Made by a program: the position numbers and the translations under genes | Shown here: positions 1 to 64,000 of the stretch, piece by piece | Layout of the letters: every line of letters starts with the position of its first letter | Numbering within the stretch: the first letter of the stretch is position 1 | From: a bacterium | GTDB taxonomy: Bacteria; Patescibacteriota; Minisyncoccia; 1-14-0-10-42-19 | Direction of reading: 5' to 3' | NCBI GenBank assembly: GCA_030690215.1 | Contig: JAUYHD010000029.1 | Span: 14,568 to 78,567 of the forward strand | DNA: 64,000 bases | The notes under the pieces: generated by a model | The model's database searches: none | What the model saw: only the letters and a program-made list of their open reading frames with translations | Told to the model about the DNA's origin: nothing

Positions 1-47
1 TTTGTCATGATAATTATGTTATGAGTAATGGGTAATGAGCAAATGCC

Positions 48-1898
48 CTATTCAACGGTAACGCTTTTCGCGAGATTCCGGGGCTTATCGACATCGGTAC
101 CCCGAAACACGGCAACATAATACGCAAAAAGCTGCAACGGAATAACCGCAAGTATGGGACTTAACGATTCCCGTACCTGTGGGACAGAAATAACATGTTT
201 TGTGTATGTTGGGATAAGCGCGTCTCCCGCTGAAGCAACTACAATGACCGGCCCCTTGCGCGCGCGAATTTCTTGGATCGCAGACACCGTTTTCTCATAT
301 ACGCTATCGCGTAGCGCTACTACAAAAGTAGGAATGCTTGCGTCAATCAATGCGATTGGCCCGTGTTTTATTTCTCCTGCAGGATACCCCTCCGCGTGGA
401 TATATGATATTTCTTTCAACTTTAAGGAGCCCTCAAGAGCCGTTGGCCAATTATACCTCCTGCCCAAAAAAAGAAAGTTGTCGGCAGTATAAAATTTCTT
501 CGCTATTTTTTTTACCGCATCGCTTTCTTTGAGCACCGCCCTGCACTTATGCGAAAGCGCTAAAAGGTCTTTTAAAAACGCTTCGCGCTCTTTTTTGGGA
601 TGCATATTACGAATATCTCCCATGTATGCCGCACAGAGGGACAAAATCACAATTTGGGACACGAATGCCTTTGTTGAAGCAACCGCTATTTCTGGCCCCG
701 CGTGGTTGTATAAGCCTGCATGCACCTCACGCGCGATTGATGAGCCGACAACATTTACAATACCGATAGTAAGCGCACCCTGTTTTTTTGCCTCCCGCAC
801 TGCTTCCAGCGTATCTGCAGTCTCTCCCGACTGCGAGACAGCAACGACAAGAACGTCTTTATCCACCACATGAGGCGCGTATCGGAACTCTGAGGCATAA
901 GCGACCTCAACGGGTAACGCCGCCATCTCTTCAAAAAGATATTTCCCGATAAGCCCCGCGTAATAGGATGTACCGCACGCAACAATCACAATGCGCTTTA
1001 TAGACGCGAGTTTCTTTTGGATCGCTTCAATCCCGCCAAGTTTAATAATATTTTCTTTTACAAGCACGCGGCCGCGAAGCGCGTTATCAATCACATCGGG
1101 GATTTCGTGAATTTCTTTCAGCATAAAATGAGGGAATCCTCCTTTTTGGGATTCTTCTATGGTCCAATCAACAAGTGTTGTTGGTTTTGAAACCGTATTA
1201 TTCGCGATATCAAATACACGGTGCCCTTTTGAGGAAAGTGAAATCATTTCATTATCGTCTAAATACAATACGCGTTTTGTGTGTTCGGCGATAGCGCTTA
1301 TGTCAGACGCAATAATATATTCCCCGTTTTTCCCTATTCCTACAAGTAACGGAGAGCCTCTTCGTGCCGCGACCAACGTAGAAGGCCAGCGAGAAGAAAG
1401 CGCGACAATGCCGAATGTCCCTCGCACATGATGGAGCGCTTGGCGAAGCGCGTCTTCAAAGGACGGCGCGCCAAACGCAAGCATCCGCTCAATAAGATGC
1501 ACGAGCACTTCAGAGTCGGTATGGGAACGGAATATATGCCCCTCACGCACAAGCGCTTCCCGCAAGAGTTCGTGGTTTTCTATAATGCCATTATGCACGA
1601 GCATTATTTCTTTTTTGCACCCGATATGCGGGTGGGCGTTTTGTTTTGTGGGGACGCCATGCGTCGCCCATCGAGTGTGGCCGATAACCGCGGTTTTCTC
1701 TTTCGCCTTTTTCCCCCGCAGTGCCGTTTTTAACGATTGGAGGCGGCCTACTGTTTTTATTACACAGGGCTCTGCGTTTTTTTCCGCAAAAAATGCTACC
1801 CCGGCGGAATCATATCCTCGGTATTCAAGACGTTCAAGCCCTTTTGTCACCACAGACATGCCGTCTTTTTCTCCTATGTATCCTACGATGCCGCACAT
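48..1898 (-). CDS. glmS: glutamine--fructose-6-phosphate aminotransferase (isomerising)
   Basis: N-terminal MCGIVGY class-II amidotransferase Cys; two SIS-domain-like halves; C-terminal KPRNLAKSVTVE typical of GlmS; 616 aa. Confidence 0.95.
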   Translation of the reverse strand: MCGIVGYIGEKDGMSVVTKGLERLEYRGYDSAGVAFFAEKNAEPCVIKTVGRLQSLKTALRGKKAKEKTAVIGHTRWATHGVPTKQNAHPHIGCKKEIMLVHNGIIENHELLREALVREGHIFRSHTDSEVLVHLIERMLAFGAPSFEDALRQALHHVRGTFGIVALSSRWPSTLVAARRGSPLLVGIGKNGEYIIASDISAIAEHTKRVLYLDDNEMISLSSKGHRVFDIANNTVSKPTTLVDWTIEESQKGGFPHFMLKEIHEIPDVIDNALRGRVLVKENIIKLGGIEAIQKKLASIKRIVIVACGTSYYAGLIGKYLFEEMAALPVEVAYASEFRYAPHVVDKDVLVVAVSQSGETADTLEAVREAKKQGALTIGIVNVVGSSIAREVHAGLYNHAGPEIAVASTKAFVSQIVILSLCAAYMGDIRNMHPKKEREAFLKDLLALSHKCRAVLKESDAVKKIAKKFYTADNFLFLGRRYNWPTALEGSLKLKEISYIHAEGYPAGEIKHGPIALIDASIPTFVVALRDSVYEKTVSAIQEIRARKGPVIVVASAGDALIPTYTKHVISVPQVRESLSPILAVIPLQLFAYYVAVFRGTDVDKPRNLAKSVTVE

Positions 1899-2054
1899 AT
1901 AAATAATTTAAAATGTAAATATCAAAATGCAAAATTATTCCGATTTCATCGAGAATCCTCGGTGCCGACTACGTCGAGCATTCTCGGTAAAACCAGAACA
2001 AAGTCGGGACAAATTCTAAATTATACATTCACAATATGGGCAGGGGTATATAAT

Positions 2055-2810
2055 CTACTTCTCTAACCGATCCCACAACATATCAAATAATAAACGCTGC
2101 GTGCGCGCTATTTTCCCATCATCAATACGAACACCAAACGGCGTATCATCTTCTGCAACCGAAATTAATGCGATTTTTGGCCCATACACAATCATATAGG
2201 CGGGGGCATCGTGTGTGACTATTTTTCGTTCAGCCATAGCTATGTGTTTCGGGTCAGCTCCCTCCCCAAGCCCGATTACTTTTGTAAAAATTCCTCGTTT
2301 TACTTTTTCTTTCGTAAAATTCGGAAACAGCTTATATAAATAACTGCGAACTGATTTTGAAGAATACAACACGTACTCTTTCTCATTTTTTTCTTGCGTA
2401 AGCGTCTCGAGCACATCATCAAGGATTTTTTTTATACCTTCGTCGGAATCAAAGTATTCAACACGCGGCCGTCCGCCTTGTTTCGCGTAGAGCGACATAA
2501 GCTGCGGCATTACTTCTTCAATTTTTTTTGTCTGGTCGCGAAGCGCGCGTCCCCTCTCTTCCAATACCGCAACAATATTTTTTGGGGGCGCGAGTAAAAA
2601 TCGGCGCCGCGATCCTTGGCGCTCCGAAAGCAAAAGGCCTTTTTCTAAAAGCGTCTCAAGGATATCGTGAACCGTACCCCGATTGATTCCGGTCCGCATA
2701 GACAGTTCTCGCACTGTTCCTCGCCCAAGAGGCAAAAGAGCGTCATATACCGTAATCTCTTTGTCATTTAAATCTATGCTTTTGAGCACTGTTTGAAGTT
2801 CTGGGACCAT
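2055..2810 (-). CDS. TrmB-family transcriptional regulator (sugar-responsive HTH)
   Basis: N-terminal wHTH (LPLGRGTVRELSMRTGINRGTVHDILETLLEKGLL) plus C-terminal sensor-like domain; 251 aa. Confidence 0.65.
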   Translation of the reverse strand: MVPELQTVLKSIDLNDKEITVYDALLPLGRGTVRELSMRTGINRGTVHDILETLLEKGLLLSERQGSRRRFLLAPPKNIVAVLEERGRALRDQTKKIEEVMPQLMSLYAKQGGRPRVEYFDSDEGIKKILDDVLETLTQEKNEKEYVLYSSKSVRSYLYKLFPNFTKEKVKRGIFTKVIGLGEGADPKHIAMAERKIVTHDAPAYMIVYGPKIALISVAEDDTPFGVRIDDGKIARTQRLLFDMLWDRLEK

Positions 2811-2902
2811 AATTTTATGGTATTTTAATGGAATTATTTGTCAACAAATTCTCTGCATAAGCTGTGGATAACACTTAAAAACCCCTTTATTCCAACAAAA
2901 AA

Positions 2903-2945
2903 GCCGGCACTTTTGACAAAATACCGGCTTATTTTTTAATAATTT
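2903..2945 (-). terminator. rho-independent terminator downstream of 2979..3512 gene
   Basis: stem aagccgg/ccggctt followed by U-run on minus strand. Confidence 0.5.
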
Positions 2946-2978
2946 TTGCATACACATACAGACACGCACAAAAATATC

Positions 2979-3512
2979 TTAATAAACAAATGGGAGCAAC
3001 CTATACGGAGTTTTCTTGGTGAACATAGCCCATTCTCCAGGAAAAGCGTTTTGTAAAACTTTTTCCTCCTTTCGTACTTGGTAGATAAAAGCAAGAACGC
3101 TGAATATATTAAGAAAGAAAAACGGGCTAAAAAACACTAGCTCTATACCGCACCCCACAAAAAGAGTCCCCGTGTAGATGGGATTTCTTACGAAACGATA
3201 TACCCCTCGTACAATAAGACGATTTGGCGCCTCCATAACAGCCGCGGCCCGATAATTTTCGGCCAACAATAAACGAGAATAACTTGCGATAAGCACTCCC
3301 GCAAGAAAAAGCGCTACTCCTGCGCACGATGCCCACAAAGGAACATGCTTTGACACCCCGAACCCAACGAACAGTTGTAAGCAGAAAAATAACACAACGC
3401 CTCCGTCAAGAATCCATGTTCGTATGTTGTTTGTATGTTTTTCAATCGCAAAATAAAGCATCCATTTAACAGAAAAGTATACTGCCAGCCCCGCGATAAG
3501 AATTATCTGCAT
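2979..3512 (-). CDS. isoprenylcysteine carboxyl methyltransferase (ICMT/PEMT) family membrane protein
   Basis: multi-TM, RNPIYTG motif region (VRGVYRFVRNPIYTGTLF) characteristic of ICMT/PEMT family. Confidence 0.6.
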   Translation of the reverse strand: MQIILIAGLAVYFSVKWMLYFAIEKHTNNIRTWILDGGVVLFFCLQLFVGFGVSKHVPLWASCAGVALFLAGVLIASYSRLLLAENYRAAAVMEAPNRLIVRGVYRFVRNPIYTGTLFVGCGIELVFFSPFFFLNIFSVLAFIYQVRKEEKVLQNAFPGEWAMFTKKTPYRLLPFVY

Positions 3513-3623
3513 TATTTTCTCCTTTCAAGGTAATATTACACGCATAGTACCATAAAAAATCCGTTTGCGCAAGAACAACAAAAAAAGCCCCAAAGAGAGA
3601 CTTTTTTATATTGCGTATACATT

Positions 3624-4769
3624 TTAAAGAATCATTGATTCTAAATCTTTTGGGAAAACATTCAAATTGCGGCATCCGTCTTTCTCAACAATAACTACGT
3701 CCTCAATGCGTATCCCCCCCGCCAGTATGTGCCCGTTGGCTTTCGGATAATATAATCCGGGCTCTATCGTTATCGCATAACGCTCTTCAAGAATAATGCC
3801 GGGGGTTCCTATCCGGGGATACTCGTGTATCTCAAGACCTAAACCATGTCCCGTTGAATGGATAAAACCTCTTCCGTTTTTAGGGTCTCTTGGGTAGCCG
3901 CTTTCTTCAAAAAATTCGAGTATCCAGTTATGGATATCGGCTCCGGCTACTCCAGCCCGCACCATTTTGATTCCTGTTGTCTGTGCTTTTAGCACTGTGT
4001 CATACATTTTCTTAAACTCTTCAGCGGGTTCTCCCTTAAAAACAGTGCGTGTCATATCGCCCCAGTAGTGTGTTTCCATATGTACCGGGAATATGTCAAT
4101 AATAATCGGCGAATATGCCAATAATACACCTGATCCCATATCATGAGGTTTTGCTGCTTGCGTACCGGACGCTACAATTGTCTCTCCTGCCAGATATCCG
4201 TTCTTATAAAGATGCAGGTTGATTATTTCCTTCACCTGCTCGGCTGTTACTTCTCGGCCTTCGTGACAAATCTTATCATTCTTTACGGAACATATTCGTA
4301 AAAAATCAATTGCCTTTTGCAGAGATGATTCAACTGTCTCCTGCGCATGCTTCAAGTATCCTATTTCTTCGTCGGTTTTTATGATGCGGTCCTGATAAAA
4401 AGGCGGATCCTGAAACCGAACCATAAACCTTTTCCGCAGAAACTCCGCGGATTTCGCGGGGAAATCTGAAGGAAGAACAACCCTTCTAACACCATGTTCT
4501 TCTAAAAATTTGCGCGTGACAGCTGCTTTTTCTTTTGATGTCATCCTCCGCTCGCTTCTAAAGGTAGCTGTGTTGATTACTTCATCAACTTTCGCCTCCT
4601 CCTTTGCTCTCCCGTATTCAAGCTCGTTTGTAAAAAGGAATGTACTGCCATTAACCTCTACAAAAAATACGGGGTCGGGAACGGCAAAACGGGTTTTCCA
4701 TAATATATCTTCGGAAGGATGCCCTCCGCCCATCATGGTAGAACCATACAATATCCTTGCTTCTTTCAT
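3624..4769 (-). CDS. Xaa-Pro aminopeptidase / M24 family metallopeptidase
   Basis: M24 pita-bread motifs (HSTGHGLGLEIHEYP, GIRIEDVV); likely start MKEARILYG at 4769 preceded by AGGAGG (ORF track extends to 4808). Confidence 0.85.
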   Translation of the reverse strand: MKEARILYGSTMMGGGHPSEDILWKTRFAVPDPVFFVEVNGSTFLFTNELEYGRAKEEAKVDEVINTATFRSERRMTSKEKAAVTRKFLEEHGVRRVVLPSDFPAKSAEFLRKRFMVRFQDPPFYQDRIIKTDEEIGYLKHAQETVESSLQKAIDFLRICSVKNDKICHEGREVTAEQVKEIINLHLYKNGYLAGETIVASGTQAAKPHDMGSGVLLAYSPIIIDIFPVHMETHYWGDMTRTVFKGEPAEEFKKMYDTVLKAQTTGIKMVRAGVAGADIHNWILEFFEESGYPRDPKNGRGFIHSTGHGLGLEIHEYPRIGTPGIILEERYAITIEPGLYYPKANGHILAGGIRIEDVVIVEKDGCRNLNVFPKDLESMIL

Positions 4770-4912
4770 TTTTTCCCTCCTGTTAACGTTCAAAGCTGTA
4801 AACACCATACCACGAAAATCTCATAAAAACAACCACAAAAGGCAATATGCGGGTGCATTACCTGGCGCTATTGAAAAAAAATGAAAAATGTGTAATAATA
4901 TATGACATATGA

Positions 4913-5032
4913 GTCCCGTTAGAGGCCGCGATCGGGTGTGCCATTGCGGGGGCATCAGATATTCATATATTATAAGCTATCTTAATTTCTGGTAGATTGC
5001 ATCATTGATCGCGACCTGCCTCTAACGGGATG
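4913..5032 (+). promoter_or_regulatory. long imperfect hairpin (20 bp stem, ~70 nt interior) ending at the ATG of the downstream nucleotidyltransferase gene
   Basis: gtcccgttagaggccgcgatcg ... cgatcgcgacctgcctctaacgggATG; 3' arm abuts the start codon; no SD present. Confidence 0.5.
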
Positions 5033-5722
5033 AAGGCTGTTATCTTGGCTGCAGGCGAAGGAACCCGCATGCGGCCGCTCACCAACGACACGCCAAAACC
5101 CATGCTTTTTGTTTCAGGAAAGCCGCTTCTTCTGCATATGCTGGACTCTCTCCCTGAAGAAATAAATGAAATCATTCTTGTTACCGGTTATCTTGAAGAA
5201 AAGATCAAAGCATATTTTGGAGAACAATTCGGGAGATTCCGCATCCGTTACATAAAGCAGAACGAAAAAAAAGGCACGGGCGACGCGCTATTTCTGTGCA
5301 AGCCGTTTTTCGCAAAAAACGAGCGTTTTCTCGTAATGTACGCTGACGACCTTCATTCAAAAAAAGCGATAGAAGAAGTTATAAAACACCCCTTAGCCAT
5401 ACTTGTAAAAGAAGTTGAAAACCCTCGAGCATTTGGCGTGATTACAACTGATGAAAACGGACATATCCGCGAATTTGTAGAGAAGCCCGAAGTCCCGCCC
5501 TCCAACCTCGTATCAATAGGAGTGCAGTTGCTTGACGAGCGAATTTTTTCATACCCGCTGGAAAAACACGCAAACGGGGAATATTATTTAGTAGACGCGG
5601 TGGCGCACATGGCTCGCGACTACAAAATAAAAACGATACATACTGATTTTTGGATCCCTATAGGATACCCGGAAGATCTCAAAAAAGCGGAAGATTACTT
5701 CAATCAAAAAAAGTCCGCCTAA
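5030..5722 (+). CDS. sugar-phosphate nucleotidyltransferase (G1P thymidylyl/uridylyltransferase-like)
   Basis: MKAVILAAGEGTRMRPLT N-terminal NTP-transferase signature; 230 aa. Confidence 0.8.
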   Translation: MKAVILAAGEGTRMRPLTNDTPKPMLFVSGKPLLLHMLDSLPEEINEIILVTGYLEEKIKAYFGEQFGRFRIRYIKQNEKKGTGDALFLCKPFFAKNERFLVMYADDLHSKKAIEEVIKHPLAILVKEVENPRAFGVITTDENGHIREFVEKPEVPPSNLVSIGVQLLDERIFSYPLEKHANGEYYLVDAVAHMARDYKIKTIHTDFWIPIGYPEDLKKAEDYFNQKKSA

Positions 5723-5788
5723 TCGGCGAGACTTATTGCCCGCCTAGTCGGCGAGGCTTTCAGAAGAATGGCCCGCCTAGTCGGCGAG
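5715..5788. repeat. three tandem copies of 16-17 bp hairpin unit CCGCCTARTCGGCGAG between convergent genes
   Basis: copies at 5715-5730, 5739-5755, 5772-5788 with 8 and 16 bp spacers. Confidence 0.7.
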
Positions 5789-5819
5789 GATTGATGAGAA
5801 ATCCCCGTTAAAAGGCTTT

Positions 5820-8456
5820 TTATAGAACAATATTTACAAGACGTTTTGGAATTACAATTATTTTTTTCGGCGGACTGCCTTTCAGCAATTCTTGTATGTG
5901 CGGGCGCGAGAGCGCCTGCTTTTCCATTTCTTCTTTTGATACGTCTATCGGCGCTTGAAACTTATCGCGCATCTTTCCATTGATCTGGACTACCAACTCA
6001 AATGTTTCTTCTTTTATTTTTTCTTGGTCAAACGAAGGCCACAAAGACACATGGATTGATTTTTTTTCTCCAAGCATTTCCCATAATTCTTCGGCGAGAA
6101 AGGGGGCGAAAGGCGCGAGCAATTGCAAAAATATTTTTAAATCGTTATGAGTTATGAGCAATGAGTTACTCTCAAATTCTCGCAATAAAATCATTAACTG
6201 CGATATTGCGGTATTATAATTCAGCGACTCTATATCTTCCGTCACCTTTTTAATTGATTGATGTAATATTTTTTCAATTTTGTTTCGTCCCCCTGATTCC
6301 TGATTCTTAATTCCTAATTCCTGTCCCAGTTTCCATACTCGTTCCAAAAACCGCGTTATTCCTTTAATACCATCGTCCCGAAAATCCCCTCCTTGTTCAA
6401 ACGGCCCCAAAAACATGAGATACATACGGAGCGCATCGGCGCCATATGCCTTGATATATATGTCGGGGTTTACAACATTACCGCGCGACTTGGACATTTT
6501 TGCGCCATCTTTTATTAAGAGGCCGTGTGCCCGGAATTGTGCAAACGGTTCATTAAAACCAACCAATCCCCAATCGTAAAATACTTTCGCAAGAAAACGA
6601 GTATATAAGAGATGAAGCACTGCATGTTCCGCTCCCCCGATATACATATGCACCGGCAACCACTTCGCCATCATTTCTTTAAATGATGAATTTTTAATTT
6701 TTCCGCCCGAGGCGGATCCGCCTTTGGCGGACAATTTCTCCCGACGTAAAGTCGGGATCCCGACTTCATTATTTAAAGATATAAATGGTACGTCGGGACA
6801 ATTTTCAAATTTCATTAAATACCCAATATAGTACCATGCGGAATCTAAGAAGGTGTCCGATACATCGGTTTCTCGGCGCGCTTTTTGCCCGCATTTCGGG
6901 CAGTCGATTTCGTAAAACTTTTTTACCGCTGCAAGAGGCGACGTAGTGCTTCCCGTGGGCTTAAACTCTTTTACATACGGCAAAACAACCGGTAAATCTT
7001 TTTCAGGAACCGAAAACCAGCCGGGATTTTCTAATTCCCCTTTGTTATATTCCTCTTTGTCCTCAATTCTTAATTCCATATTCTTAATTCTCTGAGCGCA
7101 GTTTTCGCAGAAAACGAGCGGTATTGGAGGCCCCCAATATCGCTGACGGCTGATTAACCAATCGCGAAGACGATAAGTCGTTGTTCTTTTTCCTCCTACT
7201 TTTTTGGCAATTTCCCATTTTGCCTTCTCCGATTCCATGCCATTAAATACATCCGAAGCAACTAAATGACCCTTCCCTGTATACGCCTCATCCAATATAG
7301 GGCATGTTTTTGCGGGGTAATGCGGGCATACAACCATAATCATTGGGAGATTATATTTCTTTGCAAACTCAAAATCTCTTGAGTCGTGCGCAGGGACTGC
7401 CATAATAGCACCCGTTCCCACCCCGCCTAGCACATAATCGGCAACCCAGATTGGGATTTCTTCATTATTTGCAGGATTGATTGCCATCACGCCTTCCAAT
7501 TGCACCCCTGTCTTGTCTTTATTATCGGTAATTCTTTCTTCTTCAGTCTTACTTTTTGTTTTCTCTATATACGCGCTAATTTCTTCTTTATTCCTGATTC
7601 TTGATTCTAACTTCTTAAGTAATTCGTGTTCTGGCGCAAGAACCATGTATGTCGCGCCAAACAATGTGTCGGGTCTTGTCGTAAAAACCCTGATACTTGA
7701 TTCAAAATTCTTAATTCTAAATTCTATTTCTGCGCCTTCACTCTCGCCTATCCAATTTTTCTGCGCGATTTTTACTTTCTCAGACCAATCAATATTCTTC
7801 AAATCATCCAACAAGCGTTTTGTATAATTCGTAATTTTGAAAAACCACTGCTCAAGTTCTTTTTTTATTACGATGCTGTCGCATCGTTCACATTTTCCTT
7901 GAATCACCTGCTCATCGGAAAGAACCGTTTTACACCCGGGGCACCAATTTACTTTTGCTTTTTTCCGGTAAGCCAACCCCCTTTTAAACATCTGCACAAA
8001 AATCCACTGAGTCCAACGGTAGTATTCAGGATCATATGTTTCGAGCTTTTCGTTCCACGCAAAACCATTGCCAATCATTCGGAGCTGGCTATAAAAATTC
8101 TTTGCGCTTTTTTCTGCAAGCTTCATCGGATGCGCCCCGATTTTGAGCGCGTAATTTTCCGAATGAATGCCAAATCCATCGAGTCCTATCGGCTCAAGTA
8201 CATCATATCCCTCCATCCGCTTTTTGCGACCATAAATATCAGCGCCTACAAATGCGTACATATTACCCACATGCAAACCTTCCGCCGACGGATACGGGAA
8301 CATCATGAGGTTATAAAATGGCCGCCTATGGCGAGCCTCGCTTGCGGCGGGCTTTTTTGCTCCGCCGCCTGGCGGATTTAAGTCGGGCTCATATAGCCCG
8401 TCGTCTTGCCATTTTTTCGTCCACTTTTTTTCTATCTGTTTAGGATTATATCTCAT
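5820..8456 (-). CDS. leuS: leucine--tRNA ligase
   Basis: class I aaRS HMGH-like (PYPSAEGLHVGN), KMSKS (KMSKSRGN), WLPVHMYIGGAEHAVLHLLY LeuRS hallmark; 878 aa. Confidence 0.95.
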   Translation of the reverse strand: MRYNPKQIEKKWTKKWQDDGLYEPDLNPPGGGAKKPAASEARHRRPFYNLMMFPYPSAEGLHVGNMYAFVGADIYGRKKRMEGYDVLEPIGLDGFGIHSENYALKIGAHPMKLAEKSAKNFYSQLRMIGNGFAWNEKLETYDPEYYRWTQWIFVQMFKRGLAYRKKAKVNWCPGCKTVLSDEQVIQGKCERCDSIVIKKELEQWFFKITNYTKRLLDDLKNIDWSEKVKIAQKNWIGESEGAEIEFRIKNFESSIRVFTTRPDTLFGATYMVLAPEHELLKKLESRIRNKEEISAYIEKTKSKTEEERITDNKDKTGVQLEGVMAINPANNEEIPIWVADYVLGGVGTGAIMAVPAHDSRDFEFAKKYNLPMIMVVCPHYPAKTCPILDEAYTGKGHLVASDVFNGMESEKAKWEIAKKVGGKRTTTYRLRDWLISRQRYWGPPIPLVFCENCAQRIKNMELRIEDKEEYNKGELENPGWFSVPEKDLPVVLPYVKEFKPTGSTTSPLAAVKKFYEIDCPKCGQKARRETDVSDTFLDSAWYYIGYLMKFENCPDVPFISLNNEVGIPTLRREKLSAKGGSASGGKIKNSSFKEMMAKWLPVHMYIGGAEHAVLHLLYTRFLAKVFYDWGLVGFNEPFAQFRAHGLLIKDGAKMSKSRGNVVNPDIYIKAYGADALRMYLMFLGPFEQGGDFRDDGIKGITRFLERVWKLGQELGIKNQESGGRNKIEKILHQSIKKVTEDIESLNYNTAISQLMILLREFESNSLLITHNDLKIFLQLLAPFAPFLAEELWEMLGEKKSIHVSLWPSFDQEKIKEETFELVVQINGKMRDKFQAPIDVSKEEMEKQALSRPHIQELLKGSPPKKIIVIPKRLVNIVL
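6703..6798. repeat. composite GC-rich palindromic repeat (two element types) lying in-frame inside leuS
   Basis: 6703-6730 ccgcccgaggcggatccgcctttggcgg (1 mismatch to 23777-23804); 6739-6798 ~85% identical (reverse complement) to 45048-45096 intergenic element. Confidence 0.75.
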
Positions 8457-8536
8457 TTTTTCTTGCCCCGAGCGTAGTCGAGGGGGTCTATTTTTTTAGG
8501 GTTATATCGCTGCATTTCCTTAGAATAGCGTATTTT

Positions 8537-8575
8537 TTTTACTTACTCAATAAAAAAACCGCATATACATGCGGT
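8537..8575 (-). terminator. rho-independent terminator downstream of 8585..8968
   Basis: accgcatatacatgcggt hairpin flanked by A/T runs. Confidence 0.55.
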
Positions 8576-8584
8576 TTATAAAAA

Positions 8585-8968
8585 CTACGGCGGCGAGGGC
8601 CAGGAATAATCGCTAAACCTTACCGGAAACATTGGCCTCATTAATAAAATATCGGGCCTACTAAAAACAATGCTTTTAGTTTGAACGGGTAAGGGAACAT
8701 ATATCCCTTCTTTCTGTACGACGGTAAATGGGAAGCCGGTCTTCTGCGTATCCAATTGAAGATGCGCGTCTAAAAATTTCTGATGAAATACACCTTTTTC
8801 AAAACTATCCAATCTTATTTGAAGATCTATTTTTGTAGGATCGTCTATCTTCCGATATGCTTTGAAGCGAACCTCCATCTCATTTGCCGGCATAATAAAA
8901 GAACTATATGCATAAAATAAAAACAAGCCTACCAACACCCCACCAATAAAGGGCAAGGACTTTTTCAT
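8585..8968 (-). CDS. hypothetical N-terminally membrane-anchored protein
   Basis: GGAGG RBS; single N-terminal TM; last gene of the VirD4-like operon. Confidence 0.45.
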   Translation of the reverse strand: MKKSLPFIGGVLVGLFLFYAYSSFIMPANEMEVRFKAYRKIDDPTKIDLQIRLDSFEKGVFHQKFLDAHLQLDTQKTGFPFTVVQKEGIYVPLPVQTKSIVFSRPDILLMRPMFPVRFSDYSWPSPP

Positions 8969-9125
8969 TTATGTAACCTCCTATCAAGTTTTTTTTATTT
9001 TATAGAACGCATCCTCATCTGTCAATATATATATAAAAATTTACCCAACGAATACAGATTTTCTTTTCCGGCACAGAGGAAATCGTAAAAAGAAAAATGG
9101 CCATCAATACAAGGGGTGTTCTGCT

Positions 9126-9779
9126 TTATACCCTGAAAACGATAAGCTTATACCCGACAAAGTTCCACACAAGACCAGCGGCAGAACCCGCAACAGCGCC
9201 AATATTCGCCCACCCGTTTGCATCAATGCCGAATTGCGGCCCGATTATATTTACCACAAGAGTCGCGGCTCCCACATTTATTAAAAGGCCTATGATACTG
9301 ACAACAAAAAATTGGATGTATTCTTTGGAGACATCTTTTTTGGGAGCATCTGCGATCTCAAGAGATTCCAGATGAGCCGGAGCTTTTTTGCGGAATGTCC
9401 AAAATTTGTTCCAAAAATAACTATTTATATTCGCAATAATGAATGATGCGCCCTTGAATAACGAAAAATAAATGCCCGCGTTTACCCCGATAAAAAAAAT
9501 AAGCGCGTTTAATACCCCGAAATCAACCGCCGCATTTAAAAATCCCGTTACCGCAAATTTACTTGCTTGATAAAAAACACGAATCCACCGTGAAAGAAAC
9601 CCGCCAAGAAAAAGACCGAATGCCATAAGCACTGGGAGCCCGATAAGCAACATAAATTCTTGATATGGGATCGCAACCTCTATATTGCGTAAGACCGGAA
9701 ATAAAAAAATGCCCGTAAGAAACCCGGAGACGAGCGCGAGCAGATAATCTTTTTTAAAAAATCGCTGTTCCATATACAT
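9126..9779 (-). CDS. GtrA-family membrane protein (polyprenyl-phosphate-sugar translocase-like), apparently duplicated domain
   Basis: small polytopic protein with NINSYFWNKFWTFRKK GtrA signature; start overlaps upstream stop. Confidence 0.55.
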   Translation of the reverse strand: MYMEQRFFKKDYLLALVSGFLTGIFLFPVLRNIEVAIPYQEFMLLIGLPVLMAFGLFLGGFLSRWIRVFYQASKFAVTGFLNAAVDFGVLNALIFFIGVNAGIYFSLFKGASFIIANINSYFWNKFWTFRKKAPAHLESLEIADAPKKDVSKEYIQFFVVSIIGLLINVGAATLVVNIIGPQFGIDANGWANIGAVAGSAAGLVWNFVGYKLIVFRV

Positions 9780-10336
9780 TACAATGAATGGCTGCCGGCT
9801 TCTTTTATTCGTTCAATGTCGCCGCGCAACCCTAAAAGATAACGCTTCATGATAAAAAAGACGACGCCCAACACAACAAAAATAATAATAAACGCAAAAA
9901 GGACATAATAATTTAATAGAAGCGTGCCTTCTCCCAGTATAACCGCAACAATGGAAAGAAAATATAACGGAGAAGGAGAAGCAATCTTTTCCATAAACCG
10001 GAGGGGAATACTATGCCTGAAAGATGCGTATACAACAAAAAGGCCGTAGAGTACGAATGCAATTAATACCCAGGACTCAAACGACGAAAAGATGCTCCGT
10101 TTCATATCAAAAAGAAAAAGTACGCGCATGGCAACCAGACTTACCCAGACGAGAGACATCCCGCTCGTTAACGTAGAAGAAAATCCGAATTGTTCACGTT
10201 TATATTCTCCGAAATATAATTCTACGGCAACCCACACAACCAATAATGGCGCAAGCAAAAGCCATATGGAAAGATCCGCCGTAAGCACCCTGCCGATATT
10301 AAGAAAAGCGTCTGCGAGCGGTGTAATAAATGCCAT
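9779..10336 (-). CDS. hypothetical polytopic membrane protein
   Basis: 4-5 predicted TM helices; translationally coupled to upstream ATPase (stop/start 10336/10338). Confidence 0.45.
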   Translation of the reverse strand: MAFITPLADAFLNIGRVLTADLSIWLLLAPLLVVWVAVELYFGEYKREQFGFSSTLTSGMSLVWVSLVAMRVLFLFDMKRSIFSSFESWVLIAFVLYGLFVVYASFRHSIPLRFMEKIASPSPLYFLSIVAVILGEGTLLLNYYVLFAFIIIFVVLGVVFFIMKRYLLGLRGDIERIKEAGSHSL

Positions 10337-10337
10337 A

Positions 10338-12764
10338 TTATTGGTATCGTCTCGTAATTTCTTCTTCTATTTCTTTTTTGGGACGGCCGTATTTTTGCGA
10401 TGACAACTCTTTAATTGCTTCTGCGGCAACCTCGTTGCTTTCTTTTGGAGGAAGTGTCCTAAGGTTAAATGGTTTTACCGCTTGGCCATCTATAAGCATT
10501 TTAATATACGCCTGAAAATTCTCTATGTTTGTCAAATCATGCGCAGAGAATATCGGCTCAAATTGCTTCTCTACGATTTCCGCATCCTCGCGTCCGATAC
10601 GAAACGAAACTATAGTTCCTACATTTCCAAATACGGATTTTCGGATTTCATCAGACAATTGCCCGATAAACTGATGCGCCATGATAAGATTTAATTTATA
10701 TTTACGCGCTTCAGAAAGAATGGTTGCGATAGAGGGCGTTGTGATGCTCTGAAATTCATCAAGATACAAAAAGAAGTCGCGGCGCTTTTCCTGGCTTGCT
10801 TCACTCGCGCGGGAGAACGCAGCCATAAGAATCTTCCCGACAATCACTAATCCCAAAAGCGCGGAATTCGTCTCCCCCACCCTCCCCTTAGAAAGATTCA
10901 CAAGAAGTATCTTGCCGTTATCCATTACATCCCGCATCTGAAAAGCAGATTGTTGTTGCGCGATAATAGGACGCACGATATCGTTTGAAAGGAATGTGTC
11001 AAATTTAGATGTAATATACGGAATCATGTTTTGGAGCGCGTGCTCTCCTCCTGTTTTCTCCGCGATGTCTTTCCAAAATACATTCACTAAAGGATTTTTT
11101 GAACGGGAAAGTTTATATTCACGAAATGCTTTATCCGAAAGCACGCGGATAATTTCTAAAAGCGTGTTGCCGGATGCGGGGTCTTCTAATACTAAATGCG
11201 TTGCATTCCTAAAATACTGTTCAAACATTGGTCCGCCGGCAAGCTCCATGTTATACAACTTATTGAAAATGGCGAGCAACTCATCAACAACAAACGTTTT
11301 TTGTTCGGGATAGCGCTCATCATATTCAAGAAAATTAAGCCCCATAGGCATCGCGGTATCTCCCGGGTCAAAATAGATAACGTCTCCGACGCGCTTTTCA
11401 GGAATTTGCCCCAATATATCGCTTACCATATCGCCATGCGGATCTATCACGCAAAGACCCTGCCCCGCCTCAATGTCCTGACGGATCATGTGCTTCATGA
11501 ATTCTGATTTTCCGGTTCCGGTTTGTCCAATGATATATGCATGGCGCCTCCGGTCGTCAAGCTTCATACGCACATCGCGACTTTCTCCGCGAAATGTATT
11601 CACCCCCAACCGAATCCCCTCCGTGGGAACATTCGCGGGCGCTGGAGCATCCTTTGACTTGAGCGTTTTTAATTTTGGGGCAGAGACAACACCGTACGGA
11701 AAATGAAAAATAGTCGTAAGCTCACGCGCATTCAAATATACTCCGTGCGCCCCCGAAAATATACGAAATGAGAATCGGTAAAAAAAATCTTGCGCATGCG
11801 ATTTTTTAATGTCTCGCGCAACAAATTGGTTTCCCTGCGGCTCTGAAAATTGTAAAAACGCCGAGGAAAGCTCTTGTATAATGCCTTCGGCTTCTTCTTC
11901 CGTGGGGGCTGACGCAATAAGACGAATGTTTACCTTAAAAATCGGGGAATTCAACTTCTCATTCACCAACTTTATCACTTCTTCATTCACGCGATGTTTT
12001 TGTTCTTCTTTTTTTTGCTTTGCGGCTGGAGACGGCCCGGAAAATGTATGCATTGTTTTTGAAAATTCGTCCATCCATCCTTTTGTAGCACTCGCAGAGA
12101 GCGAATTGCCGCCAAGAAGCATTTCGCGCGCCCGTTTAATTTTTTCTGTTGCACGCGATTCTGCGGTCTCAACAATAATCTGAAGAGCTGCTCCTTCCCC
12201 CTTTTTCTTTAATTTGGAAAACGCATTCGCGATGACCTCCAGCGGGTCTGCTTCTAATTTATCGTAGGTGCGGATGGGAAGCGCAAAATTTCGCGCCGTC
12301 GTGATAATCGCGCCCTTGCTTGCGCCCTCCGCATTAAAAATATTGTAATCATGTTCGGAGACTTCTAATCGTGCATGCGGGAATAGACTTTCCAACTGCT
12401 TTTCAAAAATACGGCTATGCTGTTTTTGTACGCCGACATAAAATGTTATTTCTTCCCCCACATCGGGTAATGCAAGTTCCAATACATAAAAATTTTTTTC
12501 TGTGCCCCACGCTGTTTTTGTTTCGCTTATCGCGCTCATCCCGCTATAAAATTGTTCCATGATGGAAATAAAATTTTTAAATCCGCCCTCGCCAATCGGA
12601 GATTCTTCTTCTGAAAATGTCACTTCATACAGAATAAATTGGAGAGAACGCTCAAATTGTTTGCGCGTACGCCTATGATTTACAAAAAACAATACGGCCG
12701 CAAAAACAATAAGGCCTGCGATACTGTATGGAATATATGCGGTAAAACCGTATATGAGCGCCAT
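10338..12764 (-). CDS. VirD4/TraG/TrwB-like coupling-protein ATPase (FtsK-HerA superfamily) with novel ~360 aa N-terminal domain
   Basis: one N-terminal TM; Walker A IGQTGTGKS, Walker B FFLYLDEFQ, C-terminal AHQxxxQL...GN...F motif typical of T4SS coupling proteins. Confidence 0.65.
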   Translation of the reverse strand: MALIYGFTAYIPYSIAGLIVFAAVLFFVNHRRTRKQFERSLQFILYEVTFSEEESPIGEGGFKNFISIMEQFYSGMSAISETKTAWGTEKNFYVLELALPDVGEEITFYVGVQKQHSRIFEKQLESLFPHARLEVSEHDYNIFNAEGASKGAIITTARNFALPIRTYDKLEADPLEVIANAFSKLKKKGEGAALQIIVETAESRATEKIKRAREMLLGGNSLSASATKGWMDEFSKTMHTFSGPSPAAKQKKEEQKHRVNEEVIKLVNEKLNSPIFKVNIRLIASAPTEEEAEGIIQELSSAFLQFSEPQGNQFVARDIKKSHAQDFFYRFSFRIFSGAHGVYLNARELTTIFHFPYGVVSAPKLKTLKSKDAPAPANVPTEGIRLGVNTFRGESRDVRMKLDDRRRHAYIIGQTGTGKSEFMKHMIRQDIEAGQGLCVIDPHGDMVSDILGQIPEKRVGDVIYFDPGDTAMPMGLNFLEYDERYPEQKTFVVDELLAIFNKLYNMELAGGPMFEQYFRNATHLVLEDPASGNTLLEIIRVLSDKAFREYKLSRSKNPLVNVFWKDIAEKTGGEHALQNMIPYITSKFDTFLSNDIVRPIIAQQQSAFQMRDVMDNGKILLVNLSKGRVGETNSALLGLVIVGKILMAAFSRASEASQEKRRDFFLYLDEFQSITTPSIATILSEARKYKLNLIMAHQFIGQLSDEIRKSVFGNVGTIVSFRIGREDAEIVEKQFEPIFSAHDLTNIENFQAYIKMLIDGQAVKPFNLRTLPPKESNEVAAEAIKELSSQKYGRPKKEIEEEITRRYQ

Positions 12765-12769
12765 GTGAA

Positions 12770-13165
12770 TTATGACGAAGATGCTGAATTATCGTGGGAC
12801 AATAATGTTTCTATAAGATAATCATGAAAATCATCAAGGAGATGGGGGTTAGCAAGACCCCGAGCAACTTTGAGGGCGGACAGTATTCCTTTTTCCTCCG
12901 CGATTGCCATAAGCTCGCCTATTTGTTCGTGATGCTCTTCTTCCTTGATTGCCTTTGTTTTCTTATGCGTGTCATCGTCAGTCAGCGCATACGCCCCCAG
13001 AGGCTTTGGCGCTTTTTCAATGGCTTCGTATAATATTTCTTTTGCCGCTTCCTTACGCGGTGTCGGTTCTCTTCCTTCGCTCTTTGTTTTTGTCTCAAGT
13101 TGGTCCCGGAGCCACGCGATTTCTTCTTGCGGAGAAGAAAACGGCTGTTCTGGTGAAGTGTTCAT
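12770..13165 (-). CDS. hypothetical acidic protein, first gene of the ATPase operon
   Basis: 131 aa, highly charged, no recognisable motif. Confidence 0.4.
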   Translation of the reverse strand: MNTSPEQPFSSPQEEIAWLRDQLETKTKSEGREPTPRKEAAKEILYEAIEKAPKPLGAYALTDDDTHKKTKAIKEEEHHEQIGELMAIAEEKGILSALKVARGLANPHLLDDFHDYLIETLLSHDNSASSS

Positions 13166-13187
13166 ATTTCTATATTATAATAGAACT

Positions 13188-14828
13188 ATGCGAAAAATAC
13201 ATATTGTATTGCTTCTCCTCATCCTCGGGATTGCCGTTTTCCTGCGCGTATTCAATCTCCAAGACATACCGCCCGGCGTCTATCCGGATGTCGCGATGAA
13301 CGGCAACAACGCGCTCTACACGCTTGATACGGGAACTCCGGAGGTATTTTATCCCGAAAACAACGGCAGAGAGGGTCTTTTTATCGTTCTATTGGCGTGG
13401 CTCATGTCCATATTCGGCCAAGATATATGGGTACTGCGGTTGCCGTCCGCATTATTCGGAATTTTGACCGTGTTTGGGACATATCTTCTTACCAAGGAGC
13501 TTTTCCGCGAAACCCATAAGGACAAAGCTGAGGTTATAGCGCTACTTGCGGCTTTTTTTATAGCAACATCATTCTGGCATATTAATTTTTCACGAATAGG
13601 ATTTCGGGCGATTATGGCTCCGTTCTTCCTCACATTCGGATTTTATTTTCTTTGGCTGACGCTTCGGAAAGATATTTCCGCTACCAAAAGAATTCTTGCC
13701 GCAACGTTGGGCGGGGTTTTCTTTGGGGGAGGATTTTATTCTTATATTGCATACCGAGTAATGCCCCTTTTGCTTATTATACCGGCCGTACGCATGTGGC
13801 AGATACAGGGATTTAAAAATATAGGTAAAAAAGGATGTATATGGTGTTCCTTTGCGCTTTTCCTCTTTTTCTCATTCGTTGCGGTGGTGCCGCTTGGAAT
13901 GTATTTCTTAGAACATCCGGCTGATTTTTTGGGACGCACCGCGCAAATTTCTGTCTTTGATACCCCATCCCCCCTCAAAACCCTCACAACAAATACGATC
14001 CAGACGCTCGGAATGTTCTGGTTTTCGGGAGATACAAATTGGCGACATAACTTTTCGGGAGCGCCTCAACTTTGGTTTCCTGTCGGAATATTATTCGCGC
14101 TCGGCATCCTAGTGCACGTCTCATCTCTCCGCAAAAAAAAATATTGGCATACATCGCTCTTCCTTTTGGGGTGGATTGCGCTTGGATTGCTGCCGGTCAT
14201 TTTTTCAAACGAGGGGATCCCGCATGCGCTTCGCGCGCTTCTTGTAATCCCGCCTGTCATGATTCTTGCCGCGCATGCATTCTCGTCAATTATCCATGGG
14301 ACGGCGGACTGGCTTGCCACAAAAGAACACTACGCCCCGCAATCAAAAAAACAGCTTAAAAGAATCCAAAAAGAACTACTCGTACTGCTTTTTGTCTTTC
14401 TTGTTGCGGGAGCATCACAAGCATATAACCAATATTTTATCCGTTGGGCATACCACCCCGAAACATACAATGCCTCAAGCGGTAATTATACGGGGCTCGG
14501 CATCTGGCTTGCGCAACAACCGAATGAGATAAAAAAATACATTATTATCAATGCCGGTGGAACGCCCGTACACATTCCCGGAAGCACAGAATCCATTCCT
14601 ATGCCCTCCCAAACGATTATGTTCCTCACTGACAGCTGGAGCGCCGATAAACAAAAAGAGAAAAATATTGTATATCTTCTCCCCGAAAAAATAGAATTGC
14701 TTACCTGCAGCGATCACTGCATTGTCGCAATGCTTGAACGCGATGAAATGCTTCGCTTTCGTATCCGCGAACATATCCCTGAACTTCATCTGTCCCCGGA
14801 GACCGGCTACCTTATTCTCCAAAAATAA
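13188..14828 (+). CDS. GT-C fold glycosyltransferase (ArnT/PMT family, GT39/83-like)
   Basis: MRKIHIVLLLLILGIAVFLRVFNLQDIPPGVYPDVAMNGNNA N-terminus and polytopic topology typical of ArnT/PMT; ORF track start 12945 likely an upstream extension. Confidence 0.75.
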   Translation: MRKIHIVLLLLILGIAVFLRVFNLQDIPPGVYPDVAMNGNNALYTLDTGTPEVFYPENNGREGLFIVLLAWLMSIFGQDIWVLRLPSALFGILTVFGTYLLTKELFRETHKDKAEVIALLAAFFIATSFWHINFSRIGFRAIMAPFFLTFGFYFLWLTLRKDISATKRILAATLGGVFFGGGFYSYIAYRVMPLLLIIPAVRMWQIQGFKNIGKKGCIWCSFALFLFFSFVAVVPLGMYFLEHPADFLGRTAQISVFDTPSPLKTLTTNTIQTLGMFWFSGDTNWRHNFSGAPQLWFPVGILFALGILVHVSSLRKKKYWHTSLFLLGWIALGLLPVIFSNEGIPHALRALLVIPPVMILAAHAFSSIIHGTADWLATKEHYAPQSKKQLKRIQKELLVLLFVFLVAGASQAYNQYFIRWAYHPETYNASSGNYTGLGIWLAQQPNEIKKYIIINAGGTPVHIPGSTESIPMPSQTIMFLTDSWSADKQKEKNIVYLLPEKIELLTCSDHCIVAMLERDEMLRFRIREHIPELHLSPETGYLILQK

Positions 14829-14830
14829 AT

Positions 14831-16681
14831 ATGGTACATAAACGCCCCGCAAACACTATAGCTCTTATCTTGCTTGCGCTATTCTTCGTTCTCATGCTTT
14901 TTTCGGCACTTCCGGAATCGGCAATCATGGACGAACTCGCCCACATCCCTGCATCCTACTCGTATGTAGCGAAACAGGATTATCGTCTCAACCCCGAACA
15001 TCCTCCGCTTGCAAAAGATCTTGCGGGCATCCCGCTTCTTTTTCTCAACCTTAATTTTCCAATCGATGTCTCCGCGTGGACTACCGATATAAACGGACAA
15101 TGGACAATGGGGTCTATCTTTTTATATGAGGCAGAAAATAATCCTGACTCTATTCTTTTTTGGGCGCGTTTCCCGCTCATGCTTTTAGCGCTTCTTTTCG
15201 GGTGGCTTTTGTATCGCTGGGCATCAGGCGCGTATGGGGGAAAGGTCGGGCTTCTTTCGTTATTCTTTTTTACGACATCGCCAACTATTATCGCGCATGC
15301 GCGCTATGTGACAACCGATCTTGCGGCGGCCTTTGCGTTCTTTATAGGGCTCGCCTCTTTTTTTACCTATCTTCTCTCTCCCTCCAAAAAAACGCTTGCT
15401 CTTGCGGGTATCGCATTCGGTATTGCGCAACTTCTTAAATTTTCGCTTATTCTTCTCATACCCATATATGTTGTCTTGGGAACACTATGGGTGTTCTTGT
15501 TCCATCTTGATCATATGCGCGCATTGCCCTCCTTCTCAAAACGACTTTTTCATTTTCTACACCACGAAATAAAACTCATTGGCAATCTTGTTCTCATTGG
15601 TCTCATCGGCGTAATCATCATATATGCTGTATACGCATTCCATGTTTGGAATTATCCCGAAGACATGCAAATTCGAGACATGACATATAACTTAGAAACC
15701 GTGCGCTTCCAGCCTATCGCGGAGACCCTCATCACTCTCTCCGACTTCCCCGTGCTTCGCCCGCTTACGCAATACGCGCACGGTCTTTTAATGGTTATTA
15801 ACCGAGGCACACACGGAAACACTACATACTTTTTAGGAGAGGTTACCAATAACGGGTGGTTCCATTATTTCCCAACAGCATATCTTCTTAAAGAACAGCT
15901 TGCTCTACACATACTTACGCTTTTAGCCATCATTCTTTTTCTTACAGCAATCGTCAGAAGTCATGAAAAAACAATCTTCTCTCTTCTTGAGTGGATGCGG
16001 GACAATTTCGTGATCACCGGCAGCATATTTTTTATTGTTGTATATTGGGCTAGCTCTGTCGCAAGCCCGCTTAACATAGGGGTGCGCCATGTTTTACCTA
16101 CATTCCCGTTTATTTTTCTCATCATATCCCGTGAAATTATCCGCTGGACGCATCACGTCACGTTTACCGATCCCCGAACGCTTAAAGAATGGCTCATCTC
16201 TCTCTACGAACTTGCGATAAAGCGCATCCCTAAATTCATTTTTATTGCAGCCACACTTGTCTGGATGGGGATTACGACACTTCTTGCGTTCCCCCATTAT
16301 CTTCCTTACTACAATGTACTTGGCGGCGGGACAGAGCATGGTTATCAATATATTACCGATTCAAATTATGATTGGGGGCAAGATTTAAAACGCCTCAAAA
16401 CATTTGTTGACGAAAATAGTATTGAGCATATCCGGCTTAATTACTTCGGCGGCGGATCGCCCCGCTATTATTTGGGGAATACATACGAAGAATGGTATTC
16501 GGCGAAAGGAGAGCCTGAAGAAGGATGGTTTGCGGTATCCGCAACGCTCCGGCAAGGATCGTGGGGAACGCCCATCCGCGGATGGGAAACAAAACCCGAA
16601 GACAGCTATAGCTGGCTTCGCGATAAAGAACCGGTCGCGCGTGCGGGGTATTCAATATTTATCTATAATCTTGCCCCGTAG
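14831..16681 (+). CDS. GT-C fold glycosyltransferase (phospholipid carrier-dependent, PMT_2-like)
   Basis: polytopic; ALPESAIMDELAHIPASYSY / HPPLAKDLAGIPL loop motifs typical of GT-C mannosyltransferase-like enzymes. Confidence 0.7.
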   Translation: MVHKRPANTIALILLALFFVLMLFSALPESAIMDELAHIPASYSYVAKQDYRLNPEHPPLAKDLAGIPLLFLNLNFPIDVSAWTTDINGQWTMGSIFLYEAENNPDSILFWARFPLMLLALLFGWLLYRWASGAYGGKVGLLSLFFFTTSPTIIAHARYVTTDLAAAFAFFIGLASFFTYLLSPSKKTLALAGIAFGIAQLLKFSLILLIPIYVVLGTLWVFLFHLDHMRALPSFSKRLFHFLHHEIKLIGNLVLIGLIGVIIIYAVYAFHVWNYPEDMQIRDMTYNLETVRFQPIAETLITLSDFPVLRPLTQYAHGLLMVINRGTHGNTTYFLGEVTNNGWFHYFPTAYLLKEQLALHILTLLAIILFLTAIVRSHEKTIFSLLEWMRDNFVITGSIFFIVVYWASSVASPLNIGVRHVLPTFPFIFLIISREIIRWTHHVTFTDPRTLKEWLISLYELAIKRIPKFIFIAATLVWMGITTLLAFPHYLPYYNVLGGGTEHGYQYITDSNYDWGQDLKRLKTFVDENSIEHIRLNYFGGGSPRYYLGNTYEEWYSAKGEPEEGWFAVSATLRQGSWGTPIRGWETKPEDSYSWLRDKEPVARAGYSIFIYNLAP

Positions 16682-16872
16682 AGCAATATCGCATAATAAG
16701 CTATGCGTTCGCCGCTGGAGGTCAAAAACTATCCCATGTTCTTACTTTTTTGCAAATGGTATTTTGTATAAGAGCTTATAAGAACACGCTATGCGATATT
16801 GTCTTACGGGGTTTGACAAAAACTAAGAAAAGACATACCCTATAAAAAGAATGTTCCTAAAAGGAGTCAATA

Positions 16873-17061
16873 ATGAATATATCTGGCTTTTTCCTGGTCG
16901 GGATCCAATGGTTTGCTATTCTACTCACTGCAGCACTAATTTTGTTTGGTGTCGCCATACGTCTTTTCCCGCACCTTCGTTATAAAAAATGGGTGCACAG
17001 CGTCATTGAGTGTATCGGCAATACAGAGATTCCGGAAAAATATAAAACGTACAAAAAGTAA
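16873..17061 (+). CDS. small hydrophobic peptide P1 (62 aa, 1 TM + basic tail)
   Basis: AAGGAG RBS 7 nt upstream of ATG. Confidence 0.4.
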   Translation: MNISGFFLVGIQWFAILLTAALILFGVAIRLFPHLRYKKWVHSVIECIGNTEIPEKYKTYKK

Positions 17062-17107
17062 CGCAGTTCCTATAATGACCAGAAACCAAAAAGGAGGTTC
17101 TTTAACA

Positions 17108-17311
17108 ATGGCGCATATTTTTATATTTTTATCCGGTCTTAGTTTTGGATGCTTTGTTACAGTAATGAAAATTAACTTAATAATTGATTCTTCACTCAAT
17201 GAATTGGGTATGCTACTTTTTGCGGGTGTCGGAGTTATGGCATTACTGTTTGGTATTCAGGGAATTAACAAAGATAAAAGAAACCCTAAGCCCCCAAAAA
17301 CGGAAAAATAA
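17108..17311 (+). CDS. small hydrophobic peptide P2 (67 aa, 2 TM + basic tail)
   Basis: AAAAGGAGGTT RBS; internal start of ORF 16946..17311. Confidence 0.4.
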   Translation: MAHIFIFLSGLSFGCFVTVMKINLIIDSSLNELGMLLFAGVGVMALLFGIQGINKDKRNPKPPKTEK

Positions 17312-17421
17312 GATATAAAATCTGTGCCTATTTTTACTTCTATTCGATATCGTCTAATAGAGTTCGACGAAGAATAAATAAATTACTATGATGTAAAAAA
17401 TAAAAAGGAGGTTTTCCAAAA

Positions 17422-17544
17422 ATGGTAGCATTTCTAGATACATTTATGCCCTGGGTGGCCGTTATTGCCGGCATTATTCTAATTTTTATGTTCAGTCTCC
17501 CTATTCTTGCCAAGCTCTTTCCGAAACTTCTCCGAAGAAGATGA
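17422..17544 (+). CDS. small hydrophobic peptide P3 (40 aa, 1 TM + KLLRRR tail)
   Basis: AAAAGGAGGTT RBS nearly identical to P2's; below ORF-track length cutoff. Confidence 0.35.
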   Translation: MVAFLDTFMPWVAVIAGIILIFMFSLPILAKLFPKLLRRR

Positions 17545-17630
17545 TTCTACTCGCTTTTTAAATCCATCGTTGTCGGCATAGGAAACCGCGAAATCTCAGA
17601 AGAAGAAAAGACGAAAAAATAAGATACAAA

Positions 17631-17660
17631 AACCCCCTAACAACAGGGGTTTTTATTTTT
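17631..17660 (+). terminator. rho-independent terminator after P1-P3
   Basis: aacccccTaacaacaGggggtt + tttttattttt. Confidence 0.7.
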
Positions 17661-17669
17661 CTTTCCCTT

Positions 17670-17699
17670 CTGGATACGCTCAACCTGGATACGCTCAAC
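17670..17699. repeat. 15-bp perfect tandem direct repeat ctggatacgctcaac x2
   Basis: 17670-17684 and 17685-17699. Confidence 0.8.
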
Positions 17700-17716
17700 T
17701 CTTAAATACCCCCAAC

Positions 17717-17756
17717 AAATCAACGAAGAACTACGATCGTTGTTCTTTGTTGATTT
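17717..17756. promoter_or_regulatory. 40-bp near-perfect palindrome (operator-like), core AGAACTACGATCGTTGTTCT
   Basis: 36/40 self-complementary; second copy of core at 18503-18522. Confidence 0.6.
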
Positions 17757-17903
17757 ATGATTCTTCCCGCTCTTACTAAGAATCACACCTCTCTCCCCAA
17801 GGAACGACGGTACAAGGCCGGGGGTTTCATTGCCACAGATAGAAACAAAAATATGGGATACGGTCTTGAAAAACTTGAGACTGAAAGACTTGCTTTTAGT
17901 GTC

Positions 17904-18482
17904 TCATCCAAGCTTAAAATATTTCTTAAGATGAAATTCATTATCAAGCGAATCGGCAATAATAAAACGGGTGTAGGGACGTGCATAAAAAAATTCAATT
18001 ACAAAATCAACTTCATCCTGACATTCAAATGGATGTACAAATACACTTTTTTGATATTCAAAAAATCCGGCTCGTATCAATGCGCGCCGCAAGGCGTCCC
18101 GAATCACACGTGATTTCTCAGGTATATCAAATAACACTATGCGCCACTTCCCATCCCATTTTTCCATGGGAGCAACACGGATGGCATCAATTTTATATCT
18201 GAGCGCTTTTTCTTCCCCCTTTTGCGTAAGCACGAGAGTATATGTTCCGTCTTTATTACGTACCGTTTTGATTAGCCGAGAATTATAAAGACTTTTAATG
18301 GCGCGATGAAGAGCTTTTTGATCAACTTCCTTCCACCAATGAGCAACACCCCTTACAATGTTAAAATATTTTTTTGGGTTATGATTCAAGCCCAACAACG
18401 CTCCTCCTAAAAGCAAAATAAGAACTTTTTGCGAATTTGGCCCAAGATTAAAACCTCGTTTTGTTTTTTTGCGATATTCCAT
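17904..18482 (-). CDS. winged-HTH + Cas2/VapD-fold (PaaX-like architecture) putative transcriptional regulator
   Basis: C-terminal KWRIVLFDIPEKSRVIRDALRRALIRAGFFEYQKSVFV matches Cas2/PaaX_C pattern; N-terminal wHTH-like; ORF track uses GTG at 18500, first ATG at 18482. Confidence 0.5.
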   Translation of the reverse strand: MEYRKKTKRGFNLGPNSQKVLILLLGGALLGLNHNPKKYFNIVRGVAHWWKEVDQKALHRAIKSLYNSRLIKTVRNKDGTYTLVLTQKGEEKALRYKIDAIRVAPMEKWDGKWRIVLFDIPEKSRVIRDALRRALIRAGFFEYQKSVFVHPFECQDEVDFVIEFFYARPYTRFIIADSLDNEFHLKKYFKLG

Positions 18483-18502
18483 AATTAAATAGAAATACAC
18501 GA

Positions 18503-18522
18503 AGAACTACGATCGTTGTTCT
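18503..18522. promoter_or_regulatory. 20-bp palindromic operator AGAACTACGATCGTTGTTCT between regulator start and divergent promoters
   Basis: 18/20 self-complementary; identical to 17727-17746. Confidence 0.6.
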
Positions 18523-18548
18523 ATGTGGATTTTGCTCATTATATCATT

Positions 18549-18557
18549 TTATTGCTA
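18549..18557 (-). promoter_or_regulatory. extended -10 (TGaTATAAT) for the regulator gene
   Basis: reverse complement of ctcattatatca; operator lies between it and the start codon. Confidence 0.45.
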
Positions 18558-18578
18558 TTTAACTGTACGGGGGCGGGG

Positions 18579-18607
18579 TTGACAAAGAATAAATATTTTG
18601 ATATAAT
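18579..18607 (+). promoter_or_regulatory. consensus sigma70-type promoter TTGACA-N17-TGnTATAAT driving P4
   Basis: TTGACA 18579-18584, TG 18599-18600, TATAAT 18602-18607; GAGGAGG RBS 18624-18630. Confidence 0.75.
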
Positions 18608-18638
18608 GTAGAAAACTAACAAAGAGGAGGAGTCTTAA

Positions 18639-18794
18639 ATGCGGCTTGCTTATATGTTTTTTGCGGGTTTGGGCACTGGAACAATAGCTACGCTTTTATT
18701 CGCACCAGAACATGCCTATGGCATCGGGCCCGGTATCATTATTAGCGGGACAGTTGTTCTTTATGTTCTTTATCGGGGTATCACTAGAAAATAA
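18639..18794 (+). CDS. small hydrophobic peptide P4 (51 aa, 2 TM)
   Basis: perfect promoter + strong RBS; below ORF-track cutoff. Confidence 0.45.
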   Translation: MRLAYMFFAGLGTGTIATLLFAPEHAYGIGPGIIISGTVVLYVLYRGITRK

Positions 18795-18904
18795 TAGAAG
18801 GGGCTTGCTTATTACTAAGCGGGCCTCTTTTTATTTTTAGCAAAAATCCCTCAAGTTAAATTTTTAGGATGAAATTACTTACATGCTGATATATAATACA
18901 ATCA

Positions 18905-19867
18905 ATGGCAAAAATCGTTGTTGGAGTACTGCGCGGAGGCCCTTCCTCTGAATATGACATTTCGCTCAAAACTGGCGAAAATGTTTTGCGTCATCTTCCC
19001 CAAGAAAAATACAAACCCTTGGATATTTTTATTTCAAAAGCAGGCGAATGGCACTTAAAAGGCCTTGTCCGCCCGCCCGAAAAAATACTACAGCATATTG
19101 ATGTCGCCTTTAACGCTATGCACGGTGAATATGGAGAAGATGGAACAGTACAAAAAATTTTCCGTGATCACGGGATCCCCCACACAGGATCGGAGGTTAT
19201 GGCATCCCGCTTTACCATAAAAAAAGATACAGCAAAAAATCTACTGGAACGCGCGGGATTAAATGTACTCCCAGGAATAACCGTGCGACCCGATGACGAT
19301 ACACAAACGACACTCACGCTCGTGCATAAAAAAATGGCGCCTCCGTGGGTAGTTAAACCGAACGGAAAAGGATCGTCCGTGGGAGTTTCGATAGTAAGGA
19401 CTTTGCCGAATTTGGAAAAAGCAATCTCTGAAGTATTCCGCATTGACTCCTTAGTACTCGTAGAAAAATATATAAAAGGCAGGGAGGCAACATGCGGTGT
19501 CCTTGAAAATTTCCGGAATGAAAAATATTATGCGCTTCCGGTTGTGGAGATAATCCCGCCACAAGGAAAGTTTTTTGACTATCAGTCAAAATATGACGGC
19601 TCAACCAAAGAGGTTTGCCCCGGAAGATTCAGCAAACGCGAAGCAACACACCTCCAGGACGCAGCAATACGTGCGCATAAAGCGCTTGGATGCAGGCATT
19701 ATTCTCGAACCGATATGATTCTTGCAAACGATACGGTATGGGTTCTTGAAACAAACACCCTCCCGGGGCTTACTTCAGAATCTCTACTCCCTAAATCCGC
19801 AGAAGCGATAGGGCTTTCTTTCCCGGGCTTATTAGACCACTTGGTCGCTCTCGCACTTAAGAAATAA
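18905..19867 (+). CDS. ddl: D-alanine--D-alanine ligase
   Basis: ATP-grasp Ddl N-terminus MAKIVVGVLRGGPSSEYDISL and C-terminal motifs. Confidence 0.9.
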   Translation: MAKIVVGVLRGGPSSEYDISLKTGENVLRHLPQEKYKPLDIFISKAGEWHLKGLVRPPEKILQHIDVAFNAMHGEYGEDGTVQKIFRDHGIPHTGSEVMASRFTIKKDTAKNLLERAGLNVLPGITVRPDDDTQTTLTLVHKKMAPPWVVKPNGKGSSVGVSIVRTLPNLEKAISEVFRIDSLVLVEKYIKGREATCGVLENFRNEKYYALPVVEIIPPQGKFFDYQSKYDGSTKEVCPGRFSKREATHLQDAAIRAHKALGCRHYSRTDMILANDTVWVLETNTLPGLTSESLLPKSAEAIGLSFPGLLDHLVALALKK

Positions 19868-21128
19868 TAGCGCCCCCAAGCACCTGCCTGCCGGCAGGCA
19901 GGTTTCCCTCCTCCATTGAATAGAAAACTATTGATTGGCCGGGTGTTACTGCGCGTTGCGGATCTTTAAATTGAATTAAGAATTTTGAATTAGGAATTAA
20001 GGTTTCTTCCGTTATTCTTGATTCATAATTCATAATTCGTGCTACTTGTAGCGGTTGGCGATATCGTATTCGCACCTCACATTCTAAAGGCAATTCCGGA
20101 ACAACTCCGGATATCCAATGCGCGTCGCGAACGCGCAATTCCGTTTTAAATAATGCCTCTTCATATGGACCTTCGGCAACCGTAATCGTATTGATCGAAA
20201 CATCTTTATCGGTTACATAATATGGGATGCCCCCACCCACCCCTATGCCGTGACGCTGGCCGATGGTGTAAAATTCTGCCCCTTCATGCGTGCCTATTTC
20301 TTTTCCGCCGGTAGTCAGAATTTTCCCGGAACGCTTCGGCAATACTTCCTGCATAAAAGAACGGAAATCGATATTACCAACAAAACAAAGTCCCTGGGAA
20401 TCTTTTTTTGCATGTGTCGGAAGTCCAAACTTTTTTGCCATAGCGCGGACCTCTCTTTTTTCATATCCCCCAATCGGAAATAATGCGTGCTTCAATTGGT
20501 CTTGCGTTAGCGTCCATAAAAAATAACTTTGATCTTTGTTTATATCTCTCGCAACATGTAGCATATAGCGTGCGGCAGATTTCTCATTTTGAGTTTTGAA
20601 CTTTGCGCTTTGAGCTTTCCTTACATAATGTCCAGTTGCAATATAGTCTGCCCCCAAACTACGCGCCTTATTTAAAAAAACTCCGAATTTAATTTCTTTG
20701 TTGCACATGACATCTGGATTTGGCGTAAGCCCCGCTTTATATTCACGCACCATATAATCAAACACTGATGCGCGGTATTCTTTTTCGAGATCAAATACAT
20801 AAAATGGAATATGCAATTTTTCTGCGACTCGTCGGGCATCCTCCGCGTCTTGTGCGGATGTACAATACGCCCCCTCTGACCAGCACTTCATATAGGCGCC
20901 GATTACTTCGTATTCCCCACTTTGAACCAACAAAGCAGCCGCAACGGACGAATCAACCCCGCCGGACATCGCTACGAAGACCTTTTTACCCCGAGTAGTA
21001 TTGAGGGGCTTGCCCCGAGTGCTATCGGGGGGCTTGCCCCGAGCCCCGCCAGAAGCGGGATCGAGGGGCTTGCCCCGAGCCCCGCCAGAAGCGGGATCGA
21101 GGGGTTTGTTGTTTTGATTAATTGACAT
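19857..21128 (-). CDS. mnmA: tRNA-specific 2-thiouridylase MnmA with Pro/Gly-rich repeat N-terminal extension
   Basis: PP-loop KVFVAMSGGVDSSVAA, catalytic Cys regions; N-terminal ~47 aa encoded by tandem repeats. Confidence 0.88.
   Translation of the reverse strand: MSINQNNKPLDPASGGARGKPLDPASGGARGKPPDSTRGKPLNTTRGKKVFVAMSGGVDSSVAAALLVQSGEYEVIGAYMKCWSEGAYCTSAQDAEDARRVAEKLHIPFYVFDLEKEYRASVFDYMVREYKAGLTPNPDVMCNKEIKFGVFLNKARSLGADYIATGHYVRKAQSAKFKTQNEKSAARYMLHVARDINKDQSYFLWTLTQDQLKHALFPIGGYEKREVRAMAKKFGLPTHAKKDSQGLCFVGNIDFRSFMQEVLPKRSGKILTTGGKEIGTHEGAEFYTIGQRHGIGVGGGIPYYVTDKDVSINTITVAEGPYEEALFKTELRVRDAHWISGVVPELPLECEVRIRYRQPLQVARIMNYESRITEETLIPNSKFLIQFKDPQRAVTPGQSIVFYSMEEGNLPAGRQVLGGAIIS
20990..21112. 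repeat. GC-rich tandem repeat, 36-bp unit x2 full plus partial copies, in-frame in mnmA 5' end
   Basis: gccccgccagaagcgggatcgaggggcttgccccga at 21041-21076 and 21077-21112; partial copies 21001-21040. Confidence 0.85.
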
Positions 21129-21417
21129 CGTAGTGTATCTATGATAAAAAAAATATAGAAAAAATTCAAGGAGATACGCAATTGCTACTACTTATAACGG
21201 GAATGTTTAGCGGGTATTTCTCAATTGGGATACTCATCGTTATCGGAATAAGACTCGCTACAAAAAAAGACCGCGAAAAAATACCGGTTGAAACTAAGAG
21301 AAAACTTTATCAAAAATGGTTCTTCTTGTGGGGCGTACTCGCTGTTCTTTGGCTTCTTGGTCAATTTGGACAATTTGGGAGATTCTCCCGATAAACCAAT
21401 AAGGACGCGATGCGTCC

Positions 21418-22332
21418 TTATTTTATTTTTTGCTGGAGCTCACGGATATGTTCGGACGCAATCCCGAATCCTATGCCTACCTGCGAAACATCCCCGACCA
21501 ATTTTACCGTTTCATTATATAAATCAACATTAAACTTTACCGGATCAATACCGCCAATTGCAAAACCGGAAGAATATCCCGCCGGAAGTGTTATTAATTT
21601 TTCAACCGGAATATCCGTCTGGCGCGAACTCACCATCCCAATAACACGCCCCGTAATAGCGGAAAAAATAGGCCCCCCGCTATTCCCTTTATTTACGAAT
21701 GCATTAATGCTTAACTGGCGAACGCCTCCGCTTTCGTCTTTTGCAGAAATAACCCCCCTATGTATTAAAATGCGCGAAAGCCCCCTATTGAACGCCGCAA
21801 TCCCGATTTCTTCCCCTATTTCAATATTTTCAAAATACCCCAAAGAAACCGCGGGAAAATTTTTTCCATCTACACCAACGAGGGCGGTGTCTGAAACGCT
21901 GTCTTTTGCAAGCACGCGTGCTTCCAAGACGCGTCCATCAACTGTCTGGACATCAAAGGAACCCCCAACAGCGTCGGCAACATGCGCGGCTGTCGCAATA
22001 ATACCTCGCGAATCAATAAAAAATCCCGATCCCTTTACTTCCCCTTCGTCCACAATCATCACGGTCGCCCTCTTTACCGTTTCGGCATATAAAGAAAAAT
22101 CTTCCGCTTCAATAAAGCCCGATTCCTTCAAAGAAACAATTTGGCGCTCCTTTTCGTCCAACGCCTTGTCCAGTAGTAAGAAACGCTCCTCAAATGAATC
22201 CGAAAGGGCTGTAAGCATCGATTCGGTCTTGCGCGCGCTTTGACCACTTTGATATGCAATAATTATTACGACACCCGCAAGAAAAAAAATTGCTAGAGGT
22301 ATCGCATGTCTTTTTAAAAAATTCATATACAT
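21418..22332 (-). CDS. trypsin-like (S1C/HtrA-like) serine protease, membrane anchored
   Basis: GSGFFIDSRGIIATAAHV (His), NKGNSGGPIF (Ser) motifs; N-terminal TM. Confidence 0.8.
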   Translation of the reverse strand: MYMNFLKRHAIPLAIFFLAGVVIIIAYQSGQSARKTESMLTALSDSFEERFLLLDKALDEKERQIVSLKESGFIEAEDFSLYAETVKRATVMIVDEGEVKGSGFFIDSRGIIATAAHVADAVGGSFDVQTVDGRVLEARVLAKDSVSDTALVGVDGKNFPAVSLGYFENIEIGEEIGIAAFNRGLSRILIHRGVISAKDESGGVRQLSINAFVNKGNSGGPIFSAITGRVIGMVSSRQTDIPVEKLITLPAGYSSGFAIGGIDPVKFNVDLYNETVKLVGDVSQVGIGFGIASEHIRELQQKIK

Positions 22333-23465
22333 TATTTAAGATATCGCGTCTTGTTCTCTTTGTGCTCTTCAAATGTTTTTGCGTAATGCGCCTGTCCCTC
22401 CGCGTCATGCAAATAGTACCAATAATCGCTCTCTTCGGGGAAAATGGCAGCTTCAATCGCCTCTAACCCGGGGTTTGAAATGGGTGTTGGAGGAAGACCT
22501 AGTCGCTTGTACACATTATACGGGGAATCAATATTCAGATCGTCTATGCTTAACTCAAAAGAACCCCTTCCCGTCACATATGAAAGTACCGCGTCAACCT
22601 GAAGCGGATAATCCTGTTCAAGCCGCTTCCATAAAATACCCGAGATAATCCGACCGTCATCCCCATCAAATGCTTCGCGCTCAATAATAGAGGCCATAAT
22701 GAGCACGTCATAAAAATCCTTCCCTTGATTTTTAATCGCCTCCCGCAATTCGGAAGTAATTTTTCGGTCAAAATTTTCAAGCATCGCATGCACTACTCCT
22801 TGTGGTGACACTCCGGGTGGGAAAAAATATGTATCAGGAAATAAAAATCCCTCAAGACCTTCGCCTGCCGGCTTTGCCTCTAATAGATCTGTTTTTATGC
22901 TGTAGTCATTTGCGAGCGGCAGATATTCTCCGTTATTTCCATAATGAAGCGAATGAAGACCGGCTGCGCGCCAAAAATCTTCTGCGCTAAAAAATCCCCG
23001 CTCTTCAAAAAAAAGACCCATCCCATACACGGTCGCCCCTTCCGCAATAGTCGCCCGAAACGGAGTTACTTCGTAATTTCCGTCGGTAAGGCGGTACATA
23101 ATGTCAATTAAAGAAAGCGGCTGCTCAAAATAATAAAGTCCCGCTTTGATATCCCGCTCATATCCGAATGCCATTACCAATACGGAAAAAAGAAGGGGCG
23201 ATCTGATAACATTATGCGAACGCAGAGATGCCGCTATTTCACGCAAGCCCCTTCCCTCTTCTATTTCAAAAATCTTGTCGCTCGGAAAATCGTATGGGGG
23301 AAGAAAAAGCATGATTGCGGTGAAAACAAGCCACAAAAAAAACGCCATGCCGGCAATCCAAAACACGCGTTTATGACGGATGCGTTCATATATCAGATAG
23401 CCCTTTTTTGTCTTATCTATACTATCCATTACGCCATTGTAACATCTCTTATGTTCATACGACAC
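22332..23465 (-). CDS. mltG: endolytic murein transglycosylase MltG (YceG family)
   Basis: N-terminal TM, YceG-like domain incl. LPPTPISNPG motif. Confidence 0.8.
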   Translation of the reverse strand: MSYEHKRCYNGVMDSIDKTKKGYLIYERIRHKRVFWIAGMAFFLWLVFTAIMLFLPPYDFPSDKIFEIEEGRGLREIAASLRSHNVIRSPLLFSVLVMAFGYERDIKAGLYYFEQPLSLIDIMYRLTDGNYEVTPFRATIAEGATVYGMGLFFEERGFFSAEDFWRAAGLHSLHYGNNGEYLPLANDYSIKTDLLEAKPAGEGLEGFLFPDTYFFPPGVSPQGVVHAMLENFDRKITSELREAIKNQGKDFYDVLIMASIIEREAFDGDDGRIISGILWKRLEQDYPLQVDAVLSYVTGRGSFELSIDDLNIDSPYNVYKRLGLPPTPISNPGLEAIEAAIFPEESDYWYYLHDAEGQAHYAKTFEEHKENKTRYLK

Positions 23466-23480
23466 GCACCCGCATAAATG

Positions 23481-23640
23481 AATAACCGCACCGCAAACAG
23501 TGCGGTATTCGCGCTGATTGCGGTCTTGCGGTTATTCCACCCAGCACATAAGTTTAAACAACGTCATTTTTTAACCGGCTTTTGTTCGATGGATACTGCA
23601 TTCATACAGCGACGTGCTATTAAACTTATGTGCTGGGTTT
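23481..23640. repeat. structured repeat element: outer 10-bp IR (aataaccgca/tgcggttatt) + 18-bp perfect-stem hairpin cccagcacataagtttaa...ttaaacttatgtgctggg
   Basis: homologous, in opposite orientation, to 45155-45280. Confidence 0.7.
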
Positions 23641-23664
23641 ATTATCTGCATACCGCATCCACCT

Positions 23665-23732
23665 CGTTAGAAATTTCCTCAATAAAAAAACAACATAAAA
23701 CGCGTAATTTTCTTATACGGTAATTTCTAACG
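23665..23732. repeat. 11-bp perfect inverted repeat cgttagaaatt / aatttctaacg enclosing 46 bp
   Basis: member of CGTTAG...CTAACG(GG) hairpin family. Confidence 0.6.
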
Positions 23733-23776
23733 GGGTTCACCCTCGCAAGAGACGACCCAGCTTCGCCAAAGCTTTT

Positions 23777-23804
23777 CCGCCCAAGGCGGATCCGCCTTTG
23801 GCGG
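23777..23804. repeat. GC-rich palindromic element ccgcccaaggcggatccgcctttggcgg
   Basis: 27/28 identical to 6703-6730 inside leuS. Confidence 0.8.
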
Positions 23805-23845
23805 AAGCGAGGTAAGGGCTCACCATGGGTGGTTGCGGGCAGATA

Positions 23846-23880
23846 ATAAAATGCCCGTTCCGCATTTTGCGGAACGGGCG
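23846..23880 (-). terminator. rho-independent terminator for 23888..26461 gene
   Basis: perfect 11-bp stem gcccgttccgc/gcggaacgggc, U-rich tail on minus strand. Confidence 0.7.
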
Positions 23881-23887
23881 TAGAGTA

Positions 23888-26461
23888 TTATTTTTCTTCA
23901 ATCGGAAGACATCCAAGAGTAGTTTCAACATACATATTTATGTACGTGACATTTGAAATATCGTCTTCAAGACGCTGTTTCCCGTGGCCGTAAAACCCTG
24001 ACTCTATTTCTATAATACGGCCTTCTTTAGAAAGAATACGCGCAAACGCAACCCCAAAATCAGTTACTTTTGATTTGCTGTCTTCAAATGGCGTATGGGT
24101 GCAAATCGTAGGGCATTGCAATGAAAGCCGCTGTCCCAACTCCACCTCATAATGCTGGACAGATGTCGCCTGATGCCAATTTGCAGGAACAACAACATGG
24201 GCTTTTCTATATTTCGCAAGAGCGCGTTCAGAAGGAATACTGATAGTTTCGGTTCGCGCTGTCCCCGGATGTGTTGATTTGAAATTCAAACCGGATATGG
24301 GGCTCGTATAATGAATTTTCTGCGAAAGATTGTCTTTTATTATCTTAGAGCTGACAACCTTATGAAGCCCCGCGAAATTATACCCAAGCTTTTCAATACA
24401 CGAAGCAATTTCTCGCACAAGATATGCTTTCAGCGAATGCGTGAATTCAGACAAAGGAGATGTGCCTTCTCTTTTCTTCCAGTCATCATGGTTCCCAGAA
24501 ACATACAAAAATGTAACCAGGGCGGAAAGAATCGCTTGTCTGAGAGCCTCGGGAGAATGGTCCGGAGCTTTCGCATGCCACTCTTCAAATCGCGCGCGAA
24601 ATACCTCCATAACAACCTTGCCAACTATATGCGATGCTATCTTTTCTTGCTGGCTATCATTTGCTCCTGCTAAAATCTCTCCCCGCGCGAGTAACCCATG
24701 CTGCATTCCCTGGGTAAAATCACCGGAACCTACTAATAGGTTAGCATTGCGCCGCAAAATAAGAGCTGGCACTTCATGCACAAAAAATTCTCCGTCGCTA
24801 TAGACCGCACCCCCGTGCAAACAACCAAATCCGACAATGCTATCTTCTTTGAAATTGCTTTCGTCTTTAAACGGATACTCCACTTTTTTCTGAAGCACAT
24901 ACGGCGCAAAATCATATTCATCAGAATGTTCATCATGAACGATTTTGAACTTTGATTGCTTCATGTTCTCAATTTCTTTTCTTATCTCTTCGCGAGTCGC
25001 TTTATTCCCCATGCTATGGAGATGATATTCAATCATCCCGAGACGCTGTGGTCCCTTTTTAACCTGTTCAAAAATAAGCGCGCCTAATTCCGAAAGATCT
25101 TTTGGTGTTTTAACATGAGAACGCTCTTCCTTTACCAAATCCTTAAACGACCGATTTATGGTTGAAAACGTCCCATCAGGAAGGTACTTGAAAAAGCCTA
25201 CGCCGATCTGGTTCTCTGACGAGCGCGTTTCCATGATATTGTGAAGGGCCGGAGCAGTAACCCATGGCCGTTTTGCCTCTCCTTGAGGACGCTCAACACT
25301 TGCGGCAAAACACCCAACAAGAAAAACATCCGGCAAAATATGAGACGAACGCTTCTCTACATCCTGCAATTCGCGCTGCGGAGCTGTCGAATAATACCGT
25401 GAACGCCACGATGCCTTGCTTGGAACAACCGGCAAAATAGTTTTATCAATATATTTTACATACAAAGGATTCTGTTCTGCCGTTTTGTTATTCCAAAACA
25501 CGATATCTTCCTTGCGGATTTCAGCAAGCCGTTTTGCTATCTGCTCCCCTATCTCGCCATCATAGGCAGGACTTGTTACGATATAGAGCTTTGCGAAACT
25601 GCCGTCCGGCTTTTTAATTTGCGGGATGACATTGGCAAGTTCGCTTGCGGCATCTCCATAAAAGTCGCCCGCATCAAGGAGTTTCTCTTTTTCCCTCTCT
25701 TGCAGACTCAAGTCGCGCCAAAATTCCTGCTGCTTGAGTTCCTGCAGGCGATCTTTTAAATACAGTTTTAACTGTGCTTTAAGGGCCCGCTTATCTACAA
25801 GACCACCGACCAATATATTAAAAACGGTGTTCTTGCGTTGGAACTCCTGCATGCCCCGCTTTACAAGAGCGTCGCGATATCCGTCGCTCCCATAATCAAT
25901 ACGCGAACAATATCCGATGTAGCATGCGCCATCTTCAGCCCATCCTTTTTCAATCTCAAGAACAGAAGGATTGATTTTATTCTTTTCGTGTTTCTTTTCG
26001 CGGTCTTTCCGATATTGTTCCGCATTAACCTGGGAAGAGCCCGGATCTTTTTTTACACCCCGAACGCCAAGCTGTTTGCGAATATCGTAACGCTGTTGCG
26101 GACTTAACGACCTCAACGCCGGGAACCTCTTTACCTGCTCCTCAAAAGACAGCGAAAACGCCTCCGAAAGAGCGTCATGGTCCTCTTCTTTCGGGAAAAA
26201 CGTATAAAGCAAATTCTTTTTCCGGCCAAGATTTTCCCATGCTTTCTGCAGGGTATCTCCTTTTTTCTGCCTACGCAACCTGCTAAGAATCGCTCCAAAA
26301 GAAAAATCTTTAAGCGCCTTCTCTTTCTCAACTTCTTTCTGCAGATCTTCCTTGATAACGCAACGGCTTAAAGCGTTCCCAAGCGCGTCAACATTCGCCT
26401 TTCCTTCCTTTGTTTTCACGTCCCATGTTCTCGACATGTCTGCCTCCCTGTTGAAGTCCAA
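23888..26461 (-). CDS. large hypothetical protein (857 aa) with degenerate C-terminal calcineurin-like/Mre11-SbcD-like metallophosphoesterase motifs
   Basis: GFGCLHGG (motif I with Cys for Asp), VGSGDFTQG (II), VSGNHDD (III, GNHD as in SbcD/Mre11); N-terminal ~500 aa charged, no match recognised. Confidence 0.45.
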   Translation of the reverse strand: MDFNREADMSRTWDVKTKEGKANVDALGNALSRCVIKEDLQKEVEKEKALKDFSFGAILSRLRRQKKGDTLQKAWENLGRKKNLLYTFFPKEEDHDALSEAFSLSFEEQVKRFPALRSLSPQQRYDIRKQLGVRGVKKDPGSSQVNAEQYRKDREKKHEKNKINPSVLEIEKGWAEDGACYIGYCSRIDYGSDGYRDALVKRGMQEFQRKNTVFNILVGGLVDKRALKAQLKLYLKDRLQELKQQEFWRDLSLQEREKEKLLDAGDFYGDAASELANVIPQIKKPDGSFAKLYIVTSPAYDGEIGEQIAKRLAEIRKEDIVFWNNKTAEQNPLYVKYIDKTILPVVPSKASWRSRYYSTAPQRELQDVEKRSSHILPDVFLVGCFAASVERPQGEAKRPWVTAPALHNIMETRSSENQIGVGFFKYLPDGTFSTINRSFKDLVKEERSHVKTPKDLSELGALIFEQVKKGPQRLGMIEYHLHSMGNKATREEIRKEIENMKQSKFKIVHDEHSDEYDFAPYVLQKKVEYPFKDESNFKEDSIVGFGCLHGGAVYSDGEFFVHEVPALILRRNANLLVGSGDFTQGMQHGLLARGEILAGANDSQQEKIASHIVGKVVMEVFRARFEEWHAKAPDHSPEALRQAILSALVTFLYVSGNHDDWKKREGTSPLSEFTHSLKAYLVREIASCIEKLGYNFAGLHKVVSSKIIKDNLSQKIHYTSPISGLNFKSTHPGTARTETISIPSERALAKYRKAHVVVPANWHQATSVQHYEVELGQRLSLQCPTICTHTPFEDSKSKVTDFGVAFARILSKEGRIIEIESGFYGHGKQRLEDDISNVTYINMYVETTLGCLPIEEK

Positions 26462-26675
26462 AAGCTCAATATGATTTTTTCAAATAACTACACTTTTATT
26501 ATAACCGAACAGAGACCATTTGCAGGACAAAAATACAGTTAGACAGTAAATCAAGGAGTCCGTAAACCCCGTTAGAAGTACCGCTATCTAACCGTGCGAT
26601 ATTCTTGTATGGTATCTTTCATTTCCTATATACCGCCCATGGACTTAAAAACGCTCCACTTTTTGCGAAACGTTT

Positions 26676-27515
26676 TTAATAGCCACCAACAAATTCACGA
26701 AATCGTTTTTGCAATTCTCTTGTATGCAAGCCGACTTTCCCGTTCCCCACCATGTTGCTATTAATCTTTACAACAGGCAAAATCTCTTTATTGGTTGCGG
26801 TAAGAAACGCTTCAGACGCTTTAGGCACTTCATCTAAGCGGATATCCCGCTCTTCAATCCGAAAATCTTTTTTTGCGAGAGAGAGAACAAAATTGCGAGT
26901 AGTCCCTATTAATACATTTTTCTTCGGCGTAATGAGCCTGCTCCCCCTTACAAGAAAAAAATTACTTGTAGTCGCTTCAAGAATGTCGCCGTGGTACGTG
27001 TAGAGCATCTCTCTATACCGTTTATGCTTCTTAAAATTTCGCATCTTAAGCGCGATCATGTAATTATTTGTTTTTGCTTCAGGAATATCCCGAAGGTATT
27101 CATGCGTCAGCACCGGGATTCCTTTCGTATACAATATGTCGGGCAATGGTTCTGATTTTTCGGCAAGAATAAAAAATGTCGGTTTTTCAATAAAAAACAC
27201 GCTTGTGCTCGGTCCTCCGGTCAATACAAAACGCAAACAAGTTTCTGGAAATGCATTTTTTTCTATAAGCGCGTGTGTCGCTTTTTCGATATTCTTGCGG
27301 GAAACGGAAATCTGCAAATGGAGTTTTTTTGCGGATTCTTCAAACCGATCAAGGTGCTCTTTCATTAAAAACGGCTTACCATTATAGGTGCGTAAAAAAT
27401 CAAAAACTCCATACCCGCGAAGCACCCCCAAATCATTCAAACGAAAATCCGCATCTTTAAAAAGAACAATCTTTCCGTTAAAAAAACAGTGGCTGCCTAT
27501 CATCTTAATTTTCAT
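26676..27515 (-). CDS. class IV (fold type IV) PLP aminotransferase (BCAT / D-amino-acid aminotransferase / ADC lyase family)
   Basis: GVFDFLRTYNGKPFLMKEHLDRFEESA motif; probable start MKIKMIGSH. Confidence 0.7.
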   Translation of the reverse strand: MKIKMIGSHCFFNGKIVLFKDADFRLNDLGVLRGYGVFDFLRTYNGKPFLMKEHLDRFEESAKKLHLQISVSRKNIEKATHALIEKNAFPETCLRFVLTGGPSTSVFFIEKPTFFILAEKSEPLPDILYTKGIPVLTHEYLRDIPEAKTNNYMIALKMRNFKKHKRYREMLYTYHGDILEATTSNFFLVRGSRLITPKKNVLIGTTRNFVLSLAKKDFRIEERDIRLDEVPKASEAFLTATNKEILPVVKINSNMVGNGKVGLHTRELQKRFREFVGGY

Positions 27516-27605
27516 TATAAAAGAAAAACGGATGCAAAGATAGAAACATTGACACCAAAGCAAAAACATGTCACCATTGAAGAAACGCAAGAGGAGAGCC
27601 ATCGT

Positions 27606-28064
27606 ATGAAAAAAGAAACGGCATACCAGACATACCGCAAACAGCTTGTATTATTGGCAAATGAATACCATGATATTTTCCGGGATACCATGAGAGACGC
27701 GCTCGTAGTGCACACAAAAAAGTTAACGTCCGCTCTATTAAAACAAGCAGACCGCATAACGCTAGACGATCCTCTCCCCCAACTTCTTACTATTATCCCC
27801 GATATATATATAAAAGAAGATATTCTTGCGCAAACAATGCAGAATAATGGAAGAGATATGCCGAAGCATTTTCTTATGAAAATGCGAACGGAAAAAAAGA
27901 GAACGAAAACTTTGCCGTATGTAATCATGCACCTACAAAACGGCGAAAACTCGTTAGAGTATCCGGCCAACACACTAAATTTTCTCGAAAAAATCTTCTT
28001 TTTTATGTACTCAGGAAAATTTCCTTCCAAAGACACAACGTACCAAAAGCTAATCATCGCATAA
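27606..28064 (+). CDS. hypothetical protein (152 aa)
   Basis: GAGGAGAG RBS before ATG 27606; strong terminator immediately downstream; opposite-strand ORF 27515..28057 looks like antisense artefact. Confidence 0.45.
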   Translation: MKKETAYQTYRKQLVLLANEYHDIFRDTMRDALVVHTKKLTSALLKQADRITLDDPLPQLLTIIPDIYIKEDILAQTMQNNGRDMPKHFLMKMRTEKKRTKTLPYVIMHLQNGENSLEYPANTLNFLEKIFFFMYSGKFPSKDTTYQKLIIA

Positions 28065-28072
28065 ATTAAAAA

Positions 28073-28107
28073 GGACAGACACGGAGTGTCTGTCCCCTTT
28101 TTTTATC
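28073..28107. terminator. bidirectional rho-independent terminator
   Basis: ggacagacacggagtgtctgtcc perfect stem flanked by A-run and T-run. Confidence 0.8.
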
Positions 28108-28113
28108 TAATCG

Positions 28114-29301
28114 TTATTGCTTATGGCGTATCCGATAAATCACTCCCGCCTTATCGTCCGACACGAACATATCTCCATTGGGGCGGATAACCACATCAAC
28201 AGGCCTCCCCAGAGCCGCATTGTCTTTCGTAAGCCATCCGGTGATAAAATCGGTAACTTCCGAAAACTTCCCGGCAGGATCAAATACTATGCGCACCAGC
28301 TTATACCCCGTCGGCTCAGTTCTGTTCCAAGATCCGTGGTATGCCACAATCAGGTCGTTTTTATACTCTTCGGGCCAATCCGCACTCTGAGGGACAAACG
28401 CCAGCCCAAGAGGCGCTGAATGCGCCTGCAGATCAATACGCGAGGGCGACTCAAATGGCTCCATGCACGGATTTCGTATATATGTATTTTTATCAAATTC
28501 AGTATCGTGTATATTCTTGCCGTAACAGATGGGCCATCCGTAATTGGCGCCCTCGATGATAATATTTATTTCATCGGGCGGAATGTTGTCTCCCAACTCA
28601 TCGCGACCCATCTCGGTCGCCCACATTCTTCCATCAAATGGGCTCCAGTCAAAAAATACCGCATTACGAAGGCCTCTGGCATACTCTTTAAAATCGCTCC
28701 CGTCTTTGTTCATGGAAAAAATCTTTGCGCGACGGTCGTCTTTTTCATTACATACATTACAAGAAGAACCAATAGATACATACAAACGCCCATCGGGCCC
28801 AAACCTAATCGTTCGAGTAGAATGCCCGCCACCAGAAGGCAGATCAGCGATTTTTTCAGGAGACCCTTCCGAGTATATCCGTACGCGCGATATTGTATCT
28901 TCCTCCGCAAAATAAAGAATTTGCGGGTCATCGGGGTCAAACGCAAGCCCATGAGGTTTTTGTAAATTCCTGAATACGTTGCTTGTGTGTGTCGCTTTCC
29001 CTGACTCATTCAACTCAACAAGGGAAATAACGCCTTCCGAAGTACGAGACACCCACATGTTTCCAAACGCATCAAACACAATAACACGCGCGCCTGAAAG
29101 CCCATCCGCAAAAAGAGAAATAGAAAAACCGGAGGAAAGCGTAAACGGCATTCGCCCTTCTTCAAAAATGTCTTTTATATTTTCTACAGGGGGCAGTATC
29201 GCAGGGCCGCTCCCTCGTAAATTTTTCCAATAAAAAACTGCGGCCCATAAAACACCGCCTGCGATAATCCCTATTCCTATGCCGACAATAATCTTTTTCA
29301 T
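28114..29301 (-). CDS. PQQ-dependent sugar (glucose/sorbosone) dehydrogenase-like beta-propeller, N-terminal TM
   Basis: soluble aldose sugar dehydrogenase (YliI)-like repeats; 395 aa. Confidence 0.65.
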   Translation of the reverse strand: MKKIIVGIGIGIIAGGVLWAAVFYWKNLRGSGPAILPPVENIKDIFEEGRMPFTLSSGFSISLFADGLSGARVIVFDAFGNMWVSRTSEGVISLVELNESGKATHTSNVFRNLQKPHGLAFDPDDPQILYFAEEDTISRVRIYSEGSPEKIADLPSGGGHSTRTIRFGPDGRLYVSIGSSCNVCNEKDDRRAKIFSMNKDGSDFKEYARGLRNAVFFDWSPFDGRMWATEMGRDELGDNIPPDEINIIIEGANYGWPICYGKNIHDTEFDKNTYIRNPCMEPFESPSRIDLQAHSAPLGLAFVPQSADWPEEYKNDLIVAYHGSWNRTEPTGYKLVRIVFDPAGKFSEVTDFITGWLTKDNAALGRPVDVVIRPNGDMFVSDDKAGVIYRIRHKQ

Positions 29302-29304
29302 GCA

Positions 29305-29541
29305 TCATATGCCGGTCGGGGGCTCCGAAACATTTATACTCTTTTTCTGTTTTTTTGTACGGGTAACTAACAAATATAAAATTTCAAAAATACCCGCCGT
29401 ATTCACCACCAAAAATACAACAAACCACCATTTGTCCCCTCTGTGCGCGGCGCGCCAAAGCGCAAACCCTTTCCAAGGCAATGTCCATATCGCAAGAACG
29501 AGCGCGAGAATAAAAATCGTTTCCGGAATATCCCCTATCAT
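29305..29541 (-). CDS. small 2-TM protein, PLD-nuclease N-terminal (PLDc_N/DUF5652)-like
   Basis: ALWRAAHRGDKWWFVVFLVVNTAGIFEILYLL pattern. Confidence 0.4.
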   Translation of the reverse strand: MIGDIPETIFILALVLAIWTLPWKGFALWRAAHRGDKWWFVVFLVVNTAGIFEILYLLVTRTKKQKKSINVSEPPTGI

Positions 29542-29560
29542 GCTTTCATGATACCAAATA

Positions 29561-30100
29561 TTACTCCCTATCGCCTACCCCGCCGGAGTTATTTTCGGAA
29601 AATGTTTGAAAAACGTCCATAATTAAATTCCCGAAAGGATCTTGAAGCGCTTCATCCTGACGAAAATTAAATTCACGATCACCATCATCCGCGTGGATGA
29701 CCGCATAATATGTTTTTCCCGGTGCCGTGTTACGAAGCAATTCCACGGTCCCCGCTGTCTTTCCTCCCGGAAAATATCGGGCGCCTAGAATATTTGACGG
29801 CACGCCATGTTGATCCTCATGAACCGCAAGCCACGCCCCCCGCGAGAGCGTCGCTAAAGAAATAAATACGCTATCGCCTGCGTCTTGAGCATCAACCGAA
29901 ACTGAATTGTGCCCTAACGGCAAAGAAAACACATCAGAAGCCGTGTTTGATTCATTGCGCGCGGCAGCCCTATCTTTTTGCTCTCCAGAAAAAAGAAGCC
30001 ACGCAAAACCAAACCCCAGCGCAAACGCTATAACGGGAATAAAAATAGAAACAAAAAACGAAGATGAAACGGTATCTTTTTCCATAATGAATCCCTCCAA
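29561..30100 (-). CDS. hypothetical membrane-anchored protein
   Basis: N-terminal TM then soluble domain; no motif recognised. Confidence 0.4.
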   Translation of the reverse strand: MEGFIMEKDTVSSSFFVSIFIPVIAFALGFGFAWLLFSGEQKDRAAARNESNTASDVFSLPLGHNSVSVDAQDAGDSVFISLATLSRGAWLAVHEDQHGVPSNILGARYFPGGKTAGTVELLRNTAPGKTYYAVIHADDGDREFNFRQDEALQDPFGNLIMDVFQTFSENNSGGVGDRE

Positions 30101-30120
30101 TTATAAACTATTCGCACAAA

Positions 30121-30192
30121 TAAAAAAAGGCGTCCTGTGTGTTGACCCCGAAATGCATGTGTTGCATAACGGGGCAAGCAGGACGCCTGTGT
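30121..30192 (-). terminator. terminator hairpin with conserved 42-nt interior, downstream of pepF-1
   Basis: stem GGCGTCCTG/CAGGACGCC + 8 U on minus strand; interior identical to 32162-32203. Confidence 0.7.
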
Positions 30193-30193
30193 G

Positions 30194-32020
30194 TTATTTA
30201 TTTTTTATACGAGATAAAAGAACTTCCATTTCCTCTATCGGCTTTTTGAGCGTATGGATGGCATTAACCCAAAACTCGGGAGATGAAAGATCTTTGCCGA
30301 TCGTTTTTTTTGCAACTGCTTCGGGGGTGTCTGAGCCAGACAACATAAGGAATTTTTCATATTTCGGAAGAAAATCTTCCCCTTCTTCTTTAAAAAGAGC
30401 GAAAAGACCCCTGCTTAGTAAATATCCGAACGTATACGGGAAATTGTAAAACATAACTCCAGTAATATAAAAATGGAGTTTTGTCGCCCAAAAATATGGG
30501 TCTTCGCCGCCTTTTTCAAGCACATCCCCAAATATAGCGCGCTGCTTTTGAACCATAATATCATTCAATCGCGCAACGCTTAATTCATGGGAGGCACGCT
30601 CTTCATATACCGCTTTTTCAAATTCGTAGCGAACCGGAATATCTAACAAATAAATCGCGCCGTGATTAATTTCCGCATCAAGCATAAGCGCTTTTTCTTC
30701 ATCAGAAACTTCGGGGTCTTTCATAATCCCCTCCGCAAGAATCATTTCTCCAAATGTAGAAGCAGATTCCGCAAGAGTCATCGGATAGTGACGACCAAAT
30801 GTTCGCACGCCCCTCATGATGTTTTCATGAAATGCGTGTCCTGATTCATGCGCAAGAGTTAATATGTCTCCTATGGTATTGTTATAGGTCATAAAAATCC
30901 TGGATTCGTTGATGAGGAGTGATCTGCTACAAAATCCGCCCGGTCGTTTCCCGGTGCGCGGCTCCCAATCAATCCACCGCTCATTGCATAGGTTGCGGAA
31001 AAATCTTCCGAGTTTTGGATATGCTCCGAAAAATGATTTTTCAACAAGCTGTTTTGCTTTTCCCCAATCAAGATGCGCGTGTATATCCAATGGAGCGCCC
31101 AAATCAAACCATGCGATATTTTCTCTTCCCATCATTTTTGCCTTTAACCCAAGAATTTTTTTCGGTAGGGCAATTTCCGAATATACCGCTTCAAGCATTG
31201 CTTCAAGCGTTTCCTGCTTTATTCCCGCATCAAATAAAGCGGTATCAAGAAAATAATTCGTCCCTCTTTTTTGGCCAAGCGTCAGCCGGGTACCCGAAAT
31301 TGCGTTCAACGCAGCTGCAGGAATGTCAGCTATCTTTGCCCACGCTTCGTTCCCCCCTCTAAATGCCGCTTCTCGTATCTCTCGGTCCGGCTTTTCCATA
31401 AGAGAGCGCCTTTGCGAAAAGGGTTTTATTTCTTTCCGCCCGTCAGGGTACTGCATCTCAAATGTCAATTTCCCCGAAGTGTTATTATATAAACGACCCC
31501 ACGCTTCAATCCCATCCACCCCAAGATCCGCGGCAAGTATTTCCATCTCTTTTGACATGGTCATGTTTGCCCTTTTTCGCATCCGAGCAAGATAATAAAG
31601 TGCGGCTCCTGCATTGCCCATAAAAGCGTCTCGCGCAATGAACGTATGGAATACGCTATCGGGCACGCCCTTAAGCGCTCTATCAAGCTCAACTTCCAAT
31701 CTTGCGTATTCGGCTTTAAGACGAGACATACCCGCCTGCTCTTCAGTATATTTCTCATTATCCGCATCAGCAGATGAAATGCATTCTACATATGATTCCA
31801 GATGAGAAAAGCGGGCCTGGATACCTTCGAGCGCAAGAAATATTTCTTCCCATTCGTTTTGATTTGAATCGCCCAACGAATCAAGCAATGATGCTTTTTT
31901 TGTAAAATCCTCTACATCCTTCCTAAAATTTCTTTTGAACGCCCTCATCCCAGGGCCATTGAATGCAAGAAAATACCTTGAGAGGTCCCAATTTCCATCC
32001 CTATTTACAGTCGCGTGCAT
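30194..32020 (-). CDS. pepF: oligoendopeptidase F (M3B)
   Basis: HESGHAFH zinc motif, M3 fold; start MHATVNRDG after AAGGAGG. Confidence 0.85.
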   Translation of the reverse strand: MHATVNRDGNWDLSRYFLAFNGPGMRAFKRNFRKDVEDFTKKASLLDSLGDSNQNEWEEIFLALEGIQARFSHLESYVECISSADADNEKYTEEQAGMSRLKAEYARLEVELDRALKGVPDSVFHTFIARDAFMGNAGAALYYLARMRKRANMTMSKEMEILAADLGVDGIEAWGRLYNNTSGKLTFEMQYPDGRKEIKPFSQRRSLMEKPDREIREAAFRGGNEAWAKIADIPAAALNAISGTRLTLGQKRGTNYFLDTALFDAGIKQETLEAMLEAVYSEIALPKKILGLKAKMMGRENIAWFDLGAPLDIHAHLDWGKAKQLVEKSFFGAYPKLGRFFRNLCNERWIDWEPRTGKRPGGFCSRSLLINESRIFMTYNNTIGDILTLAHESGHAFHENIMRGVRTFGRHYPMTLAESASTFGEMILAEGIMKDPEVSDEEKALMLDAEINHGAIYLLDIPVRYEFEKAVYEERASHELSVARLNDIMVQKQRAIFGDVLEKGGEDPYFWATKLHFYITGVMFYNFPYTFGYLLSRGLFALFKEEGEDFLPKYEKFLMLSGSDTPEAVAKKTIGKDLSSPEFWVNAIHTLKKPIEEMEVLLSRIKNK

Positions 32021-32150
32021 GTATAAAACCTCCTTGTAAAATAGCTTATTTGAATATGATAGTATCATAAAAAATAAATTTTGTATATAATATCTACCCT
32101 TCTGTGTTGCTCACCCTCCCAAATTGTGTATTAAAAAATAGGCGCTCAAA

Positions 32151-32222
32151 ACAAAAAAAGACGTCCTGTGTGTTGACCCCGAAATGCATGTGTTGCATAA
32201 CGAAGGCACAGAGGACGTCTCA
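32151..32222 (-). terminator. terminator hairpin with conserved 42-nt interior, downstream of pepF-2
   Basis: stem GACGTCCTCTGTG/CACACAGGACGTC with compensatory changes relative to copy 1, + U-run. Confidence 0.7.
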
Positions 32223-32236
32223 TGCGTTATTTGTTT

Positions 32237-34048
32237 TTATGAAAGTGTTGCGTACATCTCTTCGGCTTCTTTCAGCATTTCGCGCATAATTCGTATCCCG
32301 GAATTCCAAAAAGCAGGATCGATTATGTCTACGCCTACATGCTTTTTTAAAAGAATATGCGGCGCATCGCTCCCGCCGGCAGAAAGTAAACTCATATACC
32401 CCGGCACAAACGCCTGCCCTTCTTCCAGATATTTTTGATATAGCGCGAGCACCAAGAGTTCGCCGAACGAATATGCGTAACAATAGAATGGCGAATGAAT
32501 AAAATGAGGTATATAGAGCCACCACCATGCGTATTCCTTGGTAAGCGTCAGCGAACCGCCAAACATTTTTTTATTCTCATCAATCCATAATTCATTGATG
32601 TGCTCTGTCGGGATTTCTCCTTTTTCTCTGCGCTCTCTATGAACACGTTCTTCAAAACGGGTAAAAATAACCTGACGGTATACGGTAGCAAATATTTCTT
32701 CCAACTTGCCCATAATAAGCGCCATTTTTTTCTTTGGATCTTTTTCTTGTTTTTTCAAGCTGTCAAAAAGAAGTATTTCGGCAAAAACACTCGCGGTTTC
32801 AGCAGTAGGGAGAGGTGTGTCGGCTCCAAACAATCCTTGCTTGCGCGAAAGATACTGATGAATGCCATGCCCAAGCTCATGCGCGAGCGTCATAACATCG
32901 CGCAGACGCCCCATGTAATTTACGAGGACATAGGGATGCGCGCTCGGAACGGTGCCGTGGCTAAACGCTCCTCCACGCTTTCCTTTCCGCGGTGCCGCAT
33001 CAATCCATTTGTGGACAAAAAATTTCTCGGCAATGTCTCGTGCGTCTTGAGAAAATACCCCGAACGAATCAAGCACCATGCGTTTCGCATCAGAAAAAGC
33101 AATTCTCTTTTCATCGAATACCACAGGAGCATACCTGTCATAGTCATATAACACGTCAAGACCAAGCACCTTTTTCTTAAGCTCATAATAGCGGTGCGGT
33201 ATATCATAATGTTCCTCGGAAACTTTTAAAAACGCATCTACTATATCCTGGCTTATTTCATTCTCAAGATTCCGGAATGCCATCGGGTGCCCGAAAGACC
33301 GAAGCCTGTCGTCAATCGCGCAATCCTGAAGAATGGTGTTGAAGATAAACGTAAGAGTTGTTTTGTTCTCTTGGAGGCCTTTCGTAAGTGCGTCTGCCGC
33401 TGATTTTCTAAGGGTACGGTCGGAATGATATAAGAACGCGAGTATTTCGCTCTCGCTCATCTTTTCTGTTTTTTTGCCTCTTCTCATCTTAAAAACAATA
33501 TTATTTCCAATCTCATCAAAAAGACGCGAAAAGGCCTCTGAGCCGGTATTGTTTTTTTCGCTTAGTATTTTTTCTTCCGGCTCGCTAAGCTTATGCGGTT
33601 TTTCAATTCTTTCTTTCTCTAAATAGTGCCTATATCGAGAGAGGGTTTCTTCTCCGAGCAATTGTTCTGCTACGCTATCGGAAACGCCCACCCACTCTAA
33701 TTCAAAAAACAACACATGCTTATTTATTTCTGTTGCTTTTTCTTGCATCCTGGCAAGAAATGCTCCGTATTCTTGCTTGCTCGTATCGCTCGCGTACATC
33801 AAATACGCGTATGCAAGAATTTTGTGAACGCATTCCGTTATTTTTTCCAGACCAGAAACCGCATCAAATAGAAAAGACGCGGTAAGCGAATCGGAATGTA
33901 TCTTGCCCCTATAGCGCGCGCCAAATTCTTTCGCCCTCAAAAGAGCGGACGCAATATCGTTCTCAATAGCCGGGTCTGTATGCCCCGTATATAAATCGGA
34001 TAAATCCCACGCGGGGATTTTCTCATTTTTTGCAGATTGTGTGTTCAT
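32237..34048 (-). CDS. pepF: oligoendopeptidase F paralog (M3B)
   Basis: HELGHGIH zinc motif; ~40% identical to pepF-1 by eye. Confidence 0.85.
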   Translation of the reverse strand: MNTQSAKNEKIPAWDLSDLYTGHTDPAIENDIASALLRAKEFGARYRGKIHSDSLTASFLFDAVSGLEKITECVHKILAYAYLMYASDTSKQEYGAFLARMQEKATEINKHVLFFELEWVGVSDSVAEQLLGEETLSRYRHYLEKERIEKPHKLSEPEEKILSEKNNTGSEAFSRLFDEIGNNIVFKMRRGKKTEKMSESEILAFLYHSDRTLRKSAADALTKGLQENKTTLTFIFNTILQDCAIDDRLRSFGHPMAFRNLENEISQDIVDAFLKVSEEHYDIPHRYYELKKKVLGLDVLYDYDRYAPVVFDEKRIAFSDAKRMVLDSFGVFSQDARDIAEKFFVHKWIDAAPRKGKRGGAFSHGTVPSAHPYVLVNYMGRLRDVMTLAHELGHGIHQYLSRKQGLFGADTPLPTAETASVFAEILLFDSLKKQEKDPKKKMALIMGKLEEIFATVYRQVIFTRFEERVHRERREKGEIPTEHINELWIDENKKMFGGSLTLTKEYAWWWLYIPHFIHSPFYCYAYSFGELLVLALYQKYLEEGQAFVPGYMSLLSAGGSDAPHILLKKHVGVDIIDPAFWNSGIRIMREMLKEAEEMYATLS

Positions 34049-34128
34049 ATCTATCTCCTTATCGTGCTATTTTTAAACATCTTCTTTGCAGAATACTATC
34101 ATAAAAATTTACTTCTGTATATGATATG

Positions 34129-34431
34129 TTACATGTCAGACAGCATCTTTCTTACCACTTCTCTGTATTCCGGGAAATACGACTCAATATCCTGAAGAGA
34201 AAATCTCCGTAGAATTGATTCATTCGATTCATGCGATAAAAGAAACCGAAATGATTGTTGCACCAAGATATCGGGAGCTGCGCTTTCCCCCGTTAACTCC
34301 TCCCAATATGGCTCGGATAAAGAAACTTCGTGCGTTGTTGTCGTCCCGTTGCGGACGGTAACGCGATACTTCGCTTCAGGAAGCGGATCAATTTCTTCCA
34401 CCGTGACAGTATAGGCAAACGAATCTCGCAT
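34129..34431 (-). CDS. hypothetical acidic protein (100 aa)
   Basis: ORF only. Confidence 0.35.
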   Translation of the reverse strand: MRDSFAYTVTVEEIDPLPEAKYRVTVRNGTTTTHEVSLSEPYWEELTGESAAPDILVQQSFRFLLSHESNESILRRFSLQDIESYFPEYREVVRKMLSDM

Positions 34432-34514
34432 AATGTTCCATTAGTATACGGCATTTTTCGGAAATAAAAAAACCCCGATATTCTTTTACAAGAATAACGG
34501 GATTCTATTGGTAT

Positions 34515-35741
34515 TTAATTGCAATTTTCAATCAATACGGCAACCGCTCCTCCTCCACCATGGCATGTGGTCGCAATGCCGTATCGTCCATTCATGTCTT
34601 GTAGCGCGTAGCAAAGATTTACTAAAATTTTTGCGCCGGAAGCACCCAGTGGATGGCCGTTTGCGATAGCGCCGCCCCATACATTCACTTTTTCAGGGGA
34701 GAGTCCCAATTCTTTTATCGCAAAAAGGGGTGCGGGAGGAAATGCTTCGTTTATCTCAAAAAGGTCGATATCTTGCAGGCGCAATTTTGCTTTTTCTACA
34801 ACACGCGTTATCGCAAGAGTTGGCGCGCGCAAGAATTCGCGCGGTTCGAGCCCCGCGTGACCAAATGCCACTATGCGCGCCATGGGCTTTTTAATACACC
34901 CCACTGCTTGTTTCTCCGATATGAGTATGAGGGCAGATGCACCGTCCGATAACTGTGAGGAATTGGCAACCGTCAACCGTCCATTGTCGCAAAACACGGG
35001 CGGACGGCTCCGTATCTTATCTCTGTCCGGCTCACGCCATCCTTCATCAAATTGAGGAGAATTTTTTATATGCAGAAGCTGACGAGATATCTTTTCTCGC
35101 GCCGAACCTGCGCGAGAATAACTTTCAAACGCATACGCATCCAACACATCCCTCGATATTTCGTGGTCTCGAATAATACTTTCGGCAAGTTTTCCCATAA
35201 CGGGGAAGCCGGGGTAGAGCGCGTCGCACAATCCTTCCGACTGCAAACTATCCACTGCGTATTGCCCCATCAGAGGATCAGCGTTTTTTTCTTGCAGCGC
35301 TGTCTGTAAATACGAGAACGTATAGGCAAACGTAAGCGGATCATATACCCCATGTAGACGCCTCATCAAAAACGGCGCGTTGCTCATTGACTCAATACCG
35401 CCGACAATAACCGCATCCATGTCCCCCGTGGCTATTTTAAGGTACCCATACTCGGCAGAAAGAAAACTTGAAGAACATACCTTGCTAAAATTTGACGCAT
35501 CGGTAGCATGCCTCAATCCCGCGCGAATCTTTATTTGATTTGCCGGATGCTGGCCAAGCCCCGAAGAAACTACGTTCCCGATATATACGCCTTCTATGTC
35601 GCTACGGCTGATCAAAACGTAATCAATCAGCTTTTCTATGAGTTGGGCCCCAAGATCCACAGCCGAACTATCTTTATACGCACCGCCAAACCGTCCGGTA
35701 GGAATGCGTTTTCCTTCAAGAATATATACAGGCTTCATGCC
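34515..35741 (-). CDS. acetyl-CoA C-acetyltransferase (thiolase)
   Basis: thiolase motifs (NVHGGAIAIGHPLGASG, CxGGG at C-terminus); start MKPVYILEG after GGAGG (ORF track extends to 35837). Confidence 0.9.
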   Translation of the reverse strand, partial: GMKPVYILEGKRIPTGRFGGAYKDSSAVDLGAQLIEKLIDYVLISRSDIEGVYIGNVVSSGLGQHPANQIKIRAGLRHATDASNFSKVCSSSFLSAEYGYLKIATGDMDAVIVGGIESMSNAPFLMRRLHGVYDPLTFAYTFSYLQTALQEKNADPLMGQYAVDSLQSEGLCDALYPGFPVMGKLAESIIRDHEISRDVLDAYAFESYSRAGSAREKISRQLLHIKNSPQFDEGWREPDRDKIRSRPPVFCDNGRLTVANSSQLSDGASALILISEKQAVGCIKKPMARIVAFGHAGLEPREFLRAPTLAITRVVEKAKLRLQDIDLFEINEAFPPAPLFAIKELGLSPEKVNVWGGAIANGHPLGASGAKILVNLCYALQDMNGRYGIATTCHGGGGAVAVLIENCN

Positions 35742-35801
35742 AAACCTCCTTATGCAATTTTTTACTATAACAAACAACAAATACCCCCGCAGTATACACC
35801 A

Positions 35802-35828
35802 AAACACCCCTTTATAAAAGGGGTGTTT
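35802..35828. terminator. perfect palindromic hairpin aaacaccccttta-taaaggggtgttt (possible terminator of GIY-YIG gene)
   Basis: 11-bp stem; weak U tract. Confidence 0.4.
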
Positions 35829-35917
35829 ATGTTCCAAGATTTTTTAAAGCCAGCTTACCCCCGCAAAATAGACAAGAGCAAGAACAATAGCAAGGATAAG
35901 GAACGCCAAAAGAGCAA

Positions 35918-36238
35918 GCATACCCCGTTAGGCTAAATCAAATGAAGAAGACCAATACCCCCGCAGGCGATTCCTCAAAAATCTGCGTCCCGCAGTAGAT
36001 TTGAGATAACGCTCACGCTGTATGGCGTCTTCTTGATTTGTGCAAGCCTCAAGATAAATGATAATAAATGGTAGTCTCATTTTTGTTGAAAAGTTATATC
36101 CCCGTGTATGCTCTTCTAATCGTTTTTTAATATTCTTTGTACATCCTACATACATATTGCCATCCTTTTTGCTCCGCAATACGTATGTCCAGAAGAGCAT
36201 ATTTGATTTTGCCATACGGGGCATACCCCGTTAGGCTA
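35918..36238 (-). mobile_element. 303-bp GIY-YIG nuclease cassette bracketed by 18-bp direct repeats gcataccccgttaggcta
   Basis: DR at 35918-35935 (contains stop) and 36221-36238 (contains start); period 303 bp. Confidence 0.55.
35928..36224 (-). CDS. GIY-YIG nuclease family protein (YhbQ/UPF0213-like)
   Basis: FWTYVLRSKKDGNMYVGCTKNIKKRLEEH ... RERYLK matches GIY-YIG core. Confidence 0.8.
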   Translation of the reverse strand: MPRMAKSNMLFWTYVLRSKKDGNMYVGCTKNIKKRLEEHTRGYNFSTKMRLPFIIIYLEACTNQEDAIQRERYLKSTAGRRFLRNRLRGYWSSSFDLA

Positions 36239-36580
36239 CATCGAAAAACGTCTTCCTTGCCCCGTAAGACAATATCACATGGTACGTCATGCATTCGCCG
36301 TTCATTCACCATAGCATAGCTGTACTCCCCATTTCTTCTGACAGCGACGCTCTAATAAATGACGTACAAGAATGCGTTATGTGATATTGTCAAACGGGGC
36401 TTGCAAAATCGCAGAATATATTTCGATGGTTACCTTTTATTGTACTTTTACTAATAATACTTCGTATCACCTCCGTAAGACGTAAAGATTTTGCTTTTCC
36501 GCCGGAGGCGGATCTGCTCGCCTCGTCTTCGCCTCGGCGAGGCGGGCCTTCGGCATGACGATGTTGCCATACGGGGCATA
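36211..36580. repeat. 355-bp non-coding segment bracketed by 15-bp direct repeats gccatacggggcata; contains repeat-family sequences
   Basis: DR at 36211-36225 and 36566-36580; interior holds 36367-36414 (~80% to 16781-16830) and GC-rich palindrome 36488-36550. Confidence 0.5.
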
Positions 36581-37393
36581 TTATCTTATTTCGTATATCA
36601 GCGTTACTGTCACCATGATATCCTGTGACCCCGGTTCAATAGAAGGCGCGGGAGCCGTAGCACCGCCTATTCCTGCGTCACGAACAGACTCAAGCCCAAC
36701 AACACCCTTATAAAAGGGCGTAAACCCTCCTTCAGAAAGCGAAAGAAGGCGCCCAATCCTAAATCCTCCAGCACGCGCGGTCGCTTTTGCCTTTTCTTTT
36801 GCTTGTTCAATTGCTTTCTCGCGCGCCTCTTGCTCTACCATCGCAGGATCATCAATCGTAAACCAAAGCTGGGATACGGAATTTGCGCCATTTTCTACCA
36901 CACCGGAAAGCAGTTCGCCTACTATGCCAAATTTATCTTCCCGAGCTTTTACCAACACGGTTTGGCTTATCGTGTATCCTACTATTTCAGCAGGAGGGCA
37001 TGGCTCTATTGATATAACGTCACCCAATGACACGGGACGCGAACAATTATAGTATTGATATCGCGGAGAAACAGTATATCCCTGTGTAGTAATATCTTCT
37101 TTTGCTATCCCTTTTGATTTTACAAAATCAATCGCGGCATTCGTGCTTTCGGTATTTTTTTGCTGAAGAGAAGCAACATTGGTACCGCCTTCAGTAAGCA
37201 CGGTGAAAGAAAATTGCGCGACATCGGGTACTGCAACAACCTTCCCTTCGCCGGATACCGAGAAACTCCGGGCAAAAGACGGGTCAATTGAATTTTTTAA
37301 TGCGCCGACAAGCCCAACGACTCCGTACGAAAATGCGAGGAGCGCTACAATAATAACGACATAAAGATACTTTTTCCCTATAGGTGTGTCCAT
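36581..37393 (-). CDS. SIMPL/DUF541-like secreted or membrane-anchored protein
   Basis: N-terminal TM, size and composition typical of SIMPL domain proteins. Confidence 0.5.
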   Translation of the reverse strand: MDTPIGKKYLYVVIIVALLAFSYGVVGLVGALKNSIDPSFARSFSVSGEGKVVAVPDVAQFSFTVLTEGGTNVASLQQKNTESTNAAIDFVKSKGIAKEDITTQGYTVSPRYQYYNCSRPVSLGDVISIEPCPPAEIVGYTISQTVLVKAREDKFGIVGELLSGVVENGANSVSQLWFTIDDPAMVEQEAREKAIEQAKEKAKATARAGGFRIGRLLSLSEGGFTPFYKGVVGLESVRDAGIGGATAPAPSIEPGSQDIMVTVTLIYEIR

Positions 37394-37509
37394 ATGTATA
37401 GAAAATAATAACCTAATAATATACGCTTATAATACCATGTTTTCGGGCGCCCCATCAATGAAGCATGCTATACTATACATAGACCATCTTTACTAGGGAG
37501 GGCATATAT

Positions 37510-38316
37510 ATGCTCAAAAAAATAATACCGCTTGTAGTATGCCTCATGCTGCCGCTTATAACTGCCGCGTCACCCGCACCGTTACACCATCCGAGCTCAT
37601 ACGAACCGATTATTCGGGATAATTTTCAAGCAGTAAGAAATGTTGTAGTCGCAATCGCCGTAGAATTTGTTTCGAAAAAAGATCCTCCGGCTCCCCCCGA
37701 AAAAACGATAGGATCCGGAATCATTATTCACCCCGACGGAATCATTTTTACCAACGCCCATGTTCTATCCGAGAAAGATTTTGCGATAAAAAATATCACG
37801 GTAGAACTGTGGGACGGAAACGTATTTTTTACCAAAGATGTCCAGTGGATAGACACAAAAACAGATACAGCCAGGATTAAGGTTGATGCGGTATTCACTC
37901 ACTATGCAAAAATTGACGCGCGCAATTTTGATGCCATACGCCAAGAAGATATTGTGGGAGAAAAAGTCATCATCATGGGCCATCCGTTTGGATTGTCGTG
38001 GGACATAGTAGAAGGATATATCACCCACCCTTCGCGCATATTGACCGAAGACAATGCCAACTCTTTTATACAACTAGAGCTCCATGTAAACCCGGGAAAC
38101 AGCGGTGGCGGGTTGTTTGATAGCCAGGGAGAGCTTATAGGAGTACCCACTATGATGATCGATGGATCCGGCAAAGGATTTGCAATTCCCATAAAACGCT
38201 TCTGCGACAAAGACAAAGAACATGGCTATAATGCATGTGTGCAAACGAGGCCCGAAAAAGCAATAAAAGCGCCGGAACACACTCCTTTATTCCCCTCTGC
38301 TCCTTCAATACAGTAA
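37510..38316 (+). CDS. trypsin-like serine protease (S1)
   Basis: signal peptide; FTNAHVL His motif, NPGNSGGGLF Ser motif; AGGGAGGG RBS. Confidence 0.75.
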   Translation: MLKKIIPLVVCLMLPLITAASPAPLHHPSSYEPIIRDNFQAVRNVVVAIAVEFVSKKDPPAPPEKTIGSGIIIHPDGIIFTNAHVLSEKDFAIKNITVELWDGNVFFTKDVQWIDTKTDTARIKVDAVFTHYAKIDARNFDAIRQEDIVGEKVIIMGHPFGLSWDIVEGYITHPSRILTEDNANSFIQLELHVNPGNSGGGLFDSQGELIGVPTMMIDGSGKGFAIPIKRFCDKDKEHGYNACVQTRPEKAIKAPEHTPLFPSAPSIQ

Positions 38317-38368
38317 TATAAAACCCCCAACTTCGGGGGTTTCTCTTTGCATAACGCATCTAATAATT

Positions 38369-39091
38369 CTAGAATACCGGATTCAATGAATAAATCATGT
38401 AAAAACCAAGAATGATGAGGAACAGGCCAACCGAAAGGCGCATAAGTCCTCGGTGCTTGTGCCTCCATGCCTCTAAGCGTTCTGACGATGTGCCAAAATA
38501 GGCAAACGCAATAATAATAAGAAGCGGAAGAACAAAAATAAAATTATACAAGAGCAACAACGGAACGGCGGTTGCATACGCCCCCTTGGACAGAAGCCCC
38601 AGTACCGCGAGATACGGCGCACCCGTACACGGCAATTCAACAAGTACGACAAAAATGCCGAGCACAACCATGGTCAACAAAAGCAGGCTAAAATGACGGG
38701 ACTGCATCCGTTCAATCCACATAGTATACGATTTAATGCGCGCAGACGCTCCGGGAATCATCTGCAACGAAAATCCTTTTCCATACCAAAAATAATCTTT
38801 AATTTCCAAAAATCCCGCAAAAATGGCAATCAATGCGACAATCCAATAAAATACTCCCGCAACATCGGGGCTCAAAGCCGCAAACCGAAGAATACCGAAC
38901 CCCAACACTAAATACGTAAGATACACCACGAGTGTATATGTAAGCCCCCCGGCAAGCATTCGGTTTTTGCTCTTAAATACGCGCGTCATAAAAGCAATCA
39001 AAAACACTAACACGCCAATCACGCATGGATTGATGCTGTCTAAGAGCGCTGCTCCGATAATAATGCCCAATGTAAGATTTCCTTCAAGCAT
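38369..39091 (-). CDS. ccdA: cytochrome c biogenesis / thiol-disulfide transmembrane electron transporter CcdA (DsbD family)
   Basis: LDSINPCVIGVL Cys motif in TM1, 6 TM. Confidence 0.7.
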   Translation of the reverse strand: MLEGNLTLGIIIGAALLDSINPCVIGVLVFLIAFMTRVFKSKNRMLAGGLTYTLVVYLTYLVLGFGILRFAALSPDVAGVFYWIVALIAIFAGFLEIKDYFWYGKGFSLQMIPGASARIKSYTMWIERMQSRHFSLLLLTMVVLGIFVVLVELPCTGAPYLAVLGLLSKGAYATAVPLLLLYNFIFVLPLLIIIAFAYFGTSSERLEAWRHKHRGLMRLSVGLFLIILGFYMIYSLNPVF

Positions 39092-39109
39092 GGTTTGGGT
39101 ATGAGTTAT

Positions 39110-39162
39110 GTCCCGCTATTTACTTTAAATATTTTTAAATTATTGTATAGCGGGATCCCGCC
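39110..39162. repeat. GC-rich hairpin element gtcccgcta...tagcgggatcccgcc
   Basis: same architecture as 45048-45096 and 6739-6798 with covarying stem positions. Confidence 0.65.
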
Positions 39163-39198
39163 ATTTTATACGTTATAATTTTTGAATACATGGCGGGA

Positions 39199-39235
39199 AG
39201 TTATGGGGTATGGGTTATAAGTTATGAGTTACAAG
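39199..39235. repeat. heptamer tandem repeat TTATGRG x5
   Basis: ttatggg gtatggg ttataag ttatgag ttacaag; related runs at 18-40, 6144-6170, 39093-39110. Confidence 0.7.
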
Positions 39236-39242
39236 CCGCTCG

Positions 39243-40058
39243 TTACTCGTTACTGCTAACAGAGCAACCAGCGAAATCGGCAAACTCGGGAATTTGCTGA
39301 ATACCGATTGCGCGTTTTACTTCTACGCCATCCCGCTCAATGATGAATGTCGGCGTTTTTGTAATATTTTTTTCTAAGCACAATTCGGGCTGAGGATTAT
39401 CTCCGTCCGGGTGGCATTCAATAGACTGTAATTTTGAATACGCGGGACCAAATACTTGTTCTTGTCTCCTGCAACTACTGCATCTGACCGACTTGTAGTA
39501 TATAACCTGATTATCGTTAGCGCATAAAAAAAGTTCAGAATAATCTTCTTTTGTTCCTCCACTCATTTGGGCAAAATAAGTGATGCCCACGACCAGCAAT
39601 CCTCCGATTATAATAGGAATGGTGTTGCGCAAAGGAATAGGAGTAGTTTTGCGCGCCGCAAGAAAAGAAATGATGAGAATGCCTATCATTGTTACTTTAG
39701 ACGATTCGCAGAGGACACAAAATGCCTTTATCACAGACACCTCAATAAATGTCAGATAAAAAGACGGAACAAGCATAAAAAGCGCCAAAAAGAAAACGCT
39801 TTGGAATACCGCATCTTTCTTATAAAAAAACAGAAGAACAATCAGCAAGGAAAAAAATCCGATTCCTAGAAGCGACATGGGGATACCGAATACTTCAGAA
39901 TAAATACTCGTGGTTACCACATCACAAGACACCTCTGCCGAAAAATCGCAAAATGACTGGGCATTCGCATAATGCAAATATGTAAGGTATATCATGATAC
40001 CCAACCCCGCAAACGCAAAAAGAATCGCGAGAATCCTATATATTTTCATTGTTCCCAT
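39243..40058 (-). CDS. vitamin K epoxide reductase (VKOR)-thioredoxin-like fusion (DsbB analogue)
   Basis: VKOR TMs with CVLC (CxxC) and loop Cys pair CDFSAEVSC; C-terminal Trx-like CSSC. Confidence 0.65.
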   Translation of the reverse strand: MGTMKIYRILAILFAFAGLGIMIYLTYLHYANAQSFCDFSAEVSCDVVTTSIYSEVFGIPMSLLGIGFFSLLIVLLFFYKKDAVFQSVFFLALFMLVPSFYLTFIEVSVIKAFCVLCESSKVTMIGILIISFLAARKTTPIPLRNTIPIIIGGLLVVGITYFAQMSGGTKEDYSELFLCANDNQVIYYKSVRCSSCRRQEQVFGPAYSKLQSIECHPDGDNPQPELCLEKNITKTPTFIIERDGVEVKRAIGIQQIPEFADFAGCSVSSNE

Positions 40059-40145
40059 TATAGAACAGCGCGCAGAAACCTGCGAACCAAGTTATACACA
40101 ACAAAAAAAACTGGACGAAGATCGCCCAGCGTGCATATCTAAAGA

Positions 40146-40592
40146 TTATTGCGTTCGTATAATTCCTTCCCCGTCAATAAAATATGTTTCTATTTCCAGT
40201 TGAGGAAATTTTTTCTTAAGAAATGCTTTTGCTTTCTTGTGTTCTTCACGATGAAACGCAAATTCTTTTTCTTCGCTATTGTGGAACCGCGCAATGCCTC
40301 CATATGCTCCGCAATGGGTATGCGAAAAAAGCATAACGCGTTTAACGTGGTGAAGTTGTATTGATTTTTCAATCTCGCGAACATAAAAATCCCGATCGCT
40401 TTCAAATTCAGGAGATGCAAATATTTTCGCGCCGCCCGCAGGAGATTTTGGGTCTATGTGTTCGTACCCCAAGCTCGCGATAAAGTGCTTGAACGACTTC
40501 CAAAAACGATCGTCAACACAGCGTACCGTAAACGCATCCGCGGAATAATGCCCAAGATCGCTTTTTTCTTTAAATACGTATTCTTTTTGCAT
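40146..40592 (-). CDS. beta-class carbonic anhydrase-like small protein
   Basis: CxDxR (RCVDDR) and HxxCG (HTHCGAYGG) with ~56 aa spacing. Confidence 0.4.
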   Translation of the reverse strand: MQKEYVFKEKSDLGHYSADAFTVRCVDDRFWKSFKHFIASLGYEHIDPKSPAGGAKIFASPEFESDRDFYVREIEKSIQLHHVKRVMLFSHTHCGAYGGIARFHNSEEKEFAFHREEHKKAKAFLKKKFPQLEIETYFIDGEGIIRTQ

Positions 40593-40625
40593 ATATCCTC
40601 CTTTATGAACGGTTCAAAAAAGATA

Positions 40626-40937
40626 TTACACTACTTTATGTGAAATTTCAACCGCCTCTAATGGCTTTGAAACGTCGGGATCGCTCACCAAAATAACAAC
40701 CTTGCTGTGCGGTTTTACTTCAATAAAACCGAAAGGAACCGGAATTTCTATCATATGCTCAGACTGAATCACGCCCTCCTTTGCCTGTATGTATATTTTA
40801 ACGCTTCCGCGAACCAAAGAAATCAACGGGGCATGATCTTCCAAGATTGTTATTTCTCCCATAGCGGTTTGCGCGATTATTTTTTCCGTATCACCGTCAA
40901 ACAATGTTTTTTGGATAGAATAAACAGCAACTTTCAT
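40626..40937 (-). CDS. atpC: F-type ATP synthase epsilon subunit
   Basis: N-terminal beta-sandwich sequence MKVAVYSIQKTLFDGD; operon position. Confidence 0.85.
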   Translation of the reverse strand: MKVAVYSIQKTLFDGDTEKIIAQTAMGEITILEDHAPLISLVRGSVKIYIQAKEGVIQSEHMIEIPVPFGFIEVKPHSKVVILVSDPDVSKPLEAVEISHKVV

Positions 40938-41180
40938 AAAATAAATAGGGGAAGTTTCTTAAAATTAAAAATGTAAAATGTAAAACTCAAAATGAAAAAT
41001 GACAATAAATAATTTTCAATTTTTAATTCTCAATTTTCAATCAATAGTCAATTTTCAATTTTCAAACACAAAACTAAGAAAAAGAGGGTTTGAAAATTTA
41101 GTCATTGAAAATTCAATGAAAATTAGAAATTGATAATTGAAAATTCAGTCTTAATCATTTTGATTTTTGATTTTTGAATT
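40938..41180. repeat. AT-rich intergenic region with many direct/inverted copies of AATTTTCAA(T) between atpD and atpC
   Basis: ttttcaatt / aattgaaaa motifs >10 times in 243 bp. Confidence 0.7.
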
Positions 41181-42560
<1,380 letters not shown>

Positions 42561-43490
42561 TTACCGTTCAAGCGCTTCAACGCCCGCAGTAATTTCGGTT
42601 AATTCTTGGGTGATACTCGCCTGGCGCGCCTTGTTATAGAGCAACTGTAATTCTCCTATAAGTTCCTTTGCATTATCCGACGCAGCTTTCATCGCAACCA
42701 TCCGCGCAGAATGCTCGGATGCATTTGATTCAAGAATAATATGATGCATATGCATACGGAGCAAAAGCGGAATAAGCATATCCAGCAATTCTTGAGGCGA
42801 CGGCTCAAAAAGATATTCGTAACTATACCGCGTCTCGGCACCTTCAGAAATCTCCTGTTCTGAAAATTTCCCCTTCTCGGGGGAAATGCTCTCCACTATT
42901 TCCTGCAACCCTTCCTTCGTTGCGGGAAGAATAATTTTTTTTACTACATCCTGGCGCAATGTTGAGCGAAAATTAGTATACACGACAATAACTTCGTCGT
43001 AGCGCTTCTCAAGAAACCCTTCCAAAAGACTGTCGGCAACGGGCATCGTGTCCTTAAACTCACTGAAATCACCAAATCCTAAAAATGTTTTTTCCATTGT
43101 CTCGTGCCTATGTCCAAAATAATCTTTTGCCTTTTTCCCTACGGTTACCAAAACATATTGTTTTTTTTCTTTTTTCATCCCAAAAAGCAATTCTTCCGCT
43201 TTGCGAAATACATTCGCATTGAAAGCGCCCGCAAGCCCCTTGTCCGAAGACACAACACATATAAGAGATTTTTTTACTTCCCTTTTTTCAAGCACCGACG
43301 GCAAAACCGAAGCATATTCCAAAAGCCCCTTCAGCATTTTAAACGAAGCAACCGCAAAAGGACGCGCGGATATCGCAAACTCCTGGCTTTTGCGCATTTT
43401 GGTGGCCGAAACTGCCTCCATTGCTTTTGTGATCTGGGCAATATTTTTTACGGAACGCACTCTATTTTTTATTTCTTTTGACGAGGACAT
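42561..43490 (-). CDS. atpG: F-type ATP synthase gamma subunit
   Basis: N/C-terminal coiled-coil helices, ITxELxEI C-terminus. Confidence 0.9.
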   Translation of the reverse strand: MSSSKEIKNRVRSVKNIAQITKAMEAVSATKMRKSQEFAISARPFAVASFKMLKGLLEYASVLPSVLEKREVKKSLICVVSSDKGLAGAFNANVFRKAEELLFGMKKEKKQYVLVTVGKKAKDYFGHRHETMEKTFLGFGDFSEFKDTMPVADSLLEGFLEKRYDEVIVVYTNFRSTLRQDVVKKIILPATKEGLQEIVESISPEKGKFSEQEISEGAETRYSYEYLFEPSPQELLDMLIPLLLRMHMHHIILESNASEHSARMVAMKAASDNAKELIGELQLLYNKARQASITQELTEITAGVEALER

Positions 43491-43495
43491 ATAAT

Positions 43496-45022
43496 TTATT
43501 TTATTTTTTTGAATTCTTCAACGCCATTCTTTATTTTTTCCTCGATAGCTCCGGATAATTCTCCTGTCTCGCGTATCGTGCTTACAATATCCTTTTCATG
43601 CATCTTCTCCATATAATCAAGAAGCTTGACGCCGGTACTCCGTACAGCATCAACAGGAAGATCATCAAAATATCCGTGAGTCGCGACATACATAAGAATA
43701 ACCTGCTTTTCAAACGGAATTGGTTCTCGTTCACCCTGCTTTAACACTTCAACCAATACTTTCCCGCGCAAGAGCCGTTTTCGGGTTGATTCATCCAAGT
43801 CGGAAGCAAACTGGGCAAATGCCGCAAGCTCACGGAATTGCGCAAGCTCAAGACGTAATTTGCCCGCAACTTTTTTCATTGCTTTTGTCTGGGCAGCGGA
43901 CCCGACGCGCGAAACCGAAAGCCCGACATTCACCGCAGGACGATTCCCCTGATAAAAAAGTTCCGGCTCCAAATAAATCTGTCCGTCGGTAATCGAAATA
44001 ACATTCGTAGGAATATACGCTGACACGTCACCCAATTGAGTTTCAATGATAGGAAGCGCGGTGAGCGATCCCCCGCCGTGCTCCTTGCTTAATTTTGCGG
44101 CACGCTCAAGAAGACGCGAATGAATATAAAAAATATCTCCGGGATATGCCTCTCTCCCTGGAGGACGGCGCAACAAAAGCGAAAGTTCCCTATACGCCCA
44201 CGCGTGCTTTGAAAGATCGTCATATATCACAAGCGCATCCTTTCCTTGGTGCATAAAATATTCCCCAATTGCAGCACCCGCATACGGAGCTAAAAACCAA
44301 AGGGATGTCGCTGAAGAAGACGGAGCAGAAACAATAATTGTATATTCCATCGCACCCGCTTGTTCGAGCGTTGAAACAATTTTTGCTGTCTTTGATTCTT
44401 TTTGGCCTATAGCAACATAAATACAAATCGGAGTCTGATAGCGGCTATCACGGCCCTGATTAATAATTGTGTCAATGACCAATGATGTTTTCCCTAATTG
44501 CCGGTCTCCAATAATAAGCTCACGCTGCCCGCGTCCTATCGGAATCATGCTATCAATCGATTTAATTCCGGTATGAAGAGGCGTGCCTACCGGTTCGCGC
44601 ATAATAACGCCCGGGGCTTTGCGTTCCACAGGATAATATTCTCCTTCTCCCTTATGAAAAATTTCTCCTCTGCCGTCTTGCGGTTTGCCCAACGGGTCAA
44701 TTACTCTTCCGATAAGCTTGTCGCCGACATGCATAGAAAGTACCCGCCCTGTGCCTCGCACCGTATCTCCCTCTTTGATTTTGAGATATTCGCCGAGCAC
44801 AATTGCCCCGATCGTATCTTCTTCAAGATTGAACGCAATCCCCTGCACAACACCATGCTCTGTCTCGAACTCCAATTCTTCTTGAGAAGCAACTTCGCCA
44901 AGCCCCGAAATGCGGCAAATTCCATCCCCCACCTCAATCACGGTTCCTATTTTTTCCGCTTTAATTTCACGCGCAAATCCCTCAAATTCTTTTTTTAAAT
45001 TTTCAACTATAAAATCTGCCAT
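43496..45022 (-). CDS. atpA: F-type ATP synthase alpha subunit
   Basis: GDRQLGKT P-loop. Confidence 0.95.
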
Positions 45023-45416
45023 AGTATAAAAATTTTTTAATGCTAATGTCCCGACGCACCATCATACTTTTTGTAATAATGAAGTCGGGATCCCGATATC
45101 CTTTATCATATTTTTTAATAGATATCGGGAAATAAATTTTGTCTTAATTTGCACACCCATCACATAACTTTGTATTCATAAATATTTTTTTCGACACAAA
45201 GTTATGTGCTGGGTAAAGTCACCGCACTGTTCACGAAGCAAGTTTTGATGTACAAAACGTAGCTGAGTGATTACAGTGCGCAACCCCGCCTATTCCTCGG
45301 CATATTTATTTTATAATACTTCGTGAACATGCGAGGTCTTCGCCCATTCAACTACTCGCTCGCGCTCGCAGGAATGGGCGGGGGTTTGGCTACCCGCCAA
45401 AGTTTGCTTCGCAAAT
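45023..45416. repeat. 394-bp highly structured non-coding insert inside atp operon (multiple nested inverted repeats; repeat-family members)
   Basis: 45048-45130 GC-rich hairpins (homologous to 6739-6798); 45155-45213 hairpin homologous to 23540-23637; 45221/45273 and 45231/45321 inverted repeats; 45351-45390 hairpin. Confidence 0.7.
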
Positions 45417-45809
45417 TTAGGCGGGGCCAATTCCTTTAAATAATTTTCTTAATTGGCCCGCCCCACTCGCGTCAATAACCGTATCGCCATCAATAATAAA
45501 TTTTATGCCTGCAAAAAGTTTAGGATGTATTGATTCGTGGAGAATAACGTTCCCGCCGAATACATGTTCTATTTGTTTTTTCACAGCAGAAGATAACGGT
45601 GATACCGACTCAACGCTAACCGTATGCAGGCCTTCCGTATTGCTGTGGATTTTCCCAACCTCCTCCAATATCCTTCCGACATACTGCTGGTCCCGGTTAC
45701 GGACAATATACGCATAAAAACGCCGCATAATAGCCTGTCTCTCGCTGTCTTTTGCGTCCCGCAGGGCTCCATATAATGCGTGAGCGTATTGTCTCGTAGT
45801 ATATTTCAT
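45417..45809 (-). CDS. atpH: F-type ATP synthase delta (OSCP) subunit, compact
   Basis: C-terminus GIKFIIDGDTVIDASGAGQLRKL matches OSCP; operon position. Confidence 0.8.
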   Translation of the reverse strand: MKYTTRQYAHALYGALRDAKDSERQAIMRRFYAYIVRNRDQQYVGRILEEVGKIHSNTEGLHTVSVESVSPLSSAVKKQIEHVFGGNVILHESIHPKLFAGIKFIIDGDTVIDASGAGQLRKLFKGIGPA

Positions 45810-45821
45810 TATGATAAAAAT

Positions 45822-46331
45822 TTATTTATAGGTTGCTTTCAATTCTTTCAACGCTTCTTCTATTAACTTTTCGTCGCGCTCGGAGGCGGACATTTTACCT
45901 AACACATGAACAGTTGCCGCACGCACGAGCTCGCGCGTATCTTTATATACTTCGTCTTTTATTTTTCCTTTTTCTTCTTCTAGGCGGCGCTTTGCCTCAT
46001 CAAGCATTTTTTCCGCCTGATGCTCGGCTCCCTGGACAATCCCGACTCGTTTTTCTGACGCATCTTCTTCCGCTTTTTGAATAATACCAAGCGCTTCACC
46101 CCTTGCCCCCAAAAGAACCTCCTCACGATCTTCATTCACCCGCTTCATTGTTATTTCCGCATCGCGGGTAAGCGTAATTCCTTTTTCAATCTCTTCCCGC
46201 CTTGTTTTAAGCATCTTCATCAAAGGACCAAATGCGAATTTCTTAAGCAAAAAAAGAAGAATAGTAAAATTAATTGCTTGCGCAAGAAGCAATTTCCAAT
46301 CAATGCCAAAATTGTGGATGAATTCATTCAT
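45822..46331 (-). CDS. atpF: F-type ATP synthase subunit b
   Basis: N-terminal TM then long charged helix. Confidence 0.85.
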   Translation of the reverse strand: MNEFIHNFGIDWKLLLAQAINFTILLFLLKKFAFGPLMKMLKTRREEIEKGITLTRDAEITMKRVNEDREEVLLGARGEALGIIQKAEEDASEKRVGIVQGAEHQAEKMLDEAKRRLEEEKGKIKDEVYKDTRELVRAATVHVLGKMSASERDEKLIEEALKELKATYK

Positions 46332-46338
46332 ACAATGC

Positions 46339-46433
46339 TCCTACGAACATACGAACAATGTACGAAAATACGAAAGAGAAATTGTATTTTTCGTATTATT
46401 TCGTAATTTCGTAGGGGTTCGTACTTTCGTAGG
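46339..46433. repeat. ~95-nt imperfect palindrome of TACGAA x5 / TTCGTA x5 between atpF and atpE
   Basis: cctacgaacatacgaac...gttcgtactttcgtagg. Confidence 0.75.
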
Positions 46434-46434
46434 A

Positions 46435-46674
<240 letters not shown>

Positions 46675-46684
46675 TTAATAATAA

Positions 46685-47440
46685 TTAATGCTGATGGCTC
46701 ACCGAAATGCTTATAAATACCATCGTAAGCATTGCGAACACAAGCGCCTGCACAAATCCGACGAACAGCTCAAGCCCCAAAAAGGGAACAGGAACCAGAA
46801 AAGGCGCCAAAAACGCCATAATTACCAAAAGCACCTCGCCCGCAAAAATATTACCGAATAAGCGAAACGAGAATGATATCATTTTAGCAATTTCTGAAAT
46901 TAATTCAAGAACACCCACAAAAAAATCAATGGGACTTTTTATTGAGATAAACTTGGAAACATGCTTAAAAAAGCCGATCGCGGCAATACCAAATATATTC
47001 GTAAGAAACACAGAGATTATCGCAAGCGCCAGCGTAAAATTAAGATCACTCGCAGTTGAGCGGAAAAGCGGTACAAAGCGTTCTTCTCCATGCAATTCTT
47101 CTCCGCCAATAACAGACAACCCTATAGAACCCACTCCCGGCAAAATACCCATCCAATTGGAAAGGAGTACCAAAAGAAAAATAGTGGCAATGACAGGAAA
47201 ATATTTTTCTGCTTTATCACGCGTTCCAAAAACACCTTCCATCATGCCAAGAAACCGTTCTATTAGGATTTCGAATATATTTTGCAGCCGCCCGGGAACA
47301 ATCGACATCCCTCGGTATATCACGCAAGAAAACACCGCAAGAACAACGATTGTAATCCACACCATGATAAGCGTATTCGTAATAGGGAACCCGAATATCG
47401 TGCCTATTGTTTCGGCTGCGACTTCAATATGAGGCGACAT
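46685..47440 (-). CDS. atpB: F-type ATP synthase subunit a
   Basis: polytopic; conserved Arg in RLFGNIFAGE. Confidence 0.9.
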   Translation of the reverse strand: MSPHIEVAAETIGTIFGFPITNTLIMVWITIVVLAVFSCVIYRGMSIVPGRLQNIFEILIERFLGMMEGVFGTRDKAEKYFPVIATIFLLVLLSNWMGILPGVGSIGLSVIGGEELHGEERFVPLFRSTASDLNFTLALAIISVFLTNIFGIAAIGFFKHVSKFISIKSPIDFFVGVLELISEIAKMISFSFRLFGNIFAGEVLLVIMAFLAPFLVPVPFLGLELFVGFVQALVFAMLTMVFISISVSHQH

Positions 47441-47481
47441 CTTTCCATTGTATAGAAAAACCGCGTGTTAGCAATCATGTG

Positions 47482-48729
47482 TTATTCGTACCGAAGCGCC
47501 TCAATAGGAGATTTTCGTGACGCTTGGCGCGCAGGATAGAGCCCAAACACTACCCCCACTCCGCTTGAAACAAGCAAGCCAAGAAGTGCGGCGGATACGG
47601 GAAAAACAAATTGCCATGCAAGTCCTACAAATTGACTCAATATAAAGCCCACTATAAAAGAAAGAACTGTCCCCAAAAAAATTCCGATAACGCCCCCAAA
47701 TCCTGTTAAAAATACTGCTTCAACCAAAAATTGGCTCATAATATCGCTATCAGTCGCTCCTACTGCTTTCCGAAGACCGATCTCGCGAGTTCTTTCGGTA
47801 ACCGATACAAGCATGATGTTCATAACGCCAATCCCCCCAACAACAAGAGCAATTGCAACTACAAACGTAAGGAAGGTCGTAAAAATACCTATAATGGTAC
47901 TCACCTGCTCAACTAACCCCTGTTGCGTTTGAACATAAAAATCATCATCGGCCGGATCGTCAATATTATGAAGCGCGCGTAATGTTGCTTGTATATCAAA
48001 TACAACCCGGTCTACCGATTCGGGTGAATCGGCGCGCACAATAATTTGATTATAATAATTATTTCCCGTTAAAAATGCCTGAGCTGCAGTATACGGAACA
48101 AGTACAAGCTCATCTACATCAAAAAAAACAACTTGCCCGCGCTTTTCAAACACGCCCACAACCCGGAATTTATTTCCTTTTATCGTTATGGATTTCCCTA
48201 TCGGATCGGAAGTGCCGAATAATTCATCTTTGACGCGCCCGCCAATTATCGCAACCCGCGCTTTATTATGGATATCGGTCTCGTCAAAAAATATGCCGTC
48301 AGACAACTGCAACCCAAGCGAATCGCGCATAAATTCTGCCGAAAAACCAAGAATCACCGGCCTGAATGTTTCCCCTTCAAATGAAATACTTCCGCCCGGA
48401 ACTAATATTTCAGGCGCAACACCAATCGCATTCGGAATATTCTGTTTCCGCCCGAGCGCTTCCAATTCCCTATCTTTCAATGAATCCCCAAAAAGCGATT
48501 CCGCAAAATCCGTTGGGCCCGACGGTTCTTTCCCGGGGCGTACAACGACTGTTTCCGCGCCAAGCCCCCCAAGTTCACCTACAATAATCGCTTCGGCAGC
48601 ACTCCCGATAGACATCACCATAATAATTGAGGTGATGCCAATCACTATTCCGAGCACGGTTAAAAAAGACCGTGACCGGTGAGCGATGAGCGCCGCAAGC
48701 GCTGTTTTTATAACATATAAAAATTGCAT
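47482..48729 (-). CDS. ABC transporter permease, FtsX/MacB-like
   Basis: N-terminal TM, large periplasmic domain, C-terminal FtsX 3-TM domain. Confidence 0.85.
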   Translation of the reverse strand: MQFLYVIKTALAALIAHRSRSFLTVLGIVIGITSIIMVMSIGSAAEAIIVGELGGLGAETVVVRPGKEPSGPTDFAESLFGDSLKDRELEALGRKQNIPNAIGVAPEILVPGGSISFEGETFRPVILGFSAEFMRDSLGLQLSDGIFFDETDIHNKARVAIIGGRVKDELFGTSDPIGKSITIKGNKFRVVGVFEKRGQVVFFDVDELVLVPYTAAQAFLTGNNYYNQIIVRADSPESVDRVVFDIQATLRALHNIDDPADDDFYVQTQQGLVEQVSTIIGIFTTFLTFVVAIALVVGGIGVMNIMLVSVTERTREIGLRKAVGATDSDIMSQFLVEAVFLTGFGGVIGIFLGTVLSFIVGFILSQFVGLAWQFVFPVSAALLGLLVSSGVGVVFGLYPARQASRKSPIEALRYE

Positions 48730-48730
48730 A

Positions 48731-49441
48731 CTATTTTATGAAATGATCGCGAGCCCATCTGCGCTTCGAAACGAGCGAATCGCCGGCTATTTCCCCGTCG
48801 CGAACGCGAATGATCCGCTTCGCATGTTCAGCGGTATATGTCTCGTGAGTAATCAAAAATATCGTGTGCCCTTTTTCTTCATTGAGATGCTGGAGAATCT
48901 CCATAATCGACTGCCCCGATTTTGAATCAAGATTTCCTGTCGGTTCATCGGCAAAAATAACTTGAGGATTATTCACAAGAGCACGCGCAATTGCAACGCG
49001 CTGTTTTTCTCCCCCCGAAAGCTCTGACGGCTCGTGATCAACGCGGTGCGCGAGCCCCACAGATTCAATCGCCTTCATCGCGCGGTCATTCCATTCCGAC
49101 GACGGAATTGTTGAATACGAAAGAGGCAATTTCACATTTTCAAGAACGCTTGCGCGCGCAAGTAAATTAAACATCTGAAAAATAAAACCCATTTTTTCGT
49201 TACGAAGACGCGCAATACCGTCCGGCCCGTAATCATCAAAGGTCTTCCTTTGGAATTTGTATGTACCCCCTGATTGCGCATCCAAAAAGCCAAGCACATG
49301 CAAAAGTGTTGATTTACCCGATCCCGAAGGACCCATAATGCCCACAAACTCTCCTTTTTCAACCTCAAAAGAAACCCCGTGCAAAGCCCGGGTTCCATCT
49401 GGATATTCTTTGGAAATATTTTTTACCTCAATAAGCGCCAT
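48731..49441 (-). CDS. ABC transporter ATP-binding protein (MacB/LolD-like)
   Basis: GPSGSGKST Walker A, LSGGEKQRVAIARAL signature, IIFADEPTGNLD Walker B; start MALIEVKNI. Confidence 0.9.
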   Translation of the reverse strand: MALIEVKNISKEYPDGTRALHGVSFEVEKGEFVGIMGPSGSGKSTLLHVLGFLDAQSGGTYKFQRKTFDDYGPDGIARLRNEKMGFIFQMFNLLARASVLENVKLPLSYSTIPSSEWNDRAMKAIESVGLAHRVDHEPSELSGGEKQRVAIARALVNNPQVIFADEPTGNLDSKSGQSIMEILQHLNEEKGHTIFLITHETYTAEHAKRIIRVRDGEIAGDSLVSKRRWARDHFIK

Positions 49442-49442
49442 A

Positions 49443-51005
49443 TTATTCCCGGAAAAATGTCGCAACTTTTTCTCCTTCCGTAAGCCCGGATATAATCTCA
49501 ATTTCGGCAAAAGATCCGCGAAGTCCCACCGAAACCTCCCTCTCCTCTATAGAGCCATCATTACGGACAACCCTCACAAAACGATTTCCGTTCTTAGAAA
49601 AAACAGAACGAGCGGGAATCGTCAAAACATGTTCCCGCACGGCAGTTACAATATCTACATTTGCGGTCATGCCCGATTTAATGCGCGGGTCACGGACATC
49701 AAATTGAAGTGTGATTTGATACGTTACGACGCCATCAATTACATTTTCTGCGGGATTAATCGTTACAACATGCGCCGGGAACATATCTTCATCCGTATAT
49801 GCATCAAGCGTGATGCGCGCATTATTCCCCAGCGTAATTTTTGTAATATCGGTCTCCGGGATATTCACTTTTACCTCAAACTCGGATTCGGAAATCAACG
49901 ATACGATATCCACCCCCGCGCTCACAATTTGCCCTACTTTGGTATCTTGTTTTGTTACAATACCGCCCATCGGAGAACGAAGAATTGTTTTTGCCAAATC
50001 CGCTTGCTTATTTGCAACCGCCGCCTCCGCCTGTTCAAGTTTTGCTTCCTGAACCCGGACTGCTTCTCCGGTAGGTCCCGCGGTTTTTACCACAAGCTGC
50101 TGGCTTTCATACGACAATGTTGATTCGGCAGTCTGTAATTTTTCCTGTGCCGAAGAAATGTTTGCTGAGGCGGTATTTACCGCTGTTCGCGCCGTTGCAA
50201 TATCCGTCTTGTATCCATCAAGTGTGGTCTGCGAAATGGCGGGGCTTGCCTGCGTTTGATTCACCGCAAGCGCAGATATGTCTAGTTCGGAACGAATGCG
50301 AGCAATATTATTTTTCGCTTCCGTGTAAAATGAAAAGAGATCGCCGTCCGCAGAAATGGCAAGTAATGAAATTTGCCATGTATCAAGAACACCCTCCAAT
50401 ACAGCGCGCCCGTTCTTAATATCATTTTCAAGTTGAGGATTGTTCACAGTAAAATAAATAGTGTAATTTCCTCCTTGCGGGTTTACAAAAATCTGATCAA
50501 GCTTATTGCGGATTGCATCATCTCCTTTTGTGAACGCATCAAGAATAACATCAACCAGATTTTTTCTTGCATCATCAAGAGTGGTTTTTGCGTTTTCAAC
50601 TTTAATTTCTTGAGACCGTATTTCTTCCAGTCGTGCACCGCGGAGTAACTCATCGAGTGCCGCCTGTTCAATTTTAACCCGGGCTTCCGCGTCTTTTAAC
50701 TGCGCTGCAATATCGCTATTTTCTAAAACAATGAGAGAGGCACCCACACCAACTTCGCTCCCGACATCAACAGAGATACGCGACACGCGCCCGGTCCGTT
50801 CAAACGCAAGATCAACCGCGCGCGCAGGCTGGACATTGCCGGTGACACTTACCTCTTCTGAAATATTTTTCCGTTCCACAAAAGCAAAATCAGCAAGAAC
50901 CTCCTCTCCTCCGCGAAAAAGAAAAAATCCTCCGACAATAATACCAATGCCGACAATCGAAGATAGAACAGGATGTTTTTTTATAAGAGAGATCTTTGTT
51001 CTCAT
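49443..51005 (-). CDS. HlyD/MacA-family periplasmic adaptor (membrane fusion protein)
   Basis: N-terminal TM, coiled-coil region, beta-barrel C-terminus; 1-bp gap to ABC ATPase. Confidence 0.8.
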   Translation of the reverse strand: MRTKISLIKKHPVLSSIVGIGIIVGGFFLFRGGEEVLADFAFVERKNISEEVSVTGNVQPARAVDLAFERTGRVSRISVDVGSEVGVGASLIVLENSDIAAQLKDAEARVKIEQAALDELLRGARLEEIRSQEIKVENAKTTLDDARKNLVDVILDAFTKGDDAIRNKLDQIFVNPQGGNYTIYFTVNNPQLENDIKNGRAVLEGVLDTWQISLLAISADGDLFSFYTEAKNNIARIRSELDISALAVNQTQASPAISQTTLDGYKTDIATARTAVNTASANISSAQEKLQTAESTLSYESQQLVVKTAGPTGEAVRVQEAKLEQAEAAVANKQADLAKTILRSPMGGIVTKQDTKVGQIVSAGVDIVSLISESEFEVKVNIPETDITKITLGNNARITLDAYTDEDMFPAHVVTINPAENVIDGVVTYQITLQFDVRDPRIKSGMTANVDIVTAVREHVLTIPARSVFSKNGNRFVRVVRNDGSIEEREVSVGLRGSFAEIEIISGLTEGEKVATFFRE

Positions 51006-51068
51006 AGGAATGCGCTGTCGTTAGAATAAAATTATTTATTTTGCTTGCCCCGAAGTGATGCGGAGCAT

Positions 51069-51326
51069 CTACTTTGGGGATTTTATTTTTTTAATAACAC
51101 CGCGAATAACATCAAGTTTACCTGAAAGATGCGAAGCAAATTTTTCCACTTGAGATAACTTTGTAAACGTGAGCATGTCATGGCCCATGCCGAACACGAG
51201 TAGCTTTTCCCCCTTTTTAATGCCCATTGCTTTCCGGGCTTCCGCAGGAACAACAACCTGCCCTTTCTCGCCCACGGTGGTCGTGCCAAAGAAAAAATGA
51301 TGGTCCTTTTTTTGTTTTTGTATCAT
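51069..51326 (-). CDS. AbrB/MazE/SpoVT-family DNA-binding protein
   Basis: swapped-hairpin motif GTTTVGEKGQVVVPAEARKAMGIKKGEKLLV. Confidence 0.6.
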   Translation of the reverse strand: MIQKQKKDHHFFFGTTTVGEKGQVVVPAEARKAMGIKKGEKLLVFGMGHDMLTFTKLSQVEKFASHLSGKLDVIRGVIKKIKSPK

Positions 51327-51377
51327 GCCTCTATGCTACCCTATTCCTTAAAATCATACAAGTAGGAAATGTACGTC

Positions 51378-52181
51378 TTAGAAGAAAAGAGAGACAACGG
51401 TCACACAGGCAAAGAAGAGAACGAACCACGCAAATCGCACTTTTTGCGCAATGCGCAAAAGTATATGAATCGTACCGAGCCCGACAACAAACGCCGTACT
51501 AAGACCGGCAATAAGTTCTATGGTTATCGCAAAATTATTCAGCTGAAGAAAAATATTCCCCGCAAGCACAATGGGTAAGCTCATAATGAAACTCAACCGC
51601 AAAGCCGAGGCGTCCTCAAACCCGCGAAGCAAAAATGCCGCAACCGTCGTTCCTGATCGCGAAAGACCGGGGAGAACAGAAAACCCCTGAACAATCCCCA
51701 ATATAATACCGTCTGCAAAAGAAAGTGAATCTTTGTTGCGAATGCCTTGCGCCTTTCGCATAAATCCAAGCCCCGCGGTAATAAAAAGCAATATCGCAAC
51801 CCCCCCGGTAACAATTCTGCCCCCCAATTCAATAGAACCGGAAAATTCTTCAACCGCGTTGGAAAAAATAAAGAAGAACACCCATCCGAGAATGCCGCTT
51901 ATAATCGTTGCAATAATATAAAATCGCGCCTCCCTTTGTGATGCGCCATCGTTTTTTCGGTATGAAAATATATGCGACATAATCCGAAAGATATCCTTAT
52001 AAAAATACGCGAATGCCGCAAAAAATGTTCCTAAATGCAAAAAAAGCGAAAGCTCCACCGCGTCTACAAGCGATGTTTCGCCGAAAAAATGAATCTGTGC
52101 TAACACTAAAAAACCCTCCGAACTTATCGGAATCCATTCGGCAAGGCCCTGAATAAAGCCGAGAACAATTGCTTCAAACAT
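51378..52181 (-). CDS. uppP: undecaprenyl-diphosphate phosphatase
   Basis: BacA/UppP motifs (GLAEWIPISSEG, GLSRSG). Confidence 0.9.
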   Translation of the reverse strand: MFEAIVLGFIQGLAEWIPISSEGFLVLAQIHFFGETSLVDAVELSLFLHLGTFFAAFAYFYKDIFRIMSHIFSYRKNDGASQREARFYIIATIISGILGWVFFFIFSNAVEEFSGSIELGGRIVTGGVAILLFITAGLGFMRKAQGIRNKDSLSFADGIILGIVQGFSVLPGLSRSGTTVAAFLLRGFEDASALRLSFIMSLPIVLAGNIFLQLNNFAITIELIAGLSTAFVVGLGTIHILLRIAQKVRFAWFVLFFACVTVVSLFF

Positions 52182-52183
52182 GA

Positions 52184-52393
52184 CTATGCTTCATCCTTAT
52201 TCGTATCCTCATATCCCTCTTCCGTTTCTCTGAGCGCCTCCAATTCCGCTTTCGTTTTTGCATCGCTATGCTCTCCGTCATTGCACGAACACGACACGAG
52301 GTCTTTCCCGTGATGAGGGCAGCTATCCATTTGGCATACGCCGGGAGTGCCTGATATACCTCCGCACCCGCCGGTACAAATAAAATGCTCCAT
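52184..52393 (-). CDS. small Cys-rich acidic protein (putative metal-binding), cotranscribed with uppP
   Basis: CTGGCGG...CQMDSCPHHG...CSCNDGEH: 8 Cys + His in first 40 aa. Confidence 0.4.
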   Translation of the reverse strand: MEHFICTGGCGGISGTPGVCQMDSCPHHGKDLVSCSCNDGEHSDAKTKAELEALRETEEGYEDTNKDEA

Positions 52394-52473
52394 AGCATTA
52401 TATATTATTTAATTATAAAAAATACATCCTTATAATAGCAAACAAATAGAAAGTATCGTAAATCGTCTTATGC

Positions 52474-54471
52474 CTACTCCCCTTTTTCTTGAATATCCCA
52501 AATTTCTTTGCTGATATATTTCTCAGCCCAGTCAAGGTCGCCCAGCAATTGTTCTTCCCGGAGGCGTTCTTCTTCAGAAAGCGCGTTACTCTTTTTTATC
52601 CGATGGATAATTTCCAATTCTTTTCCGATATCATTCCGCACCACGGCAAAACCGCGCTTGAGCGATTCTTCCGCTTCGCGTACTTCGTTGAGCCACGCGC
52701 GGCGTTTCGTTCGCGCATGACGGATATGGATACCGATAAATATGAGGAGCCCGATGTTTATTGCAAATAACCCGAGCATGAGGATAATATAGAGCGTCTC
52801 ATAGCTCAACCGCGACGAACCGAACTGAAAGGCGGTCTGCCGGACATACATTTCAACTTGAGGTGTAGGCGGCGAGAACGACTCACCAAGCCGGGTTTGC
52901 GCCCACACAATATACCGACCGGTCGGCAAAAATGCGTCATGCCGGTAGAGCCAGTCGCCCCTATTATCGGATGTCACCTCAAAACTTCTGGTGCTCCCTG
53001 ATTCAATATCTTGCACATAGACAATTACCGGAACGGTCGCGTTATCTGTTTTGCCTCGAATATAAAATATATCCTCATTTGAAATATCGCGTGACGCGCC
53101 CGTCACGAAAGGCGGCGCGACTACTGATTCATCCGCCTGCGCCGATACCGCCCACCCGAACAAAACCATCACGCTCATACCCGCGACAAAAAGCATCATA
53201 CTCATTTTTCCGTATGTTTTCCGATAATGTTTCAGTTCTTCCAAATCATGCTGAATATCTTTCGGCAGCCGTTTTTCGCTATGCGCTGCATCAACCCGTT
53301 TGTGCAAACGGTATGCCCTCCACGCGCCAAAACCCAATAGAACGCCGAACACCGTCAAAAAAATCCATGTCCACGGATTCCGGACGGCAAACTCAAACGG
53401 AGTGACAATACGGATACGCTCCGTTTCCTCCGTGATATTTCCTGCCGTATCATACGCGCGCACGATAACATCATATACGCCATGCCCCAAAGAAAGAATT
53501 TGCGGCGATTCCGCTTCAATAAATATGCTTTGTTCTTCTGCCTGTGCAATATTGTCTCCTCCGAGAGGAATAACTCTATATTCATAATGACTAATGCCTG
53601 ATACCGCGTCAGTCGTTGCAAAGTTAAGAATAACGGATTGCGCCGTAGTCACGCGTGACGGATTAACAGTGATCGGAAAACGCGCGGGCGGGTCAATATC
53701 AACATGAATCGCAAAATGCGTCGCGCCGCCCCACGCGCCCTCGCGAAGCGCTTTTATGTGAAAATAATGCACGCCGCTCGTCAAATTCGTATACGAAGCG
53801 CTTTGCTGACGCCCTTCAGAAATATTATCTGGAATATCAACCGGTCGCAAAGAAAGCATAAAACTATATCCCTCGGCAAGAATATTGCTTGCCCAAGTAA
53901 ACAGAGCCGTACGCTCCGCGTAATATGTTGTCTGATCCGGAAATGTTTCCGATACAACAATTGGCCCTTGCGGTGGCGGGAGCACAATGCGATATATGCC
54001 GTTTGTCACATCAGCAAGGATAGGAGTCGCCTTGCCGTCGTGCATAAAGACCTCCGACGTATCAGTAAATCGGACAATCGCATCTCCTATTTTCCGCGCA
54101 CGAAATGTAAATGTCGCTACAATGCCTCTGTCTGTCGTAATACCCCCTGGAATGCCTCCTTGAAACCGCATAACACCCGCCTGATTGTCGTACATGGGAC
54201 GTTCTACCCACGTGCCGACAATTGATTTTCCTGTCGAGGAAGGGGAAACTATCTGCAATATATCAGGAGGAAAACGCAATTCCACATCAAACGCGTTTAC
54301 TGTAGCGCCCTCACCGTTAAGGACAACCGAAACGATAAATGTGCTTCCTACCTCAAACGTGCCCGTGTTCGGAGAAAGCGACATCGTAGCCGCATGCGCG
54401 CGCGGCGCGCCCCCCAAAACACCCGCAAGAAAAATAAGAGCAAAAACGAATAACGCGCCCTGGGCTTTCAT
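52474..54471 (-). CDS. large membrane/surface protein with Ig-like or cohesin-like extracellular domain and 3 TM segments
   Basis: signal/TM MKAQGALFVFALIFLAGVLGG; beta-rich N-terminal ~350 aa; TM helices mid and C-terminal. Confidence 0.45.
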   Translation of the reverse strand: MKAQGALFVFALIFLAGVLGGAPRAHAATMSLSPNTGTFEVGSTFIVSVVLNGEGATVNAFDVELRFPPDILQIVSPSSTGKSIVGTWVERPMYDNQAGVMRFQGGIPGGITTDRGIVATFTFRARKIGDAIVRFTDTSEVFMHDGKATPILADVTNGIYRIVLPPPQGPIVVSETFPDQTTYYAERTALFTWASNILAEGYSFMLSLRPVDIPDNISEGRQQSASYTNLTSGVHYFHIKALREGAWGGATHFAIHVDIDPPARFPITVNPSRVTTAQSVILNFATTDAVSGISHYEYRVIPLGGDNIAQAEEQSIFIEAESPQILSLGHGVYDVIVRAYDTAGNITEETERIRIVTPFEFAVRNPWTWIFLTVFGVLLGFGAWRAYRLHKRVDAAHSEKRLPKDIQHDLEELKHYRKTYGKMSMMLFVAGMSVMVLFGWAVSAQADESVVAPPFVTGASRDISNEDIFYIRGKTDNATVPVIVYVQDIESGSTRSFEVTSDNRGDWLYRHDAFLPTGRYIVWAQTRLGESFSPPTPQVEMYVRQTAFQFGSSRLSYETLYIILMLGLFAINIGLLIFIGIHIRHARTKRRAWLNEVREAEESLKRGFAVVRNDIGKELEIIHRIKKSNALSEEERLREEQLLGDLDWAEKYISKEIWDIQEKGE

Positions 54472-54834
54472 CGTGATCCTGAATTCTAGCTTGTAACGCC
54501 TTTCGAGATGTTTCATTGCACTTTGGATTAGAACCTGGGTATTGAGGATTCACAATGGGCTTCCCCTCCCCCTCAAAAAAAAGAACATATGGTTCTTTCG
54601 TAAAATCAGGCAATACAGGCGTTTCTTCGCTTATTGCGATAGCTTCTTGCACGACTTGCTTTCTAATCTCGAAGGCGGACACAGCTCCCAAAATAACCAT
54701 TACCAACAATAAAATCTTATTCCAAGTAGGCATACAACCTCCTATCAATGTGCTTTTATCGTATGGTACTCTTGCTGTGCGGAAAAGGCAACTATTTGGT
54801 AAAAAACCGCATTATATCTATAATAAAAAATAGC

Positions 54835-55599
54835 ATGGCAACACACACACTCTACGCGCTTATAAGCGTTTTCGCGGTCAGCTTCATTTCTCTTGTGGGG
54901 CTGGCGGCCCTTTCCATCAACGGACAACGGCTTAAAAAAATAATTTTTCTTTTAGTGGCGCTCGCTATTGGCGCACTCCTCGGAGATGCATTTATCCATC
55001 TTATTCCGGAAGCAATAGAAGAATCTGGGCATTCTCCACTCATCCCGCTTCTTATTATTGTCGGCATCGTATTCTTCTTTATTTTTGAAAAGCTCCTCGG
55101 CTGGCACCATCATCATCACGAAAAACCGGCAGCCTGCATAGACTGCCAAGACATCCTTCCCGTGGGAAGATTGGTTCTTTTTTCGGATGGGCTCCATAAT
55201 CTTGTTGATGGGATTATTATCGGCGCAAGCTATTTGGTAAGCATTGAGATAGGCATCGCAACCACCATTGCTGTCATATTACATGAAATACCGCAAGAAA
55301 TCGGTGATTTTGGCATATTGATTCACGCGGGATACACAAAAATAAAAGCGCTGTGGTTTAATTTTCTTTCTGCACTGCTTGCAATTGGCGGAGTGCTTCT
55401 CGTAATACTTTTTGGCGAAAACATAGAATCAATGATCCCGTTTATCCTTGCGCTTGCCGCAGGAAATTTTATCTATATCGCAACCGCGGACCTAATCCCC
55501 GAACTCCATAAAGAACACGGCGCCCGGCAATCAGGACTGGAAATAATATTTATTATCGCGGGAGCTGCCGCGATGTATCTTTTGCTTTTCCTTGAATAA
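54835..55599 (+). CDS. ZIP-family divalent metal (Zn) transporter
   Basis: His-rich loop HHHHHEKP, HEIPQEIGDFGIL signature; start MATHTLYA. Confidence 0.85.
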   Translation: MATHTLYALISVFAVSFISLVGLAALSINGQRLKKIIFLLVALAIGALLGDAFIHLIPEAIEESGHSPLIPLLIIVGIVFFFIFEKLLGWHHHHHEKPAACIDCQDILPVGRLVLFSDGLHNLVDGIIIGASYLVSIEIGIATTIAVILHEIPQEIGDFGILIHAGYTKIKALWFNFLSALLAIGGVLLVILFGENIESMIPFILALAAGNFIYIATADLIPELHKEHGARQSGLEIIFIIAGAAAMYLLLFLE

Positions 55600-55628
55600 A
55601 AACATCTTGCACATATCCTAAAAACAAA

Positions 55629-55660
55629 AACATTCCGCAAAATACGGAATGTTTTTTATT
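55629..55660 (+). terminator. rho-independent terminator after ZIP gene
   Basis: aacattccg-caaaata-cggaatgtt + tttttattt. Confidence 0.75.
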
Positions 55661-55924
55661 TATAAAACCAATAAACGAAAAAATTCCGCCGTCAGCGGAA
55701 TTCTTTCAAAGCAGTACTCGTGTGGCAGTTTGTCCGCTCTTATACAAGATATATATCTTCAGCGAAAAACTCGAAAGCGTTCGCAATTTAGATATCTGAA
55801 AAAAATTATTTGATCGGAACCGCCGTTATATAAGAGTACTGCTATTTTTATTATACTCCTTTTCTATAAAAAATCAAGAGCAAAACCTTCTTTACCCACA
55901 CCTATAGTTACATCAACCTATAGC

Positions 55925-56305
55925 CTATTTAAACCACTCTTTAAAGTTTTTTGGCCAGCCCAAGAGCAAAAGCAATGCCAATGGGGCTCCCCAATTAGCC
56001 GACCGCTCTACAAAATCCCATATCGGCATGCCTACAATCGGACGTAAGAGTGCCGTCCAAAATCCCCAAAGCACCATCCATAAAATTGCCGCACGAATTG
56101 GCTTTATCAAAACCAAAATTGCAAGCGTAATATCTATCATCCCCAAAACCAACAATAACGTTTTCGCCATTTCGGGATCTGTGATGCCGAACGTAGAAAA
56201 CCATCCAACCCAATCTTTTTTCCCTTGCAGAGCGAATACCCCATGCCCCAAAAATTCACCCGCAACAGCAATCCGCAATACCCATTGAATATGTTTTGTA
56301 TTCAT
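55925..56305 (-). CDS. DoxX-family membrane protein
   Basis: 4 TM, size and pattern typical of DoxX. Confidence 0.5.
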   Translation of the reverse strand: MNTKHIQWVLRIAVAGEFLGHGVFALQGKKDWVGWFSTFGITDPEMAKTLLLVLGMIDITLAILVLIKPIRAAILWMVLWGFWTALLRPIVGMPIWDFVERSANWGAPLALLLLLGWPKNFKEWFK

Positions 56306-56326
56306 ATATGAGCTAAAAATTAAATG

Positions 56327-56941
56327 TTAATTAGCGTACCACTGGCTATACCACTCTCGCATTGAATTTATTTCTCGGGTCTGCGCTTCAATGATGTTTT
56401 TTGCAAGCTGTTCCATCTCTGGCCTGTCACTCGATCGTAAAAGCATTTGCGCCATCATCACCGCCATCTGATGATGCGGGATCATTTGTTCAATAAATTC
56501 CTTATCGAACACATCCGCATTTTCGAGAGTACCAATATCGGTTTCGTTACCCATCATGCCGCTATGCATCATCATTCCCATGCCATGTCCCATGGAAAAA
56601 CTTACATTGGGAACCTCTTTCCCAAACCACGACGCATACCATTGTTCCATCTGGTCAATTTCTTCTGACTGGGTTCGAATAATGCCAGTTGCAAGCTCCT
56701 TAATTTCTAGATGTTCCGCCCGCGTTGATGCAAGATTTGCCATAATAATTGCATCTTCATGATGAGGAATCATCTGTTCAATGAAGTGAGCATCAATACC
56801 TTCCGCAAAATCACCACTACCCATCATGGAGTCGCGATACATCATTTGTCCCGCCCACGGCATCGCAGGTAAAAATAAAGGCGCAACAAAAATACCTATA
56901 ATAATGCCCGCCACGCCCGAAATGATTATTTCTTTACTCAT
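56327..56941 (-). CDS. DUF305 (four-helix-bundle, copper-resistance-associated) protein
   Basis: duplicated FIEQMIPHHxxA(I/V)xMA motifs. Confidence 0.75.
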   Translation of the reverse strand: MSKEIIISGVAGIIIGIFVAPLFLPAMPWAGQMMYRDSMMGSGDFAEGIDAHFIEQMIPHHEDAIIMANLASTRAEHLEIKELATGIIRTQSEEIDQMEQWYASWFGKEVPNVSFSMGHGMGMMMHSGMMGNETDIGTLENADVFDKEFIEQMIPHHQMAVMMAQMLLRSSDRPEMEQLAKNIIEAQTREINSMREWYSQWYAN

Positions 56942-57005
56942 ATGTTTGTATAATAATTACTATCTATTAATTGTAAGAGCATTCTTCAACCAGAGAATGC
57001 TTCTA

Positions 57006-59024
57006 TTATAAAGCTCTCTTCTTTAACATCATAGCGTTCACCGCAACAATAACCGTAGATAAAGACATGAATACCGCCGCAAGCGCTGGTTCCAAAAAAA
57101 TACCCTTAAATGCCAATACCCCCGCGGCAAGCGGGAGCGCGACAATATTATATCCGGTCGCCCAAAAAAGATTTTGGATCATTTTTGAATATGTCATTTG
57201 AGACAGCCTGATTATTTTTACTATGTCCCGCGGATCGTTGCGAACGAGAATAATCCCGGCTGATTCAATCGCGACATTCGTGCCGGCCCCTATCGCAACT
57301 CCCATATCCGCTTGAGTAAGAGCTGGGGCATCATTAATACCATCGCCCACCATCGCAACCCGAAAACCCTGCCTTTGCAGTTCCTTCACCCTGTCCGCTT
57401 TTGCGCCGGGCAACACTCTCGCGAAATACTCATCAATAGTAAGCTCCTTTGCAACATGCTTTGCGACTTCCTCCGAATCGCCGGTGATCATAGCAACCCG
57501 TATCCCTGCTCGCTTTAAATCCCGGATTGCCTCACGTGCTTCTTCGCGAATGGTGTCTGCAACAGTAATGGTCCCGACAATTTTGCCGTTCTCTTCAACA
57601 ACAATATCGGCACCCCCGCGATGGCCGACAAAAATTGTTCTTCCGTCAATGTCCGCTTCGGTTCCTACGCCCGGTATCCGCCTAAATTGTTTTGCTTCCG
57701 GGATAACAAGCTGTCGTTTTTTTGCTTCAGATACGATTCCTTTTGCAATCGGATGTTCGGAATGGAAATCAGCCGCGGCAGCAAGCGCAAGCGCCTCATC
57801 GGATGAGTAATGCACTACCCCAAATTTTCCTTCAGTAAGCGTTCCTGTCTTGTCAAAAAGCACCATAGTCAATGTACGGGCGCTTTCCAAAGCGATCCGT
57901 TCTCTCACCAAAAAACCATTCTGCGCCGCCTTTGTTGTTGAGATAGAAGCAACCAGAGGCACAGCGAGACCAAGCGCATGAGGACATGCAATAACAAGCA
58001 CCGCAACAAGCCGTGCTACCGCAAAACTGATATCAGCTCCCGCAAAAAGCCAGGCTATGAGCGTAATACCCCCTCCCATAACAGCAAGTATCGTGAGATA
58101 TAATGCCGCCCGGTCCGAAAGAATTTGGAGCCGAGACTTGCTTGCTTGCGCTTGGGCAACCAGACGCATAATGCCGGCAAGAAATGTTTTGTCTCCGATG
58201 GTAGACACGGCAACCTTTAGCATGCCGTCACCGTTGATTGTCCCGGCGATCACACCATCGCCTTCTTTTTTGGAAACTGGCTTTGATTCGCCCGTAACCA
58301 TTGATTCGTTCACATCAGAACCGCCCTCTATGACTACGCCATCTGCAGGTATGCTCGCACCGGGCCTTACCAATACCACATCTTTTTCTTTCAGCTCGGA
58401 TAACAAAATTTTTTCCGTAGTACCATTTCGAATTACTTCGGCAACATCCGGAAGAAGTTTCGATAATTCTTTGAGCGCCCCCTGCGCTCCGCTCACCGCA
58501 CGCATTTCAAGCCAATGGCCAAGGAGCATAATTGTAATAAGTGTTGCAAGCTCCCAAAATAAAACCTCCTCGCCCGCAAACACCGCGTATACGCTCCATA
58601 TATACGCGGCAGAAATCGCAATACCGATAAGCGTCATCATCCCGGGAAGTTTCGCTTGCAGTTCCCGGTATGCCGAACTGATAAACACCCATCCGCCATA
58701 AAAGAAAATGACGGACGCCAGCACAAATGGCATATACGCTGAACCGGGGAATGCCGGCGCCTGATACCCAAGAAGTGTCTGGGCAATATCGGAATATATA
58801 ACTATGGGCAGAGACAGCATCAAGCTCACCCAAAACTTCACCTTGAAAATGTTTGTTGAATGCCCCTGATGCTTATCAAATTCTTGGCGATGTTCGTGCG
58901 TCTTTCTCTCCTTCTTGGCGGGCACAAGCGCCATTCCGCATTCCGGGCACATCCCCGGATGTTGTTGTACGACATCAGGATGCATGGGACAGCTATACAA
59001 TTTTATTTTTTCGTTATGATCCAT
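57006..59024 (-). CDS. copA: copper-translocating P-type ATPase
   Basis: CPH ion motif (ACPHALGLA), DKTGTLT, GDGINDAP; N-terminal Cys-rich metal site CPMHPDVVQQHPGMCPECGMAL. Confidence 0.9.
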   Translation of the reverse strand: MDHNEKIKLYSCPMHPDVVQQHPGMCPECGMALVPAKKERKTHEHRQEFDKHQGHSTNIFKVKFWVSLMLSLPIVIYSDIAQTLLGYQAPAFPGSAYMPFVLASVIFFYGGWVFISSAYRELQAKLPGMMTLIGIAISAAYIWSVYAVFAGEEVLFWELATLITIMLLGHWLEMRAVSGAQGALKELSKLLPDVAEVIRNGTTEKILLSELKEKDVVLVRPGASIPADGVVIEGGSDVNESMVTGESKPVSKKEGDGVIAGTINGDGMLKVAVSTIGDKTFLAGIMRLVAQAQASKSRLQILSDRAALYLTILAVMGGGITLIAWLFAGADISFAVARLVAVLVIACPHALGLAVPLVASISTTKAAQNGFLVRERIALESARTLTMVLFDKTGTLTEGKFGVVHYSSDEALALAAAADFHSEHPIAKGIVSEAKKRQLVIPEAKQFRRIPGVGTEADIDGRTIFVGHRGGADIVVEENGKIVGTITVADTIREEAREAIRDLKRAGIRVAMITGDSEEVAKHVAKELTIDEYFARVLPGAKADRVKELQRQGFRVAMVGDGINDAPALTQADMGVAIGAGTNVAIESAGIILVRNDPRDIVKIIRLSQMTYSKMIQNLFWATGYNIVALPLAAGVLAFKGIFLEPALAAVFMSLSTVIVAVNAMMLKKRAL

Positions 59025-59037
59025 GATTTTACTTTCA

Positions 59038-59967
59038 TTATACGCCACAACTCTCGCCTCCACGAGACTCGGGAGGACCAACCTCCAAAAGAATCTTTTG
59101 ATACCCCTGTGCGCTTGAGTAAGCGGATCCTAAAACCTCTTTCGCATCAACCTCATCCCAGCTCACACCGCGCATCTGAAAATATGTTGCAATCGTAAGA
59201 TAGGTATCCGGAAACCAGTATGAGTTCACCTGAAGTGCAACGGCATACATCTCTTCTTCCGAAACACTTTCTGCCGCCATCAACTCCAAAAGCCCGAGCA
59301 TCGCCATGCCGTGATTACAATCGGGGAAATAAACAGAATTACCGCAACATGGCCGATAAATATTTTGGGATACCCGCTCAACTAGTCTTTGCTGTTCTTC
59401 GGTAAGTACTGCAAAAGAATGCGCGCTATAATGGTCCATCGCATCCCCTACCGCAAGCGTCCAACCGCCGGTTGAAGCAAAATTACCAGCATCCCCGCCG
59501 TACCGGGGATCAATCATGGGCCCTTCTTCTAAAATCGGGTTTTTGTTTGATAGCCCAAATGCCCACAAAAGATTTAATAATGTGTGGGCATTCTCCCGGC
59601 TTATAACAATCATGTTATTGTTTTCTTCGTACAAAAGCGCTCTCGCTTCCCCGCCCAATCCTCCCTGGTTGGCATACAATTCCTCAAATTGATCTGCATC
59701 AATAACACCCGCCTCAACCATTTGCTTGCCGAAAGACCCCCATCTGATAGGAAGAAGAATTCCCTCCGAAGGAAGAACCGCTTCTTCGATATTTACTTCT
59801 TGAACCACATGCGTTTTCTTGTGCAAGGCAAATACGAATTGGGGTGTAATAGCAAACTCAATTGAGAAAAAATAATTCACAATAAATATACCAAGCAATA
59901 CAAATGCTATTACCCGCCAATACCGCGCTGCTTTCTCTGATGAGGAATGATCATTATTCATACTCAT
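59038..59967 (-). CDS. hypothetical exported/membrane-anchored protein with His/Met/Cys-rich features
   Basis: N-terminal TM; PCCGNSVYFPDCNHGMAMLG motif; between CcdA-like and copA. Confidence 0.4.
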   Translation of the reverse strand: MSMNNDHSSSEKAARYWRVIAFVLLGIFIVNYFFSIEFAITPQFVFALHKKTHVVQEVNIEEAVLPSEGILLPIRWGSFGKQMVEAGVIDADQFEELYANQGGLGGEARALLYEENNNMIVISRENAHTLLNLLWAFGLSNKNPILEEGPMIDPRYGGDAGNFASTGGWTLAVGDAMDHYSAHSFAVLTEEQQRLVERVSQNIYRPCCGNSVYFPDCNHGMAMLGLLELMAAESVSEEEMYAVALQVNSYWFPDTYLTIATYFQMRGVSWDEVDAKEVLGSAYSSAQGYQKILLEVGPPESRGGESCGV

Positions 59968-59974
59968 ATACAAT

Positions 59975-60832
59975 TTACGAATGGAACTTCTTTTCCGCCC
60001 GAAAAAGAAAGAAAAGAAAAATCCCGATAATAATAATGGCCCAGACAGCATCTGGAATGACCGACAATAATTCAAAGGCATATTGCGTCCATGCATTGAG
60101 CGAACGCCCCACCCCAGCCTGCGCATCCGGCGACCAGAATGCGTTACCCGAAAGACCCAACACAAGCATCGTCATACCAATAATAAGAAATATGACACTT
60201 GACACAAGATTGGTGGAATGAGCATAGAAAATTTTTGTTCCTATTTTTACTTCCAAAAGCTTCCCCCTGATAATTGCCGACTCTTCTATTTTATACTTAT
60301 CGTACAGGTATGCCGTAATGAAGAGAGGAAATGTCATGCCGAAAATGTATGCGAACACAACAATAATAGCCTTCCAGAACGCACCCGATATAACCGCGAG
60401 TGTCATGGCGCCGGCAAGCACAGGCGCGCAACACGAAGTCGCCGCTCCCGATAACACACCGAGCATAAATACAGACCTTGCATTTGATAGCTTTAATTTA
60501 GATCGCATTCGCCCCGGCAACGGCAAAAATATTCCTTTCCCCAACAGTGACATCACGGCAAGCAACAGCATAAAAAGTCCGCCGAATATATACAGCTCTT
60601 TGTGGAAATCCTGGAAAACTTGAGCAAGACCGGCCGCACCCAATCCAATCGGTATAAGAACAACCGAAATCCCAGCGAAAAAAATAAATGTCATCTTAAG
60701 AATATTTCTTTTTTCACGAAAAGCCGATCCAAGATATGCCGGCAAAAGCACGGTAATACAGCAGGGAGCAAAAAGCGCAACCATCCCCGCAAGAAATGCG
60801 GCAATAATGGATGCCGAAAAAATAATATCCAT
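59975..60832 (-). CDS. CcdA/DsbD_2-like transmembrane thiol-disulfide protein (two intramembrane Cys-Cys pairs)
   Basis: FAPCCITVLLPAYL and AATSCCAPVLAG motifs in TM helices. Confidence 0.55.
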   Translation of the reverse strand: MDIIFSASIIAAFLAGMVALFAPCCITVLLPAYLGSAFREKRNILKMTFIFFAGISVVLIPIGLGAAGLAQVFQDFHKELYIFGGLFMLLLAVMSLLGKGIFLPLPGRMRSKLKLSNARSVFMLGVLSGAATSCCAPVLAGAMTLAVISGAFWKAIIVVFAYIFGMTFPLFITAYLYDKYKIEESAIIRGKLLEVKIGTKIFYAHSTNLVSSVIFLIIGMTMLVLGLSGNAFWSPDAQAGVGRSLNAWTQYAFELLSVIPDAVWAIIIIGIFLFFLFRAEKKFHS

Positions 60833-60834
60833 AG

Positions 60835-61353
60835 TTATCGCATCACGGTCGCCTGAAACGAAAATTCAAGCTTCGGTGATGTCCCCGAATTAGTTTCAAG
60901 ATAGACAGACCTTTGCGCGAGACCCACACCCGAAGGACCGTGCGCAGCAGGATCAAAAATCGCTTCAATTGTAATGCGCTCCCCCGGAGCGACCTCTATA
61001 TCGGCACTAGACGGCCCGGCATGACCCGGCATGCCGAATATCCCACGCACATTTCCTGCGCCATCCGTAATTTGTGCTGCGGTACACATGCAAGATGTGT
61101 ATACTTTCGTAATAATAACCGGTTCTTCCCCGCTATTTTCAGCAACAAAGTCGTGGCTCACCTTTCCGTCTTTCATGGATATTGTTTCAAAATCAAATGA
61201 AGCATCAGCAGTTTGCAGAATGCCCGCGGAGAACTGCTGTACTGGCTGCCTATCTTCATAATCATTACCCGATGCAACAATGGCTATTCCTCCAACAAGA
61301 ACGAAAAGAGAAAGAACGCTCCATTGTATTATTTGTTTTGTACTTTTCTTCAT
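60835..61353 (-). CDS. DUF1573 (Ig-like fold) exported protein
   Basis: YTSCMCTAAQ conserved Cys motif; N-terminal TM; start MKKSTKQ. Confidence 0.6.
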   Translation of the reverse strand: MKKSTKQIIQWSVLSLFVLVGGIAIVASGNDYEDRQPVQQFSAGILQTADASFDFETISMKDGKVSHDFVAENSGEEPVIITKVYTSCMCTAAQITDGAGNVRGIFGMPGHAGPSSADIEVAPGERITIEAIFDPAAHGPSGVGLAQRSVYLETNSGTSPKLEFSFQATVMR

Positions 61354-61435
61354 AGTAGTAAGAATCAAAAACACCCGTTCAAAAATTGAACGGGTGTATG
61401 AATGGAAAAATAATAAGAGAATCGCCCCTACAGCA

Positions 61436-61879
61436 TTACCGTAAGGCAATATTCCATACACCCCTAAAGGAAACAAGGGAATCGCACTTGTTATGAAGCG
61501 CAATCCATTGAAGCACAGGGAAACGCGCCAAATAAATTATGGTGCCCTCCTGTATGCTATATGTCGGAATATAAAACGGATTTTCCCCAAGTAAAGACGA
61601 TCTTTTTGCTGCAAAAAGAGAAGCCCCAACCAATGAGATAAGGAGTAGAAAAGCAACAAAAGGAGAAGAAACAAGAGATCGTCCAAACGATTGAAGCCCC
61701 GAAATATGATGGCCCACAGAAGAAAGCAAGCCATAGGAAGCGCAATCACTCGCTACAAATATTGAAAATGGGCACAGCACATGAGCGCCGTGCGTAAGAG
61801 AACTCAACCACAAAAACCCAAAAACACCCGCGAAAATAAACGCACATAGCAATAGGGTTGGGCGTATCTGTGATTTCAT
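61436..61879 (-). CDS. hypothetical membrane protein
   Basis: 3-4 TM, several Cys; no family recognised. Confidence 0.35.
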   Translation of the reverse strand: MKSQIRPTLLLCAFIFAGVFGFLWLSSLTHGAHVLCPFSIFVASDCASYGLLSSVGHHISGLQSFGRSLVSSPFVAFLLLISLVGASLFAAKRSSLLGENPFYIPTYSIQEGTIIYLARFPVLQWIALHNKCDSLVSFRGVWNIALR

Positions 61880-61914
61880 AGTTGCATTATAACAAAAAAT
61901 GGAGAAAAATCAAG

Positions 61915-62466
61915 TTATTGTTTTTCTACAAGCTCCGCGAATTCTTTTTGGACTTTTTGGAGCTTCGGATTAATCACTAACTGGCAATATTGGTTTTTAG
62001 GATTTTTTTCGTAATAATCCTTATGATAGTCTTCCGCTTCATAAAATTTCTCTAGCGGTTTCACCTCAGTTACAATCGGCTCTCCATCCTCCGACGATTC
62101 GTTTAATTTTTCTATAAACGCTTCCGCTTGTTTCTTTTGTTCCTCGTCCATATACAAAATAATTGAACGATATTGCTCGCCCACGTCCGACCCCTGGCGA
62201 TTTGGTGTAGTTGGATCGTGCGTTGCAAAAAACACCGTAAGAAGACTTTTTAAGGATATACTATCCGCATCATATTCAATACGAATCACTTCTGCGTGGC
62301 CCGTTTCCCCGCCCGACACCTCTTCGTATGTCGGATTTTCTTTTGTCCCTCCCGCATACCCCGGCGTCACATCAAATACCCCCCCGAGTTCCTTGAACAC
62401 GGCCTCCGTGCACCAAAAACATCCGCCCCCAAACACAATTACTTTTTTATTCATATCTATCATCAT
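61915..62466 (-). CDS. msrA: peptide-methionine (S)-S-oxide reductase
   Basis: GGGCFWC active site. Confidence 0.9.
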   Translation of the reverse strand: MMIDMNKKVIVFGGGCFWCTEAVFKELGGVFDVTPGYAGGTKENPTYEEVSGGETGHAEVIRIEYDADSISLKSLLTVFFATHDPTTPNRQGSDVGEQYRSIILYMDEEQKKQAEAFIEKLNESSEDGEPIVTEVKPLEKFYEAEDYHKDYYEKNPKNQYCQLVINPKLQKVQKEFAELVEKQ

Positions 62467-62511
62467 AACAAAAATCCCGTTCTATGCGGGATTTTTGTAT
62501 TGTTCTATATA

Positions 62512-63714
62512 TTATCCGAATGTAAACGCAAACGCCCCCACCCCGGGTCTCTTGAACATTATCCATAACACATGCTCGCCGTACTCTCCCTGCAAGTCTA
62601 TAAGATTGTACAAATCATGTCCGCCAAAATGCACAATGCCGTTTTCGTCAGCGTCCGCGCCTCTGTTTGAAGCATCAACGCGTTTCCCGTCCAAATAGAT
62701 CTCTGCTTCAACGGCGCCATCGAGAGCACCCGCTACCAAATTTACTTTTGACGCAGAAAACCCAAGAACAATAGCCCCCTCATTGCTTTTGAGGACCGCC
62801 TCTTCCGAGTTTATCTGCCACGAGCCACCCAAGCGAAATGTATTAAGCTCAACACCATCTTCTTCCGCGTCAAAATCACATACGGCATCAAGACACGAAC
62901 GCAAAAAGGTGTTTGCGATATGCTGCAAGCGACTGTGGCCAAAATACATTTCAGGAGATTGCACCTTCCCAAAATCAACATTCTGGGTATCTGCCGGAGG
63001 ATTTTCATTTAAAAAGACCGCGTCCATACCCAATACGAGATTTTTTTCATTCAACAGCTCAACAATCTTTTTTTCCGTCTCTTCGTATGCCCCCTCACCG
63101 ATGTGATCGTACACAATAAACCCATCTATATCTATCAAATATTTGCGCGGCCAATACCTATTTTTATATGACTGCCATGTAGAATAATCATTATCTAAAA
63201 TAACCGGGTATTGTATGCCAAACTTTTCTACCGCGCGCTGGACATTTTCAATATCTTTTTCAAATTCAAATTCCGGGGTATGAATCCCTAAAATCACAAG
63301 CCCCTCATCGGCATATTTTTCATGCCACGAATTAAGGTACGGGGTTGTCCGCTGGCAATTAATACAAGAATACGTCCAAAAATCCACAAGAATAATTTTT
63401 TTACCGATAAGCTCCGAAATAGTAATAGGCCCGGCTTGCCCTGAGCCTGTGGTTCGACTTTGCTCACCACCCTGAGTGTTAATCGAATGGGTCGAAGGGG
63501 TATTGATAAACCCGTCCGGCGTAGAAATTTCTTTTGCGGGCTCAAATTGTTTTTCTTTTTCGGCGACACGCTCTCCTTCGTTCATGATTACTACATTTTG
63601 GTTTCCCGACGATGAAGATGGCGCATCGATTTTGCGCGATTCAAGATAGAATATCGCGCCCGCCACAAGCACAAGCACCACAATAGAAAAAATTGTATTC
63701 TTTGAGACAGCCAT
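62512..63714 (-). CDS. TlpA/ResA-like thioredoxin (CxxC = CINC) with N-terminal TM and extra C-terminal domain
   Basis: LVDFWTYSCINCQRTTPYL redoxin motif. Confidence 0.7.
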   Translation of the reverse strand: MAVSKNTIFSIVVLVLVAGAIFYLESRKIDAPSSSSGNQNVVIMNEGERVAEKEKQFEPAKEISTPDGFINTPSTHSINTQGGEQSRTTGSGQAGPITISELIGKKIILVDFWTYSCINCQRTTPYLNSWHEKYADEGLVILGIHTPEFEFEKDIENVQRAVEKFGIQYPVILDNDYSTWQSYKNRYWPRKYLIDIDGFIVYDHIGEGAYEETEKKIVELLNEKNLVLGMDAVFLNENPPADTQNVDFGKVQSPEMYFGHSRLQHIANTFLRSCLDAVCDFDAEEDGVELNTFRLGGSWQINSEEAVLKSNEGAIVLGFSASKVNLVAGALDGAVEAEIYLDGKRVDASNRGADADENGIVHFGGHDLYNLIDLQGEYGEHVLWIMFKRPGVGAFAFTFG

Positions 63715-63995
63715 TATTGGAGTAAAAGGTTATTCAAAAAATCAAAATTCGCGACTAGATTTAAGCTCTGCGTAAATACCAAAACACCAAGCACGATAAG
63801 AATAATACCGAATATCTTGCTTATATACGAAAACACTCCCGCATACCGGTTTACAAACTCCTGTGAACGCGAAACAAAAAGCCCTACGAGTAAAAACGGC
63901 AAACCAAGTCCGAGCGAATACAAAAACAAAAGATAAAACGCTTTGCCCGGGGCGGTTGCCGCAAGTCCTAAAATAGCGCCGAGTGCAGCCCCCAC
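63714..63995 (-). CDS. CcdA-family protein, C-terminal part (gene continues beyond window)
   Basis: C-terminal CcdA TM helices; translationally coupled to TlpA-like gene. Confidence 0.55.
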   Translation of the reverse strand: MGAALGAILGLAATAPGKAFYLLFLYSLGLGLPFLLVGLFVSRSQEFVNRYAGVFSYISKIFGIILIVLGVLVFTQSLNLVANFDFLNNLLLQ

Positions 63996-64000
63996 GCAGG

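Follow-up and report, generated by a model that had tools for sequence, protein, structure and literature searches.

A Parcubacteria-confined protein family with two metallophosphoesterase-fold units and an invariant Cys-x-His first motif

The gene and the layout of its product

The window, a stretch of 64,000 nucleotides from a Patescibacteriota genome, contains on its minus strand an open reading frame of 857 codons that begins with TTG, see Table 1. Its extent agrees with what had been described in an earlier note on this DNA, which was made from the sequence alone. The true start is probably the ATG rather than the TTG. The gene has the same GC content as its surroundings and, as had been noted, ends in a strong terminator of its own and lies beside repeat-rich DNA, with abundant inverted repeats in the intergenic regions on its flanks. 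A mobile element, considered for a flanking 16-nt inverted repeat, was rejected, since the repeat extends to only about 27 nt and was judged too short for such a sign. Rfam detected no families in the window, group II introns included, and the structured intergenic region downstream of the gene did not match any Rfam family.

Table 1. Features of the gene and of the encoded protein, with window positions.
Feature	Residues	Position	Strand	Basis
Open reading frame, 857 codons from TTG		23888..26461	minus	ORF calling
Probable real CDS, ATG start, 849 aa		23888-26437	minus	100%-identical 849-aa NCBI protein; GGGAGG before ATG
Shine-Dalgarno-like GGGAGG		26443..26448	minus	5 nt upstream of ATG 26437; direct sequence reading
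Intrinsic terminator		23853..23879	minus	12-bp stem, 9 G-C pairs, T-rich tail
Variable helical N-terminal extension	9-171	25949..26437	minus	alignment; all-helical model, pLDDT 57-77
Pseudo-MPE domain	172-452	25106..25948	minus	AF2 model, pLDDT 89.7; Foldseek PDB matches
Winged-helix-like linker domain	453-535	24857..25105	minus	secondary structure H-H-H-E-E
Predicted catalytic metallophosphoesterase domain	536-857	23891..24856	minus	invariant motifs, weak PF00149, hhalign, Foldseek
Motif I, C547-L-H549 (Cys for canonical Asp)	547-549	24815..24823	minus	homologue alignment
Motif II, G580-D581 (bridging Asp)	580-581	24719..24724	minus	homologue alignment
Motif III, G656-N657-H658	656-658	24488..24496	minus	homologue alignment
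Motif IV, H731	731	24269..24271	minus	homologue alignment
Motif V, N761-W-H763 (N-x-H for H-x-H)	761-763	24173..24181	minus	homologue alignment

The core of the protein has a conserved order, in which a pseudo-metallophosphoesterase (pseudo-MPE) is followed by a winged helix and by an MPE that is predicted to be active. The full-length AF2 model (pLDDT 83, pTM 0.77) together with Foldseek places both halves in the MPE fold, which answers the structural check that the earlier note had proposed for them. The N-terminal part of about 500 residues, described there as unrecognisable, resolves into the helical extension, the pseudo-MPE and the winged helix. The extension is missing from most family members and gives just weak Myb/HTH hints in others, and it is 37% identical to residues 4-155 of P0165, the pseudo-MPE subunit of a split form of the protein discussed below. 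In the pseudo-MPE, SRID, GGL and SPAYD are found at the places of motifs I-III. Conserved His and Cys are absent, many Arg, Asp and Ser are conserved, and there are no metal ligands at all. This domain also contains a helical insert of about 55 residues. In profile searches the linker domain weakly resembles small winged-helix/Z-alpha chains, HTH_5 and HTH_20 match weakly at the same place in homologues, and hhalign aligns the linker with the N-terminal wHTH of the catalytic subunit in the split form (prob 84%). Winged helices are modules of a DNA-binding type, and protein contacts are also among their roles.

An hhalign alignment of the N-terminal half against the C-terminal half is collinear over 238 columns, at a non-significant E of 0.025. 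The spacing between motifs I and II is 34 residues in both halves, and that between motifs II and III is 77 residues in the N-terminal and 76 in the C-terminal half, while the latter distance is 45 residues in Dbr1 (PMC5113202).

Motifs, fold and distribution of the family

The C-terminal third is a calcineurin-like metallophosphoesterase. GFGCLHGG (residues 544-551), VGSGDFTQG (577-585) and VSGNHDD (654-660), the three motifs that had been picked out there earlier, do follow each other in canonical order, and judged from the sequences the C-terminal motifs are far beyond chance. Against the five-motif MPE pattern D-x-H, G-D, G-N-H-[DE], H and G-H-x-H, motifs II, III and IV are canonical and invariant, while C-x-H takes the place of motif I and N-x-H that of motif V. 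Among 129 near-full-length homologues C547, H549, G580, D581, G585, G656, N657 and H658 are invariant, as are H731 and N761-x-H763 among those homologues that cover them, and H588 is conserved at 97% in the family. The invariant motif residues are all placed where a predicted beta-strand ends on its C-terminal side, fitting the MPE fold, a beta-sandwich between helices with the ligand loops at the ends of strands. The earlier note had called this core degenerate, with weak downstream GH/GHxH motifs, and had asked how well the metal ligands are conserved across homologues. Neither description holds, as all seven ligand positions are invariant; C547 reads in the alignment as a fixed character of the family, with no sign of decay.

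In Foldseek the nearest solved folds to the full model are PolD DP1, the B-subunits of Pol delta, alpha and epsilon, SbcD and Mre11, in line with the earlier proposal of an Mre11/SbcD-like metallophosphoesterase in the C-terminal third. Searched against the PDB by itself, the N-domain finds DP1, SbcD, LpxH, Mre11, SapH and Rv0805 (prob 1.00, E ~1e-5). A prob of 1.00 to many solved MPEs is reached by the full model and the N-domain alike; these are modest matches, with E 1e-5 and low TM-scores (0.3-0.5). Non-nuclease MPEs are also found in the lists (LpxH, Rv0805, Ap4A hydrolase, 5'-nucleotidase), and Dbr1 is missing among the best 50 matches of the full model.

At the sequence level, the profiles of both domains were aligned using hhalign to Dbr1 (human, and Entamoeba with its sequence taken from a PDB alignment), E. 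coli SbcD, LpxH, CpdA and ApaH. These alignments cover short motif stretches only, and neither they nor a PDB profile search revealed a link to any characterised nuclease. The whole protein gave nothing significant against Pfam, NCBIfam, PADLOC, PHROGs and PDB sequences, the PHROGs matches being weak and located around GNHD. PF00149 is not matched by the window protein itself and only weakly by 12 of 29 homologous C-domains (best E 3.9e-4). The C-domain profile matched no PDB chain at E<=10, Dbr1 included, and the only type of match of the whole-family profile to the PDB is a weak one to winged helices.

The protein had been regarded as an orphan. Instead, there are 27 close matches and 171 clusters of homologues at 50% identity, all of these roughly 170 clusters belonging to Patescibacteria/Parcubacteria. 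It is a member of a so far undescribed family that is confined to Parcubacteria. Outside the conserved ligand and glycine positions the family sequences are 25-50% identical.

The split version and the gene neighbourhood

Two related genomes have a pair of adjacent genes in the corresponding syntenic position, one encoding a wHTH and a pseudo-MPE and the other a wHTH and an MPE. These are P0165/485-aa protein and P0175/P0176, from Niyogibacteria and a related genome, and just two proteins were found. The first subunit aligns to the N-domain with an hhalign prob of 85-94% and the second to the C-domain with 87-95%, and P0175 is above the Pfam Metallophos cut-off (25.9 vs 21.5 bits). The split version resembles the fused one in its slot, Aminotran_4 ... 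PCMT-MltG, in domains that can be matched by profile-profile comparison and in the N-x-H of motif V. However, the split version is made of two separate chains that both carry a wHTH at the N-terminus, its catalytic subunit lacks the helical insert, and its motif I is D-x-Q instead of C-x-H, with the Asp aligned to C547. The presence of a two-gene pair in the syntenic slot argues that both halves work together.

The neighbours of the gene are housekeeping genes, often MltG. In 15 of the 34 dereplicated loci with enough flank, MltG/YceG is found no more than 3 kb downstream and in the same orientation. Fused and split versions alike are followed by a PCMT-MltG block, and FtsW/RodA adjoins the gene in one lineage. 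This recurrent MltG/PCMT synteny is a possible hint of an envelope-related substrate. The slot Aminotran_4 - gene - MltG is kept across genomes in which the neighbours are only 47-66% identical; the immediate neighbours vary widely from locus to locus, and defence-like genes adjoin the gene in just one lineage. A gene resembling SbcC/Rad50 is absent among the large ORFs of the window, and across 46 dereplicated loci of homologues no such gene recurs next to the family. The earlier statement that no such partner is nearby therefore stands, and the neighbourhood comparison suggested with it yields housekeeping genes, recurrent MltG and no conserved ATPase partner.

Proposed function and likeness to known enzymes

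Our best reading, to which we give about an even chance, is that the protein is a Rad50-independent, single-chain, pseudo-dimeric nucleic-acid phosphodiesterase of the Mre11/SbcD/DP1 type, and most likely it is a nuclease that works on its own. That it is catalytically competent, that its halves are arranged as a pseudo-dimer and that its substrate is nucleic acid are our inferences. The C-terminal domain would be a binuclear metallophosphoesterase with an altered ligand set, in which one metal may be held by C547, H549, D581 and H763 and the other by D581, N657, H731 and N761, with H658 as the putative general acid. The N-terminal domain shares its fold and the unusual helical insert with the C-terminal one, has no metal ligands and probably originated by duplication. 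Its present role could be that of a "second protomer" without catalysis that also offers a surface for substrate binding, and with the dead domain in this role the single chain would imitate the Mre11/SbcD dimer without the Rad50/SbcC ATPase. Dbr1 and Drn1 are a precedent for an active MPE that works with a pseudo-MPE (PMC4105757). With its winged helix, the protein most likely binds nucleic acid and cuts it, at DNA or RNA ends, in single strands or at unusual junctions, and its cellular role would be housekeeping repair or processing.

The likeness to Mre11/SbcD consists of a calcineurin-like fold that is among the best structural matches of both halves, of motifs II-IV, including the general-acid His of GNHD, and of two MPE-fold units that act together, as a homodimer there and presumably as a tandem here. 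However, the Parcubacteria protein has no Rad50/SbcC partner gene, one of its two units is catalytically dead, and its motifs I and V are C-x-H and N-x-H. Moreover, it has 40 extra residues of helical insert between motifs II and III, and a winged helix lies between the units while Mre11/SbcD has a capping domain. Sequence similarity is undetectable in PDB, Pfam and NCBIfam searches, and hhalign to E. coli SbcD has a prob of 2.4%. PolD DP1 and the polymerase B-subunits, an active and an inactivated version of one fold, come first in the Foldseek results of the full model as well as of the N-domain. This likeness is limited to the phosphodiesterase domain, at only 10-14% identity. No OB-fold is evident from DSSP, the segment before each MPE unit being helical or winged-helix, and we know of no bacterial polymerase that could be a catalytic partner of the DP1 type.

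The presence of LpxH, Rv0805, SapH and 5'-nucleotidases among the confident fold matches would also fit a phosphodiesterase or pyrophosphatase whose substrate is a small molecule or is linked to a lipid, as with LpxH, CpdA/Rv0805 or ApaH. The MltG/YceG genes downstream in 15 of 34 loci, the adjacent FtsW/RodA of one lineage and the PCMT-MltG block after both versions could then tie the enzyme to cell-envelope metabolism, and the N-domain and winged helix may serve regulation or localisation. We consider this rather unlikely. Among the fold matches over the full length, the best belong to nucleases or polymerase subunits, every form carries one or two HTH-type domains, the window gene ends in its own terminator before mltG, and the immediate neighbours differ between loci. 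In addition, an Aminotran_4 (pabC-like) gene beside mltG is an ancient arrangement, as in the E. coli order pabC-mltG-tmk-holB, so the synteny with MltG may be historical. The conserved housekeeping slot also speaks against an anti-phage defence or mobile-element effector nuclease, the kind of role raised in the earlier note and, in our estimate, a very improbable one. The PADLOC models gave no match, a motif-pattern scan of viral contigs confirmed no relative, GC equals that of the surroundings, and no defence-type neighbour recurs in 46 loci; on the models, the scan and the neighbourhoods the defence and phage hypotheses were rejected.

Another reading starts from motif I. Cys-x-His, invariant in the 129 homologues, is said to separate Dbr1 from "virtually all other" MPEs (PMC5113202, PMC4176325), of the other Dbr1 ligands (D, N-H, H, x-H) only one differs, a His replaced by Asn (H-x-H in motif V of Dbr1, N-x-H here), and Dbr1 is partnered by a pseudo-MPE homologue, Drn1/CWF19L1 (PMC4105757). 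It can be speculated that the protein cleaves 2'-5' phosphodiester bonds in branched RNA or RNA-DNA and has a Drn1-like pseudo-MPE partner built in; group II intron lariats or retron-like msDNA would be candidate substrates, but this is quite improbable. There is a similarly slim chance that the family is the prokaryotic equivalent of the machinery for debranching in eukaryotes, in which, on the principle of Dbr1 and Drn1, a Cys-His MPE and a pseudo-MPE, as one chain or in some genomes as a two-gene pair, would resolve 2'-5' branched or otherwise unusual nucleic-acid junctions. Against the Dbr1-like phosphodiesterase, the C-domain profile matches no PDB chain, Dbr1 included, Dbr1 is outside the best 50 fold matches, and hhalign to Entamoeba and human Dbr1 (prob 1.6-5.3%) covers 8-39 residues, no better than for SbcD or CpdA. 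Further, Dbr1 is eukaryotic, its lariat-recognition loop and C-terminal domain are not evident in the bacterial protein, neither a group II intron nor any other Rfam family was detected in the window, and the split-form relative carries Asp, which means that Cys was not the ancestral state of the clade. As hhalign gave motif-level alignments only, a specific kinship with Dbr1 was rejected. The Dbr1 work does bear on whether the whole protein might be a catalytically inactive scaffold, as the replaced Asp of motif I and His of motif V could suggest and as is known from inactive MPE domains (Drn1, and the polymerase B-subunits and Vps29 among the fold matches). In Dbr1, Cys-x-His is a proven functional metal site (PMC5113202) whose Cys is irreplaceable (PMC5113202, PMC4176325). 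Here, conservation reaches 100% at the seven ligand positions, at the general-acid His and at the glycines around them while the rest is 25-50% identical, and pseudo-enzymes, the protein's own N-domain among them, lose ligand residues. We find this scarcely credible for the whole protein: the inactive scaffold of the earlier note describes the N-terminal pseudo-phosphoesterase and not the C-terminal domain with its invariant ligands.

Candidate-phyla-radiation bacteria have tiny genomes and many protein families without an assigned function. The family described here is strongly constrained, conserved and apparently vertically inherited, and therefore likely performs a core task that is solved otherwise in other bacteria. 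It represents a second, independent MPE clade with a fixed Cys-x-His motif I, a trait so far treated as exclusive to Dbr1, and the change from His to Asn in motif V bears on metal selectivity across the MPE superfamily. It would also be a natural case in which a domain was duplicated, one copy lost its activity and the two were fused, with the split and fused states both surviving in syntenic loci, and possibly a single-chain, Rad50-independent version of the Mre11 dimer.

For the preferred reading as a stand-alone nuclease, a bacterial precedent is the MPE of P. putida, a Mn-dependent ssDNA endonuclease that by its description also acts without a Rad50-type ATPase (PMC7826289). That enzyme has one canonical domain and its gene belongs to a DNA-repair operon, while the Parcubacteria family has the tandem with a winged helix, variant ligands and no repair operon. 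For nuclease activity the P. putida enzyme requires the His of motif III together with another His (PMC7826289), and candidates for their counterparts are H658 and the 97%-conserved H588.

Domain architecture of the family

Single-sequence searches with the window protein against Pfam, NCBIfam, PADLOC, PHROGs and PDB sequences gave no significant match, and the NCBI annotation of an identical metagenome-assembled genome gives an 849-aa version, named hypothetical protein. The earlier note regarded the protein as an orphan. However, relatives are present in protein collections, 27 of them close, with 171 clusters at 50% identity (E<1e-30 in 117 of these). The family is real, conserved and uncharacterised. 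Its named records belong to the Parcubacteria group of Patescibacteria (Yanofsky-, Sungii-, Kaiser-, Giovannoni- and Uhrbacteria, and Paceibacterota), taxonomic labels being doubtful for some TPA bins. In viral contigs, scanning for the motif pattern yielded no confirmed relative. Most members have 650-730 aa and start near residue 175 of the window protein; its first ~170 residues form a helical extension that is variable and present in a minority of members. The GC content of the gene is that of its neighbourhood.

AlphaFold2, run on the family alignment, gives a confident model (pLDDT 83, pTM 0.77) from which four parts can be read, see the table. The first ~500 residues had been called unrecognisable, but the N-domain, modelled by itself (pLDDT 89.7), matches solved metallophosphoesterases (MPEs) in Foldseek with probability 1.00 and E ~1e-5, among them PolD DP1, SbcD, LpxH, Mre11, SapH, Rv0805, purple acid phosphatase and polymerase B-subunits, and residues 453-535 weakly match winged-helix proteins. 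The full model also has the expected phosphoesterase fold; DP1, polymerase B-subunits, SbcD and Mre11 rank highest among the solved structures that it matches. In BFVD many phage metallophosphoesterases were matched, some of which carry the annotation 'polymerase II small subunit'.

Coordinates of the gene, its protein parts, the bracketing genes and the repeat elements (window positions unless a contig is named)
Feature	Location	Strand	Remarks
Window ORF	23888..26461	minus	857 codons from TTG
ATG start	26437	minus	eight codons inside ORF; GGGAGG 5 nt upstream
Part (a)	residues 1-171		helical, low confidence (AlphaFold2)
Part (b), N-domain	residues 172-452		alternating beta/alpha (AlphaFold2)
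Part (c)	residues 453-535		small helix-helix-helix-strand-strand unit (AlphaFold2)
Part (d), C-domain	residues 536-857		phosphoesterase domain flagged in the earlier note
Class IV aminotransferase (pabC-like)	26676-27602		bracketing gene
MltG/YceG	22332-23465		bracketing gene
Trypsin-like protease	21418-22332		bracketing gene
Structured intergenic stretch	23470-23852	minus	gene's terminator to mltG start, 383 nt
TCCGCC-NNN-GGCGGA sites, window	6702-6731, 23776-23805, 36498-36512, 55685-55699
TCCGCC-NNN-GGCGGA element, other contigs	L028 4817-4848, L065 724-755, L018 ~6983-7003, L040 ~15725-15765
Split version	L083 6001-8830; L084/L085 5533-8137		wHTH (winged helix) + pseudo-MPE, then wHTH + MPE; two related genomes

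The C-domain motifs lie where they had been placed (GFGCLHGG 544-551, VGSGDFTQG 577-585, VSGNHDD 654-660), but the core is not degenerate: C547, H549, G580, D581, G585, G656, N657, H658 and H731 are invariant in all 129 near-full-length homologues, which are otherwise 25-50% identical, and N761 and H763 are kept in all 128 that cover that position. Each motif residue directly follows a strand predicted by AlphaFold2 (538-546, 575-580, 650-655, 726-730, 756-759). The layout is the standard five-motif one with two fixed substitutions, motif I Asp to Cys and the first His of motif V to Asn. Weak PF00149 hits in 12 of 29 homologous C-domains, together with the full-model and BFVD matches above, connect the family to this Pfam entry. 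In the N-domain, the strand ends that correspond to motifs I-III carry S186-R-I-D189, G219-G220-L and S297-P-A-Y-D301. The family alignment contains no conserved His or Cys across this whole domain, while many Arg, Lys, Asp, Ser and Thr residues are near-invariant; the N-domain is therefore a pseudo-phosphoesterase with a different but conserved surface. The family is a new architectural and active-site variant inside the metallophosphoesterase superfamily.

The two halves look like products of a duplication. Motifs I and II are 34 residues apart in both, motifs II and III 77 (N-terminal) and 76 (C-terminal), compared with 45 in Dbr1, the eukaryotic RNA lariat debranching enzyme (PMC5113202), and both halves carry a two-helix insert between motifs II and III (residues 224-278 and 602-647). 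Aligned profile to profile, the halves run collinearly over 238 columns, without reaching significance (E 0.025).

The split version and the proposed function

A two-gene version exists in related genomes. The N-terminal extension is all that its pseudo-MPE subunit P0165 has in common with the window protein. The contig of P0165, L083, is collinear with the window, the neighbours being 47-66% identical. The common order is thiolase, PepF, DUF7282, Aminotran_4, the slot, (PCMT) MltG and trypsin-like protease, and the L083 slot holds two genes 10 nt apart. By hhalign, P0165 has, besides the extension, a wHTH and a domain that fits the N-domain profile (prob 85%, 259 columns). The second protein, of 374 aa, combines a wHTH (prob 84%) with an MPE that fits the C-domain profile (prob 87%) and is above the Pfam Metallophos threshold. 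A Niyogibacteria genome has an equivalent pair of 485 aa and 378 aa (prob 94% and 95%) upstream of PCMT-MltG-MnmA. These catalytic subunits, the only two of their type found in the big protein collection, are without the helical insert and have D-x-Q as motif I, its Asp aligning to C547, and N-x-H as motif V, as in the fused form. Nothing argues more strongly for a joint function of the dead and live domains than this fusion/fission relation, which also confirms that C547 sits at the canonical metal-ligand position.

Dbr1 is set apart from other superfamily clades by Cys-x-His replacing Asp-x-His, and its essential Cys tolerates replacement poorly (PMC5113202, PMC4176325). A specific kinship was rejected: the C-domain profile found no PDB chain at E<=10, only 8-39 residues align with human Dbr1 and Entamoeba Dbr1 (sequence recovered from a PDB alignment), no better than with E. 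coli SbcD, LpxH and CpdA, Dbr1 is absent from the top 50 Foldseek matches of the full model, and the split relatives have Asp. From these comparisons the most plausible reading is that the family acquired its Cys independently, perhaps to tune metal preference, and a debranching function has a low probability. Dbr1 pairs with the pseudo-MPE protein Drn1 (PMC4105757), a functional parallel only to the live and dead MPEs here.

We suggest that the C-domain would bind two metals, one via C547, H549, D581 and H763 and the other via D581, N657, H731 and N761, and would hydrolyse phosphodiesters with H658 as general acid. The pseudo-domain and winged helix could provide a second 'protomer' and substrate contacts; thus a single chain would replace the Mre11/SbcD dimer. 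Nucleic acid is the most likely substrate, judging by the nearest folds, by the HTH modules and, as a precedent, by the stand-alone MPE nuclease of the bacterium P. putida (PMC7826289). Direct evidence covers the fold, the conservation, the distribution and the split/fused relation; the activity, the geometry and the substrate are inferred. We consider it an even bet that the protein is such a single-chain, Mre11/SbcD-dimer-like nucleic-acid phosphodiesterase without an SMC-type ATPase; its main rival, a phosphodiesterase acting on a small molecule or envelope-linked substrate, seems unlikely.

Genomic context and nearby repeats

The 73 loci surveyed reduce to 46 dereplicated groups, in which no partner gene is conserved. 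The absence of an SbcC/Rad50-like partner stands, as none is found among the large ORFs of the window either (GlmS, LeuRS, VirD4-like ATPase, glycosyltransferases, PepF, thiolase, P-type ATPase, HlyD). The idea of a defence effector is not supported: defence-like genes adjoin the family gene in one lineage, but no PADLOC defence model matches. In 15 of the 34 groups with sufficient flank, MltG/YceG follows on the same strand, no more than 3 kb downstream, and ClpB is downstream in 8 groups; further neighbours are DnaG-RpoD, FtsW, L10/L12, S2/Tsf, TruB and YqeY.

In the window the MltG and trypsin-like protease genes overlap by 1 nt, and in L018 MltG and the PCMT methyltransferase form one fused protein. 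Seven loci (L008, where it spans 13568-21204, and L001, L002, L007, L010, L011, L017) have a giant ORF of ~2,545 aa without a Pfam match, 0.7-1.5 kb downstream of the family homologue. A 680-aa window ORF (52474-54516 minus) also has no Pfam match, and an 808-aa one (10338-12764 minus) is a VirD4/TrwB-like coupling ATPase.

The strong terminator reported past the stop codon was found at 23853-23879. The adjoining 383-nt stretch has an MFE of -174.5 kcal/mol versus -106 +/- 6 when shuffled (z = -11.4), inverted-repeat arms of 31 nt and 29 nt and its own terminator-like hairpin (23506-23485). No Rfam family matches it, and candidate interpretations are a structured RNA, a leader of mltG and a palindromic element. 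For the palindromic unit TCCGCC-NNN-GGCGGA, 6 copies were counted versus 0.22 expected. Within the leuS ORF a tandem pair stands in frame and encodes ...REKLSAKGGSASGGKIKN..., and this 32-nt double palindrome, also present in other Parcubacteria contigs, calls to mind in-frame palindromic elements. The gene is flanked on both sides (23725-23740 and 26562-26577) by a 16-nt inverted repeat, GTRAACCCCGTTAGAA; the 13-nt core of this repeat, AACCCCGTTAGAA, occurs at these two window sites only (0.12 expected), and the similarity reaches only ~27 nt. At its 5' end, the coding region of mnmA (19857..21128 minus) contains tandem repeats, of 36 nt (2.4 copies, 95% match) and of 24 nt, at 21024-21108 and 20989-21043; they encode the repeated N-terminal peptide PLDPASGGARGK.

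What the first reader, a model, noticed from the sequence alone, without database searches (positions are those of the whole stretch)
30121..32222. 42-nt sequence perfectly conserved inside terminator-like hairpins downstream of two diverged pepF paralogs, with compensatory stem changes
30131-30172 and 32162-32203 are 42/42 identical (cgtcctgtgtgttgaccccgaaatgcatgtgttgcataacg). Each lies in the loop of a long hairpin that is followed on the minus strand by a U-run, immediately after the stop of pepF-1 and pepF-2 respectively. The two PepF proteins are only ~40% identical by eye, so a recent duplication cannot explain perfect non-coding identity. The closing stems differ by compensated changes: GGCGTCCTG/CAGGACGCC versus GACGTCCT..../....AGGACGTC. 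This points to selection on RNA structure plus a sequence-specific interior. Possibilities are a protein- or sRNA-binding site, a shared 3'UTR regulator, or a 5' leader element for the next gene. The two upstream regions also share a palindrome-like ATGATA(G/C)TATCAT box (32055-32070; partial at 34085-34097).
Basis: seen in the sequence. Interest (0 to 1): 0.6.

Follow-up and report, generated by a model that had tools for sequence, protein, structure and literature searches.

The report
Terminator hairpin copied between neighbouring genes
The identical 41-base stretch sits inside two ordinary transcription-terminator hairpins behind two neighbouring peptidase genes, and it is identical because one terminator was recently copied onto the other within this genome, not because the sequence has been preserved for a special function.

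Summary
The repeat is real but 41 nt long, not 42: 30131-30171 equals 32162-32202. It has two copies in 64 kb. An independent assembly breaks exactly inside it, so it is not an artefact. On the minus strand each copy lies in a long compound hairpin followed by U7, directly after the stop codon of an M3 oligoendopeptidase gene. The two proteins are only 24% identical.

Relatives of this Niyogibacteria-like MAG settle the interpretation. The compound hairpin is the ancestral terminator at the pepF|DUF7282 junction. It is present in L001, L003, L012 and L016, and is a short plain hairpin in L002 and L008. Behind pepF-2, relatives L001 and L002 carry only a plain hairpin.

Orthologous copies differ from the window's at 7-12 of the 41 positions, while the two window copies differ at none. 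The adjacent 5' arm differs at 6 of 17 positions (Fisher p = 3e-4). That mosaic is the signature of a recent, lineage-specific short gene-conversion or template-switch tract between two adjacent homologous terminators.

Only the outer stem covaries. The inner hairpin decays or is absent in relatives. No dispersed copies and no Rfam, viral or plasmid match were found. The "palindrome box" is the extended -10 of a promoter shared by both genes. The finding is ordinary and of low interest.

The parts
30129..30187 (-). Copy 1: compound terminator hairpin behind pepF-1. Outer stem GGCGUCCUG/CAGGACGCC; inner imperfect hairpin CCCCG-UU-AUGCA-ACACA-UGCAU-UU-CGGGG.
   Evidence: Folds at -36.8 kcal/mol, z = -7.7. 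The position is orthologous to the hairpins in L001, L003, L012 and L016.
30122..30128 (-). U7 tract of the copy 1 terminator.
   Evidence: Read directly from the sequence. It is invariant in all orthologs.
32160..32219 (-). Copy 2: compound terminator hairpin behind pepF-2. It is a mosaic: its own 5' arm GACGUCCUCUGUGCCUUCG, then an interior and 3' strand identical to copy 1.
   Evidence: Folds at -30.6 kcal/mol, z = -6.1. The 5' arm differs from copy 1 at 6/17 and the core at 0/41. Relatives have a plain hairpin here.
32153..32159 (-). U7 tract of the copy 2 terminator.
   Evidence: Read directly from the sequence.
30131..30171 (.). 41-nt exact repeat, copy 1 side (the inferred conversion tract).
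   Evidence: Logan contig L018 ends at 30160, 30 nt inside it.
32162..32202 (.). 41-nt exact repeat, copy 2 side (the inferred conversion tract).
   Evidence: Logan contig L004 ends at 32173, 30 nt inside it.
30194..32020 (-). pepF-1, an M3 oligoendopeptidase of 608 aa. The start at 32020 is preceded by AAGGAGG.
   Evidence: PF01432, PF08439.
32237..34048 (-). pepF-2, an M3 oligoendopeptidase of 603 aa, 24% identical to PepF-1.
29561..30085 (-). DUF7282 gene downstream of copy 1. Its -10 TATAAT lies at 30100-30105, 16 nt after the U tract.
   Evidence: The TATAAT is conserved after the U tract in relatives.
32059..32087 (-). pepF-1 promoter, TATACA-N14-TGaTACTAT (extended -10).
   Evidence: One search gives 2 matches in the window against 0 expected. 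The motif is conserved in L001 and L002.
34093..34121 (-). pepF-2 promoter, TATACA-N14-TGaTAGTAT.
   Evidence: The motif is conserved in L001 and L012.

Best explanation
Both copies are Rho-independent (intrinsic) transcription terminators. Each is a GC-rich hairpin followed by U7, placed 5-17 nt after the stop codon. Each ends one monocistronic pepF transcript and shields the promoter that follows.

The long compound version is the ancestral terminator at the pepF|DUF7282 junction of this Niyogibacteria-like clade. It consists of a 9-10 bp outer stem that is maintained by compensatory change, plus a palindromic extension inside the original loop that is dispensable.

In the window's lineage only, after its split from the closest relative L001, a tract of 41 nt (at most about 50 nt) was transferred non-reciprocally between the pepF-1 and pepF-2 terminators. 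These lie 2031 nt apart in direct orientation and already had homologous outer stems. The transfer was short-tract gene conversion or a replication template switch. The perfect identity is therefore young, not conserved.

Shown here: the terminator anatomy, its orthology, the outer-stem covariation, the mosaic divergence pattern, the absence of the interior from the pepF-2 terminator in relatives, and that the repeat is real.

Inferred: that the hairpins actually terminate transcription, the molecular mechanism of the transfer, and its direction.
For: Anatomy:
- The hairpins have z-scores of -6 to -8 and are followed by U7 directly after the stops.

Orthology:
- The same architecture occurs at the same place in L001, L012 and L016, and partly in L003.
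- L002 and L008 carry a plain 10-11 bp hairpin with the same outer stem and the loop TCAAGAAA.

Structure:
- The outer helix has 3 of 9 pairs changed on both sides and 95.6% of cells paired.
- The inner helix has no compensatory change, and 7 of 18 pairs decay.

Mosaic pattern:
- Core: W1-W2 0/41, W1-L001 7/41, W1-L012 11/41, W1-L016 12/41.
- 5' arm: W1-W2 6/17, W1-L001 1/17.
- Fisher p = 3e-4 for the heterogeneity.
- P(0 differences at the W1-L001 rate) is about 5e-4.

Relatives and flanks:
- The pepF-2 terminators of L001, L006 and L002 lack the interior.
- The flank after copy 2's U tract is homologous to L002's pepF-2/pepF-1 spacer, not to copy 1's flank.

Neutral baseline:
- Fourfold-site identity is 0.55 between W and L001, and 0.38-0.39 between W and L002 or L003.

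Coding regions:
- No conversion is visible.

The repeat is real:
- Two Logan contigs break 30 nt inside the core.
Against: - Termination itself is not demonstrated.
- The homology flanking the tract is short and diverged (5' arm 11/17, 3' end 8/9). Classical RecA-dependent conversion would be inefficient unless copy 2 already carried an older, diverged copy of the whole element. Its 5' arm TGTGCCTTCG against GCTTGCCCTCG suggests it did.
- The direction of transfer is unresolved. The core is 17% diverged from L001, between the 6% of W1's arm and the 29% of W2's arm.
- Across W and L001 the element (about 85% identical) is better conserved than the other intergenic DNA of the block (24-59%). Some constraint beyond a minimal terminator cannot be excluded.
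- Only 64 kb of this genome and about 80 kb of relatives could be searched for further copies.
Confidence: 0.75

Rival explanations
1. The 41-mer is a sequence-specific functional RNA or DNA element kept identical by purifying selection at both genes. Examples are a protein- or sRNA-binding site, an RNase III target or a 3'UTR regulator.
For: - The structures are stable.
- The element is the best-conserved intergenic feature of the W/L001 syntenic block.
- The 5' strand CTTGCCCTCGTTATGCAA is nearly invariant in L001, L012 and L016, although fourfold sites are close to saturation.
- The half-sites ATGCA/TGCAT are kept while the 5-nt centre changes.
Against: - The 41-mer itself differs at 7-12 positions in orthologs.
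- Its apical loop and 3' strand are the variable parts.
- The inner helix shows no covariation and decays.
- The interior is absent in L002 and L008, and from the pepF-2 terminators of relatives.
- The part that is conserved between species (the 5' arm) is exactly the part that differs between the two window copies.
- There is no Rfam match.
Confidence: 0.08
2. The element is a low-copy dispersed palindromic repeat (REP-, MITE- or DUS-like) that lands in or forms terminators. The two copies would be two insertions.
For: - It is palindromic, sits behind genes, and in L016 the interior is a perfect 18-bp palindrome lying in the loop of an older hairpin.
- The interior is present or absent among close relatives (L003 against L002).
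- The window holds other short repeated hairpins.
Against: - There are only two copies in 64 kb.
- The covariance model finds none elsewhere in 143 kb of window plus clade loci.
- The degenerate core gives one chance-level hit in 596 Gb of genomes and none in the JGI metagenomes or IMG/VR. BLAST against plasmids and phages finds nothing.
- The element has been stable at one orthologous junction across lineages whose synonymous sites are saturated.
- Copy 2 is a mosaic, not a clean insertion.
Confidence: 0.07
3. The similarity is what remains of a tandem duplication of the whole 2.03-kb pepF unit (promoter, coding sequence and terminator), with the non-coding ends decaying more slowly than the coding region.
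For: - The promoter, 5'UTR and terminator similarities all recur with a period of 2031-2034 nt (D2, D6).
Against: - The coding regions are 24-25% aa and 39% nt identical, with fourfold sites at the random level of 0.27.
- Each paralog has orthologs about 60% identical in other phyla, so their split is far older than this clade.
- More distant relatives have a single pepF-2-type gene at this locus.
- The 41-mer carries window-specific derived states.
Confidence: 0.05
4. The identity is an assembly artefact: a MAG consensus or chimeric join created it.
For: The window is a metagenome-assembled contig.
Against: - Independent Logan unitig-based contigs reproduce both unique flanks and terminate 30 nt inside the core on either side. 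That is the behaviour expected of a genuine repeat of more than 30 nt.
- A 41-nt repeat is shorter than the usual final k-mers of metagenome assemblers (general knowledge).
Confidence: 0.03

Closest known systems
Rho-independent (intrinsic) transcription terminators
   Same: A GC-rich stem-loop is followed immediately by a run of 7 U, just downstream of a stop codon on the coding strand. The stem is maintained by compensatory changes while the loop and interior are free to vary or be lost.
   Different: The hairpin is unusually long and compound, spanning 59-62 nt and up to 27 bp in L016, against the usual 5-14 bp. Its interior is a palindromic extension nested in the loop of an older simple terminator.
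Short-tract gene conversion and concerted evolution between intragenomic repeats in bacteria (e.g. tufA/tufB, rRNA operons, antigen gene families; my own knowledge, plus Mycobacterium tuberculosis examples listed, PMC12046097)
   Same: Paralogous copies in one genome are more alike than orthologs. The identity block is sharply bounded inside diverged flanks. The copies are close together and in direct orientation.
   Different: The tract lies entirely in non-coding terminator DNA between genes that are themselves far too diverged to recombine. The flanking homology is very short, so a hairpin-assisted template switch is an equally plausible mechanism.
Repeated sequences embedded in terminator hairpins: DNA uptake sequences of Neisseria and Pasteurellaceae (title and abstract of PMC1852404, listed; details from my own knowledge), REP/BIME and Correia elements (my own knowledge)
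   Same: An identical sequence is found inside more than one terminator-like hairpin.
   Different: Those families have hundreds to thousands of copies per genome. Here there are two copies at adjacent genes and none elsewhere in the DNA that could be searched.

Membership tests
Intrinsic (Rho-independent) terminator | Stable GC-rich RNA stem-loop | tested here: met
   The two copies fold at -36.8 and -30.6 kcal/mol, z = -7.7 and -6.1.
Intrinsic (Rho-independent) terminator | U-rich tract directly 3' of the stem | tested here: met
   U7 lies at 30128-30122 and 32159-32153 on the minus strand. It is invariant in orthologs.
Intrinsic (Rho-independent) terminator | Located just downstream of a stop codon on the gene's strand | tested here: met
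   The stops are at 30194-30196 and 32237-32239. The hairpins start 7 and 16 nt later.
Intrinsic (Rho-independent) terminator | Stem maintained by compensatory substitutions in relatives | tested here: met
   In the outer helix 3 of 9 pairs change on both sides and 95.6% of cells are paired. Only 5 sequences were available, so this is descriptive.
Intrinsic (Rho-independent) terminator | RNA 3' ends form at the U tract in vivo or in vitro | not testable with these tools
   This needs Term-seq or in vitro transcription.
Gene-conversion tract | Block of identity sharply bounded by diverged sequence in both copies | tested here: met
   There are 0/41 differences in the core against 6/17 in the adjacent 5' arm and 7/10 downstream of the U tract. 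Fisher p = 3e-4.
Gene-conversion tract | Paralogous copies more similar than orthologous copies (phylogenetic incongruence) | tested here: met
   W1-W2 is 0/41. W1-L001 is 7/41, W1-L012 is 11/41 and W1-L016 is 12/41.
Gene-conversion tract | Recipient site lacks the tract in sister lineages | tested here: met
   The pepF-2 terminators of L001, L006 and L002 are plain hairpins.
Gene-conversion tract | Direction of transfer and dependence on recombination proteins | tested here: inconclusive
   The core is 17% diverged from L001, which lies between the divergence of the two arms. The mechanism cannot be tested with these tools.
Dispersed palindromic repeat (REP, MITE, DUS) | Many copies spread over the genome | tested here: not met
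   There are two copies in 64 kb. None was found elsewhere in the clade loci or in public collections. The rest of this genome was not available.
Rfam RNA families | Match at or above a family's gathering score | tested here: not met
   No match in the window at the gathering threshold. The local E-value search gives only chance hits at E > 2.
Integron attC site | Imperfect palindrome bounded by RYYYAAC and GTTRRRY core sites behind promoterless cassettes | tested here: not met
   The outer ends read GGCGTCC and GGACGCC and are followed by U7. Both genes have their own promoter. The locus is stably syntenic in relatives.

The most novel reading that the evidence does not exclude
The compound hairpin is more than a terminator. 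Its interior would be a sequence-specific 3'UTR module, for example a double-strand RNase or RNA-binding-protein target. This lineage would have recruited it to the second peptidase gene by conversion and retained it because it couples the mRNA fate of the two M3 peptidases. That would add to a promoter and 5'UTR that were also copied between the two unrelated paralogs, making a copy-and-paste cis-regulatory shell in a reduced CPR genome.
Probability: 0.08. Interest if true: 0.5.

Novelty: new member of a known kind. Interest (0 to 1): 0.2.

Why it matters
Mostly as a caution. Perfect non-coding identity between diverged paralogs in a single genome does not show functional constraint. A handful of relatives was enough to show that it is a young conversion tract.

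Two smaller points are of interest to people who study genome evolution in reduced CPR bacteria. First, terminators only about 60 nt long and 2 kb apart can be homogenised even though the genes between them are unrelated at the DNA level. Second, two anciently diverged M3 peptidase genes share a homologous promoter, 5'UTR and terminator, which suggests that regulatory DNA is copied between neighbours.

Neither point opens a long-standing question.

Tried and rejected
- **Exact 21-mer core.** Not found in GTDB species genomes or JGI metagenomes.
- **Degenerate core GTTATGCA-N5-TGCATTTCGGGG.** One hit, in Ruegeria alba, at the number expected by chance. None in JGI metagenomes or IMG/VR.
- **BLAST of the element.** No match against plasmids or phages.
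- **Rfam.** Nothing at the gathering threshold and nothing credible at permissive thresholds.
- **Covariance model of the element.** Searched over the window and 12 loci. It found only the orthologous terminators and generic hairpin-plus-T hits.
- **RBS relic idea.** I considered whether TTGGGAGGG downstream of copy 2 is a relic of the DUF7282 ribosome-binding site, which would imply a larger duplication. Rejected, because that flank aligns with L002's own pepF-2/pepF-1 spacer.
- **Antisense promoter on the + strand.** I considered TTGACC-N17-CATAAC inside the core. The consensus scan does not call it, and I read it by eye only, so I did not pursue it.
- **Integron attC reading.** Rejected on sequence and context.
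- **Conversion in the coding regions.** None found.
- **Direction of transfer.** Could not be resolved.
Full report
**1. The observation**

The region was read directly. The exact repeat is 41 nt long, 30131-30171 = 32162-32202. It gives two matches at up to 3 mismatches in the whole 64-kb window, with none expected in shuffles. With two mismatches it extends to 52/54 over 30118-30171 and 32149-32202 (D2).

All genes here are on the minus strand:
- pepF-2 at 32237-34048
- pepF-1 at 30194-32020
- a DUF7282 gene at 29561-30085

The two peptidases are 24% identical, not about 40%.

On the minus strand each repeat lies in a long hairpin followed by U7, a few bases after the stop codon. The hairpins fold at -36.8 and -30.6 kcal/mol, with z = -7.7 and -6.1. 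The 41-mer is not the loop. It is the 3' strand of the outer stem, the internal loop, and the 3' strand, apical loop and part of the 5' strand of an inner hairpin.

The repeat is not an assembly artefact. Two Logan contigs from SRR13727534 are identical to window 32173-35947 and 26561-30160. Each stops 30 nt inside the core, which is what a k=31 graph does at a true repeat.

**2. Where the window comes from, and its relatives**

The proteins are from an NCBI MAG labelled only "bacterium", on an 84-kb contig. The DUF7282 neighbour is 69% identical to a protein of a Candidatus Niyogibacteria MAG with the same gene order. The organism is therefore probably a Niyogibacteria-like CPR bacterium.

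Fetched relatives:

| Locus | Content | Relation to the window |
|---|---|---|
| L001 (L006 carries the same pepF-2 end and spacer) | same pepF-2 / pepF-1 / DUF7282 order | PepF-1 82% identical |
| L002, L003 | pepF-1 | PepF-1 71% and 70% identical |
| L016 | pepF-1 end plus DUF7282 | |
| L012 | one pepF-2-type gene next to DUF7282 | 71% to PepF-2 |
| L008-L011, L013, L014 | one pepF-2-type gene next to DUF7282 | 57-63% to PepF-2 |

Fourfold-degenerate sites are 55% identical between W and L001 and 38-39% identical between W and L002 or L003, which is near saturation. Between the two paralogs they are at the random level of 27%.

**3. What the element is**

At the junction in front of DUF7282 the same architecture recurs (sense strand):

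| Locus | Sequence |
|---|---|
| W1 | `GGCGTCCTG CTTGCCC-CGTTATGCAA CACA TGCATTTCGGGGTCAA CACA CAGGACGCC T7` |
| L001 | `GGCGTCCTG CTTGCCCTCGTTATGCAA TAAG TGCATTTCGGGGTCAA GAA CAAGGCGTC T7` |
| L012 | `GACGCCCTG CCTGCCCTCGTTATGCAA TAA TTGCGTAATCGGGTCAAG AAA CAGGGCGTC T7` |
| L016 | `GACGCTCCG CTTGCCCTCGTTATGCAA TTA TTGCATAACGAGGGCAAG AAA CGGGGCGTC T7` |

The L016 version is a perfect 27-bp hairpin at -47.8 kcal/mol. L003 has the 5' part before its contig ends.

L002 (`GGACGTCCTG TCAACAAG CGGGATGTC T7`) and L008 (`GGCGCCTTG TCAAGAAA CAAGGCGCC T7`) carry only the outer stem with the loop TCAAGAAA. The long form is therefore a simple terminator with a palindromic extension nested in its loop. The extension has been lost, or was never gained, in some lineages. 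L002 lacks it although its sister L003 has it.

On the five full-length sequences:
- The 9-bp outer helix is 95.6% paired, and 3 pairs change on both sides (A-U/G-C/G-U, C-G/U-A, U-A/C-G).
- The 18-bp inner helix has no compensatory change.
- 7 of the inner helix's pairs are broken in some sequences.

A conserved TATAAT follows the U tract by about 16-21 nt in all relatives. It is the likely -10 of the DUF7282 promoter.

All of this is the anatomy of an intrinsic terminator. Neither Rfam search finds anything credible.

**4. Why the two window copies are identical**

Behind pepF-2, relatives L001, L006 and L002 have a plain hairpin:
- L001 and L006: `GGCGCTCTATC TACA GATAGGGCGC T6`
- L002: `GACGCCCTATC AAAAAA TAGGGTGTC T6`

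L002's plain hairpin still scores against the element model at 25.7 bits, so it is a homologue of the simple version. L001's does not reach the reporting threshold in that search; its loop and 3' arm (TCTACAGATAGGGCGC) resemble the element's TCAACACACAGGACGTC only when aligned by eye (12 of 17). Both lack the interior.

The DNA after copy 2's U tract aligns with L002's own pepF-2/pepF-1 spacer, not with copy 1's flank. The recipient locus is therefore the old pepF-2 terminator.

Difference counts:

| Segment | W1-W2 | W1-L001 | W1-L012 | W1-L016 |
|---|---|---|---|---|
| 41-nt core | 0/41 | 7/41 | 11/41 | 12/41 |
| 17-nt 5' arm next to it | 6/17 | 1/17 | 4/17 | 5/17 |

- The heterogeneity between arm and core in the W1-W2 comparison is significant (Fisher p = 3e-4).
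- Zero differences would have a probability of about 5e-4 at the W1-L001 rate.
- Both window copies share window-specific derived states: the apical loop CACA, and CACACAGGACG.
- The core is thus not conserved between species, yet it is identical within this genome and bounded by a diverged arm.

This is the classic mosaic of a recent non-reciprocal transfer.

The single "compensated" outer pair fits this picture. A-U is the state in L012, L016 and W2. L001 has the G·U intermediate and W1 has G-C. W1's C is therefore either younger than the transfer or just outside the tract.

The coding regions show no conversion: 39% nt identity, best 30-nt window 21/30, longest exact run 11 nt. Similar values are seen in L001.

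**5. Mechanism and open points**

Inferred: short-tract gene conversion, or a replication template switch, between two homologous hairpins 2031 nt apart in direct orientation.

Copy 2's 5' arm (CTGTGCCTTCG) is a diverged form of the element's GCTTGCCCTCG. It pairs with the shared 3' strand in a different register, UGUG with CACA. Copy 2 probably carried an older diverged copy of the whole element, which then supplied homology for a later 41-nt patch.

The direction of transfer cannot be decided. Core divergence from L001 is 17%, between the 6% and 29% of the two arms.

Across W and L001 the element is about 85% identical, while the other intergenic regions of the block are 24-59% identical. 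Some constraint on the long hairpin exists. It falls on the 5' strand and the stems, not on the 41-mer as such.

**6. Rivals**

- **Sequence-specific functional element.** Disfavoured by sections 3 and 4.
- **Dispersed repeat.** No further copy in the window, in 143 kb of window plus clade loci by covariance model, in GTDB genomes, JGI metagenomes or IMG/VR (one chance-level hit in Ruegeria), or in plasmids and phages. The rest of this genome was not available.
- **Relic of a whole-unit tandem duplication.** Excluded for the core by the window-specific states, and by the age of the paralogs: each has orthologs about 60% identical in other phyla.
- **Assembly artefact.** Excluded.
- **Integron attC.** There are no core sites, a U tract is present, both genes have their own promoters, and synteny is stable.

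**7. The promoter box**

This is a -35-like hexamer, a 17-nt spacer and an extended -10. The pattern occurs only in front of the two pepF genes in the window, 2 matches against 0 expected.

The promoter and the 5'UTR down to the ribosome-binding site align between pepF-1 and pepF-2 in W and L001. They also align with the pepF-1 upstream region of L002 and the pepF-2 upstream region of L012. The right half of the palindrome is not conserved.

Two ancient paralogs thus sit in homologous regulatory shells on both sides. This most likely results from earlier copying of regulatory DNA when pepF-1 came to lie between pepF-2 and its terminator. More distant relatives have only the pepF-2 type at this locus.

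**8. Verdict**

The repeat is real and the explanation is ordinary: two intrinsic terminators, one recently overwritten in part by the other. It is a new member of a known kind, and its interest is low (0.2).

The least ordinary reading still open is that the compound hairpin's interior is a functional 3'UTR module shared by the two peptidase genes. I put that at about 8%.

Noticed in passing
window 32021-32115 and 34049-34145 (minus strand); L001 3757-3849 and 1810-1905: The promoter (TATACA-N14-TGaTAnnAT) and the 5'UTR of pepF-1 and pepF-2 are homologous, although the coding sequences are only 24% identical. The pattern occurs nowhere else in the window. Together with the terminators, this gives two unrelated paralogs a shared regulatory shell with a 2031-2034 nt period.
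   Followed up: partly
L008-L011, L012, L013, L014 compared with window 30194-34048: More distant Niyogibacteria-like relatives have a single pepF-2-type gene between the thiolase and DUF7282 genes. pepF-1 was therefore either inserted between pepF-2 and the ancestral terminator in the W/L001/L002/L003/L016 group, or deleted elsewhere by recombination between the two terminators. In L012 the long element follows pepF-2 directly.
   Followed up: partly
L017 1-160: In this groundwater contig a new plain terminator (CCGCACATG CATT CATGTGCGG T7) follows the upstream gene. About 45 nt further on, only the 3' half of the old element survives (GGGGTCAACAGAGGGCGTCC T7), without a 5' partner. It still lies at the usual distance before the TATAAT of DUF7282.
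   Followed up: no
window 17717-17756 and 18493-18532: Two 40-nt palindromes, 90% identical (AAATCAACGAAGAACTACGATCGTTGTTCTTTGTTGATTT), flank a gene at 17904-18500 (minus strand). Its product has a PaaX central Cas2-like domain (PF20803, E = 2e-21). They may be operator sites of an autoregulated repressor.
   Followed up: partly
window 6699-6731, 23773-23805, 36495-36527: A 33-nt double hairpin, TTTTCCGCCCGAGGCGGATCCGCCTTTGGCGGA, occurs twice at 97% identity and a third time at 70%. One copy lies inside a long ORF (5820-8456, minus strand). It is unexplained.
   Followed up: no
window 5710-5792 and 20986-21095: Short tandem arrays of GC-rich hairpin-forming units: 25-nt units of the form CCCGCCTAGTCGGCGAG, and 24-36-nt units of the form GGGGCTTGCCCCGAG.
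   Followed up: no
window 30100-30105 (minus strand) and orthologous positions in L001, L002, L008, L012, L013, L016, L017: A TATAAT hexamer is conserved 16-21 nt after the terminator's U7 tract in every relative. The U tract therefore occupies the -35 position of the DUF7282 promoter, so terminator and promoter are packed back to back.
   Followed up: partly

What the first reader, a model, noticed from the sequence alone, without database searches (positions are those of the whole stretch)
35918..36580. GIY-YIG nuclease gene as an exact 303-bp cassette bounded by 18-bp direct repeats, adjacent to a second repeat-bounded 355-bp non-coding insertion at a hairpin target
The 18-mer gcataccccgttaggcta occurs at 35918-35935, where it contains the stop codon of the GIY-YIG ORF. 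It occurs again at 36221-36238, where it contains the ATG. The ORF therefore fills the interval exactly. Immediately overlapping is a 15-mer, gccatacggggcata, at 36211-36225, which recurs at 36566-36580 abutting the stop of the SIMPL gene. That pair brackets a 355-bp non-coding segment. The segment carries a copy of the 48-bp repeat also found at 16781-16830 and a GC-rich palindrome of the ggcggatc family. Removing both duplications reconstructs a site ...gccatacggggcataccccgttaggcta..., itself a small hairpin (acgggg/ccccgt). This suggests two successive insertions with 15- and 18-bp target duplications at a hairpin target, which is unusual for a YhbQ-type GIY-YIG gene that has no DNA-binding domain. 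Alternatively it is a collapsed tandem array.
Basis: seen in the sequence. Interest (0 to 1): 0.66.

Follow-up and report, generated by a model that had tools for sequence, protein, structure and literature searches.

The report
Tiny GIY-YIG mobile element at start codons
The repeats mark two tiny mobile DNA elements sitting side by side, one carrying only a ~98-residue GIY-YIG nuclease gene and one non-coding, inserted exactly at a host gene's start codon; this may be the smallest self-contained kind of bacterial transposon, common in Patescibacteria.

Summary
The 18-mer and 15-mer are real and exact. They are not target duplications. They are the matching ends of two adjacent elements that share ~20-nt imperfect terminal inverted repeats (core CCCCGTnnGnCnAnATC, 8 copies in the window vs 0.26 expected), each flanked by a 4-bp duplication, TATG.

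Layout on the minus strand: SIMPL stop – TATG – [351-bp non-coding element, itself holding a nested 140-bp element with CTTG duplication] – TATG – [299-bp GIY-YIG element] – TATG = start of a conserved 25-aa host ORF.

A syntenic relative has the empty site with a single TATG and no hairpin. About 20 related elements in other Patescibacteria sit in unrelated gene contexts with the same build. The right ATG is the downstream host gene's start codon. The left ATG usually opens the nuclease ORF. Arms co-vary, dN/dS is 0.07–0.18, and deleted and nested copies exist.

The closest precedent is the Ssn family of repeat-flanked ssDNA nucleases (2025). This family is only ~28% identical to SsnA and lacks Ssn's hairpin motif. 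That the nuclease itself moves the element is inferred, not shown.

The parts
36581..37393 (-). Upstream host gene, SIMPL/DUF541 family. Its stop codon (36581-36583) is followed immediately by the first TATG.
   Evidence: ORF list; Pfam PF04402, E 3.6e-45; synteny with L026-L028.
36577..36580 (-). TATG copy 1: left flank of the non-coding element.
   Evidence: Sequence; termini table.
36226..36576 (-). Outer non-coding element, 351 bp and MITE-like. Left arm 36557-36576 (CCCCGTATGGCAACATCGTC on the minus strand); right arm 36226-36245. The arms match those of the GIY-YIG element and keep the same left/right asymmetry; the interior is unrelated.
36256..36403 (.). Nested 140-bp inverted-repeat element (36260-36399) with a perfect 4-bp duplication, CTTG, at 36256-36259 and 36400-36403. 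It folds as a long hairpin in single-stranded form.
   Evidence: I17; z = -5.3.
36495..36527 (.). GC-rich palindromic stretch inside the outer element; weak member (70%) of repeat family D5 (6699, 23773). Role unknown.
36222..36225 (-). TATG copy 2, shared between the two elements. Its ATG (36222-36224) opens the longest GIY-YIG reading frame.
35923..36221 (-). GIY-YIG element, 299 bp. Left arm 36202-36221 (CCCCGTATGGCAAAATCAAA on the minus strand); right arm 35923-35942 (CCCCGTTAGGCTAAATCAAA on the plus strand). Arms match at 17 of 20 positions.
   Evidence: the same build is seen in about 20 related loci.
35928..36224 (-). GIY-YIG nuclease ORF, 98 aa from the flank ATG (an alternative inner ATG lies at 36200). 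The first 8 codons (MPRMAKSN) are encoded by the TATG and the left arm; the stop codon lies inside the right arm, 6 nt before the host ATG.
   Evidence: Pfam PF01541, E 1.5e-16; invariant Y14, Y25, R35, H39, E59, E71; model and fold matches to UPF0213 and Slx1; stop-to-ATG gap.
35919..35922 (-). TATG copy 3. Its ATG (35919-35921) is the start codon of the host 25-aa ORF. It corresponds to the single TATG of the empty site.
35844..35921 (-). Host gene at the insertion point: a conserved 25-aa hydrophobic ORF, MLALLAFLILAIVLALVYFAGVSWL.
   Evidence: Conserved in L026 (MLAIISFLILAILLGILYFAGVHWF) and L025.
35807..35822 (-). Intrinsic-terminator-like hairpin ending the SIMPL/25-aa-ORF transcription unit; conserved in the empty-site relative.
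16674..16811 (.). Second copy of the small non-coding subfamily (138 bp; arms CCCCGTAGAGCAATATCGCA and CCCCGTAAGACAATATCGCA; flanks CTTG/TTTG). It sits at the 3' end of a PMT_2-family gene, whose stop codon TAG lies in the left arm.
   Evidence: I19; z = -5.15.

Best explanation
Window 35919-36580 holds a tandem pair of very small transposable elements in a Patescibacteria (candidate phyla radiation) genome. Each is bounded by ~20-nt imperfect terminal inverted repeats beginning CCCCGT and flanked by a 4-bp target duplication, TATG. One element (299 bp) carries a single gene, a ~98-aa stand-alone GIY-YIG nuclease of the Slx1/UPF0213-like lineage. The other (351 bp) is a non-coding derivative with the same ends and contains a third, nested 140-bp element.

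Both top-level elements landed in the same TATG, which holds the start codon of a conserved 25-aa host ORF just downstream of the SIMPL gene. Each insertion regenerates TATG on both sides, which explains the tandem arrangement and the small hairpin at the junction.

Shown: inverted-repeat ends, duplicated flanks, an empty site, unrelated insertion contexts, non-autonomous, deleted and nested copies, and purifying selection on the ORF and the arms.

Also shown is a 'start-codon capture' layout across the family. The right-hand ATG remains the host gene's start codon. The left-hand ATG, sitting behind the host's own translation signals, usually opens the nuclease ORF, whose first ~8 codons are the left arm. 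The nuclease stop codon lies 6-21 nt before the host ATG.

Inferred: the element borrows host transcription and translation, and the host gene is then translated by re-initiation or because the paired arms bring its ribosome-binding site next to its ATG. Also inferred (about 0.6): the GIY-YIG protein is the mobilising enzyme. By analogy with Ssn nucleases, it would recognise the stem formed when the two arms pair in single-stranded DNA and cut a few nucleotides outside the stem on each strand. That would give the 4-nt stagger and let host ligation or repair complete excision and insertion.
For: Ends and duplications: the motif occurs 8 times in the window vs 0.26 expected, always as inverted pairs. 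In the termini table, 15 of 19 coding or deleted copies have TATG/TATG. Non-coding copies show CAAG/CAAG, TATG/TATG and, read directly, TACA/TACA.

Empty site: L026-L028 share the gene order VKOR-SfLAP-Trypsin-SIMPL-thiolase-PepM3. Their gap is 171 bp and reads stop-GCGG-TATG-CTTGCG, containing the 25-aa ORF and terminator, against TATG[351]TATG[299]TATG in the window. Of the two 86%-identical relatives, L025 is empty and L029 is occupied.

Mobility: homologues lie in unrelated contexts. Copies are 90.6-97.6% identical while their flanks are at about 50%. An identical internal-deletion derivative sits before mreB and before a pilB-like gene. One non-coding copy is inserted inside a GIY-YIG gene. 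Non-coding copies carry arms like those of the resident coding copy in the window, L004, L015 and L019.

Arms co-vary between lineages (CCCCGT/ACGGGG, CCCAGT/ACTGGG, CCCGGT/ACCGGG). They are also far more conserved than synonymous sites.

Start-codon capture: the right ATG opens an ORF of at least 167 aa in 15 of 15 closed cases, vs 16% for random ATGs. Pfam domains of LexA, IspG, MreB, an amino-acid kinase and an MFS transporter begin 2-16 residues from that ATG; DUF72 in L030. The left ATG is in frame in 13 of 14 intact copies. 104 of 117 database homologues start MP[S/R/G], and 61 of 113 have no other Met before the core. The stop-to-ATG gap is 6-21 nt in 12 of 12.

Protein function: dN/dS is 0.07-0.18 and catalytic residues are invariant. 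No promoter signal above chance lies inside the element.

Mechanistic analogy: Ssn nucleases are ~94-aa single-domain GIY-YIG enzymes that bind a hairpin repeat in ssDNA and cut just upstream of it (PMC11893778). The arms close a long stem in ssDNA, z = -3.7 to -5.7.
Against: No biochemical or genetic evidence that this nuclease binds or cuts its arms. GIY-YIG enzymes are hydrolytic and no strand-transfer activity is known for them, while inverted-repeat ends plus a target duplication are the classic signature of DDE transposases. Only ±3-10 kb around each copy was visible, so an unlinked transposase with the same ends cannot be excluded. One abundant copy (P0156) occupies a single conserved context in all 24 contigs read, so at least some copies are long-term residents. 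In the window, the nuclease element now follows the non-coding element rather than host translation signals, so its own expression is unclear. The duplication could be 3 bp in a minority of cases (L007, L010, L017). The structure model has only moderate confidence (pLDDT 72.6).
Confidence: 0.7

Rival explanations
1. The inverted-repeat elements are ordinary MITE-type elements moved by an unlinked conventional (for example DDE) transposase elsewhere in the genome. The GIY-YIG gene is cargo, perhaps beneficial to the host or addictive.
For: Inverted-repeat ends plus a 4-bp duplication are typical of DDE insertion sequences. GIY-YIG nucleases only hydrolyse DNA (established knowledge). Non-coding copies outnumber coding ones in the window, 3 to 1.
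Against: No transposase gene appears in any of about 25 loci. The GIY-YIG gene is always the sole ORF, in a fixed orientation, and its start and stop overlap the arms. The arms diverge between lineages together with the protein, while dN/dS stays at 0.07-0.18. The family has thousands of members that nearly all begin with the arm-encoded MP[S/R/G].
Confidence: 0.15
2. A domesticated Ssn-like system: the nuclease and its repeats now serve a host function, such as controlling recombination or uptake of single-stranded DNA, and the copies seen are relics that no longer move.
For: The Ssn precedent, where the authors propose domestication of NTS-ssnA-NTS. P0156 sits in one context across many samples. 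There is strong purifying selection on the ORF.
Against: Presence/absence differs among relatives whose SIMPL proteins are 86% identical to the window's. Copies 97.6% identical sit at unrelated sites. There are nested insertions and frameshifted, deleted or interrupted copies typical of transposon turnover. No SRM hairpin motif is present.
Confidence: 0.1
3. A free-standing GIY-YIG homing endonuclease gene that spreads by cutting a cognate empty allele and being copied in by repair.
For: GIY-YIG homing endonucleases are classic selfish genes placed between host genes. There is a weak NCBIfam hit to the group I intron endonuclease model, 30.5 bits against a cut-off of 56.
Against: There is no DNA-binding domain, since the protein is only ~98 aa. 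Insertions are at many non-homologous loci. Inverted-repeat ends, target duplications and non-coding derivatives are not features of homing.
Confidence: 0.03
4. One reading: two insertions that produced 15- and 18-bp target duplications at a hairpin target. Its alternative was a collapsed tandem array.
For: The exact 15-mer and 18-mer direct repeats.
Against: The empty site has a single TATG and no hairpin. The repeats are element termini shared with copies elsewhere. The units share only their ends.
Confidence: 0.02

Closest known systems
Ssn nucleases with their NTS/SRM repeats (Chenal et al. 2025, Nat Commun, PMC11893778; CDD cd10448)
   Same: A single-domain GIY-YIG protein of ~94-100 aa with no DNA-binding domain. 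The gene is flanked on both sides by a cognate repeat that also occurs elsewhere in the genome. The repeat forms a hairpin in ssDNA. Protein and repeat co-diverge. The authors themselves noted the resemblance to an insertion sequence.
   Different: Only 27-28% identity to a genuine NTS-flanked SsnA, limited to the catalytic core and with a different C-terminal region. No SRM motif lies near any copy. Here each arm is not a hairpin by itself; the two arms pair with each other across the element. This family shows target duplications, empty sites, nested and deleted copies and insertion at start codons, none of which is reported for Ssn. The hosts are Patescibacteria rather than mainly Pseudomonadati.
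Bacterial insertion sequences and their MITEs (for example IS5- or IS630-type elements; Correia elements of Neisseria)
   Same: Terminal inverted repeats, a short target duplication, non-autonomous derivatives sharing the ends, nesting, and assembly breaks at copies.
   Different: The only gene is a ~95-aa GIY-YIG nuclease, not a DDE, HUH, serine or tyrosine enzyme. The coding element is ~300 bp, which from my own knowledge is less than half the size of the smallest known insertion sequences (about 0.7 kb). There is no own promoter or ribosome-binding site, and often no own start codon.
REPIN/RAYT and IS200/IS605 (Y1 HUH enzymes acting on ssDNA hairpins)
   Same: A small enzyme gene flanked by its cognate repeats. 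Non-coding inverted-repeat doublets are dispersed in the genome. A single-stranded hairpin is the likely substrate.
   Different: The enzyme fold is different (GIY-YIG, not HUH). Target duplications are present here, whereas IS200/IS605 makes none. The coding copies themselves sit at many loci.
UPF0213/YhbQ and Slx1 (stand-alone or RING-fused GIY-YIG structure-specific nucleases)
   Same: They are the nearest solved structures and folds: 1ZG2 at E 4.8e-7 by sequence and top Foldseek hit, followed by Slx1. They represent the minimal GIY-YIG domain.
   Different: Those genes are regarded as vertically inherited housekeeping or unknown-function genes (PMC1564403). No inverted-repeat ends or mobility have been described for them.
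Free-standing GIY-YIG homing endonucleases (I-TevI, phage T4 Seg proteins)
   Same: A selfish GIY-YIG gene lodged between host genes with minimal disruption.
   Different: Homing enzymes carry a separate DNA-binding domain, target one cognate allele, and have no terminal repeats, duplications or non-coding derivatives.

Membership tests
GIY-YIG nuclease superfamily (Pfam PF01541) | Match to the family profile above the curated cut-off | tested here: met
   60.9 bits against a cut-off of 22.6, E 1.5e-16, residues 11-80.
GIY-YIG nuclease superfamily (Pfam PF01541) | Conserved catalytic residues (the two Tyr of GIY and YIG, a central Arg, a Glu) | tested here: met
   Y14, Y25, G27, R35, H39, E59 and E71 are invariant across 12 diverged elements.
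GIY-YIG nuclease superfamily (Pfam PF01541) | The beta-beta-alpha-beta-alpha fold | tested here: met
   The model (pLDDT 72.6) has E11-18, E24-29, H32-42, E53-61, H64-75. Top Foldseek hits are UPF0213 1ZG2, then Slx1; UvrC and I-TevI domains appear lower.
Ssn family (cd10448, PMC11893778) | Single-domain GIY-YIG protein of about 94 aa | tested here: met
   85-102 aa with only the GIY-YIG domain.
Ssn family (cd10448, PMC11893778) | Assignment to CDD cd10448 (rpsblast score above 100) or clear homology to N. meningitidis SsnA | tested here: inconclusive
   No CDD tool was available. Against a genuine NTS-flanked gonococcal SsnA: 28% identity over 67 residues, with a pairwise E of 4e-10 that is not a database-level value; hhalign probability 94% for the core only. 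The family is equally distant from UPF0213.
Ssn family (cd10448, PMC11893778) | Gene flanked by SRM hairpin repeats (HGTCWY...RNCYNB) | tested here: not met
   The paper's pattern gives 0 hits near any of 18 loci and 1 unrelated hit in the window. Controls (NTS consensus, gonococcal locus with 7 hits) are positive.
Ssn family (cd10448, PMC11893778) | Site-specific cleavage of ssDNA only, next to the bound hairpin | not testable with these tools
   Needs purified protein and oligonucleotide assays.
Insertion sequence / autonomous DNA transposon | Defined ends (terminal inverted repeats) | tested here: met
   Arms of about 20 nt, matching at 11-19 of 20 positions without gaps (low values reflect 1-nt indels), in every copy.
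Insertion sequence / autonomous DNA transposon | Target-site duplication and a matching empty site | tested here: met
   4-bp duplications; empty sites in L026-L028 and L025.
Insertion sequence / autonomous DNA transposon | Copies at several unrelated loci | tested here: met
   Two loci lie in one MAG (L006 and L011).
Insertion sequence / autonomous DNA transposon | The encoded protein catalyses the element's own transposition | not testable with these tools
   Inferred only, from exclusive linkage, fixed layout, co-variation and purifying selection.
MITE (non-autonomous element) | Short, non-coding, ends shared with a coding partner, flanked by a duplication | tested here: met
   Window 36226-36576, 36260-36399 and 16674-16811; L004 4874-5012; L015 ~1800-1939; L019 1555-1741 and the nested copy at 2869-3000.
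REPIN/RAYT or IS200/IS605 | Y1 HUH transposase | tested here: not met
   The only ORF is a GIY-YIG domain.
GIY-YIG homing endonuclease | An additional DNA-binding domain and homing to one cognate allele | tested here: not met
   A 98-aa single domain; many non-homologous insertion loci. The NCBIfam intron-endonuclease hit is below its cut-off.

The most novel reading that the evidence does not exclude
These are autonomous DNA transposons of a new enzymatic class. A ~95-aa GIY-YIG nuclease with no other domain would mobilise its own ~300-bp element and its non-coding derivatives by cutting the stem formed by the paired ends. That would make them the smallest self-mobilising elements known. They would also be obligate 'start-codon parasites' that have dispensed with their own promoter, ribosome-binding site and often start codon, by inserting at host TATG start sites and duplicating the ATG.
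Probability: 0.5. Interest if true: 0.9.

Novelty: new variant of a known kind. Interest (0 to 1): 0.8.

Why it matters
If the nuclease is the mobilising enzyme, GIY-YIG joins the short list of protein folds that drive DNA transposition, and the lower size limit for an autonomous element drops to about 300 bp.

The start-codon capture layout is a distinctive way for a parasite to be expressed while leaving the host gene intact.

There are practical consequences too:
- Thousands of Patescibacteria genes labelled 'excinuclease ABC subunit C' or 'GIY-YIG nuclease family protein' would be re-read as transposon genes.
- Start codons of neighbouring host genes are easily mis-called. The annotated DUF72 start in L030-L039 shifts between 2793 and 2820.
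- Assemblies break at these repeats, since contigs L024 and L029 end inside an arm.

By analogy with Ssn enzymes, each lineage's protein and arm pair could be a source of new sequence- or structure-specific ssDNA nucleases.

Tried and rejected
- **Rfam:** scans at gathering threshold over the whole window and at E ≤ 1 over 35700-36700 gave no hits, so no described RNA family explains the repeats.
- **tRNA scan of the window:** none found.
- **Viral contigs:** no relatives.
- **Other GIY-YIG copies in the window:** tblastn found none, intact or degraded.
- **P0001 (96% identical protein):** not on record, so its locus could not be compared.
- **First related-loci attempt:** alignment A1 was too diverse to seed a scan.
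- **One identical protein at several sites:** tested with P0156. It is a single conserved context, so this gives no support for recent hopping of that copy.
- **Plasmid collection:** only ~35%-identical UPF0213-like genes.
- **Promoter scan:** nothing above chance inside the element.
- **SRM motif of the Ssn paper:** absent.
- **Literature:** searches on GIY-YIG combined with terminal inverted repeats, MITE, target site duplication, Patescibacteria, YhbQ, UPF0213 or insertion sequence found no description of this element. The library is incomplete, so this is not proof of absence.
- **Hairpin-target and 15/18-bp duplication model:** rejected on the empty site.
Full report
**1. Observation**

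The 18-mer GCATACCCCGTTAGGCTA occurs exactly twice in the window, at 35918-35935 and 36221-36238. The 15-mer GCCATACGGGGCATA also occurs exactly twice, at 36211-36225 and 36566-36580. Neither has further copies even when mismatches are allowed, and chance expectation is 0.01 and 0.11.

The minus-strand ORF 35928..36224 is a GIY-YIG protein (PF01541, E 1.5e-16). Its stop and start codons lie in the two 18-mer copies. The second 15-mer copy abuts the stop of the SIMPL gene 36581..37393.

**2. What the repeats really are**

Read on the minus strand, the 303-bp and 355-bp units share longer, imperfect ends. The two ends of each unit are inverted copies of one motif. CCCCGTNNGNCNANATC occurs 8 times in the window against 0.26 expected, always as inverted pairs:
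- 35923+/36221- brackets the GIY-YIG gene.
- 36226+/36576- brackets the non-coding segment.
- 36260+/36399- is a third element nested inside that segment.
- 16674+/16811- is a related 138-bp element 20 kb away, at the 3' end of a PMT_2-family gene.

Each element is flanked by a 4-nt direct repeat. This is TATG for the two large ones, which share the middle copy. It is CTTG/CTTG for the nested one and CTTG/TTTG for the distant one. The two large units share only their ends. The small 'hairpin' ACGGGG-TATG-CCCCGT is therefore the right arm of one element abutting the left arm of the next.

**3. Empty site**

The SIMPL protein's relatives include a fully syntenic locus, L026-L028 (70% identity, order VKOR-SfLAP-Trypsin-SIMPL-thiolase-PepM3). 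Its SIMPL-thiolase gap is 171 bp instead of about 840 bp. It reads ...GATAA GCGG TATG CTTGCGATT.... The ATG in that TATG starts a 25-aa hydrophobic ORF, MLAIISFLILAILLGILYFAGVHWF, followed by a terminator hairpin.

The window has the same ORF (MLALLAFLILAIVLALVYFAGVSWL, 35844..35921) and the same terminator. In the window, however, TATG[351 bp]TATG[299 bp]TATG lies between the SIMPL stop and that ORF.

Two relatives each have SIMPL proteins 86% identical to the window's. L025 is empty (TAATGCTTGCC). L029 is occupied (TAG-TATG-CCCCGTATGGC, where the contig ends).

So there were two insertions into one TATG that contains a host start codon. No hairpin target exists, and the duplication is 4 bp, not 15 or 18 bp.

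**4. The same element elsewhere**

Homologues of the nuclease (53-72% identity) were recovered from Patescibacteria MAGs and metagenomes: Niyogibacteria, Portnoybacteria, Saccharibacteria, Nealsonbacteria and others. They lie in unrelated gene contexts, yet every one has the same build:
- (T)ATG, then an arm starting CCC[C/A/G]GT.
- The gene.
- The inverted arm ending AC[G/T/C]GGG, then TATG.

Of the 19 coding or deleted copies, 15 have perfect TATG/TATG flanks.

The arm sequences differ between lineages but the two arms of each element change together. They are also far better conserved than synonymous sites. For L001 vs L002, pS is 0.54 with 0 of 20 changes in the non-coding right arm. For L015 vs L017, pS is 0.32 with identical arms.

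Copies at different sites are 90.6-97.6% identical while their flanks are at the ~50% level. Typical transposon debris is also present:
- A frameshifted copy (L011).
- A copy interrupted by a non-coding element with a TACA duplication (L019).
- An internally deleted 252-bp derivative found 97.6% identical before mreB (L021/L022) and before a pilB-like gene (L023). It comes from the same metagenome series as a full-length copy with identical arms (L015).
- Non-coding copies with arms like the resident coding copy, in L004 (tandem, as in the window), L015 and L019.

Contigs L024 and L029 end inside an arm, as expected for a repeat that breaks assemblies.

**5. Start-codon capture**

In every coding copy the ATG of the right-hand TATG opens a long ORF. 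This holds for 15 of 15 closed cases (at least 167 aa), against 16% for random ATGs in the same loci.

These are genuine host genes whose Pfam domains begin 2-16 residues from that ATG: LexA, IspG, MreB, an amino-acid kinase and an MFS transporter. ProRS-type synthetase, ClpB-like and PilB-like ATPases also start there, as does DUF72 in L030.

The left-hand ATG is in frame with the nuclease ORF in 13 of 14 intact copies. Its first eight codons are the left arm (MPRKAKSN, MPSNTTSS, MPSNKTSP and so on). Six of the 14 have only GTG, or nothing, before the catalytic core.

In the protein database the family has 5,799 clusters at E ≤ 1e-10. Among the top 117, 104 begin MP[S/R/G], which is ATG plus CCC[A/C/G]GT, and 61 of 113 have no other Met before the core.

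The nuclease stop codon lies 6-21 nt upstream of the host ATG in 12 of 12 copies. No promoter signal above chance lies inside the window's element.

Non-coding copies are not restricted to start codons. They also occur at gene 3' ends, in intergenic regions and nested in other copies.

My reading, which is inference: coding copies persist only where they can borrow host transcription and translation without silencing the host gene. The host gene would be translated by re-initiation. Alternatively, the paired arms could bring its ribosome-binding site next to its ATG; in the RNA fold of L001 the left AUG is buried in the stem base and the host AUG is free just 3' of it.

**6. The protein**

It is a minimal GIY-YIG domain with invariant Y14, Y25, R35, H39, E59 and E71. 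It is under strong purifying selection, with dN/dS of 0.07-0.18 between elements at different sites.

The nearest solved relatives are the UPF0213 proteins 1ZG2 and 1YWL, then Slx1. A moderate-confidence model (pLDDT 72.6) has the expected topology and retrieves the same structures. The 2006 survey of the superfamily treats such stand-alone prokaryotic Slx1-like proteins as vertically inherited (PMC1564403).

**7. Closest precedent**

Chenal et al. 2025 (PMC11893778) describe Ssn (cd10448). These are ~94-aa single-domain GIY-YIG nucleases that bind a hairpin repeat (NTS/SRM) in ssDNA only and cut a few nucleotides upstream. Their genes are flanked by the repeat on both sides in 42% of cases. 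The authors remark that NTS-ssnA-NTS looks like an insertion sequence and propose domestication.

I tested membership in three steps:
- The paper's SRM pattern gives no hit near any of 18 loci, while its positive controls match.
- I recovered a genuine gonococcal SsnA, 94 aa with seven NTS repeats within ±600 nt. The initial query sequence came from memory and served only as a lead.
- That SsnA is 27-28% identical to this family over the catalytic core only (hhalign probability 94%). This is no closer than UPF0213.

So the family works like Ssn in outline, as a small nuclease plus a cognate flanking repeat that forms a stem in ssDNA. It is not demonstrably a member, and it shows transposon hallmarks not reported for Ssn.

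**8. Mechanism and rivals**

Shown: a mobile element with inverted-repeat ends and 4-bp duplications, non-autonomous derivatives, and start-codon capture.

Inferred (about 0.6): the nuclease is the mobilising enzyme. It would recognise the stem formed by the paired arms and cut just outside it on each strand. That would yield the 4-nt stagger, a fixed orientation relative to the non-palindromic TATG, and regeneration of TATG on both sides, which explains tandem arrays.

Rivals and their approximate probabilities:
- An unlinked conventional transposase with the nuclease as cargo (0.15).
- A domesticated, no longer mobile Ssn-like system (0.1). The one-context copy P0156 fits this for some copies.
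- Homing (0.03).

**9. Verdict**

What is there is a compact and apparently undescribed family of GIY-YIG-encoding inverted-repeat elements and their non-coding derivatives. The family is widespread in Patescibacteria and inserts at host start codons. No description was found in ten literature searches, but the library is incomplete.

Noticed in passing
window 35844-35921 (-); L026 4826-4903; L025 ~2571-2613: A conserved, probably unannotated 25-aa hydrophobic ORF (MLALLAFLILAIVLALVYFAGVSWL) lies directly after the SIMPL gene and is followed by a terminator hairpin. It is conserved at the protein level in relatives whose SIMPL proteins are 70-86% identical.
   Followed up: partly
window 6699-6731, 23773-23805, 36495-36527; also 5710-5792 and 21000-21095: There are families of GC-rich palindromes and short tandem hairpins in an otherwise AT-rich genome (repeat families D3, D4, D5). 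Similar CAGCTG-type palindromes sit at the deletion junction and in the 3' part of the deleted derivative in L021/L023, and upstream of the gene in L018. They may be another class of tiny hairpin insertions.
   Followed up: no
L018 2860-3320: A more distant homologue (50% identity) lacks the CCCNGT arms. It sits between a partial, palindrome-interrupted copy of a tRNA 5' end and an intact tRNA-Gln gene (3247-3318), giving a ~20-nt direct repeat of the tRNA 5' end. This sister clade may use a different, tRNA-associated insertion mode.
   Followed up: partly
L024 2553-2592; L029 1433-1448: Short-read contigs carrying the same or a close SIMPL gene end inside the left arm of the element. These repeats appear to break Patescibacteria assemblies.
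   Followed up: partly
window 16679-16681; L004 4575-4577; L030 ~2509-2511: Upstream host genes (PMT_2-family, gatA, HD-domain) terminate at stop codons supplied by the left arm (CCCCGTAA/CCCCGTAG). The insertion therefore rewrites the last few codons of the upstream gene.
   Followed up: partly
window 30118-30171 and 32149-32202: A 54-nt direct repeat, 96% identical, flanks a ~2-kb segment next to the Peptidase_M3 gene (family D6).
   Followed up: no
L030-L039, gene after the GIY-YIG ORF: Gene callers disagree on the DUF72 start (2793 vs 2820). The ATG in the right-hand TATG (2820) gives the canonical N-terminus MANLFIGTSGW. This is an example of annotation errors caused by the element.
   Followed up: partly
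window 34515-35837 (-): The longest thiolase ORF starts at a TTG and runs through the terminator region. The real start is probably the ATG at 35737-35739 (MKPVYIL), preceded by AAGGAGG.
   Followed up: no
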